The notes under the pieces: generated by a model
The model's database searches: none
What the model saw: only the letters and a program-made list of their open reading frames with translations
Told to the model about the DNA's origin: nothing
Translations under genes and position numbers: made by a program
Shown: in pieces, positions 1 through 32,000 of the stretch
Layout of the letters: each line of letters begins with the position of its first letter
Position numbering within the stretch: the stretch's first letter is position 1
Source of the DNA: Raphidiopsis brookii D9
GTDB taxonomy: Bacteria > Cyanobacteriota > Cyanobacteriia > Cyanobacteriales > Nostocaceae
Assembly: GCA_000175855.1 (NCBI GenBank)
Contig: ACYB01000035.1
Coordinates: forward strand, 420,001-452,000
Length of the DNA: 32,000 bases
Reading direction: 5' to 3'

Positions 1-105
1 AGGGAAATGCGATCAGACATTAGGGAAATGCAATCAGAAATTAGGGAAATGCAATCAGAAATTAGGGAGATACAATCAGAAGTAAGAGAAATACAACTGG
101 ATGTG
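1..105. repeat. 21-bp tandem repeat, 5 units (1-21, 22-42, 43-63, 64-84, 85-105); units 2 and 3 are identical and a degenerate sixth unit runs to 126
   Basis: Direct reading gives agggaaatgcaatcagaaatt repeated head to tail. Each unit encodes one heptad of the partial CDS. Confidence 0.85.
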
Positions 106-177
106 AGGGGTTTACAAACTGAAAATCGCCGCATTTTAGATGTTCTGCAAAATGTTCCACCAGATAAATATGAGTAA
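1..177 (+). CDS. 3' end of a heptad-repeat (coiled-coil) protein; partial, the start lies upstream of the window
   Basis: Frame +1 is open from base 1 to TAA at 175-177. It translates to REMRSDI REMQSEI REMQSEI REIQSEV REIQLDV RGLQTEN RRILDVLQNVPPDKYE, with strict 7-residue periodicity. Confidence 0.5.
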   Translation, partial: REMRSDIREMQSEIREMQSEIREIQSEVREIQLDVRGLQTENRRILDVLQNVPPDKYE

Positions 178-183
178 GTGGGC

Positions 184-1131
184 TCATAGAAGATGCAAAA
201 CCGCCTTACCAGCAAAACTTCTGTCCATCAACTTTTGTGCTATGTCGGCAATTTCGTTCCATGACGCTTCTATCTCAATATGGGGGCGTAATTGGGCAGA
301 TTCCACCAGTTCTAACAACCATCTTAGCCCTATAGCCGCTGGTTCTTGTTTTAATTCATGGAATACTATTAATCCATATATATTCGCACCACCAAGAGCA
401 TAAAGACTGCCTGCATTAAAAGTTACTTCCCTTCCCCCAGTAGTTCCAAATACGACAGCTGTTCCATTAGTGTCCAGAAAATTGAGAGCTTGACCAAGAA
501 TATTACCACCTACAGAGTCTACAATTAAGTGATAGGGTCCATATACTTGAGCAGAGGAAATGTCGTCACCAGTAACCACGTGACGAGATCCCGCTTGTTT
601 GACTACAGATTCATACTTAGATTGTCGTAGATGGGCAACCACTTTTGCTCCGCTCAATCGGGCCAGCTGAATGGCAAAGTTACCAACTCCACCAGATGCA
701 CCAGTAATTAACACAGGTTTATTTAGTAGAAAACCACCTTTTTTCATGATATGGTAAGCTGTTAAACCTGCTATCGGTAGGGTAGCAGCTTGGGTAAATG
801 ATACAGAGTGTGGTAATTCGGCCAGAGAATGGGTGGGTACTGGGACTAACTCTCCCCATGCACCACTGGAAACATAACCTACCACCCGTGTTCCCACACC
901 AGGACCAGAACCATCAGTAGCGGATTTTTCCACAGTACCAGCTAAATCCCAACCAGGACGCCAACCAGGGGTAGCCGTACTAGCACGTCTGAGTTCACCG
1001 CGATTTAATGAAGTTGATGCGACTCTGATCAAAGCTTCATTCCTAGTGGGTGTAGGTACTGGGACTTCTCTTATTGTTAAGCGCCCTGGTATATTAGGGT
1101 CAACTACAATAGCACGCATTCTATCACTCAT
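184..1131 (-). CDS. NADPH:quinone oxidoreductase / zinc-type alcohol dehydrogenase-like protein (MDR superfamily)
   Basis: 315-aa ORF with an ATG start (cat at 1129-1131). It has an N-terminal GroES-like segment and the Rossmann motif ITGASGGVGNFAIQLARLSGAKVVA typical of zeta-crystallin-type quinone reductases. Confidence 0.85.
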   Translation of the reverse strand: MSDRMRAIVVDPNIPGRLTIREVPVPTPTRNEALIRVASTSLNRGELRRASTATPGWRPGWDLAGTVEKSATDGSGPGVGTRVVGYVSSGAWGELVPVPTHSLAELPHSVSFTQAATLPIAGLTAYHIMKKGGFLLNKPVLITGASGGVGNFAIQLARLSGAKVVAHLRQSKYESVVKQAGSRHVVTGDDISSAQVYGPYHLIVDSVGGNILGQALNFLDTNGTAVVFGTTGGREVTFNAGSLYALGGANIYGLIVFHELKQEPAAIGLRWLLELVESAQLRPHIEIEASWNEIADIAQKLMDRSFAGKAVLHLL

Positions 1132-1136
1132 ACTCT

Positions 1137-1152
1137 ATTATACTATATTATA
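1137..1152 (-). promoter_or_regulatory. Two TATAAT -10-like hexamers (minus strand: 1147-1152 and 1137-1142) inside a 10-bp x3 AT-rich tandem (1131-1160), directly upstream of the oxidoreductase ATG
   Basis: The minus strand reads ttttgagtaatagTATAATatagTATAATagagtATG. The proximal hexamer ends 5 nt before the ATG and no Shine-Dalgarno sequence is visible. Confidence 0.3.
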
Positions 1153-1175
1153 CTATTACTCAAAAATAAGATACA

Positions 1176-2552
1176 TCATTTTTCATTTCTTGCCAATTTA
1201 TTTGGTATTCCTTCACAACCACCAGGTATGGTAGTTCTGGATTTCTCTCCACACCAAGCACAACAATAGTAACGGGTTGATTCTGACATTCTTTGCACAC
1301 CAGTAAAATCCACGTTCTCTACCACTGCTCCCGTATGCTCCCCTGTTTGATAGTTAGGAGGTTCAGTACGACTGCGAGGTGAAGCTTGCTCTGCTGGTCC
1401 ATAAAACAAACGAGTACCATTTAAATCTGCTTGGCTAATATTTGCCTCATATAGTATGGCACGAGATAGGTTAGCCTTGACTAAATCGCAACCACTTAGG
1501 TTAGCATGAACTAAATTCACTTCCGTTAAGTCTGTCCAGCGTAAATCAGTATTTGATAAATCAGAACCCGCTAACATTACTCCTAAATCTATAACCCTGG
1601 TTCCATATAATCTGTCTTCAGCATAACCACCCATACCATCAAGAATGGGTCTACCTAGACGACGGTCACGTTGTAAAGGAGTGAGGAGTTTAGAGCGAGA
1701 CAGAAATCTGAGTATTTTGGCTTTTCCACTAGCATCTACACTACTAAGAATTGCAGAGGTGCGCCCTTCTGCGATCGCTCTTTCTTGGGGCCAATCTTCT
1801 AATAGTCCTTCCTCATCTAAGACTAAGTCAGAAATTCCTTGAAAGTAGGAATCTATGGTTTGTTGTTGGGTAATAATATTTTGCTGAACGGTCAGTAAAT
1901 TTTGTTGAATAGTTAGATCTTTGGAAATTATATATTGTCTCCAGGCCACGTAAACGGCAATTATGGCTATAAAAATTTGACCCAAAGCTCCAAACCAATC
2001 CGCTACACTGCCTAAAATATCCCAATTAATTTTCTGAGTTCCCTTGATGAGAACATTACCTAAACCAAAGAATTTTAAGCTGCCAATAATGGCAAATGTA
2101 AGGGCAACAAAACCTAAAAAAACCTTCTGATCTTGCGGAGAAACCCACTCTTTAATAATTGCTCTTAACCAGGGTAAAAGTAGTTTTAAGCATAGGAAAA
2201 TAGTCAATATGGTGCTGATGACACCGAGAAAACGATTATTAATAGTCGCACTGATAATAGTTAAGGCGATCGCCAGGAGGGTAAAGATAAAATCTTGAGA
2301 ATTAGCACCAGAGGTCAGGGTAGTGTTGTGAGAGAAAATAGAGGTAGATTTTTTGAGAAAATTGGTATATTTTGGGGATTGTAAGAAGGAAATAGCAGTC
2401 AGGGTCTGTTGAGCAAATAAACGTTCTGAAGCCAGTGTATTTTCACCCGCCTTACCATCAAAATCATCTGGATGTAATTGATGATCTACTAGATGGCTAC
2501 CTGATAAACTCTGAGAATCAGGACTTGAATTTGAACTTGAATCCACACTCAT
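1176..2552 (-). CDS. Membrane-anchored pentapeptide-repeat protein
   Basis: 458 aa with an ATG start. Central hydrophobic helices (FIFTLLAIALTIISA, VISTILTIFLCLKLLL, FLGFVALTFAIIGSL, FGALGQIFIAIIAVYVAW) are followed by a pentapeptide-repeat block (DLSNTDLRWTDLTEVNLVHANLSGCDLVKANLSRAILYEANISQADLNGTRL). The tail is Cys-rich (YYCCAWCG...GGCEGIPNKL). Confidence 0.8.
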   Translation of the reverse strand: MSVDSSSNSSPDSQSLSGSHLVDHQLHPDDFDGKAGENTLASERLFAQQTLTAISFLQSPKYTNFLKKSTSIFSHNTTLTSGANSQDFIFTLLAIALTIISATINNRFLGVISTILTIFLCLKLLLPWLRAIIKEWVSPQDQKVFLGFVALTFAIIGSLKFFGLGNVLIKGTQKINWDILGSVADWFGALGQIFIAIIAVYVAWRQYIISKDLTIQQNLLTVQQNIITQQQTIDSYFQGISDLVLDEEGLLEDWPQERAIAEGRTSAILSSVDASGKAKILRFLSRSKLLTPLQRDRRLGRPILDGMGGYAEDRLYGTRVIDLGVMLAGSDLSNTDLRWTDLTEVNLVHANLSGCDLVKANLSRAILYEANISQADLNGTRLFYGPAEQASPRSRTEPPNYQTGEHTGAVVENVDFTGVQRMSESTRYYCCAWCGEKSRTTIPGGCEGIPNKLARNEK

Positions 2553-2635
2553 TACTTGCTCAAACCTCAGAAAACATTAAATGGTAAATATATGGAGATA
2601 AATAGTAGATAATGTGCCCCATTCCCCCATCTTCA

Positions 2636-3682
<1,047 letters not shown>

Positions 3683-3924
3683 TTAGATTTAATTGTAGCA
3701 AGAAGTGCATCAAATGTAAAGCCTTACTATATGGGAAGCGAGCTTCCATCCCATAATTTCCGATCATTCATGTAAAATTATTGACTAAATACAATAAAAA
3801 TGATATTGTTCCTAATGTACCTTTTAGGTGTTTTTAATAGTTTTGTTTAAATCTTCATTTTTCAAGGTAGAAAATAAAAGATAATTAGTCCTATTATGGT
3901 TGATTTAAATACCTCATTGGCTGA

Positions 3925-4719
3925 TTGGACAATCATAAAATTATGCTAGGAGATGATATTTTGCGTAGTTGTAGTATGGTTATTTTTCGACGCTTGATTA
4001 CATCTGGGCTGATTGGTTTCCTGGTAAGCAGCTGTGCTGACGCAGCCAAATCTTCTACGGAATATACAAAACAAATTGTTCAGGAAAATAACGTAGCACG
4101 ACTGATGGCACAGGTTCAGGATAGCCAAAAAGTCTCAAATCTATTGAGTCAGGGCAATGGTTTCCTAGACAGTGGACGCTATGAAGAAGCACTTCAGCTC
4201 TATAACCGGGCAATTGAAATTGAAAAGGATAGCGTACCGTCATGGGTAAATAGGGGAAATGCCCTACTCTCCCTAAAACGCTACCAGGAAGCATTGGAAT
4301 CTTATAACCAGGCGATCGCCCTTCGTCCTAACAAAAATGAAGCCTGGTACAATCGAGGTAATGCCCTATCAGCATTAGGCCGTTACGAAGAAGCAATAAG
4401 GTCTTATAATGAGTCCATAGTGATTGACCCAAATAAATTTGAGGCATGGATAAACAAGGGAATTGCCTTGACAAAACTACAACGTTACCAAGAAGGTTTA
4501 GCATCTTACAACCAAGCAATTAGCATCAACCCAAATTTTCCCACCGCATATTATAATAAAGCATGTAATTATGCTTTACAGAAGCAGGTAAACCTAGCAG
4601 TGGAGTCATTAGCTAAAGCTATTAAGATAGACGGTCAAAAATACACTCAATTGGCACGGGTAGATAAAGACTTTGCTAAGATTAGCGATAACAGGGACTT
4701 TCAAGAATTACTGAAATAA
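3925..4719 (+). CDS. TPR-repeat protein, probably a lipoprotein
   Basis: The longest ORF starts at TTG 3925. ATG 3943 or ATG 3976 are more likely starts. The 3976 start gives MVIFRRLITSGLIGFLVSSC, with an n-region, an h-region and a lipobox-like VSSC. About five 34-aa TPR units follow (AxxxYNxAIxxxPxxxxAWxNRGxAL). Confidence 0.8.
   Translation: MDNHKIMLGDDILRSCSMVIFRRLITSGLIGFLVSSCADAAKSSTEYTKQIVQENNVARLMAQVQDSQKVSNLLSQGNGFLDSGRYEEALQLYNRAIEIEKDSVPSWVNRGNALLSLKRYQEALESYNQAIALRPNKNEAWYNRGNALSALGRYEEAIRSYNESIVIDPNKFEAWINKGIALTKLQRYQEGLASYNQAISINPNFPTAYYNKACNYALQKQVNLAVESLAKAIKIDGQKYTQLARVDKDFAKISDNRDFQELLK
4634..4709 (+). repeat. Left copy of the 76-bp direct repeat; it forms the functional 3' end of the TPR gene
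   Basis: gtcaaaaatacactcaattggcacGggtagataaagactttgctaagattagcgataacagggaCtttcaAgaatt matches 12878-12953 at 73 of 76 positions. Confidence 0.9.
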
Positions 4720-4918
4720 AGGCTAGAGTGAAAACCTACCTACCCTGCTTATTAACTGGTTTGGTTGAGTCAGTTCGATCTATAATAGATAAAGGGATGC
4801 GGGAGAGAAGTCAAAGCGCTAGGAGCACTCAACCAGTTAGGTTTACAGACGTCCTTAGTGCGACACTGGTTATGTAGGTTTTTTTCTCCTAACAGTTTAT
4901 TAAAGGTTCAGTCATCAT

Positions 4919-6352
4919 CTAGCTATCAACAATTGTATCTGGTAACTCCTCTTCTACAAGACGCAGATGGGGATAAAAATAGCAAATAAAAGTAAAAAGG
5001 ATGCTAAATAGTCCCATGATGACAAACATTAAACCAATACCGCGACCATGGCCAATACCAATTATTTCTCCGATGGTGTTTGCTGCTGGTCCGTCAGCTT
5101 GCATAAATGGTTCAAATAGTCGATCAGCTAGTGGTCCTGCTAGCAGAAAAGAAAGGGGTAGAAAACCTTGAGTAACTGCTATGCGGAAGGCAAAGACTTT
5201 TCCTTGCACTTCTGGAGCAACTTTCTTTTGATAAATTACTTGGATTGCACCATTAACAATGGGGACCATAAAAAATATAAAGAAGTCGGAGATGGTAAAC
5301 AGAATTGGGTTAGGACGTAACCCGGCTAAAATATAGAATATACCTAAGAAAAACATTGAGATAAAGATGAGGTTCATTTGGCGCTTTGGTCCTCCCCAGA
5401 TGCTGATGATAAAACTGCTAACTAACATTCCAGAGCTTGCTATGGAAGAGATTGTACCTAGTGCTTCTGTGGAAGCAAAGGAAAGGACTAGAGGTGTGGT
5501 GAGAGCTTCAGCACCACCAATAAGAAAGTTGGTGATTGCAACAAAAACCACCAAGCCAATTAGTCCAGGTCTCTCGATAAAATAATGCCATCCAAAGGAT
5601 AATTCTTGCCAGAATGAAGAGAATAAACCAGCTTCCTCGGTTTCAGTTTCTTTGGTTTTAACTTCACGGAAATTCACCACTAATAAGCAAAGCAAGGCAA
5701 AACACAAAGTAGATAAATCAATTAGAACTACTCCGGGAATTTGAACATTCACTAAGAGTATAGTTGCTACCACTGGCGAGAGAATCTCTGCAACAGCTAA
5801 TCTAATTTGCGTCATGGAACTGGCGCGACCCAGTTGTTCTTTTGGGACTAATAATGTGGTAGCTGAAGAATAAGCGAGGGCTTGAAATGCACTAAAGCTA
5901 GAATTGAAGGCACTAATTAGACACAGAGTCCACACTTCTAGGTGGTTATTCATAAATAACCAGGCAATGGTTAAGGTACACAAACCAGCACAGAAGTCAC
6001 TAATAATCATAATCCAGCGTCGGGGAAAGCGGTCAACAACTACTCCCGCAATGGGAGAGATAACAATCGTAGGTAAAGTCGTTGATAGAATTAGGAGGGT
6101 GAATTGGGTAGCTGAATTAGTATGCTGGTAAAGCCAAATACTTAAAGCAAAACTGGTCATGCGAGAGCCAACCAGAGATAATACTTGACTAATCCAGATG
6201 AGGATAAAAACGCTCATGCTGGGAGCTTTCTCTGTTTCCTGATTGGAGAATTCTCCAGTCCACTTAAATAAAGATGATGCAAAACTGGGTTTTTGTTTTA
6301 ATTCTGTTGAGTCTTTATCTAACATAGCAACAGTTATTACTGTATATTTCAA
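4919..6352 (-). CDS. MFS transporter (DHA3 / EntS-like efflux type), co-oriented with and 53 bp downstream of the NRPS
   Basis: 477-aa ORF that is hydrophobic throughout, with about 12 predicted helices. FILIWISQVLSLVGSRMTSFALSIWLY resembles the TM1 signature of NRPS-associated MFS_3 exporters, and VVDRFPRRWIMI resembles the loop 2-3 motif. The start is uncertain: TTG 6352, ATG 6325 or ATG 6217. Confidence 0.8.
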   Translation of the reverse strand: MKYTVITVAMLDKDSTELKQKPSFASSLFKWTGEFSNQETEKAPSMSVFILIWISQVLSLVGSRMTSFALSIWLYQHTNSATQFTLLILSTTLPTIVISPIAGVVVDRFPRRWIMIISDFCAGLCTLTIAWLFMNNHLEVWTLCLISAFNSSFSAFQALAYSSATTLLVPKEQLGRASSMTQIRLAVAEILSPVVATILLVNVQIPGVVLIDLSTLCFALLCLLVVNFREVKTKETETEEAGLFSSFWQELSFGWHYFIERPGLIGLVVFVAITNFLIGGAEALTTPLVLSFASTEALGTISSIASSGMLVSSFIISIWGGPKRQMNLIFISMFFLGIFYILAGLRPNPILFTISDFFIFFMVPIVNGAIQVIYQKKVAPEVQGKVFAFRIAVTQGFLPLSFLLAGPLADRLFEPFMQADGPAANTIGEIIGIGHGRGIGLMFVIMGLFSILFTFICYFYPHLRLVEEELPDTIVDS

Positions 6353-6405
6353 TATTTTCAGTTAGCAAGGCAATTTGGCAATTAAAAACAGCTGTGGAAT
6401 TGTAA

Positions 6406-9400
6406 TTATCCAATTGGGCTGTTTGGATGTTGAACAAGTTTTTGGAGAATTTCTTGGTAATAACTAAACATAAACTCGATGGCATCATCTGTAAATAGCT
6501 CCCTGCTGTAGAAAACCTTAATTTCCATGGTGGGATTATTTACTGAAGGTGAGGAAACATAAATCTCTAAAGGAATTTCTTCATCCCACAAGCTGCGATC
6601 GCGCTTAATTGATACAAATTCAAAATCCAACATCCGGTTGTGCCAATTTTGCGGAGGTAACATAGTTAGGGATGTAGAGATATTCAGTGGTTGTTTACTG
6701 GTAACAGTGTCAATGACTGTTTGACAAGCAATTTCTTTATTGTTGATTGCTTCCATTAGGGTTTGTTGGACTTGTTGTAGAAGAGTAAGTCCGGTCTCTT
6801 CAGATGAGAAATGAGAGTGCAAAATTACATCTTTGATGAAGCAACCAAGCATTGTTTCAGTTTTCACTGAACTACGATTACCAACTGTTGTGATCACTAA
6901 AATATCGTCTTTCCCACTATAATTAAACAAAAGTATATTCACAGCAGTGAGGATAATCACAAAGATAGTAACTTTTTGCTCCAGGCTGAAGGCTTGAATT
7001 GATCTAACCATACTGACTGGTAAAACTATGGAATAAACAGATGCACTGCTACTCACCTGTGGTGGAATGTTAGAAACATTATGAGATATTGGTGAGGTAT
7101 TGGTTAATTTCTCTACCCAATAAGCCAACTGCTTTTCTATTACCTTTTCATTAAAGCACTGATGTTGCCAGAGGGTAAATCGGCATAATGACCATCCATC
7201 CGTAATGATATGGTGCATGTTTATTGTTAACCAATATTCCTTTTGATTTACTTGCAATAACTTTGTCTTAATCAGAGGAAGTGAACCTAGATCAAAATGA
7301 TGCTCGTATTCCAACGCAGCGAGTCTCTCAGCTTCAGATGTTCTTTTTGTATTAGGCAAGTTTTGTAAGTCTATAATCTCTAGTGGTATAGTCAGAAGTG
7401 GAGTAATTACTTGTACAGGTTGACCTTCTACTAGAGTAAAAGCCGTGCGTAGTATTTCATGACGACGAATTATTTCATTGAAGCTAGACTCCAACACAGT
7501 TGCAGAAAGAGAGCCTGTAAAACGTAAAGTAACAAAGCTATTGTAAGCGTAATTGTCAGGAGCTAATTGCTGTGAATGCCATATAGACTCCTGTGCAAAA
7601 GACAGTGGGATATATGTGTTTCGTACTTGAGGGATAAGAGGTGGTAAGGTGTCAAACGTCATGCTACCTGCACTCTGCTGCTCTACCTCCAGCTGATGAA
7701 CATTGATTACTTGGCTAAGTTGAACTATGGTGGGTGCTTTAAATAGAGAACGCAAGGGAAGTTCGAGGGACAAACTTTCCCGAATTCGAGATATTACAGA
7801 TGTTGCTAATAAAGAATGTCCTCCCAATTCGAAAAAGTTATCATAAATCCCGACTTTTTCCAGACCTAAGACGTTGGCGATAATATGGGCAATGGTTTCT
7901 TCTGTGGGATTTCTGGGAGCTACAAAGACTGTTTGAGGATTGTCTACTATGGGTATAGGTAGGGCGCGACGGTCTATTTTTCCGTTGGGATTCAGGGGAA
8001 AGGCGTTGAGGATAACAAATGCCAAGGGAATCATATATTCGGGCAAACGTTCTTTGAGAAACTGACGCAACTCACTACTGCTAAGGGTTAAACTTTCACT
8101 AACAATATAAGCAGTGAGATACTTATTGCCTGGATTATCTTCGCGGACAATTACTACTACCTGCTTCACTTGGGGATGTTGGGTTAATACTGTCTCAATT
8201 TCTCCTAATTCTATGCGGAATCCACGAATTTTAACTTGGTGGTCGACGCGTCCGATAAATTCAATGTTTCCATCGGGTAAAAAGCGTGCCAAATCCCCTG
8301 TTTTATAAAGTCGATCATTTGCTACAAAAGGATTAGGAAGAAATCGCTCAGATGTCAATTCGGGACGATTTAAGTAACCTATTGCTAAACCTGTACCTCC
8401 AAGGTAGAGTTCTCCAGACACACCTATGGGAACCGGTTGCAGATGGCGATCTAGAATGTAAACTTGGGTATTGGCGATCGCCCGACCAATGGGAACTGTT
8501 TTTGCTTTTGGTTCTATTTGCTGGATATAATAACAGGTAGAAATGGTTGTATTTTCAGTAGGTCCGTAAGCATGCAACAATTTTTGAGGACCATCTACTG
8601 CTAACAAGTGTCTCACCCACCGAGTATCAACAGCTTCACCACCAAATAATAAGTAGTGTAAATGTCGAAATGCCATCGGTACTTGTTGCACCATTTGGTT
8701 AAATAGTGCGGTCGTGATCATCAAGATGGTAATACCCTCATTTTGTAAGCTAGTGGCAAAATCTCGTGGTGATAGTATGGTTTCTCTATCGAAAATTGCT
8801 ACTTTTGCACCATTGAGTAATGCTCCCCAAATTTCACAGGTAGCAACGTCAAAGGAATTATTAGAAACTTGTGCAATTACATCTGTAGGTTGCAAGGTTA
8901 TATAGTCAGTATTGACTACTAATCGCACCACCCCGCAATGAGGAACCATCACACCTTTAGGTTGACCCGTTGACCCTGATGTGTAAATAACATAAGCCAA
9001 ATTATCTGGGGTAGTATCGCAGTTTAAGTTCTGTTGGTTCTTTTGGGCAATGACGGACCAGTCCCGGTCTAAACAAATCTGCTCAACATCAGTCAGTTTT
9101 CCCCCTAGCTGCTGCTCTGTCAAAATCAAAAAGGCTTTTGCATCCTGCAGCATAAATGCCAGGCGATCGCTCGGATAGGTGGGATCTAATGGTAAATAAG
9201 CACCTCCAGCTTTCAGAATCCCTAGCATGGCGATGATGATTTTAGGCGATCGCTCTAAATAAATTCCCACCAAAGTTTGTGCACTAACACCCAGAAACTG
9301 CAAATAGTGAGCTAGTTGATTAGCTCGATTATTTAACTCCCGATAGGTAACTTGTTGATTTTCCCATTGAACAGCGATCGCATTTGGTGTCCTTTCTACT

Positions 9401-12400
9401 TGTTGCTCAAATAATTGATGAATACATTGGTGAGGATAATCAGTTTGCGTGTTATTCCATTCCACAAGTAGCTGATGTTTTTGCGATGCTGAGAGTAATG
9501 GTAATTTTCCCACCTGTTCATCGGGATTAGTAACAATAGCCTCCACCAAAGTTTGAAAATTATCTACCATCCGGGCAATGGTTGTAGCGTCAAACAAATT
9601 GGCGTTATATTCAAAGGCTCCTATGAGTTCCAAATTTGCTTCTTGCATCGACAGGGTTAAATCAAACGTCGCTCCTGCTGTGGGTCTATTTAATTCAATT
9701 TGGGTTACATTCAAACCTGGTAAGTTGAATTTTTCCTGGGGAGAATTTTGTAATACAAACATTACCTGAAACAGGGGACTCAGATTTTTTTGCCGTTTGG
9801 GTTGTAGAGCTTCAACTAGTATATCAAAAGGTAACTCTTGGTGAACATAACCATCAAGAGAAACCTGTCGCACCTGGGATAATAGTTGTTTAAAGGTGGG
9901 ATTGTTTTCTAAGCGAGTACGTAAAACTAAAGTGTTGACAAAAAAACCAATTAATGACTCGAGTGCTTGACGATTGCGGTTAGTAATAGGGGAGCCAATA
10001 ATAATATCTTCTTGGCCAGTGTAACGATAAAGAAAGGTAACAAAAGCCGCTTGCAGAGTCATAAATAGGGAAGTACCCGACTTCTGACTTAATATTTTCA
10101 GTTTGTTAGTCAGGTGATTACCCAATCTAAACCGGTGGATACTACCGTGAAATGTTTCAATAGTCGAACGGGGGTAATCTGTTGGTAATTCTGTGATTGG
10201 TGGAGCATCTGCTAACTGTTTTTTCCAATAGCTTATCTGGGTATTAATAACATCATTTTGCAACCCTTGACGTTGCCAGTAAGCATAATCTGCATACTGA
10301 ACTGGCAAGTTTGCCAGGGGAGAATTGGCATATAAACTCGACAATTCTTGGAAGAAAATTGCTACTGACCAAGCATCGGAGATTATGTGGTGCATGGTGA
10401 CTAGCAAAATATGGGAATTTGATTCCAGGCGAATCAGTTTTACTCTTAGTAGAGGGGCTTGGCTTAAATCAAAAGCTTCTGTATATTCAGTGGTAATCAA
10501 CCGTTGTAATTCTGCCTCTCTTGCAACTTCTGTTAGGGTTTGTAAATCTACTAATGGTAAGGTAAATGGTAAAGTTTCTGCAATAAATTGCACTGGTTTT
10601 CCTTCTGATATACCAAAAGAAGTACGCAAAGTTTCGTGACGTTGAATAATTGACTGCACTGCTTGTTGAAGTGCCATTAAATTCAGGGAACCAACTAACC
10701 GTAAAGCCCTAGTAATATTGTAAGCTGCATTTGCTCCTTCCATTTGGTCAACAATCCAAAATCTCTGTTGAATCAAAGATAAAGGTGATTCTGCAGTTCG
10801 GGAAACTGGCTGTAAAACTGAGAGGGAATTAGTGGGATGAAAATCATCCCGAAAAGTTGTAACTTTTTCACTTAAACTAGCTATGGTTGGGGCTTCAAAT
10901 AAAATGGTGATGGATAGCTCCAAAGATAGAGCTTCACGCAATCTTGATATAACTAAACTGGCAAGTAGAGAATGTCCCCCCAATTCTAAAAAGTTGTCAT
11001 AAATGCCCACTTTCTCTAGTCCTAAAACTTCTGCCCAAATGTTAGCTATTAGTTCTTCTTGGGGGTTACGGGGTGCAACAAAGTTACCAATTGTAGCAGA
11101 TAGATTTGGTGCGGGTAAATTATTCCTGTCTAACTTTCCGTTGGGTAATACTGGCAGTTTTTCTATCAACACAAAGGCATTAGGAATCATATAATCTGGT
11201 AATTTATGCTCTATAAAATTCCGAATTTCTGCCAAATCTAAGGTTTGAGTGTTAGGCACAATATAGGCAACCAATCGCTGATCTCCCGGTATATCCTCTC
11301 GAAGGCTAATTGCACCTTCTTTAACTGAGGGATGTAGTTTTAATATGGCTTCGATTTCTTCCAGTTCTACGCGCATTCCTCGGATATTTGCCTGAAAGTC
11401 AATCCGACCAAGAATTTCTAAATTACCATCTTGCGAGTGGCGAGCTATATCCCCTGTCTTGAAAAGTTTTTGCTGAGGATTAAAGGGATTATTAATAAAT
11501 TTTTCGGCATTGGCTTGGGCGCGGTTTAAATAACCACGTGCTAACGTACCACCAGCTATATGTAGTTCTCCGGATTCTCCATTTTTCACGGGTTCCAATT
11601 GGGAGTTGAGGACGTAAACCTGCTGCATGTCTTGGAGGGGATTACCAACAGGAACATATCCTTGTTCAGTATCGCAGTTTTCAGGAATGGGATAAAAAGC
11701 ATTACCAATACTTTCCGTTTGACCCAAGATATTAAAAAATTGAGGTGGGGTTTGAAATAGGTTACGTAATTTCTTAATTAGCTGATAAGGTAGTAACTCC
11801 CCGCCAAATATCAGGTATTTTAGCTTTGATTCCCCTATAGCTCTTGTATATTTTTTGTCTAAACTTTCCAAAGCCATAAGTCCATAACGCCACACTGAGG
11901 GCACACCATCACAGATAGTGATTTCTTGTGTTTCAATTAGTTCAAATAACCTAAGAGGATCTCTGGTTTGTTCACGTGTAGCAATAACAATGGCTGCACC
12001 TTGGGATAAGGGTAGGAATAGTTGTCTGACTGAAGCAGTAAATGAGAAAGATGCTATATGCAGGTAAATATCTTGGTTATCAACTGGGATTATGTTAGTT
12101 ATACCCTGAAGATAATTCACAATACTGGCATGGGGCATTTGTACTCCTTTTGGCTTACCAGTAGAGCCAGAAGTATATATTAAGTAGGCCAGATTCTCTG
12201 AGGTAACACTACAGCTGGGACTATCTTGACTTTGTTGCTCAATTTTTTCCCATTCCGCATCTAAACATAAGACTGTGGCCTTGATAACAGGTAGTGCTTC
12301 TAACCACTGACTTTCAGTTAAAACTACCTTTGGACTGGCATCCTCTAGCATAAATGCTAACCTTTCCTGGGGATAAGCAGGGTCCAAAGGAACGTAAGCA

Positions 12401-12645
12401 CCACCCGCTTTGAGGATACCCATAATTCCAATAACTATTTCTATAGAACGTGTTACACAAAGACCTACAAACACCTCTGGTCCGACACCAATTGATTGCA
12501 AATAATGTGCTAGCTGATTGGCTTTACAGTTTAATTCTCCATAGGTCAACTGCTTATTTTCAAAGATTATTGCTACTGCATCAGGCGCTTTTTTTACTTG
12601 CTGCATAAACAGCTCGTTAATAGACTTGTTTTGAGAATATATCAT
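6406..12645 (-). CDS. Bimodular non-ribosomal peptide synthetase, domain order A-T-C-A-T-C (no TE, R or E domain)
   Basis: 2079 aa with an ATG start (cat at 12643-12645). Two sets of adenylation core motifs are present ([16 protein letters not shown] / [16 protein letters not shown], FKTGD / YKTGD, PNGKLDR / PNGKIDR). There are two carrier motifs (LGGHSL, twice) and two condensation His motifs ([20 protein letters not shown]). Confidence 0.93.
   Translation of the reverse strand: [2079 protein letters not shown]
6409..7614 (-). other. Terminal condensation-like domain C2, aa ~1678-2079, shortened and partly degenerate
   Basis: [19 protein letters not shown] and [10 protein letters not shown] (Met1810 codon at 7216-7218) are intact. 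The segment between the His motif and the WQ...LAYW motif is 29 aa versus 52 aa in C1. The C5-equivalent reads [13 protein letters not shown] rather than IGxFVNTxxxR. Confidence 0.7.
7708..7917 (-). other. Carrier (T/PCP) domain 2, aa ~1577-1646
   Basis: [20 protein letters not shown]. The Ser1611 codon is at 7813-7815. Confidence 0.85.
7960..9423 (-). other. NRPS adenylation domain A2 (canonical amino-acid type), aa ~1075-1562
   Basis: [24 protein letters not shown] (Asp present), [32 protein letters not shown] and PNGKIDR. Confidence 0.85.
9511..10794 (-). other. Condensation domain C1, aa ~618-1045
   Basis: C1 is SLIQQRFW, C2 is [9 protein letters not shown], C3 is [10 protein letters not shown] (His752 codon at 10390-10392) and C5 is [13 protein letters not shown]. 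No epimerisation-type motifs are present. Confidence 0.8.
10861..11073 (-). other. Carrier (T/PCP) domain 1, aa ~525-595
   Basis: [20 protein letters not shown]. The phosphopantetheine-attachment Ser559 codon is at 10969-10971. Confidence 0.85.
11116..12618 (-). other. NRPS adenylation domain A1 (starter, non-canonical), aa ~10-510
   Basis: A3 is [16 protein letters not shown]. The A4 region is [12 protein letters not shown], with Thr203 (codon 12037-12039) where Asp235 normally sits. A5 is NILGQTE (11713-11724) instead of NxYGPTE. A7 is FKTGD, A8 is [20 protein letters not shown] and A10 is PNGKLDR. Confidence 0.8.
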
Positions 12646-12877
12646 AACTCTAATACCTTAGCCAAAAAAGGGTATCAAAAAGCAGGGATGACTTACTTAA
12701 CTCTACAAACTAACAGCAGTTTTATTTCTGTACCAAACAAATAGCTCCAGATACCAGTTCCTAAACCCGTGGCTGTAGTAATAATTATTACTCCCACAAG
12801 TAACTCAACCGGGTGGGTTCGATATACAGTCAATGGTGTGATTACTTCAGCAGAGTGGTGCACCTTTAAGATGCAGC

Positions 12878-12953
12878 GTCAAAAATACACTCAATTGGCA
12901 CGAGTAGATAAAGACTTTGCTAAGATTAGCGATAACAGGGAGTTTCAGGAATT
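12878..12953 (+). repeat. Right copy of the 76-bp direct repeat
   Basis: Identical to 4634-4709 except at 3 positions (offsets 25, 64 and 70). The two copies are 8244 bp apart in the same orientation. Confidence 0.9.
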
Positions 12954-12972
12954 GTTAATATACAGTGATTAA
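12878..12972 (+). pseudogene. Orphan 3' fragment of a TPR gene (the tail only, no TPR body)
   Basis: It translates in frame to QKYTQLARVDKDFAKISDNREFQELLIYSD*, against QKYTQLARVDKDFAKISDNRDFQELLK* at the end of the intact gene at 3925-4719. The upstream part of the track ORF 12769-12972 (GTG start) has no TPR signature. Confidence 0.7.
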
Positions 12973-13000
12973 ACCATTATTCCCTCTCCCCTGCTCCCCC

Positions 13001-14722
13001 CTAAGCTGGATAAATCCTCAACCTCCTATTTGGTTCCTCCCCAAAACTATGGGACTTCAATCGATAATGCTCCACTAACTCATGCTGCATCTTACGCACA
13101 TGGGCAGAACGAGGTAACAACTCTACCGGTTGACTCTTGGGAATGACAATTTGTTCAACTGCTAATCTCGCCTCCTCTAAAGCGTCAATTTCATCATCAC
13201 TACCCTCATGTAATAATAGTTGCAACTCACAATCTTCTCCCAAATCCAAATCATCCATATTTAATAATCTTCTCAAACCACGACTAATTTGGGGAATAGC
13301 ACTGGATTTAATTACATGTATGGGTAAATGACGAGACTTCGCTAATTGCCTCAGTTTTGCGTGATTTTTAACATGGGAGCGCAAAGCTAAAATTGCATCT
13401 GCTCCATCAATATCCTTTGTTAAAGCAACAGGTAACTTCAACAACTCAATTACATGTTCCAACTGATGACGACTCACTCCATAGGGATAAACATGCAAAG
13501 GTAAATCTTCCCCATTTGGACCTGCTGATCTAATTTTACCCAAGTTAAAACTGTCACCGTGGTCAAAAGACTCATCCAACAACCGGTCAAATTCACTGGT
13601 TGTTCCCCGTTCCGGAGACAAAGGGGGTAAAGCTACCATCTGACCAGAAGCACGCCAACCATTTACCTGTTTAATTGCTAAAGACTCTTCTTCACTTGCT
13701 AAACCACTTCCATAACCATTCACCACTGTTAATGGTCGAGCAATGGAAACTTTCCCCTGTTCATCCACCGTTCGAGTTTGAGGATTGGGTTGGCGTCCTC
13801 TTAATAAAGTATCAACTGTCTCAGCTACGCTTTCATGTACCACCCAACGCTCCCGCTCCAACATTTCTACAGCAATTTCAAAAGTAGGGGGCGCCTTCCT
13901 TTCCAGTACGGTTTTTTGCGATCTACGTCTTCTAGCTTCGTCATCTCCTAGAGTTACTGCTTGAATACCACCCACCAAATCCGAAAGAGTCGGGTTTTTG
14001 ATTAGGTTCTCAATTTGATTTCCGTGAGCAGTACCCACTAATTGCACCCCTCTTTCCGCAATTGTCCGTGATGCTAGAGCCTCCAACTCCGTACCAATTT
14101 CATCTATAATTATTACCTCTGGCATGTGGTTTTCCACCGCCTCAATCATTACCTGATGTTGTAATTCCGGTCTAGCTACCTGCATTCTTCGAGCGCGACC
14201 AATGGCTGGATGGGCTATGTCACCATCTCCAGCAATTTCATTGGAAGTGTCAATAATAATTACTCTCTTATGCAGATCATCGGCTAATACACGAGCAATT
14301 TCCCGCAAAGCTGTTGTTTTACCAACCCCTGGACGACCTAACATGAGGATTGATTTACCCGTTTCTACTAAATCTCGGATCATCCCAATAGTACCAAACA
14401 CGGCTCGACCTACACGGCAAGTTAAGCCAATAATTTTACCATTGCGATTGCGTATGGCACTGATACGATGTAAAGTTTGCTCAATACCAGCTCGATTATC
14501 TCCGCCAAAATTTCCTACTCGTTGAATACAATCATCTATTTGGGACTGGGTAATGGGGGACTGACTTAAATACTCAGCAGCACCCGGAAACCGAGCTTCT
14601 GGGAGACGCCCTAAATCCAACACCACTTCTACTAAATTATCCCTTTGGGAATGATATTGCAGTTGTTTTTCCAGGTCTTGGGGTAAAATTTCCAGTAACT
14701 TTTGCAGGTCTGTAATCGTCAT
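13001..14722 (-). CDS. Ycf45-like AAA ATPase (SpoIIIAA-type P-loop) with a C-terminal R3H nucleic-acid-binding domain
   Basis: Walker A is GRPGVGKTTALREIARVL and Walker B is VIIIDEIG. The C-terminal R3H-like motif is HELVEHYRLKSHSFGEEPNRRLRIYP. I prefer the start at ATG 14722 (MTITDLQKLLEILP) because the longer ORF to 14812 overlaps the upstream gene. Confidence 0.8.
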   Translation of the reverse strand: MTITDLQKLLEILPQDLEKQLQYHSQRDNLVEVVLDLGRLPEARFPGAAEYLSQSPITQSQIDDCIQRVGNFGGDNRAGIEQTLHRISAIRNRNGKIIGLTCRVGRAVFGTIGMIRDLVETGKSILMLGRPGVGKTTALREIARVLADDLHKRVIIIDTSNEIAGDGDIAHPAIGRARRMQVARPELQHQVMIEAVENHMPEVIIIDEIGTELEALASRTIAERGVQLVGTAHGNQIENLIKNPTLSDLVGGIQAVTLGDDEARRRRSQKTVLERKAPPTFEIAVEMLERERWVVHESVAETVDTLLRGRQPNPQTRTVDEQGKVSIARPLTVVNGYGSGLASEEESLAIKQVNGWRASGQMVALPPLSPERGTTSEFDRLLDESFDHGDSFNLGKIRSAGPNGEDLPLHVYPYGVSRHQLEHVIELLKLPVALTKDIDGADAILALRSHVKNHAKLRQLAKSRHLPIHVIKSSAIPQISRGLRRLLNMDDLDLGEDCELQLLLHEGSDDEIDALEEARLAVEQIVIPKSQPVELLPRSAHVRKMQHELVEHYRLKSHSFGEEPNRRLRIYPA

Positions 14723-14765
14723 GCTTTCTATGGTGGTGACGTTTTTAGAGATAACAAATGAGCTA

Positions 14766-15881
14766 TTAGATATCTGACTGTGATTTGATTTGGGATACCA
14801 GAGAGTTAGCAAGTTTTACTGCTTGCCAAAGCAGATCTGGTTCATCCTCTAGCCGTTGACTTTTTTTTAGACTGGTGTTTACCTCCCAACTTTCTAACTG
14901 GTCAATCACTGGTGACAGCAATACCCTGGCATAGCTTCCATAAGCAACACCTGCAAGTTGACCCGGGGAGTTCTCTAATTTTCCATCCCCTAGCATTCCC
15001 ATGGTCTTTAATTTGGGGACAGTATAATTATTAGTACCGCCTGCCAACTGCACATGTCCCGGTAGGTTTGCTGCTAAAACTTTCTGTCCCAATTTTATCG
15101 CTCTTATGGTAGTACCATCCCCTATATCCCCACTCATAGATCTGCCATCTGTCTGCCAAATTAAAACTTGTGGAAGAGGTACTATCAGATTATAAACTGA
15201 TTTTAAGTAGTCAATTAAACCCTCTCCATCATTGCAGCTGATGGCTAATAACTTTAATTTATTTGCCCAGGGGGCTATTTTAGACCACAGGTTCTCAAAC
15301 TCTGGCAAACGTCCCACTTTTGTATGAATTTCAATGGCATCTATTCCCGTGGACATAATCAAGGGTAGAATTGCTCCTAGAGGTGATAAATGAGAGACCG
15401 TGTCAATTATCCCATAAGGACAAATGGGGACACAACGTCCACACCCGTAACACTTTTCTGCAATAATTCCTGAAGAACTATCTTTGTCAGTTTGACTGTT
15501 AAATACTATAGCCTGAGCAGGACATATTTTCTCACAAGGTTTGGAACAATTATCTGGACAGTCTCTGGGATTGAATTTAGCTTTTCTAAAGTGTGGATCT
15601 TCACCGTCGTTGAGACTAACCATTAATAAGGGTAAGTTTCCTTGCCAGTTAAATCCTTTTGCTTGTGTTTCTTTTACAAGGGTTTTAGCAACTGAGAAAG
15701 CCTGTTTAGCCGCATCAATTACAGCTGGATCAGCAGCAACATCTATACAGTCTGCACCTGCTAGGGTGTAGGCCAAGGTTAAATTCCTAACTGATGGTAA
15801 ATGTTGGAAACTGGCACCACAAATCAGTTTGAACCAGTTACTTTGTCTAAGGGATTGTAAGGGGGCTAATAGTTCGTTCAT
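14766..15881 (-). CDS. ldpA: LdpA-like iron-sulfur protein (two 4Fe-4S-type Cys clusters)
   Basis: The N-terminal WFKLICGASFQHLPSVRNLTLAYTLAGADCIDVAADPAV matches my recollection of cyanobacterial LdpA. The Cys motifs are CPDNCSKPCEKICP and CYGCGRCVPICP (15420-15560). I prefer the start at ATG 15881 (MNELL) because the longer ORF to 15947 overlaps lepB. Confidence 0.6.
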   Translation of the reverse strand: MNELLAPLQSLRQSNWFKLICGASFQHLPSVRNLTLAYTLAGADCIDVAADPAVIDAAKQAFSVAKTLVKETQAKGFNWQGNLPLLMVSLNDGEDPHFRKAKFNPRDCPDNCSKPCEKICPAQAIVFNSQTDKDSSSGIIAEKCYGCGRCVPICPYGIIDTVSHLSPLGAILPLIMSTGIDAIEIHTKVGRLPEFENLWSKIAPWANKLKLLAISCNDGEGLIDYLKSVYNLIVPLPQVLIWQTDGRSMSGDIGDGTTIRAIKLGQKVLAANLPGHVQLAGGTNNYTVPKLKTMGMLGDGKLENSPGQLAGVAYGSYARVLLSPVIDQLESWEVNTSLKKSQRLEDEPDLLWQAVKLANSLVSQIKSQSDI

Positions 15882-15903
15882 TCGATCCAGGGTGGGAAAC
15901 TGG

Positions 15904-16584
15904 TCATTTTTGGGTCGGGTATAGAGGAGGTGAGTCAATGCTACCAATCTTGTTCAAAGGCCAGAAACGAATCACGGCACGTCCAATAATTTTTTCCCTT
16001 GGCACAAGTCCCCAACAACGTCCATCATAACTGCTGGGACGATTATCACCTAAAACTAAATAGGAGTTGGGTGGTATGGTTTGTGGTTGGGACAAAAATG
16101 GACGCTGGGAAGTGGTTGTACACACATCAATACCTGTGCGCACGGTGGGGAATAAATATTTTTCTTCGGGCAGAAATTCATTGTTAATATAAACTTTGCC
16201 ATTTTTTAATTCTACCCTTTCGCCTGGTAGACCAATAATGCGCTTGATGAAGGCATCATGGAATTGTTGCTTTTGTAGTTCATCCGTGGGGGAGAATACA
16301 ACAATATCCCCCCTTTCAGGAGGAGAAAATTTATATTTCACCTTATCCACAATAATCTTATCCGCTTGCCATTGATCTTGTACACCATGGAGCGTGGGTT
16401 CCATTGATCCTGTGGGTATCCACCGGGCTTCAGCCACCAGGGTGCGAACGCCTAAAGCTAATATACCGCTCACCAGTAGGGTTTTACCAACTTCCACAAT
16501 CCAGGAATTATTCTTTTTTTCACCGGAGTTTTGATCGGACACTTGATTTTGCATGAGATTACTAAGTTTAGCATTGGGGACCAT
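15904..16584 (-). CDS. lepB: Signal peptidase I
   Basis: An N-terminal TM helix is followed by IPTGSMEPTL (catalytic Ser box), GDIVVF, KRIIGLPGE (Lys box) and VLGDNRPSSYDGRCWGLVP. Confidence 0.9.
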   Translation of the reverse strand: MVPNAKLSNLMQNQVSDQNSGEKKNNSWIVEVGKTLLVSGILALGVRTLVAEARWIPTGSMEPTLHGVQDQWQADKIIVDKVKYKFSPPERGDIVVFSPTDELQKQQFHDAFIKRIIGLPGERVELKNGKVYINNEFLPEEKYLFPTVRTGIDVCTTTSQRPFLSQPQTIPPNSYLVLGDNRPSSYDGRCWGLVPREKIIGRAVIRFWPLNKIGSIDSPPLYPTQK

Positions 16585-16818
16585 TAACCAGGAACTGGAA
16601 CAGGCCCTAAATCTATTCTGACATAATATTCCCAGTTGTTAATAAGTAGACTTTAGTCATAAAGTTTACTCTGTATATGATAAAATCTAAGTATAGCCCT
16701 AGCTGAAAGGCCATATATACAAATCTATATAAAAATATCAACTTACCTGCCCATTTTCTGCTAGGATGAACTAGGTTAAATTACTGTAATCAAATTTGTT
16801 TTATATATTAATACTAAC

Positions 16819-18141
16819 ATGTCCAATTATTCTAGTTTGTTGATTCGTCAGGCCCGTGTGCTGCTACCCAATGGTGATTTCATGATCGGGGATGTGTTGA
16901 CCCAAAACAACAAGATAGTACAAGTAAGTTCACAAGTGCATGCTGAAACTTCTGTTGTGGAAATAGATGCTCAAGGATTAACTTTACTTCCTGGGGTAAT
17001 TGATCCCCAAGTGCATTTCCGTGAACCCGGTTTAGAATATAAGGAAGATCTATTTACTGCTAGTTGTGCTTGTGCTAAAGGTGGTGTCACTTCCTTTTTG
17101 GAAATGCCAAATACAAAACCTTTAACTACTAATCAGTCAGCTTTAGATGACAAACTTCATAGGGCATCTCAAAAGTCTTTGGTTAATTATGGCTTTTTTA
17201 TTGGGGCAACAGCAGATAACCTAACGGATTTACTGACGGTTAATCCCACACCGGGAATTAAAATTTTTATGGGTTCCATGCATGGTGACTTATTAATTGA
17301 TGAAGAAACCATTCTAGACAGAATATTTTCCCAGGGTAGTCGCTTAATAGCTGTTCACGCTGAAGACCAGTCCAGAATTCGTCAACGTCGTCAACAATTT
17401 GCTGGTATTCACGATCCAGCTATTCATTCTCAAATTCAAGACTCCCAAGCCGCTTTAAATGCAACCCAGTTAGCACTGAAACTTTCTCAAAAGTATCATA
17501 GACGTTTACATATTTTACATTTATCTACAGGAGTAGAAGCGGAATTACTGCGTCAGTACAAACCTAGCTGGGTAACGGCAGAGGTCACGCCACAACACCT
17601 GTTGTTAAATACTGAGGCTTATAGTACCATAGGTACCCTAGCACAAATGAATCCTCCCTTGCGATCGCCCCAGGATAATCAAGTGCTATGGCAGGCTTTG
17701 CGAGATGGTGTAATTGATTTCATTGCCACAGATCATGCTCCCCACACTCTAGAAGAGAAAGCCCAGATTTACCCTAATACACCTTCGGGCATGCCAGGTG
17801 TAGAGACTTCTCTTCCATTAATGTTAACGGCAGCAATGGATGGTAAATGTACTGTCTCCGAGGTAGCAAATTGGATGTCTAAGGCAGTAGCTGTGGGATA
17901 TGGAATTCCCAATAAGGGAGAAATTACCCCTGGTTACGATGCAGATTTGGTCTTAGTAGATTTAAATAATTATAAACCTGTAAAAAGGGAAGAGTTATTA
18001 AGCAAATGTGGTTGGAGTCCATTTGAGGGTTGGAACTTAACGGGTTGGCCCGTACAAACCATAGTAGGTGGTCAGATTGTCTATGACCAAGGGAAAGTAA
18101 ACCCACAGATTCGCGGTCAGGCATTAAGTTTTAGTGGTTAG
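16819..18141 (+). CDS. pyrC: Dihydroorotase (amidohydrolase superfamily)
   Basis: GVIDPQVHFREPG (the HxH metal motif), GGVTSFLEMPNTKP and IATDHAPH in a 440-aa protein with typical class I dihydroorotase architecture. Confidence 0.85.
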   Translation: MSNYSSLLIRQARVLLPNGDFMIGDVLTQNNKIVQVSSQVHAETSVVEIDAQGLTLLPGVIDPQVHFREPGLEYKEDLFTASCACAKGGVTSFLEMPNTKPLTTNQSALDDKLHRASQKSLVNYGFFIGATADNLTDLLTVNPTPGIKIFMGSMHGDLLIDEETILDRIFSQGSRLIAVHAEDQSRIRQRRQQFAGIHDPAIHSQIQDSQAALNATQLALKLSQKYHRRLHILHLSTGVEAELLRQYKPSWVTAEVTPQHLLLNTEAYSTIGTLAQMNPPLRSPQDNQVLWQALRDGVIDFIATDHAPHTLEEKAQIYPNTPSGMPGVETSLPLMLTAAMDGKCTVSEVANWMSKAVAVGYGIPNKGEITPGYDADLVLVDLNNYKPVKREELLSKCGWSPFEGWNLTGWPVQTIVGGQIVYDQGKVNPQIRGQALSFSG

Positions 18142-18180
18142 GGATCAACCCCAATAATTTATTAATCTATTTGATTATCT

Positions 18181-18546
18181 ATGGATCAAACATCGCCTGC
18201 TGCTACACATGAAGTCAATGCTTACTTGCCCTATATTCAGGGTAACAAGCGTAATTTCTTACCCTGGGCTATCACCCTTTATCAAAAGGGTTGTATTGAT
18301 GGGGAACGGAAAATAGAAGGTAGTGACAATATTCCCTTCACGGCCAGATGGAATATTAGCACCCTACCCACTGATTTAACTTGTTGTAGTGTACAGTTTC
18401 ATGCTCCTGGAGAGTTTGCCTATGAAGTAACTATGACTGGCTTTGAATTTGTAGACTTTCTAATTCAAGTCATAGAAAATTATAAGAGAAATAGAATTGT
18501 TGATTTTTCCAAAGCCTTTTACCGTAAACTCCTGTGTCCGGAATAA
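18181..18546 (+). CDS. Hypothetical protein (121 aa)
   Basis: ATG-initiated ORF 40 bp downstream of pyrC on the same strand. I recognised no motif. Confidence 0.45.
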   Translation: MDQTSPAATHEVNAYLPYIQGNKRNFLPWAITLYQKGCIDGERKIEGSDNIPFTARWNISTLPTDLTCCSVQFHAPGEFAYEVTMTGFEFVDFLIQVIENYKRNRIVDFSKAFYRKLLCPE

Positions 18547-18674
18547 TGGTTTTTGGAAATTATAGCTTTCTTTAGTGAGGAAGACTAATTCCGGTTCATT
18601 CAGCAACCGAGATTACTTGTGGAGTAGGAAAACCCGATAAAAATATCGGACAGTTCAAATTAGGAGCGCAGGGC

Positions 18675-19778
18675 GTGGCAACATCTGTTAAAAATTTTAA
18701 GTATTTGCTAATTGGGTCAATAGAGGCTTACAGCGGCAAATCTGCAACCCTGTTGGGTTTATCTTGCCAACTAAGACAAAAGGGATTAGATATAGCCTAT
18801 GGTAAACCGCTGGGTAATAGTGCATTCAATCCCAAGATCAATCCCATGGAAGAAGATGTCCAGTTTATGATCGAAAGCTTGAAACTAGGTGAAAATCTAG
18901 TTGCACCGACCTTATTGGGGTTAAATGAGGTTAGTGTCCAAAAACGATTAAGGGGTGAGGATAAAACTAATTACCAGGAACTACTGGTAGAGCATTATTT
19001 ACAAGTCCCACGGGGAGATTTGATGCTCTTAGAAGGGCCAGGTAATTTGACCGAGGGAAATTTATTTGGTTTATCCTTACCGGAAGTTGCTAATATTTTA
19101 GATGGTGGTGTAATTTTAGTCCACCGTTACCAGTCTCTCCTCTCAGTAGAGACAATTTTATCAGCCCAAACAATTATAGGTTCTCGATTAGAAGGAATCA
19201 GTCCCCGCTTGCTTGGTGTAATAATCAATGAAGTCCCCATAGAACAGATGATGAATGCCAATGATCTCCTGCGCCCATTTTTGGAAGAGCGGGGAATTCC
19301 TGTATTAGCCATACTGCCAAAAAATGCCTTACTTCGTAGCGTTAGTGTAGGGGAGCTAGTCAAACAATTGAAAGCTGATATTTTATGTCGTGAAGATCGC
19401 TTAGACTTATTAGTCGAAAGTCTGGCTATTGGGGCCATGAATGTCAATGCCGCAGTTAAATATTTCCGCAAACGTCGTAACAAGGCTGTGGTTACCGGAG
19501 GGGATCGGGTAGAAATTCAACAAGCAGCTTTAGAAACATCTACTCAATGTCTAATCCTGACAGGACAATTACCTCCTCCACCCTTCATTCTACACCGGGC
19601 CGAAGAACTGGAAATTCCTATTTTATCAGTGGATCTTGACACCTTAACCACAGTAGAGATTGTTGATCGAGCCTTTGGTCATGTTCGGTTCCATGAACCT
19701 CTGAAAGTAGAGTGCATAAATCAACTCATGTCGGAACACTTTGATACCAGTCGGCTCTTGTCACAACTAGGAAATTAA
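18675..19778 (+). CDS. Phosphotransacetylase-N-terminal-like protein (P-loop AAA_26-type plus DRTGG domain)
   Basis: GTG start preceded by GGAG 8 nt upstream. The N-terminal YLLIGSIEAYSGKSAT is a P-loop-like motif. VVTGGDRVEIQQAAL is the DRTGG signature region (TGGDR). There is no catalytic Pta C-terminal domain. Confidence 0.7.
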   Translation: MATSVKNFKYLLIGSIEAYSGKSATLLGLSCQLRQKGLDIAYGKPLGNSAFNPKINPMEEDVQFMIESLKLGENLVAPTLLGLNEVSVQKRLRGEDKTNYQELLVEHYLQVPRGDLMLLEGPGNLTEGNLFGLSLPEVANILDGGVILVHRYQSLLSVETILSAQTIIGSRLEGISPRLLGVIINEVPIEQMMNANDLLRPFLEERGIPVLAILPKNALLRSVSVGELVKQLKADILCREDRLDLLVESLAIGAMNVNAAVKYFRKRRNKAVVTGGDRVEIQQAALETSTQCLILTGQLPPPPFILHRAEELEIPILSVDLDTLTTVEIVDRAFGHVRFHEPLKVECINQLMSEHFDTSRLLSQLGN

Positions 19779-19871
19779 GAAAAAAGATAGAAATCTGTAA
19801 CTTCATTTGGCCGATTACCTGCAGGCCATTTGGTACAATATTTGGGTTGTTTAATCCGATAATCTCTATCT

Positions 19872-20375
19872 TTGAGCCAGTCAACAGAACTGATTAACCT
19901 GGATACTTTAGCACAGGAACTGGCGACAATCCAACAAACTGGTTCCAAAAGAATCGCTCTGTTAGGTTCCCGTCATGTACCAATTACTCATCAAAATCTT
20001 ATTGAAATGATGACTTATGCCCTGGTTTTGTCGGGCAATCGCATTATTACTTCCGGTGCTACAGGTACTAACTCCGCTGCTATCAGAGGTGCGACCCGTG
20101 CCGATCCGAATTTACTGACGGTAATTTTACCCCAAAGTTTGGAACGCCAACCCTCTGAATCCCGCCAACAACTAGAGCAGGTGATGCATCTAGTGGAAAA
20201 TCCTAGTAATGATAGTCTTTCCTTGAGTGAAGCTAGCCAGTTGTGCAATAGAGAAATTGTGTCTCGCTGTCAGCAATTGGTGTGCTTTGCCTTCCATGAT
20301 AGTCGTACTCTCTTGGAAACTTGTAAAGAAGCGGAAGAACAAAGAAAAGTGGTAACCTTGTTCTATTTCGATTAA
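19872..20375 (+). CDS. Short DprA/Smf-like Rossmann (SLOG-fold) protein
   Basis: RIALLGSRH...SGATGTNSAAIRGA...TVILPQSL...NREIV parallels the DprA motifs GxR, SGxAxGIDxxAHxGA and RNRI. At 167 aa it has no SAM or winged-helix extensions. The conserved N-terminus precedes the first ATG, so the TTG at 19872 is the only plausible start. Confidence 0.6.
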   Translation: MSQSTELINLDTLAQELATIQQTGSKRIALLGSRHVPITHQNLIEMMTYALVLSGNRIITSGATGTNSAAIRGATRADPNLLTVILPQSLERQPSESRQQLEQVMHLVENPSNDSLSLSEASQLCNREIVSRCQQLVCFAFHDSRTLLETCKEAEEQRKVVTLFYFD

Positions 20376-20505
20376 AATCAGATTATAGCCCCAACCACTT
20401 GCAAGGGGTACGAATGACTAATTACCAGTGAGTACTGGGTAATAATTATAGTTACTCAGTATTCATCACCATTCATTTAAGATAACAAGGTATTATACTT
20501 TTCCT

Positions 20506-20997
20506 ATGGCATCTAGTTTTTCTTTCGATATTGTCAGCGATTTTGACCGTCAAGAATTGGTCAATGCGGTTGATCAGGTGATACGAGACATCAAAAGCCG
20601 TTATGACCTCAAAGATACCCAAACCACGGTGGAGTTGGGGGAGAAAACTATTACTATTAATACTGACAGCAATATGACTTTGGAGTCGGTACATGGTATA
20701 CTGCGGGAAAAGGCTGCCAAACGTAATCTATCACAGAAGATCTTTGATTTTGGTCAAGTTGAGTCTGCTAGCGGTAATCGTGTGCGTCAAGAGATTGCCC
20801 TGAAAAAGGGCATTAATCAGGATATTGCTAAACAAATATCTAAACTAATTCGTGACAAGTTTAAAAAAGTACAGGCTTCTATTCAAGGGGATGCAGTAAG
20901 GGTTACAGCCAAAGCCAAGGATGACTTACAAGCTGTAATCCAGAGCTTAAAGGAAGAGGATTTTCCTGTAGCTTTACAATTTACCAACTACCGTTAA
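20506..20997 (+). CDS. yajQ: YajQ-family nucleotide / cyclic-di-GMP-binding protein (UPF0234)
   Basis: The N-terminal [34 protein letters not shown], the 163-aa length and the C-terminal LQFTNYR are typical of YajQ. Confidence 0.85.
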
Positions 20998-21014
20998 TTT
21001 GACACTACCATCGA

Positions 21015-21575
21015 TTAGTTCCTCTTGGTACCAATGGTGTTTTGAAATGCTGGACGGAGAGAGATGTTATGCATGTAGTTTAAGACTGCTGGGTAATCGC
21101 TCAAGTCCAGCTTCAGCATAATGGGGATATAGCTGAGTATAGATCCTACAGCTACATCAGCAACGGTAAACTGATCGCCTAGTAGAAATGGCTGTTGAGA
21201 AAAAATGTCATTTAAGGGACCTAATAAACGGGGCATTTCTTTGTCTCGATTAGTTTCTATGAATATACCTGTGGCTAAGGTCGAATTAGCAAATAGTACC
21301 CACTGGTAAAAGAAAGCTTTTGTCTCTAAAGATGGGGGTACCTGACCGTATTTTTCTGCCAAGTATAACAAAATTGCTCCCGATTCCCAAAGTTTTAACT
21401 CACCATCTACAATTGCTGGCACTTTGCCAATAGGATTAATTGCTAAGAAATCTGGTTTTAGATGCTCTCCCGCTTTCATATCCAGATTCACAAACTCGTA
21501 TGGAACATTTAGCTCCTCTAAATACCACTTAATAATTGATGCTCGACTAAAAAGGCTACCGTATAGTTTCAACAT
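21015..21575 (-). CDS. Glutathione S-transferase
   Basis: It has the thioredoxin-like N-terminal domain (MLKLYG...INPIGKVPAIVDGELKLWESGAILLYLAEKY) followed by a helical C-terminal domain. Confidence 0.85.
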   Translation of the reverse strand: MLKLYGSLFSRASIIKWYLEELNVPYEFVNLDMKAGEHLKPDFLAINPIGKVPAIVDGELKLWESGAILLYLAEKYGQVPPSLETKAFFYQWVLFANSTLATGIFIETNRDKEMPRLLGPLNDIFSQQPFLLGDQFTVADVAVGSILSYIPIMLKLDLSDYPAVLNYMHNISLRPAFQNTIGTKRN

Positions 21576-21620
21576 ATTTGACTAACCATTACTCCAAGTT
21601 TTTCAAGTGATAATTTATCT

Positions 21621-22085
21621 TTAAAGCACCTTGTGGGTATGGGAATGTTGTTTAATATTGTCCTCTTTGGTAACAACTCTAGCAGCGTTCAGTACTCGCT
21701 TACGCTCCGTAGAATAATTAAAATCGCTTTTAGTTGTACCGAGAGGAATAAAGCTTTGAGCTGATTCCCGTCGTTTATAAGTGCGCGTCGCAGAAAATGT
21801 TCTTTGCAAAAACTCTTCGCTAAATTGGGCAGTTTCGGGAAATCCAGAGGGTAATAAGAGGTTTTCTCCATCTAGTATGGATCCTAAAGTGGTTGCACAA
21901 ACTAGTTTATATGATGTAGGTATCCCTTTTATTATGGCTTCTAATGCTGCTGAAGGAATTGGTTCAATAATTTCAAGTTCATGCACCTCTCCATCTTCCT
22001 TATAAAAACAAGTCGCTAAACCAATAACTATATAATCATCGGTTCTCAGATCTAAACCATTGGGATGGGAAATTGCTGTTGTCAT
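21621..22085 (-). CDS. Hypothetical protein
   Basis: I prefer ATG 22085 (MTTAISHPNG...) over the longer ORF to 22166. No motif was recognised. Confidence 0.45.
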   Translation of the reverse strand: MTTAISHPNGLDLRTDDYIVIGLATCFYKEDGEVHELEIIEPIPSAALEAIIKGIPTSYKLVCATTLGSILDGENLLLPSGFPETAQFSEEFLQRTFSATRTYKRRESAQSFIPLGTTKSDFNYSTERKRVLNAARVVTKEDNIKQHSHTHKVL

Positions 22086-22439
22086 GGAGTTTACTCGGAA
22101 TGTGAATTTTTCGTGAATTTTTTGGTTTATGCAATAGTAGGGGGTGACACTAGAAACTGACAACACAAAGTATTAATCAGCTTTTTGCCTGATTGTAACT
22201 CCCTAGTTCCTCAATTTTGACACACATCCAAATTCTGTCTGGAATTAGTCTTGGGAGTGATGTATATGTTTCTGGGTCTATGGCCTAATTGTATAGGTAG
22301 TTTGAATTGATTCTCACCTGTTTACTCCTTAATCCCTAAATGGCACACAGATGGCATACTAGTAGTAGTACACTTAAACTACCGACAAGAAAAATTTTAT
22401 CGTTTGATTTCATAGGGCAATTAGCTTGGGCAGAAATAT

Positions 22440-23168
22440 ATGGATAGTTACTCTTTTTTCAATTCTCACACTCACAATAACCCCTTATATAAAAGAAACA
22501 ATTGGCAAAGTTCTTACAACTCTTATAACCAAAAAGAATTAGCAGACTCAGATATGGTATATTTAAAGGATGAAAAGTATATGCGATCATACGCTTTACA
22601 ACTAGCTCATCAAGGAGAGTACACAAAGGCGATCACCTTGCTGAACCGAATAATTGATAGTCATCCTGAAAATGCTATTGACTATAATAACAGAGGGTTA
22701 ATCTACTTTCAAAGCGGTCATGCTCAAAAAGCACTACTCGACTACAATACTGCCATGCAGCTGAACCCCAGGTTGGCCAGCGTTTATAATAACCGAGCTA
22801 ACTACTATGCTGCTGATGGTGATTTAGTTAAAGCACTGTCTGATTATGACCAAGCTTTGGATTTAAATCCCCGCCATGTGCGCGCCTGGATTAATCGGGG
22901 TATTACTTTACGAGAATTAGGAAAGTACAAAGATTCCATTGATGATTTTGAAGTTGCTCTGCTGTTTGGTCAACTCGAGATTCGCATTTGGTCAGAACGG
23001 GGTAGGAGTTACCACCTGTGGGGTGATTGGAACTGTGCGATCGCAGATTACCGTAGGGTCTTATCCCATACGAGTTCCTTAGATAGAATGGAGGATATAA
23101 TCACCTATAGGCTAAGGCTACAAGTGGAAAACTGGTTGGGAGAATTAAGTTTTTCCACATATAAATGA
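22440..23168 (+). CDS. TPR-repeat protein
   Basis: Repeated AIxDYNxALxLNPxxAxxYxNRG units (for example AIDYNNRGLIYFQSGHAQKALLDYNTAMQLNP). Confidence 0.8.
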   Translation: MDSYSFFNSHTHNNPLYKRNNWQSSYNSYNQKELADSDMVYLKDEKYMRSYALQLAHQGEYTKAITLLNRIIDSHPENAIDYNNRGLIYFQSGHAQKALLDYNTAMQLNPRLASVYNNRANYYAADGDLVKALSDYDQALDLNPRHVRAWINRGITLRELGKYKDSIDDFEVALLFGQLEIRIWSERGRSYHLWGDWNCAIADYRRVLSHTSSLDRMEDIITYRLRLQVENWLGELSFSTYK

Positions 23169-23206
23169 ACTAAATAAATGGTAAGATGGGAATAGTTTCC
23201 TACCTT

Positions 23207-23617
23207 TTACTGGGTGGAATCTGGAGGTTCGACAGTTTTTCTATCTGGATTAACCAGTATAATTTGTCGCTGGTTGGGTGGTAAGCGGTAAGAGTTTTCT
23301 CTCATAATGCTTTGAGTTTGACTAGGATCAAAATTACGGGTAAATTCTTCTCTTAGGGTGCGAACGCGGCTTTCCATAAGCTTAATTTGTGTCTCTATAT
23401 TTTCTAACTTATCTTGCTGTAACCAGTAATAGGGGAACAGTCTTGTAAGTGCAGATACTGATACTAAAATAACAAGTAAATTTACGATGATTTTACCAAA
23501 AACTTCCAGTCCCATAATTAATTGCGATCGCTGGCGAGGGTATCTTTTCGACTGACGGCGTACAGTTGGGGATTGTTTTTCAGGCTGTAGTGGTGGTATG
23601 TATTCAAATGCTTTCAT
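23207..23617 (-). CDS. Hypothetical single-pass membrane protein with a coiled-coil segment
   Basis: A TM helix (IIVNLLVILVSVSALTRLF) is followed by QQDKLENIETQIKLMESRVRTLREEF. The start is probably ATG 23617 (MKAFEY); the longest ORF runs to 23689. The architecture recalls FtsB/DivIC-type proteins, but I cannot confirm that. Confidence 0.45.
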   Translation of the reverse strand: MKAFEYIPPLQPEKQSPTVRRQSKRYPRQRSQLIMGLEVFGKIIVNLLVILVSVSALTRLFPYYWLQQDKLENIETQIKLMESRVRTLREEFTRNFDPSQTQSIMRENSYRLPPNQRQIILVNPDRKTVEPPDSTQ

Positions 23618-23719
23618 TGTGTTAAATGACCCTGATTTATTATAACATAGTAATGCATGTGAGGAATATTCAACAAGTACGCCCATCAAATAATATTACA
23701 ACAGTCTCCCTAATTATCC

Positions 23720-24739
23720 ATGCTTTCTCCCCAGCTAAAATCTCGCCTTTCTCAACCCCTAAAAATCGGCTCCTTGGAGGTCAAAAGCCGGGTTTTACAA
23801 TCCCCTTTGTCGGGAGTGACGGATTTGGTATTTCGTCGCTTGGTGCGTCGCTATGCACCGGATTCCATGATGTACACAGAAATGGTTAATGCGACGGGTT
23901 TACATTATGTGAAACAACTACCCAAAATCATGGAGGTAGACCCTAATGAGCGCCCCATTAGTATTCAGTTATTTGATTGTCGTCCCGATTTCTTAGCAGA
24001 AGCAGCAGTAAAAGCAGTAGCAGAGGGCGCAGACACTGTGGATATTAATATGGGTTGTCCGGTGAATAAAATTACTAAAAATGGGGGTGGGTCATCTTTA
24101 TTACGACAACCAGAAGTAGCAGAAGCCATTGTCAGGGAAGTGGTCAACGCCATAAATGTCCCGGTTACGGTGAAAACCCGTATTGGCTGGAGTGATAAAG
24201 AAATTACCATTCTAGATTTTGCCAAACGGATGGAAGATGCGGGGGCAAAAATGATTACCGTCCATGGTAGAACTCGGGCTCAGGGTTACAATGGTAATGC
24301 TCGTTGGGAATGGATAGCCAAGGTCAAACAAATACTTTCTATTCCAGTGATTGCCAATGGCGATATTTTTTCCGTTGCAGCTGCTGTCAAATGTCTCGAA
24401 GAAACTGGAGCAGATGGTGTAATGTGCTCCCGTGGTACCTTGGGATATCCCTTCCTAGTAGGTGAAGTAGATCATTTTTTAAAAACTGGGGAATTATTAC
24501 CTTCCCCCACTCCCACCCAAAGGTTGGAATGCGCTAGAGAACATTTGTATGCTTTATGGGAATATAAAGGCGATCGCGGGGTACGTCAAGCTCGTAAACA
24601 TCTCACTTGGTATGCGAAAGATTTTATGGGAGCAGCAGACTTACGGGGGAAATTGAGCACTATAGAAAGTGTACAACAGGGATTGGACTTGATTAATCAA
24701 GCGACAGAGCGGTTAAATTCTCAGGATTTGTTAGTCTAA
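23720..24739 (+). CDS. dus: tRNA-dihydrouridine synthase (DusB-like)
   Basis: PLSGVTDLVFRRL, IQLFDCRP, DINMGCPVNKITKNGGGSSLL (catalytic Cys), VTVKTRIGW, ITVHGRTRAQGY and IANGDI. Confidence 0.9.
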   Translation: MLSPQLKSRLSQPLKIGSLEVKSRVLQSPLSGVTDLVFRRLVRRYAPDSMMYTEMVNATGLHYVKQLPKIMEVDPNERPISIQLFDCRPDFLAEAAVKAVAEGADTVDINMGCPVNKITKNGGGSSLLRQPEVAEAIVREVVNAINVPVTVKTRIGWSDKEITILDFAKRMEDAGAKMITVHGRTRAQGYNGNARWEWIAKVKQILSIPVIANGDIFSVAAAVKCLEETGADGVMCSRGTLGYPFLVGEVDHFLKTGELLPSPTPTQRLECAREHLYALWEYKGDRGVRQARKHLTWYAKDFMGAADLRGKLSTIESVQQGLDLINQATERLNSQDLLV

Positions 24740-25343
24740 TGACAAAAGTTCTCAACACTTTCAACATAGACAAACTAATTTCATGTCCCGTGTCAAACTG
24801 ATGATATTCCACAGGAACTCCCAAAGATTGTGCAACCTGTTGGCTTTTAATTGCAGCTGAGAGGGGGACAACCTGGTCTTGTGTCCCGTGCATAATCAGG
24901 GTCGGGGGGAACTGGCGTTTTTCCATATTAGACACTTGAGGATGTAAATAGCCACTCATGACCACTAAACCGGCCAAGGGTAAGCTGAGACCCACATCTA
25001 AGGTCATGGCTCCACCTTGGGAAAATCCGGTCAAAATAGTTTTAGACAGGGGAATTCCCGTAGTGGTTGGTAGGGATTGCAACCAGTCTATTAATAGTTG
25101 ACGGCTTGCTACTAGTCCTTCATACATTTTGTCATCTCGTAAATCATACCATGCTCTACCATTATTGTTATAGGGATAGGGATAGGGAGCGTTAGGAAGC
25201 AGAAATTCATATTCAGGTAGGTTGATATGGGGTAATAAGGATGCTACGTCCTCAGCATTGGCACCCCAACCGTGTAAGGTGACAATTAGTCCCAGTGGAG
25301 TTTTTGTGGTTTGGGCAGAAATTCTAATAGAATCTAAGGTCAT
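24693..25343 (-). CDS. Alpha/beta hydrolase, phospholipase/carboxylesterase family
   Basis: LHGWGANAEDV, the nucleophile elbow GFSQGGAM, and downstream Asp/His (HGTQDQVVP, GHEI). I prefer ATG 25343, which has GGAG 12 nt upstream; the track ORF uses GTG 25361. Confidence 0.8.
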   Translation of the reverse strand: MTLDSIRISAQTTKTPLGLIVTLHGWGANAEDVASLLPHINLPEYEFLLPNAPYPYPYNNNGRAWYDLRDDKMYEGLVASRQLLIDWLQSLPTTTGIPLSKTILTGFSQGGAMTLDVGLSLPLAGLVVMSGYLHPQVSNMEKRQFPPTLIMHGTQDQVVPLSAAIKSQQVAQSLGVPVEYHQFDTGHEISLSMLKVLRTFVIRLTNPENLTALSLD

Positions 25344-25345
25344 AG

Positions 25346-26224
25346 TTACCAATTTCTCCACCCACCCTGAGTTTGATGTTGGTTTTCCAGGAGATTATGG
25401 TACTCAACACTGCTAGACCATCGATCAATTTCCCGGGCCCGCAGGACAGGTACAGGATGACTTAACTGGGCTGTGTGAGCATCTTTAACCATCATACCCA
25501 ACTCAGTTTTGCTTATTGCATCATAAGCATGAGCTTGGGCAACAAAAGCATCCAGATTTAATCGGGGTGCTAGGGTTGGTGAACCACCAGCTAGTTTCAT
25601 TAATACCGACATCACCACTTTAGGATTTTGAGTCGCTAATAACGCAGCGCGATCGCAAGTAAACTCAGCACAGCGTACCCATTCTAATAACTGGTTTTGT
25701 AGTGACTGAGCTAAAACAACGCCAATGTTAGGCAAAATAGAAGTGGCTAATATTAACAAGTTAGCTGGTGTTAGATAAACACTGTGGTCACATTTGAGGT
25801 GTCCCAATTCGTGACCAATCACGGCTTGTATTTCCTCTGGTGTGAGCATATCAACTAGGGAAGTATGTAATACTATAAAAGGCTGTTTACCTCGCATAGC
25901 GAAAGTGTAAGCATTAGGACTAGGATGCTGACGGATATATAGTTGTGGTAGCTCAATATCCAAATTTTTACAAGCATCTATTAATAGATAATATAAATCA
26001 GGTAGTTGTTTTTCGCTCACCAAAATACTGGAGGCTATATTTTCTGCATAAAATACCTGTTCAGCAACTGGTCCAAGCAGATTTCTGACCATAATATCTA
26101 TTCCTGGAATTTGCCGAAGAGTTTTTGTTGCTTCCAAGTCTAAAGGGTGACGGAAATAGTCTGCTTTTAAACCGATAAGTGGTTTTCTTGCTATTGTTTC
26201 TACTGATGTTTTAACTAAAGACAT
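25346..26224 (-). CDS. M48-family zinc metallopeptidase
   Basis: The HEXXH motif is IGHELGHLKCDH, in a 292-aa protein with an ATG start. Confidence 0.8.
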   Translation of the reverse strand: MSLVKTSVETIARKPLIGLKADYFRHPLDLEATKTLRQIPGIDIMVRNLLGPVAEQVFYAENIASSILVSEKQLPDLYYLLIDACKNLDIELPQLYIRQHPSPNAYTFAMRGKQPFIVLHTSLVDMLTPEEIQAVIGHELGHLKCDHSVYLTPANLLILATSILPNIGVVLAQSLQNQLLEWVRCAEFTCDRAALLATQNPKVVMSVLMKLAGGSPTLAPRLNLDAFVAQAHAYDAISKTELGMMVKDAHTAQLSHPVPVLRAREIDRWSSSVEYHNLLENQHQTQGGWRNW

Positions 26225-26239
26225 AGATAAAAAAGAAAA

Positions 26240-27130
26240 TTAACTATTATTAATTTTAGGTACTTCTAAAACTATAGCACCCAGAAGTCCCTTGCGAAAA
26301 TCACTAATGATAGTCCTAGCAGTACGTTCCACATCTCCTTGATAACGACTTGCTGCTAACACCTCTAAATATGCTTCTCCTGTATGAATAATAGAATCAA
26401 CACCATAGCGAGAAAGTAGTGGATGGGGTGGTAATAAATGGGGGGAAGTTTCTTGAAACTGATTGACCATATCCACAAAAGCAGCTGCTATTAATTGATT
26501 ATCGTAGGATGCTTCGCCAATATCATCACAGATAGCTAATTTCACTGCTGCTTGCTGATCTTCTAATCGAGAAGGAATAATTCCCGGTGCGTCTAACAAT
26601 TCTAAATGTTCAGAAATTTTCACCCAGCGCAATTGACGGGTGACACCCGGACGAGCAGCACTTTCCACAACTCTTTTCCCTAACAACCGATTAATCAGTG
26701 CGGATTTTCCCACATTGGGAAAACCAATCACTACTGCACGCACGGGACGGGGTAACATCCCCCTTTGTTTTCTCCTTTCATTTAGTTCTGTTCCTGCTAT
26801 TTGTGCTGCTTTAGCTATAGCTGTAATTCCTTGACCTTGTTGAGCATTAGCAAAGTAGGGCACTTCTCCTTGTTTTTTAAGCCATTCTGACCATATTGAT
26901 TTTACTTGGGGCAAAATCATGTCTAGTCGGTTAATCACTAGCACCCGTGATTTGTTACCTATCCATTCTTTAACTTGAGGATGGTGTGTAGATAATGGAA
27001 TACGTGCATCCCTAACCTCTAATACCACATCTACCCTTTTTAATTGCTCTTTAAGATTTTTTTCCGCCTTAGCAATATGACCGGGATACCATTGGATGAT
27101 ATTTAACTTGTAGTTTTGTGTTATGGACAT
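26240..27130 (-). CDS. rbgA: Ribosome biogenesis GTPase A (YlqF/RbgA, circularly permuted GTPase)
   Basis: QWYPGHIAKAEKNLKEQLKRVDVVLEVRDARIP, the permuted order of NRLD (G4) followed by GFPNVGKSALINRL (G1), and DAPGI (G3). Confidence 0.9.
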   Translation of the reverse strand: MSITQNYKLNIIQWYPGHIAKAEKNLKEQLKRVDVVLEVRDARIPLSTHHPQVKEWIGNKSRVLVINRLDMILPQVKSIWSEWLKKQGEVPYFANAQQGQGITAIAKAAQIAGTELNERRKQRGMLPRPVRAVVIGFPNVGKSALINRLLGKRVVESAARPGVTRQLRWVKISEHLELLDAPGIIPSRLEDQQAAVKLAICDDIGEASYDNQLIAAAFVDMVNQFQETSPHLLPPHPLLSRYGVDSIIHTGEAYLEVLAASRYQGDVERTARTIISDFRKGLLGAIVLEVPKINNS

Positions 27131-27507
27131 TGTTTATCAATATTGCTACTGCTGTACAAAATTAAACGATTACCATCTGGATCCTGGGCATAAATCTCCT
27201 GACCATGGGAAGTTATGGAAATTTCTCCCGTGGGAAGATAACCTAGAGATTTCAGATCAGAAATGGCATTTTCTAGGTTGCTCACCTCTATACATAAACT
27301 TAGCGGATTTTTGCCATGAACTACAAATTCTGATTCATGATCTTTTTGCGGTCTGAAAATACCTAATCTCAGATGGTCAACTTGCCACTCAACGTAAATA
27401 CTAGGTATAAATTTAATGGGCGGGCTTTCTAGTAACTGCATATAAAAGTTGACCATCCGATCAAAATTTACCGTACCTATCGTTACTAGTATATAGTTAT
27501 ATTTCAT
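27121..27507 (-). CDS. VOC / glyoxalase-family protein
   Basis: About 128 aa with a beta-alpha-beta-beta-beta-like pattern and C-terminal AQDPDGNRLILY. I prefer ATG 27507 over TTG 27513. Its stop overlaps the rbgA start by 10 nt (caATGTCCATAA). Confidence 0.6.
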   Translation of the reverse strand: MKYNYILVTIGTVNFDRMVNFYMQLLESPPIKFIPSIYVEWQVDHLRLGIFRPQKDHESEFVVHGKNPLSLCIEVSNLENAISDLKSLGYLPTGEISITSHGQEIYAQDPDGNRLILYSSSNIDKQCP

Positions 27508-27531
27508 GAGCAACTATCTCGTTTTTCTATT

Positions 27532-28062
27532 ATGGACCGGATGAACTTGCCAAATACTATTACCTTGTCTAGACTATTGGGAATACCGTTTTTGCTGTAT
27601 GGGCTATATATTCCTACCCAGGGTGCTAAATGGATATGCTTAATTATATTTTTAATAGCAGCACTAACAGATTGGTTAGATGGATATCTGGCCAGAAAAC
27701 TGAACCAAGTTACGGATTTGGGCAAATTCCTAGATCCATTGGTGGATAAGTTATTAGTTCTAGCACCATTCTTAGTATTTGTAGAACTGGGTAAAATTCC
27801 CGGTTGGGGAGTATTCATCATCCTAGCAAGAGAATTAGCTATAGCAGGTTGGCGAATTAACCAAACCACAATTAGCGGAGCTAATATTTGGGGAAAATTA
27901 AAAACCATTACCCAAATTCTATCCATAGCTTTACTGATTGCACCATTACCCACCAATTGGCAAATCTATGCTAAATCTGCTTTCTGGCTATCTGTACTTC
28001 TAACGGTGATTTCTGGACTAATTTATTTATTACCCGTTTTATCACCCAAGCATGGAAACTGA
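27532..28062 (+). CDS. pgsA: CDP-diacylglycerol--glycerol-3-phosphate 3-phosphatidyltransferase
   Basis: The CDP-alcohol phosphatidyltransferase motif is DWLDGYLARKLNQVTDLGKFLDPLVDKL. The protein is 176 aa and multi-pass hydrophobic. Confidence 0.9.
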   Translation: MDRMNLPNTITLSRLLGIPFLLYGLYIPTQGAKWICLIIFLIAALTDWLDGYLARKLNQVTDLGKFLDPLVDKLLVLAPFLVFVELGKIPGWGVFIILARELAIAGWRINQTTISGANIWGKLKTITQILSIALLIAPLPTNWQIYAKSAFWLSVLLTVISGLIYLLPVLSPKHGN

Positions 28063-28083
28063 ATATTTTTAAGCAGCAACTTC

Positions 28084-29669
<1,586 letters not shown>

Positions 29670-29879
29670 AGGGAAATAGGGATTGAGGAAGGGTAAGAAT
29701 TAGCAATTGGCAATCACAGAAAATGTGATTCTTTGGTTGCATGTCTGACCTTTTTACCAGACAACAACCTATACCTCCAAAATATCAACTTTATATGCTA
29801 ATCGTCCATCCATATCTCTTGATTCTCTCCCCTGTTTTTTGTTAAGTTTTAATGCCTTATCTAAAGATTTCTTTTTAAA

Positions 29880-30665
29880 ATGGCAATTCTTGAGCAAGTT
29901 TGGCAATTTTGTCATCGACAATTTTTATGTGTAATTGCATCTGTTTTGTTTTACACTTCCATACCACTCCCCCATCTTCCGGACCTGAAATTCCAAAGGG
30001 TAGCCCTTTTTGCTCCTGCTATAGGTTTGCTAATTGGTGCTATTTTGGGTCTTTTGGATATGCTGTTTGATTACTTAGGAATATCAGCATTAACACAAAG
30101 TGTTTTGATAGTCATCATCTGGATAGGGATCACAGGAGGTTTACATTTAGATGGTGCTATGGATACTGCTGATGGTTTAGCAGTGACTGATCCCCAAAGA
30201 AGATTAGAAGTCATGGCCGATAGTGCTACGGGTGCTTTTGGTGTCATGGCAGCTCTGGCTATTTTACTGATAAAAATGGCTGCTTTGACAGATATTTCCC
30301 AAAATCGCTTTTTTCTTCTAATGGTTGCTTGTGGTTGGGGAAGGTGGGGACAGCAATTGGCTATTTTTCAATATCCCTATCTTAAATCTACTGGTAAGGG
30401 AGCATTTCATAAACAGGCCATTCGTCATCAGATGGATTTATTACCTAGTTGGGTTTTGCTTTTGGGTTTTACCTTACTCATTTGGGCTTTTAACCAAGGT
30501 AACTTTGTTTTGGTTATATTTACCCTAATTATTGGCAATATTATCTCCTTTATTGTTCCTGCATGGTTTAACCATAAACTGGGTGGACATACGGGAGACA
30601 CTTATGGCGCAGTGGTTGAATGGACTGAAGCTCTCTTCCTATGCTGTATGAGTAGTTTGACATAG
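29880..30665 (+). CDS. cobS: Adenosylcobinamide-GDP ribazoletransferase (cobalamin 5'-phosphate synthase)
   Basis: A polytopic membrane protein with [15 protein letters not shown] and [10 protein letters not shown], which are characteristic of CobS. Confidence 0.88.
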
Positions 30666-30712
30666 GTAAGGTAGGGGATTATTAGACATTCCCCAACCCT
30701 AAACCACACATA

Positions 30713-31933
30713 CTATGGTGCAAGTGCATTACCACGTAATAAACTGCCAATGGTTTTGGCCGTAATTTTTAACTGGGTGATTGGATTAGCTGGAACTACG
30801 GTCTTATATAAATAGCTGTCAAAAGTCAGCTTTTGGACATCCATGTCATCACACATTTCCACAAATGCTTCCCTGGTAGCATCCGAGCGGTAGAACACGG
30901 TTTGTAACAGATCCAATACTTTATAGGTAAGTCCGTATTTTTTATCCCAACGCTTAATATAAAGTTTTAATTCCCTTTCACTAGGAATGCGCGCTCCACT
31001 ATTAGACACTTCCACAATGGTCTCCGCACACATTCTTCCAGACTTAGCAGCAAAGTAAATACCTTCACCTGAGGATTTGGTCACATAACCAGCAGCATCA
31101 CCCACTAAAGCAATTCGACCTACTACCCGACGTGGACGGGGATGTTCTGGTATAGGATGGGCTTCTACCTTAATAATTGTACCCCCAGCCAATTTTTCCA
31201 CTGCACGGGCCCGAATACCAGCTTGTAACTGTTTAATACTGGCTTTATTTACATGCATGGTCCCAGTACCCACAGCCACGTGGTCATACTTGGGAAAGAT
31301 CCAAGCGTAAAAATCCGTGGAAACATCATCTCCCACATACATCTCCGCTAGGTTGTTATAGTATGCCATTTTATCTTCAGGAAGACGAATTCTCTCCTGA
31401 AAGGCGATCGCATAATTATAATCCCCAGCATCCATTTCTTTAGCAACACGGGAGTTGGCACCATCTGCACCAATAATTAAATCCACCTTGAGAGTTTTGG
31501 CCACACCAACGGATCCACCCTCATTGTGATCAACATAATGAATTGTATAGGGGTCAGAATTATTATTAGGTATATCTAATTTATGCACAGTGGCATTAAT
31601 TAAGTTAGCACCCAATTTAGCGGCCCGGTTTCTTAAAAAACCATCTAGGACCTCTCTACGACACATCCCTATATATTCTTCTTGGTTAGTGAGATTGATA
31701 TCAACCTCTCGGTTAGAGGGGGAGATCATCTTCATATTGCGTACCCGACGGTCAATAATATCTGCTGGTAGATCAAACTCACTAACCATACAAAGGGGGA
31801 TAGCACCACCGCAAGGTTTAGCATTATCTAACTTACGCTCAAATAAATAAGTTTCAATCCCTGCTTTAGCTAGAGTTTCAGCAGCAGATGAACCAGCTGG
31901 GCCAGAACCCACAACAGCAACTCGTAATGTCAA
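30713..31933 (-). CDS. chlP: Geranylgeranyl diphosphate / geranylgeranyl-chlorophyll reductase
   Basis: The FAD motif VAVVGSGPAGSSAAETLAKAGIETYLFER, then KPCGGAIP and LVGDAAGYVTKSSGEGIYFAAKSG. It is 406 aa and starts at TTG (caa at 31931-31933). Confidence 0.92.
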   Translation of the reverse strand: MTLRVAVVGSGPAGSSAAETLAKAGIETYLFERKLDNAKPCGGAIPLCMVSEFDLPADIIDRRVRNMKMISPSNREVDINLTNQEEYIGMCRREVLDGFLRNRAAKLGANLINATVHKLDIPNNNSDPYTIHYVDHNEGGSVGVAKTLKVDLIIGADGANSRVAKEMDAGDYNYAIAFQERIRLPEDKMAYYNNLAEMYVGDDVSTDFYAWIFPKYDHVAVGTGTMHVNKASIKQLQAGIRARAVEKLAGGTIIKVEAHPIPEHPRPRRVVGRIALVGDAAGYVTKSSGEGIYFAAKSGRMCAETIVEVSNSGARIPSERELKLYIKRWDKKYGLTYKVLDLLQTVFYRSDATREAFVEMCDDMDVQKLTFDSYLYKTVVPANPITQLKITAKTIGSLLRGNALAP

Positions 31934-31940
31934 AGGTTTA

Positions 31941-31945
31941 CTCCT
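31941..31945 (-). promoter_or_regulatory. Shine-Dalgarno-like AGGAG, 7 nt upstream of the chlP TTG start
   Basis: The minus strand reads ggattAGGAGtaaacctTTGacattacga. Confidence 0.5.
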
Positions 31946-32000
31946 AATCCTTCAATTTACCTAAAGAATCCTAGCACACACCTTCCCGGGTTCGACCTTT

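Follow-up and report, generated by a model that had tools for sequence, protein, structure and literature searches.

A probable eroded duplication of a TPR gene 3' half bracketing the NRPS1 cassette of Raphidiopsis brookii D9

Integrase-borne islands classically target the 3' ends of tRNA and tmRNA genes and restore the gene with an island-borne copy. Insertion-duplication of the Campbell type leaves an insert with part of the target gene directly repeated at its two ends, and RecA-type recombination between these repeats deletes the insert. In Cylindrospermopsis and Raphidiopsis, the toxin clusters (cyr within the hyp cluster) have undergone insertion or deletion at fixed loci (Stucken et al. 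2010, PMC2821919). A further cluster of C. raciborskii and R. brookii, NRPS1, is described in the passages devoted to it as an NRPS with an MFS_1 transporter and a sterol desaturase, strain-variable, truncated in some C. raciborskii strains and intact in others, and a probable acquisition through horizontal gene transfer (Sinha et al. 2014, BMC Genomics 15:83, PMC3922686). In the passages of that paper searched for 'TPR' and 'tetratricopeptide', the NRPS1 description made no mention of TPR-derived flanking repeats.

The DNA analyzed here is a 32,000-nucleotide stretch of R. brookii D9 (contig ACYB01000035.1, positions 420,001 to 452,000), referred to as the window. Its cassette is NRPS1, a cryptic cluster that varies among strains of Cylindrospermopsis/Raphidiopsis and has already been described: the window holds an NRPS, an MFS transporter, and a hydroxylase remnant, and the gene content is the same as in the NRPS1 passages of PMC3922686 (NRPS, MFS_1, and sterol desaturase/FA-hydroxylase), but only 169 bp of the hydroxylase are left, and 29 aa are deleted from the terminal C domain. 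As with cyr/hyp (PMC2821919), genomes differ in whether they have the cluster at a conserved locus, rearrangements are frequent, and the classical hallmarks of an island are lacking. Unlike cyr/hyp, the window retains a partial duplicate of a flanking gene as a scar, and the neighbouring block appears to have been exchanged since.

Anatomy of the cassette and its flanking repeat

The features of the locus were as follows.

3943..4719 (alternative start 3976), plus strand: intact TPR gene, probable lipoprotein (ORF, many Pfam TPR hits)
4622..4721 (core 4634-4709), plus strand: left repeat copy, the genuine TPR 3' end with its last ~25 codons
4919..6352, minus strand: MFS transporter, last gene of the cassette operon (Pfam MFS_1/MFS_3)
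6406..12645, minus strand: two-module NRPS (A-T-C-A-T-C; Pfam)
12698..12866, minus strand: FA-hydroxylase/sterol-desaturase remnant, 169 bp, internal codons 170-226 of 335
12866..12965 (core 12878-12953), plus strand: right repeat copy, TPR-like sequence, the orphan tail of a second TPR copy (TPR')
12966..12986, no strand: junction zone where the TPR' tail meets the 3' flank of ycf45, the breakpoint being located only to this zone
13001..14728, minus strand (as the NRPS): ycf45-like AAA/R3H gene (Pfam; P0121 97% identical at 575 aa)

The TPR protein is 258 or 247 aa long, depending on the start (3943 or 3976), and its gene is the last of a conserved pentapeptide-POR-TPR block; around TPR orthologues of 95-60% identity, the upstream neighbours were kept in Raphidiopsis/Cylindrospermopsis, Okeanomitos, and Anabaena. 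The segments 4634-4709 and 12878-12953 lie on the same strand and match at 73 of 76 positions (three mismatches), a match expected 0.00 times by chance according to dinucleotide shuffles, and ungapped extension gave 4622-4721 against 12866-12965, 100 nt at 88%. This pair was by far the largest repeat of the window, the next families being no longer than 38 nt at ~71%. No TPR body lies upstream of the right copy, the stop codon of which has decayed from TAA to TAC; this copy sits within a chimeric 67-aa ORF (12769-12972) and ends ~35 nt short of the stop codon of the ycf45-like gene at 13001-13003. The comparison and shuffles, together with the ORF and Pfam TPR hits, bore out an earlier note made from the DNA alone, which had described a repeat of 73/76 in the same orientation, with a left copy ending an intact TPR gene and an orphan right copy. 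Weaker similarity had also been claimed on both sides; on the left, 'ttaagat' is real and TPR-derived, but on the right, where it had been traced as far as the ycf45 stop, similarity between 4720-4800 and 12966-13046 was at chance level (local alignment p ~0.25-0.55). Scans with Rfam and for tRNA genes, promoters, and terminators found nothing relevant at either repeat copy.

The orphan and resident tails differ at 12 of 100 positions, and the orphan is a mosaic, with outgroup-like edges that look older than the resident TPR tail and a near-identical middle. The protein sequence of the orphan-type tail is KMQRQ...NREFQELL. A 43-mer of the repeat occurred in two copies in L101, an independent assembly, once in each of five other loci, and in none of the remaining 98 loci; it had no match in IMG/VR, and a metagenome scan with the repeat found a single short TPR contig (L104). 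A search for dispersed copies had been proposed as a check on the repeat, and the 43-mer proved not to be dispersed among the loci searched and IMG/VR.

Between the two copies, only the NRPS and MFS genes had been recognized; both are present, but the hydroxylase remnant at 12698-12866 also lies there and abuts the orphan TPR' tail. In the relative L081, which matches the window at 96-98.5% identity over 1-12699, the hydroxylase gene is intact. The window remnant showed 98.8% nucleotide identity (94.7% by tblastn) to L081 17307-17475, within this PF04116 gene, and L081 16850-17306 is absent at its left side. The hydroxylase-NRPS-MFS trio is intact in L081 and L103, L102 has the hydroxylase and the NRPS, the MFS gene adjoins the NRPS in L081, L101, and L103, and Aerosakkonemataceae BLCC-F154 has FAH-NRPS-MFS as a conserved operon. 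Gene order in these genomes indicates that the cassette was originally an operon of three genes, FA-hydroxylase -> NRPS -> MFS. Counted from the same start, the NRPS is 2108 aa long in L081 and 2079 aa in the window, where it has an in-frame 87-nt deletion at ~7187/7188, just past the HHxxxDG motif of the terminal C domain, seen as a gap by BLAST. Exact look-ups of the window NRPS and of the 258-aa TPR protein found no recorded entry for either. NRPS orthologues of ~90-96% identity were found in C. raciborskii and Raphidiopsis sp. BLCC-F218. The members of the 90%-identity cluster around P0242, which itself shares 90% identity with the window NRPS, carry the name C. raciborskii and span 929-2112 aa, confirming frequent truncation.

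The GC content of the cassette was 0.37-0.43, compared with 0.37-0.45 elsewhere in the window, GC3 and HIP1 density were unremarkable, and the tetranucleotide distance ranked 3 of 48. There was neither an integrase, a transposase, nor a tRNA gene in the window, as the earlier note had stated, and no Rfam hit. Among the scanned window ORFs, including all those in or beside the cassette, Pfam identified only housekeeping, NRPS, and MFS proteins and no recombinase, and none was found among the called genes of L081 and L101. A cassette of the IS or composite-transposon type was set aside, there being neither a transposase in the window nor terminal inverted repeats at the cassette ends.

Occupied and empty TPR sites in relatives

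L101 has the same gene order as the window and an identical TPR'-ycf45 junction. Its TPR' tail is identical to that of the window but extends 9 nt further at the 5' side (TPR coordinate 4613 vs 4622), and its hydroxylase remnant corresponds to L081 17029-17211, a different part of the gene from that kept in the window. The left junctions of the window and L101 each have 1-2 nt of microhomology, inside these different hydroxylase remnants. With L081 as the reference, the junction bases were T/TT at 12866, ~2 nt at 12698, and TA at the NRPS deletion (7187/7188) in the window, and CT and ATT in L101; with 1-3 shared bases and sequences that are colinear in L081, the junctions fit microhomology-mediated deletion scars. 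Since the L101 junction differs and lies 9 nt further out, the left edge of the repeat is a secondary microhomology deletion and not an att boundary.

In L081, the hydroxylase is followed by a TPR' piece of 77 nt (gene nt 369-445; 93.5% identity with its own TPR). Extension of this piece in either direction was not significant, and no TPR' sequence was detectable 5' of gene nt 369. At 16 to 21 nt past the piece comes a flank that is 86.8% identical to the sequence following the TPR stop codon in the C. raciborskii-type contigs L089-L096. A different cargo, an AAA_16-like ORF, occupies the TPR site of C. curvispora (L097) and is also followed by a TPR' piece; remnants of IS1 and TnpB were found only at this site. 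TPR' pieces are thus known in three genomes with two different cargos, and the two cargos start within 1-2 nt of the TPR stop codon. No repeat core is fixed among the occupants, the copies starting at 4622 in the window and 4613 in L101 and corresponding to TPR nt 369-445 in L081. Judging by the relatives, the second TPR copy once ran to the stop codon from gene nt 369 or further upstream (at least ~410 bp), and the 76-100 bp of the window are therefore the worn stump of a longer TPR 3' duplication, not the duplication unit. The window tail and the L081 piece cover separate parts of the gene; it is parsimony that derives both from one ancestral TPR' copy.

These boundaries bear on the possibility of an integrase-type island, in which the 76-bp repeats would be attL and attR at the TPR 3' end and the integrase would have been lost or would lie elsewhere. 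The window resembles such islands in that one of its direct repeats completes the target gene, in its strain-specific cargo and orphan copy, and in the empty sites of relatives, and the start of two cargos within 1-2 nt of the TPR stop codon also agrees with this reading. However, neither the window nor the called genes of L081 and L101 contain a recombinase, the boundary varies by strain, with the left edge of the right copy being a deletion junction in the hydroxylase remnant that differs between the window and L101, the L081 piece lies ~230 nt upstream of any such core, the duplicated segment was probably one of ~0.4 kb rather than a short core, and no clear compositional anomaly was seen. 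The non-conserved repeat boundaries largely refute this reading, which we regard as very improbable. The site-specific, att-type insertion put forward in the earlier note is accordingly disfavoured, with junctions that differ between the window and L101 and a duplication that was probably at least ~410 bp long. What stands is its view of the repeat as the scar of a structural event, with the TPR gene on one side of the NRPS cassette and a displaced 3' copy on the other, cassette-free relatives being in existence.

No cassette was found at the TPR site in C. raciborskii-type contigs, R. curvata, and C. curvispora. In L089-L096, a single TPR copy is followed, 7-13 nt past the stop codon, by the flank of an RTX-type secreted-protein gene, the same flank that follows TPR' in L081, and the neighbour is not ycf45. 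A single-copy empty site, sought in relatives as a check, was thus found, but the expected direct adjacency of TPR and ycf45 was not. The homology of the window to every cassette-free relative ends at 4720, one base past the TPR stop codon. C. raciborskii strains with a TPR allele of the empty-site type, such as CHAB3438, likewise have the NRPS, and in those genomes the cassette would consequently be located elsewhere. Recombination between TPR and TPR' could also have produced the 'empty' site, by deletion.

A pre-existing tandem pair of TPR genes, between which the cassette landed and of which the downstream one decayed, would account for TPR' pieces in three genomes with two cargos, and gene conversion could hide the age of the copy. 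This origin is nevertheless quite unlikely: no second TPR copy was present in the C. raciborskii-type contigs, which reach at most 415 nt beyond the TPR stop codon, or within 6-10 kb in R. curvata, Okeanomitos, and Anabaena WFMT, and L081 lacks detectable TPR' sequence 5' of gene nt 369.

On the right, the ycf45-like gene opens a lepB-ldpA-ycf45 synteny block that was conserved in 80 cyanobacterial loci. Homology of the window to Raphidiopsis sp. BLCC-F218 (L088), the closest cassette-distant relative, starts only at ~12971-12975 and runs to 23679 at 94.3%, and in BLCC-F218 ycf45 is followed by a GntR gene and a phn operon. For these reasons, the ycf45 flank is judged to be secondary, and ycf45 would not be the original neighbour of TPR and the cassette. 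Neither TPR nor the cassette was found downstream of ycf45 in L001-L030, apart from weak TPR matches in L004. The relatives found by a ycf45 search of GTDB genomes were all at most 85% identical and were uninformative on close strains, and the GntR/phn proteins of BLCC-F218, searched in all loci to polarise the ycf45 flank, gave no matches. The housekeeping flanks had been expected to be contiguous without the cassette; this arrangement occurred in no relative examined, the empty site being TPR followed by the RTX-type gene and BLCC-F218 having GntR/phn after ycf45. By local identities, L081 and L101 resemble each other more than either resembles the window, yet L101 has the ycf45 junction of the window, and recombination between strains must therefore be invoked.

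The orphan lies exactly between two synteny blocks, with 1-2 nt of microhomology at its left edge, as might be expected if ~100 nt of TPR had been copied as templated filler into a break-repair junction between the hydroxylase and the ycf45 flank and there had never been a second TPR. We rejected this possibility, since the right junction is common to L101 and the window and the left junction, with 9 extra TPR nt in L101, is not. L081 moreover holds another TPR piece beside the ancestral TPR flank, and 12 differences in 100 positions with outgroup-like edges indicate that the orphan is not a recent copy, which leaves filler synthesis with scarcely any probability.

Exchange between the copies and a proposed history

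Two proteins, encoded on short metagenome contigs and known from the proteins alone, bear on recombination between the copies. P0391 corresponds to TPR codons 127 to the end, beginning with a Met at codon 127 that results from the same CTG->ATG change as in the L081 TPR' piece, and it shares derived residues with its own TPR; these features suggest that P0391 is an intact long TPR' copy. P0400, from a contig of 1144 bp, is a full TPR ending in an orphan tail, ...NREFQELLIYSD, and looks like the predicted product of recombination between the repeats, with an assembly chimera as the alternative. TPR and TPR' seem to have exchanged sequence by gene conversion. Dating of the duplication by the TPR/TPR' divergence (6.5-8%) was abandoned, P0391 and the mosaic orphan being indicative of gene conversion.

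From these comparisons, we consider it likely that 0.4 kb or more of the TPR 3' half was duplicated, with the copies on either side of the NRPS1 cassette, and that the duplicate was later rearranged, deleted in part, and eroded. We infer the origin of the duplication and the order of events as follows. A second copy of the TPR 3' half, TPR', from gene nt 369 to the stop codon (at least ~410 bp), would have arisen with or around the cassette, so that TPR and TPR' formed direct repeats around the FA-hydroxylase -> NRPS -> MFS operon, placed directly behind the TPR stop codon, with the RTX-type gene on its other side. In the sub-lineage of the window, the flank beyond TPR' would then have been swapped for ycf45-ldpA-lepB, with a junction within ~20 nt of the decayed stop codon. 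Independent deletions at 1-3 nt of microhomology probably took most of the hydroxylase and the 5' part of TPR', leaving the 100-nt tail, and the NRPS would also have lost 87 nt in frame from its terminal C domain. Duplicative insertion or translocation, by illegitimate or homology-assisted recombination among the chromosome copies of a polyploid cell, is the likeliest source of the duplication and would imply no dedicated recombinase.

The direct repeats are long enough for homologous recombination, with 100 nt remaining and at least nt 369-777 (~410 bp) probably present once, and TPR and TPR' may still be able to recombine and delete the cassette. Arrival by homology, to which the earlier note had turned as a fallback, is possible. 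One such mechanism, which could be the origin of the duplication within the history proposed above, is a Campbell-type integration, in which a circular cassette carrying a TPR 3' half of ~0.4 kb would have entered by a single RecA-dependent crossover inside TPR to give TPR-cassette-TPR', and the same repeats would permit excision and re-integration without a dedicated recombinase. The long direct repeats, the resemblance of P0400 to the predicted excision or deletion product, a long TPR' in P0391 with residues of its own TPR that points to ongoing recombination between the copies, and the different cargo of C. curvispora at the same site with a TPR' piece behind it are all as expected from such an integration. 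However, a donor with TPR already beside the cassette would be required, so that the first event is left unexplained, neither this donor nor the circular form has been observed, the present repeat is only a remnant, and the old-looking edges and near-identical middle of the orphan are equally explained by gene conversion. As the way in which the duplication arose, Campbell-type integration is possible but rather doubtful.

A broader proposal is that the TPR 3' end is a recurrent, recombinase-free site of cassette exchange in Raphidiopsis/Cylindrospermopsis. Different cargos (NRPS1 and, in C. curvispora, the AAA_16-like ORF with TnpB remnants) would be bracketed by TPR and TPR', the repeats would be kept alike by gene conversion, and host recombination would excise the cargo, giving P0400-like products, and perhaps re-insert it between strains. 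We regard this proposal as unlikely.

Under the probable duplication history, several strains together give a picture of a cryptic cassette of bloom-forming Raphidiopsis/Cylindrospermopsis that would have been set beside a conserved gene, reshuffled, and then eroded by small deletions, in which the hydroxylase and its promoter were lost and an NRPS domain was damaged. The scar is an ordinary and well-documented type of rearrangement and leaves current knowledge of mobile-element mechanisms unchanged. The stump of a longer duplication can pass for an att site when it takes the form of a neat, short direct repeat, which calls for caution when islands are called from a single genome. The TPR/TPR' repeats predict spontaneous loss of the cassette, and they would also account for the breaks that assemblies of these genomes show within the TPR gene or just after it.

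The direct repeat and the layout of the locus

The earlier note had described a 76-bp direct repeat, and window positions 4634–4709 and 12878–12953 indeed matched on the same strand with three mismatches; no such match is expected in shuffled sequence, and all other repeats in a window-wide comparison were far weaker. Ungapped extension lengthened the pair to 100 nt at 88% identity (4622–4721 and 12866–12965). As claimed, the left copy was the end of an intact tetratricopeptide (TPR) gene and the right copy an orphan with no TPR body upstream of 12866–12965. The orphan sat inside a chimeric 67-aa ORF, its end about 35 nt short of the point where the ycf45-like gene has its stop codon. The weak similarity claimed to continue up to that stop codon was at chance level (p about 0.25–0.55), and the cassette between the copies did not hold MFS and NRPS genes only, because 12698–12866 was an internal fragment of an FA-hydroxylase gene.

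Features of the window from left to right
Left end, minus strand: ADH gene, pentapeptide-repeat gene and POR-like SDR gene, in that order
3943 or 3976 to 4719, plus strand: intact TPR gene, right of the POR-like SDR gene
Right of TPR, minus strand: MFS gene
Right of MFS, minus strand: NRPS gene, two-module A-T-C-A-T-C
12698–12866, right of NRPS: FA-hydroxylase remnant
12866 to about 12965: orphan TPR tail, between the hydroxylase remnant and the ycf45-like gene
Right of the orphan tail, minus strand: ycf45-like gene (stop codon 13001–13003), ldpA and lepB
From lepB to the window end: housekeeping genes

The 32,000-nt window contained no integrase, transposase or tRNA gene, as the note had stated, and no Rfam family. 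In the cassette, GC content, GC3 and HIP1 density were unremarkable, and the tetranucleotide distance was high within the range observed. The window opened with three 21-nt tandem units (1–63), and 15–177 had several paralogous copies in relatives (L089, a C. raciborskii-type contig, 5426–5905; L097, C. curvispora, 4867–5609), where tandem small ORFs (hypothetical proteins of 93–115 aa) were located upstream of the ADH gene.

Flanking blocks and the TPR site in relatives

A TPR protein search and gene contexts showed that the pentapeptide–POR–TPR trio was conserved in Raphidiopsis/Cylindrospermopsis, Okeanomitos, and Anabaena, and that the sequence 3' of the TPR stop codon was of several unrelated types among the genomes carrying the trio. 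Nucleotide homology to the window stopped at 4720 in all cassette-free Raphidiopsis/Cylindrospermopsis relatives. On the right, window 12971–23679 was colinear at 94.3% identity with Raphidiopsis sp. BLCC-F218, in which ycf45 was followed by GntR and a phn operon; the orphan tail was missing from this configuration. The relatives thus delimited three synteny blocks, and the orphan tail lay exactly at a boundary between two of them. An empty site, proposed earlier, did exist in relatives, but its right-hand neighbour was an RTX-type gene and not ycf45. In the C. raciborskii-type contigs L089–L096, an RTX flank 86.8% identical to that of L081, an 89-kb contig of a close strain, directly followed the TPR stop codon; the match began 13 nt past the stop by BLAST and 7 nt by eye.

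C. curvispora (L097; CP060822, 10778–13600) carried a different 1.85-kb cargo after the TPR stop codon, consisting of an AAA_16-like ORF and Cas12f/TnpB-like remnants. Past this cargo there was a 54-nt piece of a displaced second TPR copy, TPR' (12627–12680; gene nt 632–685), then 64 nt of unrelated sequence and, further right, an IS1 with an 8-bp target duplication, GGTAATCT, within the same ancestral RTX-gene flank.

An RTX-like C-terminal module of about 500 nt recurred in three large genes encoding different secreted phosphatases or nucleases (L097 13572–14054, 16063–16598 and 18984–19511; L089 10790–11191; L081 18193–18783), and probably explains why C. raciborskii assemblies break 100–400 nt past the TPR gene. 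In several NCBI assemblies the TPR genes were only partial and located at contig ends (P0396, P0398 and P0401 of C. raciborskii CS-506_A/B/C, and P0397 of KL1), and in CS-506_A the reading frame departed from the TPR sequence at about residue 110; these observations suggest that the TPR gene of other strains has further disruptions or repeats. A short metagenome contig (L104, JGI Ga0208089_1009295) had TPR and the first 154 nt downstream as in the window; at window 4873, which is 46 nt short of the MFS stop codon, it diverged from both L081 and the window. Its last 204 nt (1417–1620) had no match among the sequences compared, and the contig represents either an alternative arrangement of the locus or a chimera.

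The second TPR copy and the probable history of the site

L081 was 96–98.5% identical to the window over 1–12699 and had the order TPR–MFS–NRPS, an intact 335-aa FA-hydroxylase gene, a 77-nt TPR piece and the 3' terminus of a gene for a large secreted protein of RTX/choice-of-anchor type. The TPR piece (18095–18171) corresponded to gene nt 369–445 and was 93.5% identical to L081's own TPR. Its left edge fell on the HIP1 site GCGATCGC (window 4312–4319 in the TPR gene), the palindrome of which was degenerate in the L081 copy (GTGATCGC), and no significant TPR similarity was found 5' of nt 369 in L081. An independent 133-kb contig, L101, had the same arrangement as the window (lepB–ldpA–ycf45–orphan–NRPS–MFS–TPR), with an identical orphan and orphan–ycf45 junction. 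Taken together, the window/L101 tail and the L081 piece imply that TPR' would once have spanned about nt 369 to the stop codon.

The hydroxylase remnants of L101 and the window differed, corresponding to L081 17029–17211 and 17307–17475, respectively, and the TPR-derived segment of L101 started 9 nt further upstream. Neither locus could have arisen from the other, and their common ancestor must have retained longer parts of both the hydroxylase gene and TPR'. Because these left junctions differed and all junctions had microhomology of 1–3 nt, the repeat size of 76–100 nt is a by-product of deletion and not a property of the originating event. By local identity, L101 was closer to L081 than to the window, so that inter-strain recombination must be assumed.

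The orphan tail was a mosaic, in which the central ~66 nt were almost identical to the resident TPR tail and the edges (ATG CAG CGT; CAG GAA TTG TT) had states that also occur in R. curvata, in C. curvispora and in more remote orthologues. P0391, a 132-aa ORF on six JGI contigs, began at TPR codon 127, with Met in place of Leu127, and ran to the end of the gene; the same CTG to ATG change occurred in the L081 TPR' piece, and a derived Lys was common to P0391 and the TPR of its own lineage. This suggests that in some strains a long TPR' is still intact and has been homogenised by gene conversion with the resident TPR. R. curvata, Okeanomitos and Anabaena WFMT showed no TPR'. P0400, a full-length TPR on a 1144-bp JGI metagenome contig, matched P0390 without a difference through residue 240 and ended with the orphan tail, ...NREFQELLIYSD (also given as ...DNREFQELLIYSD). 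It had precisely the form predicted for repeat recombination that deletes the cassette, but it could also be an assembly chimera; the "empty" state could itself be such a TPR/TPR' deletion product.

The anatomy of the locus and the differences between junctions were observed; the order of events given next is inferred. In the ancestral state, TPR and the RTX gene would have been convergent. A duplicative event would have set the three-gene operon right after the TPR stop codon, and ~0.4 kb from the 3' half of TPR would have come to lie past the operon. In the sub-lineage of the window and L101, the ycf45 block would have replaced the flank past TPR' through a rearrangement, and independent small deletions would then have trimmed the hydroxylase gene and TPR'. 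The duplication may have arisen when chromosome copies recombined, by an illegitimate or homology-assisted route, or by Campbell-type integration. By cluster membership, the cassette was also located elsewhere in C. raciborskii genomes with an apparently empty TPR site, so that the event may have moved the cassette from one place to another within the clade. The locus resembled an integrase-borne island at a gene 3' end, but it had neither a recombinase nor a conserved repeat boundary, by which such islands are defined; it fitted generic insertion-duplication followed by decay. The repeat noted earlier was confirmed and its earlier interpretation partly supported: an empty site exists, whereas integrase-type att sites are a very unlikely reading of the repeats. 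It is improbable, in our judgement, that TPR/TPR' repeats maintain a recombinase-free cassette-exchange site. A TPR-derived scar was absent from the searched passages of both Sinha et al. (2014; PMC3922686) and Stucken et al. (2010; PMC2821919); the latter study reported no classical islands in Cylindrospermopsis/Raphidiopsis genomes.

The NRPS1 cargo and its decay

The cargo corresponds to the cryptic "NRPS1" cluster already described (PMC3922686). Passages of Sinha et al. (2014; PMC3922686) list NRPS, MFS_1 and sterol desaturase genes, report truncation of the cluster in CS-505 and an NRPS in R. brookii D9 with 92% similarity to it, and regard the cluster as horizontally acquired. The best NRPS matches outside the clade were 73–78% in Oscillatoriales versus 66–70% in Nostocales. 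The FA-hydroxylase–NRPS–MFS operon was conserved in the distantly related cyanobacterium Aerosakkonemataceae BLCC-F154 (L103); another locus, L102, had the first two of these genes side by side. By cluster membership, the NRPS gene occurred in BLCC-F218 and in numerous C. raciborskii strains, frequently in a truncated form of 929–1819 aa.

The operon in the window is decaying: its first gene and the region upstream of it were lost, and the terminal C domain was shortened. Compared with L081 and L101, this domain had an in-frame 87-nt (29-aa) deletion just after HHxxxDG, with TA microhomology at a junction of about 7187/7188 (window 7180–7195). Judged from sequence, the deletion probably inactivates the terminal condensation domain. 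Since 355 nt separated ycf45 from the NRPS gene that follows it in the same orientation (window 12645–13001), and a simple scan found no terminator-like site between them, NRPS–MFS could possibly be transcribed by read-through from ldpA–ycf45.

What the first reader, a model, noticed from the sequence alone, without database searches (positions are those of the whole stretch)
11713..12045. The starter adenylation domain lacks the alpha-amino-binding Asp235 and has GQTE in place of YGPTE
In A1 the A4 region reads IASFSFTASVRQ. The motif-aligned position of Asp235 (FDxSVxE in GrsA-type domains) is Thr203 (codon 12037-12039), and none of the neighbouring residues (S, F, T, A) is acidic. The terminal Glu of that motif is Gln. 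The A5 core is NILGQTE (11713-11724) instead of NxYGPTE. The second A domain of the same protein is canonical (SFDVATCE, HAYGPTE), so this is not a general drift of the protein. Asp235 is established as the residue that salt-bridges the substrate alpha-amino group. Its absence is typical of A domains that load 2-oxo, 2-hydroxy, aryl or other non-amino acids. The chain is therefore probably initiated with a non-amino-acid carboxylate.
Basis: partly seen in the sequence, partly recalled or inferred. Interest (0 to 1): 0.7.

Follow-up and report, generated by a model that had tools for sequence, protein, structure and literature searches.

The report
Orphan starter adenylation domain, charged pocket
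The first loading domain of this small cyanobacterial peptide synthetase really lacks the residue that normally grips an amino acid's amino group. It belongs to a conserved, uncharacterised clade of chain-starting domains with an arginine/aspartate pair at the pocket floor, so it probably loads an unusual, likely dicarboxylic, acid.

Summary
In the 2079-aa NRPS (6406-12645, minus strand; A1-T1-C-A2-T2-C), Thr203 aligns without gaps to PheA Asp235. The A5 motif is NILGQTE, and A2 is canonical. This is not drift. 99 of the 117 best database relatives share [S/T]235, R239, Q240, D278, Q325 and G330. None of 847 A domains from 150 large NRPSs has this combination; 98.9% of those keep Asp235. All clade members start chains: about 72 are A-T-TE proteins, and others feed a C, Cy or PKS module. 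The conventional code is TARDIGIGNK. Its nearest background codes are the Glu/Gln types (DAKDIGIVDK, DAQDIGIVDK). Hallmarks of keto-acid (hydrophobic 235 plus KR), aryl-acid and beta-alanine domains are absent. My best reading is an active starter domain. It would load an acid with no ammonium next to the activated carboxyl and with a distal polar or anionic group. Candidates are a 2-oxo/2-hydroxyglutarate-like diacid, or glutamate through its gamma-carboxyl. The substrate is inferred, not shown. Orthologues keep a cassette of FA-hydroxylase, NRPS and MFS. The window's copy is partly eroded. This is a new variant of a known kind, of moderate interest.

The parts
6406..12645 (-). NRPS gene, 2079 aa, domain order A1-T1-C-A2-T2-C(terminal)
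   Evidence: ORF list, translation, Pfam
11107..12645 (-). A1, the starter adenylation domain (aa 1-513). All core motifs are intact: A3 YTSGSTGKPKG, A7 FKTGD, A8 GRIDFQANIRG, A10 PNGKLDR.
   Evidence: It retains 125 of 140 clade-conserved positions, and 10 of the 15 deviations are shared with intact orthologues.
12022..12057 (-). A4 motif IASFSFTASVRQ. Thr203 (12037-12039) = PheA D235; Ala204 = 236; Arg207 (12025-12027) = 239; Gln208 (12022-12024) = E240.
   Evidence: Gapless alignment to the 1AMU sequence and to LgrA
11908..11910 (-). Asp246 = PheA position 278. It is invariant in the clade and partners Arg207 at the pocket floor.
   Evidence: the 239-to-278 spacing is identical to PheA
11713..11733 (-). 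A5 motif NILGQTE. Ile306 = 322; Leu307 = Y323; Gly308 = 324; Gln309 (11719-11721) = P325; Thr310/Glu311 = T326/E327.
11701..11706 (-). Gly314 and Asn315 = positions 330 and 331 by the conventional gapless count from E327. Gly330 is invariant in the clade.
11134..11136 (-). Lys504 = PheA K517 (A10 catalytic lysine), retained
10846..11073 (-). T1 carrier domain (GGHSL; Ser559)
9466..10818 (-). C1 condensation domain (HHIISDAWS), ordinary LCL-like
   Evidence: Best PDB sequence hits are Txo2, DhbF C2 and TycC6 C domains, E about 1e-93
7921..9423 (-). A2, a canonical adenylation domain with code DVCMLGATIK (hydrophobic pocket)
7666..7878 (-). T2 carrier domain
6409..7653 (-). Terminal C domain (HHIITDGWS), the presumed release catalyst. 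It carries a 29-aa in-frame deletion directly after the active-site motif, relative to orthologues.
4919..6352 (-). MFS exporter (MFS_1/MFS_3, EntS-like). It is conserved downstream of the NRPS in all orthologous loci.
12708..12866 (-). 53-aa remnant (pseudogene) of the PF04116 fatty-acid-hydroxylase gene. In intact orthologous loci this gene lies immediately upstream of the NRPS (overlapping its start in L003).
   Evidence: tblastn 57% identity, E = 3e-15; intact gene in L003, L014 and L015

Best explanation
A1 is a catalytically competent chain-initiating adenylation domain. It belongs to a distinct, conserved and so far uncharacterised clade, mostly cyanobacterial where named. The clade signature is [S/T]235, [S/A]236, R239, Q240, D278, Q325, G330 and K517.

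The pocket has no carboxylate to pair with an alpha-ammonium group. It has an invariant Arg/Asp pair at its floor (Arg207/Asp246), and in the window's sub-clade it is otherwise Glu/Gln-like (code TARDIGIGNK).

I infer that A1 adenylates an acid with no ammonium group next to the activated carboxyl and with a distal anionic, zwitterionic or polar group held by Arg207/Asp246. The most likely candidates are a C4-C5 dicarboxylate-type acid (2-oxoglutarate, 2-hydroxyglutarate or glutarate-like) or glutamate bound 'in reverse' and activated at its gamma-carboxyl.

The acyl group is loaded on T1. An ordinary LCL-type C domain then joins it to a hydrophobic amino acid chosen by A2. This residue varies between orthologues (a Leu code in Cylindrospermum). 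The terminal C domain releases the product and the adjacent MFS pump exports it.

Shown: the residue assignments, the clade conservation, the exclusively initiating position, the intact core motifs and the cassette synteny.

Inferred: the substrate class, the roles of Arg207/Asp246, the release chemistry and export.
For: - Thr203 equals D235 by gapless alignment.
- 99 of 117 nearest relatives carry S/T235 + R239 + D278 + G330, and 94 of the 99 have Q325 and Q240.
- No domain among 847 background A domains has this combination. D235 is present in 98.9% of them.
- All 99 clade domains are N-terminal, or preceded only by an MbtH fusion or a C-domain stub without HHxxxDG.
- They feed TE, C, Cy or KS partners.
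- The nearest background codes to TARDIGIGNK are DAKDIGIVDK and DAQDIGIVDK, with 5 of 8 interior identities. Only 6 of 814 codes reach this level. From memory, DAKDLGVVDK is the Glu code and DAQDLGVVDK the Gln code.
- Orthologues keep the A1 code (TARDVGIG[N/H]K) while the A2 code changes.
- No precursor-supply genes are conserved beside any member, which suggests a common primary metabolite.
- Core motifs are intact and the AF2 model is a canonical A-domain fold.
- There is precedent for starter modules that activate a side-chain carboxyl: SulI with gamma-D-Glu (PMC11298585) and ACVS module 1 with delta-Aad (PMC8788816).
Against: - No member of the clade has a biochemically assigned substrate in the literature I could search. 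The only mention is an in-silico note of Ser235 in Pseudanabaena galeata (PMC11356792).
- The pair could simply salt-bridge to each other.
- The wider SSRD-type clade resembles Glu/Gln codes only weakly, at 2-3 of 8 positions.
- The link between R239 and side-chain-carboxyl activation rests on my memory of the McyE, McyB2 and ACVS codes. I could not verify it here.
- In the background set R239 always co-occurs with D235.
- The downstream C domain is an ordinary LCL type, which says nothing special about the donor.
Confidence: 0.5

Rival explanations
1. A1 loads an aliphatic or aromatic 2-oxo or 2-hydroxy acid, or an aryl acid. This would give an N-acyl or depsipeptide-type start.
For: Loss of Asp235 is the classical sign of such domains (PMC4558948, PMC13643306). 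A published in-silico note suggested a hydroxy acid for a Ser235 cyanobacterial starter domain (PMC11356792). A polar Thr/Ser at 235 and Gln at 325 could hydrogen-bond a 2-OH or 2-oxo group (inference).
Against: Keto-acid domains carry a hydrophobic residue at 235 and a partner KR. A1 has Thr, there is no KR in the protein, and A8-A9 spacing is normal at 58 residues. Aryl-acid domains have Asn235 (my recall). An invariant Arg/Asp pair at the pocket floor is hard to reconcile with a hydrophobic side chain. By sequence and fold, A1 sits among canonical amino-acid A domains, at about 45% identity to cyanobacterial ones.
Confidence: 0.15
2. Arg207 and Asp246 form a salt bridge with each other that floors a shortened pocket. 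The substrate would then be a small or medium neutral acid such as glycolate, glycerate, lactate or a short acyl group.
For: Positions 239 and 278 are neighbours at the bottom of the PheA pocket (established structural knowledge, Conti 1997 / Stachelhaus 1999). The A5 variant GQTE recalls the YGQTE/WQTE motifs of medium-chain and acetyl-CoA synthetases (my recall). About 72 of the 99 clade members are A-T-TE proteins, and the three I inspected lie in glycan loci where small acyl decorations are plausible.
Against: The residues nearest C-beta (236 S/A, 301 S/G, 330 G) are all small, so the pocket is not closed near the top. In the Glu/Gln-type background codes (recalled Glu and Gln specificities) the same D278 accompanies K239 or Q239, which I take to contact the ligand.
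Confidence: 0.15
3. A1 still activates an ordinary alpha-amino acid. Backbone carbonyls plus Thr203 and Gln309 would hold the amine.
For: Overall similarity is strong to amino-acid A domains (LgrA, ApnA, McyB). The downstream C domain is LCL-type. Some clade members have MbtH partners.
Against: Asp235 is kept in 838 of 847 background domains. The clade never occurs in an elongation module, where an amine nucleophile would be required. Six pocket and motif positions change together, clade-wide.
Confidence: 0.1
4. The window's NRPS is a decaying locus and A1's odd residues have no current function.
For: The upstream FA-hydroxylase gene is reduced to a 53-aa remnant. The terminal C domain has lost 29 aa next to its active site. 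The L003 orthologue is split by an IS element and the L013 orthologue is broken into three ORFs.
Against: The 6.2-kb ORF is uninterrupted and all A1 core motifs are intact. The unusual residues are ancestral to the clade, not window-specific. Only 5 conservative window-specific changes fall at 140 clade-conserved positions.
Confidence: 0.1

Closest known systems
Glu- and Gln-activating NRPS A domains (codes DAKDLGVVDK / DAQDLGVVDK; DAKDIGIVDK / DAQDIGIVDK in the background set)
   Same: They share A236, D278, I/L299, G301, I/V322 and K517, and have a basic or polar residue at 239. That is 5 of 8 interior positions identical to TARDIGIGNK.
   Different: A1 has Thr instead of Asp235, Arg instead of Lys/Gln239, Gly instead of Val330, Asn instead of Asp331, and Gln instead of Pro325 in A5. 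It occurs only as a starter.
Starter modules that activate a side-chain carboxyl: SulI (gamma-D-Glu, sulfazecin) and ACVS module 1 (delta-L-alpha-aminoadipate)
   Same: These are initiation modules whose substrate has no amino group next to the activated carboxyl (PMC11298585, PMC8788816). ACVS module 1 carries an N-terminal C-domain stub (C*), as do clade members P0041 and P0043. From memory, ACVS A1, McyE and McyB2 have Arg at position 239.
   Different: I could not obtain their sequences or codes here. From memory they retain an acidic residue at 235 (D or E), whereas A1 has Thr and instead has Asp at 278.
2-Keto-acid-activating A domains (KAL: CrpD-M2, HctE/F, CesA/B, StsA, Dol15D)
   Same: Asp235 is absent, and the domain activates an acid without an alpha-amino group.
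   Different: KAL domains have a hydrophobic residue at 235 and a partner KR, sit in elongation (C-A-KR-T) modules, and form a separate clade (PMC13643306, PMC4558948). A1 has polar Thr, no KR, a charged pocket floor, and is a starter.
Module 1 of the Pseudanabaena galeata CCNP1313 dimodular NRPS OA858_03905 (A-T-C-A-T-TE)
   Same: It is a cyanobacterial dimodular NRPS whose starter A domain has Ser235 and retains Lys517. The substrate is unassigned (PMC11356792). It is probably a member of the same clade.
   Different: It ends in a TE rather than a terminal C domain. Its full code was not available to compare, and the report is in silico only.

Membership tests
NRPS adenylation domain (ANL superfamily, amino-acid-type clade) | ANL fold and core motifs A3, A5 (T-E), A7, A8 and A10 Lys517 | tested here: met
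   Pfam AMP-binding and AMP-binding_C. PDB sequence hits down to E = 1e-96 per domain. AF2 model with pLDDT 89.7 and Foldseek top hits that are canonical A domains. Motifs located.
Canonical alpha-amino-acid-activating A domain | Asp235 to bind the alpha-ammonium group | tested here: not met
   Thr203 is at this position by gapless alignment. 98.9% of 847 background domains have Asp.
2-Keto-acid A domains (KAL) | Hydrophobic residue (Val/Ile/Met) at 235 | tested here: not met
   The residue is Thr203, and Ser in 96 of 99 clade members. The criterion comes from PMC13643306 and PMC4558948.
2-Keto-acid A domains (KAL) | Partner KR domain, inserted between A8 and A9 or following the A domain | tested here: not met
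   There is no KR in the protein. A8-A9 spacing is 58 residues against 57 in PheA.
Aryl-acid A domains (DhbE/EntE type) | Asn235 and an aryl-acid code; stand-alone enzyme with an aryl carrier protein (criterion from my own knowledge) | tested here: not met
   A1 has Thr203, the code is TARDIGIGNK, and the domain is fused to T1-C.
Beta-alanine / beta-amino-acid A domains | Val235-Asp236 (acidic residue shifted by one position) | tested here: not met
   Position 236 is Ala204. Six VD-type codes were recovered in the background set, so the method does detect them.
Fatty acyl-AMP ligases (FAAL) | Insertion of about 20 aa in the N-terminal domain before the hinge (criterion from my own knowledge) | tested here: not met
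   Spacing from position 331 to 417 is 86 residues against 85 in PheA. The nearest homologues are NRPS A domains, not FAALs.
Glu/Gln-specific A-domain code | K/Q239 + D278 + [IL]299 + G301 + [IV]322 together with D235 | tested here: inconclusive
   D246, I279, G281, I306 and A204 match. Arg207 replaces Lys/Gln. D235, V330 and D331 are not matched. A1 works like this pocket in part but is not a member.
Side-chain-carboxyl-activating starter A domains (SulI A1, ACVS A1) | Demonstrated gamma/delta-carboxyl adenylation and iso-peptide linkage in the product | not testable with these tools
   This needs biochemistry or a known product. Reference sequences and codes could not be retrieved.
Uncharacterised [S/T]235-R239-Q240-D278-Q325-G330 starter clade (defined here) | All six signature residues plus an initiating position | tested here: met
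   A1 has T203, R207, Q208, D246, Q309 and G314, and lies at the N-terminus. 99 relatives share the signature.

The most novel reading that the evidence does not exclude
The [S/T]235-R239-D278-Q325 clade would define a new NRPS starter chemistry: direct adenylation of a central-metabolism dicarboxylate (2-oxoglutarate, 2-hydroxyglutarate or succinate type), or of glutamate via its gamma-carboxyl. Cyanobacteria would then use it as a common polar 'cap' on small peptides (this FA-hydroxylase-NRPS-MFS cassette) and on polyketides (A-T plus PKS). Through the abundant stand-alone A-T-TE enzymes, it would also decorate extracellular polysaccharides.
Probability: 0.3. Interest if true: 0.7.

Novelty: new variant of a known kind. 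Interest (0 to 1): 0.5.

Why it matters
A domains without Asp235 are well known. This one, however, represents a large and coherent clade: at least 99 clusters at 90% identity among the 120 best database hits, and mostly cyanobacterial where a source name is given. Its signature matches none of the known non-amino-acid classes, and its substrate is unassigned.

Current predictors are trained on characterised domains and are likely to give no reliable call. Assigning the substrate once would therefore annotate many orphan loci at a stroke: NRPS, PKS-loading and A-T-TE genes, including A-T-TE genes inside exopolysaccharide and sulfated-glycan clusters.

If the substrate is a primary-metabolism diacid or gamma-glutamate, it would add a new starter-unit logic and a compact specificity code for engineering.

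Tried and rejected
- **Representative-library search with A1.** The ranking was dominated by multi-A-domain megasynthetases, so it was useless for delimiting the clade. I reused those 150 proteins as a background set of 847 A domains.
- **First code extraction.** It mis-registered position 331 by one residue. I corrected this by counting gaplessly from E327. The corrected method reproduces the canonical Thr, Ser, Leu, Val, Gly and Orn codes.
- **Search for a canonical sister clade.** The nearest D235 domains are assorted cyanobacterial ones at about 45% identity. This reflects taxonomy, not specificity.
- **Literature.** I found no characterised member. The PARAS supplements held no code tables. 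The nodularin and sulfazecin cluster papers were not held. I therefore could not verify the McyE, McyB2, ACVS or SulI codes, and they are cited as memory only.
- **NCBIfam.** Only generic NRPS and A-domain models hit.
- **AF2 model.** It was of good quality, but coordinates were not exposed, so I could not measure pocket geometry or dock ligands.
- **JGI product name 'aspartate racemase' on many A-T-TE members.** I judged this a legacy EC-transfer artefact, not evidence.
- **P0041 and P0043 as possible elongation-module members.** Rejected: their C domain is only the C-terminal half and lacks HHxxxDG.
- **Exact-sequence look-up of the window NRPS.** Nothing was on record.
Full report
**Anatomy.** The finding lies in a 6.2-kb ORF (6406-12645, minus strand) that encodes a 2079-aa NRPS. 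Pfam gives the order A1-T1-C-A2-T2-C. An EntS-like MFS transporter follows directly downstream (4919-6352). The genes on either side are cyanobacterial housekeeping genes: an R3H/AAA protein, LdpA, signal peptidase, TGT, Dus and others. The closest database fragment is from Cylindrospermopsis raciborskii (92% identity).

**Checking the observation.**
- The A4 motif is IASFSFTASVRQ (aa 197-208) and the A5 motif is NILGQTE (aa 305-311).
- I confirmed my recalled PheA sequence against PDB 1AMU: it is identical over residues 183-526. I used it as the ruler.
- Thr203 falls on Asp235, with identical flanks (S-F-x-A-S-V).
- The A3-to-235 spacing (35 residues) and the 239-to-278 spacing (38 residues) both match PheA, so no alignment shift is possible.
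- HMMER alignments to both LgrA A domains agree.
- Gln208 replaces PheA Glu240, and Gln309 replaces Pro325. A2 is canonical.
- An AF2 model built from a 70-sequence alignment is confident (pLDDT 89.7). It matches canonical A domains, with the ApnA A1 core at rmsd 1.7 A. Coordinates were not exposed, so no distances could be measured.

**Is it more than chance?** I extracted specificity codes with an HMM-anchored procedure. After a register correction at position 331, the procedure reproduces textbook codes such as DFWNIGMVHK, DVWHFSLVDK, DAWFLGNVVK, DILQLGLIWK and DVGEIGSIDK.

In 847 A domains from 150 unrelated large NRPSs:
- 838 have Asp235. The exceptions are mainly VD-type, beta-alanine-like codes.
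- 18 have Arg239, always with Asp235 and never with Asp278.
- 41 have Asp278.
- 3 have Gln325.
- 6 have Gly330 (counted under the first extraction; position 330 is unaffected by the register correction).
- None combines these features.

In contrast, 99 of the 117 A domains extracted from the 120 best hits to A1 carry the following:
- S235 (96) or T235 (3);
- S236 (94) or A236 (5);
- R239 (99) and D278 (99);
- G330 (99) and K517 (98);
- Q240 (94) and Q325 (94).

The finding is therefore one member of a coherent clade, not an isolated oddity. The conventional code of A1 is T203-A204-R207-D246-I279-G281-I306-G314-N315-K504, or TARDIGIGNK.

**Where the clade occurs.** In every clade member the domain is N-terminal. 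The only exceptions are four proteins with an N-terminal MbtH fusion, and two whose 'C domain' is only a C-terminal half without HHxxxDG.
- About 72 are stand-alone A-T-TE proteins of 860-898 aa. The three I looked up lie in glycan loci. One has Wzx, Wzy, Wzc and glycosyltransferases (L001). One has several sulfotransferases plus an MBOAT (L006). One sits next to dTDP-sugar modification genes (L005).
- About 14 are A-T proteins. Those inspected load a modular PKS: KS-AT-DH-KR-ACP-TE in L011, and two PKS modules in L012.
- Others feed a Cy domain followed by A-T-Ox (L009), or a C domain (this locus).

The clade is thus always used to start a chain, where the substrate needs no nucleophile. No dedicated precursor-supply genes recur next to it, which suggests a common metabolite.

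**The orthologous cassette.** A genome scan found orthologues at 77-78% A1 identity in Cylindrospermum sp. NIES-4074, Cylindrospermum sp. FACHB-282 and Microseira wollei NIES-4236. A metagenomic contig carries one at 60%.
- The intact loci share three genes: a PF04116 fatty-acid-hydroxylase-family membrane protein, the NRPS (2144-2152 aa) and the MFS. Their flanks differ.
- The A1 code is constant (TARDVGIG[N/H]K).
- The A2 code varies: DAWFLGNVVK (the canonical Leu code) in Cylindrospermum, DALWLGGVFK in Microseira, DALFLGLSLK in L003, and DVCMLGATIK in the window. The product family therefore has a fixed head group and a variable hydrophobic second residue.
- The window's copy is eroded. Only a 53-aa remnant of the hydroxylase gene survives (12708-12866). 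The terminal C domain has lost 29 aa immediately after HHIITDGWS.
- A1 itself looks conserved. It keeps 125 of 140 clade-conserved positions, and 10 of its 15 deviations are shared with the intact orthologues.

**What it most likely does.** The known classes without Asp235 do not fit.
- Keto-acid (KAL) domains have a hydrophobic residue at 235 and a KR partner, and form a separate clade (PMC13643306, PMC4558948). A1 has Thr, no KR, and normal A8-A9 spacing.
- Aryl-acid domains have Asn235 (my recall).
- Beta-alanine types have V235-D236, as seen in the background set.
- No FAAL-type insertion is present.

The pocket instead resembles Glu/Gln pockets. The nearest background codes to TARDIGIGNK are DAKDIGIVDK and DAQDIGIVDK, with 5 of 8 interior positions identical; only 6 of 814 background codes reach that level. 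From established knowledge (Stachelhaus 1999, recalled), position 239 forms the pocket floor and 278 lies beside it. K239 or Q239 contacts the distal carboxylate or carboxamide of Glu or Gln.

A1 therefore looks like a Glu-type pocket in which the alpha-ammonium anchor has been removed (D235T, with D331N) and Lys has become Arg. The simplest reading is a C4-C5 acid with a distal carboxylate or similar polar group and no alpha-NH3+. Candidates are 2-oxoglutarate, 2-hydroxyglutarate or glutarate. Thr203 and Gln309 might hydrogen-bond a 2-oxo or 2-hydroxy group.

An equally consistent alternative is glutamate bound in reverse and adenylated at its gamma-carboxyl. Arg207 would then hold the alpha-carboxylate and Asp246 the alpha-ammonium. 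Starter modules of that type exist: SulI with gamma-D-Glu (PMC11298585) and ACVS module 1 with delta-aminoadipate, which has a C* stub like P0041 and P0043 (PMC8788816). I recall Arg239 in the McyE, McyB2 and ACVS codes but could not verify this here.

The wider SSRD-type clade has Ser at 236 and 301 and resembles Glu codes less. Its substrate could be shorter or more hydroxylated. The downstream C domain is ordinary LCL-type and is uninformative.

**Limits.**
- No biochemical assignment exists for any member in the searchable literature. The only mention is an in-silico note of a Ser235 starter in Pseudanabaena galeata (PMC11356792).
- Substrate predictors and docking were unavailable.
- I put about 0.5 on the general statement: an active starter domain, a substrate without an alpha-ammonium group, and a distal polar or anionic group. 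I put less on any single compound.

**Verdict.** It is right that the substrate lacks an alpha-amino group at the activated carboxyl and that the chain starts unusually. It is not justified in the classes it named or in excluding an amino acid. It also missed the Arg/Asp pair and the clade context. This is a new variant of a known kind, of moderate interest.

Noticed in passing
window 12708-12866 (-): A 53-aa remnant (57% identity, E = 3e-15) of the PF04116 fatty-acid-hydroxylase-family gene. In orthologous loci (L003, L014, L015) this gene is intact and sits immediately upstream of the NRPS, overlapping its start in L003. Here it is a pseudogene fragment in the 355-bp gap upstream of the NRPS.
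   Followed up: yes
window ~7186 (after aa 1820 of the NRPS; terminal C domain 6409-7653): A 29-aa in-frame deletion immediately after the HHIITDGWS active-site motif, relative to the L003 and L014 orthologues and to the protein's own internal C domain. A second 25-aa difference lies after aa 1943. The release domain may be impaired.
   Followed up: partly
window 7921-9423 (A2); L014, L015, L013, L003: The A2 specificity code differs between orthologues: DVCMLGATIK in the window, DAWFLGNVVK (Leu code) in two Cylindrospermum genomes, DALWLGGVFK in Microseira and DALFLGLSLK in L003. The A1 code is constant. This suggests a product family with a fixed head group and a variable second residue.
   Followed up: partly
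L001 10001-12691; L005 10001-12595; L006 10001-12667: Most clade relatives are stand-alone A-T-TE proteins. The three inspected lie in polysaccharide loci: Wzx/Wzy/Wzc/GTs; several sulfotransferases plus an MBOAT; and dTDP-sugar modification genes. This hints at a Dlt-like acylation of cyanobacterial exopolysaccharide.
   Followed up: partly
L003 12584-14305; L013 9923-16761: The orthologous NRPS in L003 is split by a DDE transposase insertion in its first C domain. The one in Microseira wollei NIES-4236 is broken into three ORFs. Together with the window's lesions, this suggests the cassette is being lost in several lineages.
   Followed up: no
window 11386-11388 (Asn420, A8 motif) and 11725-11727 (Leu307, A5 motif): The window/Cylindrospermum sub-clade has Asn where 93% of the clade has the A8 Lys (QVKIRG becomes QANIRG). 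It has Leu where Tyr323 occurs in 825 of 847 background domains. Both changes are shared with the intact orthologues, so they are sub-clade features rather than decay.
   Followed up: partly
window ~11812-11907 (aa 247-278 of A1): The clade carries an insertion of about 8 residues between code positions 278 and 299 (32 residues against a background median of 24). Its structural role is unknown.
   Followed up: no
L007 7881-10538 (P0041) and 3048-6749: Both NRPS proteins of this small cluster begin with only the C-terminal half of a C domain (no HHxxxDG), reminiscent of the C* stub of ACVS module 1. The cluster also encodes TauD, PhyH, a sulfotransferase, an FGE-sulfatase and an MFS.
   Followed up: no
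P0066, P0067, P0072, P0085, P0093, P0101, P0104, P0106, P0107: A second group of cyanobacterial A-T-TE proteins of similar length has a canonical Asp235 and the code DPW[AG]x G x IDK. It is unassigned here and distinct from the clade under study.
   Followed up: no
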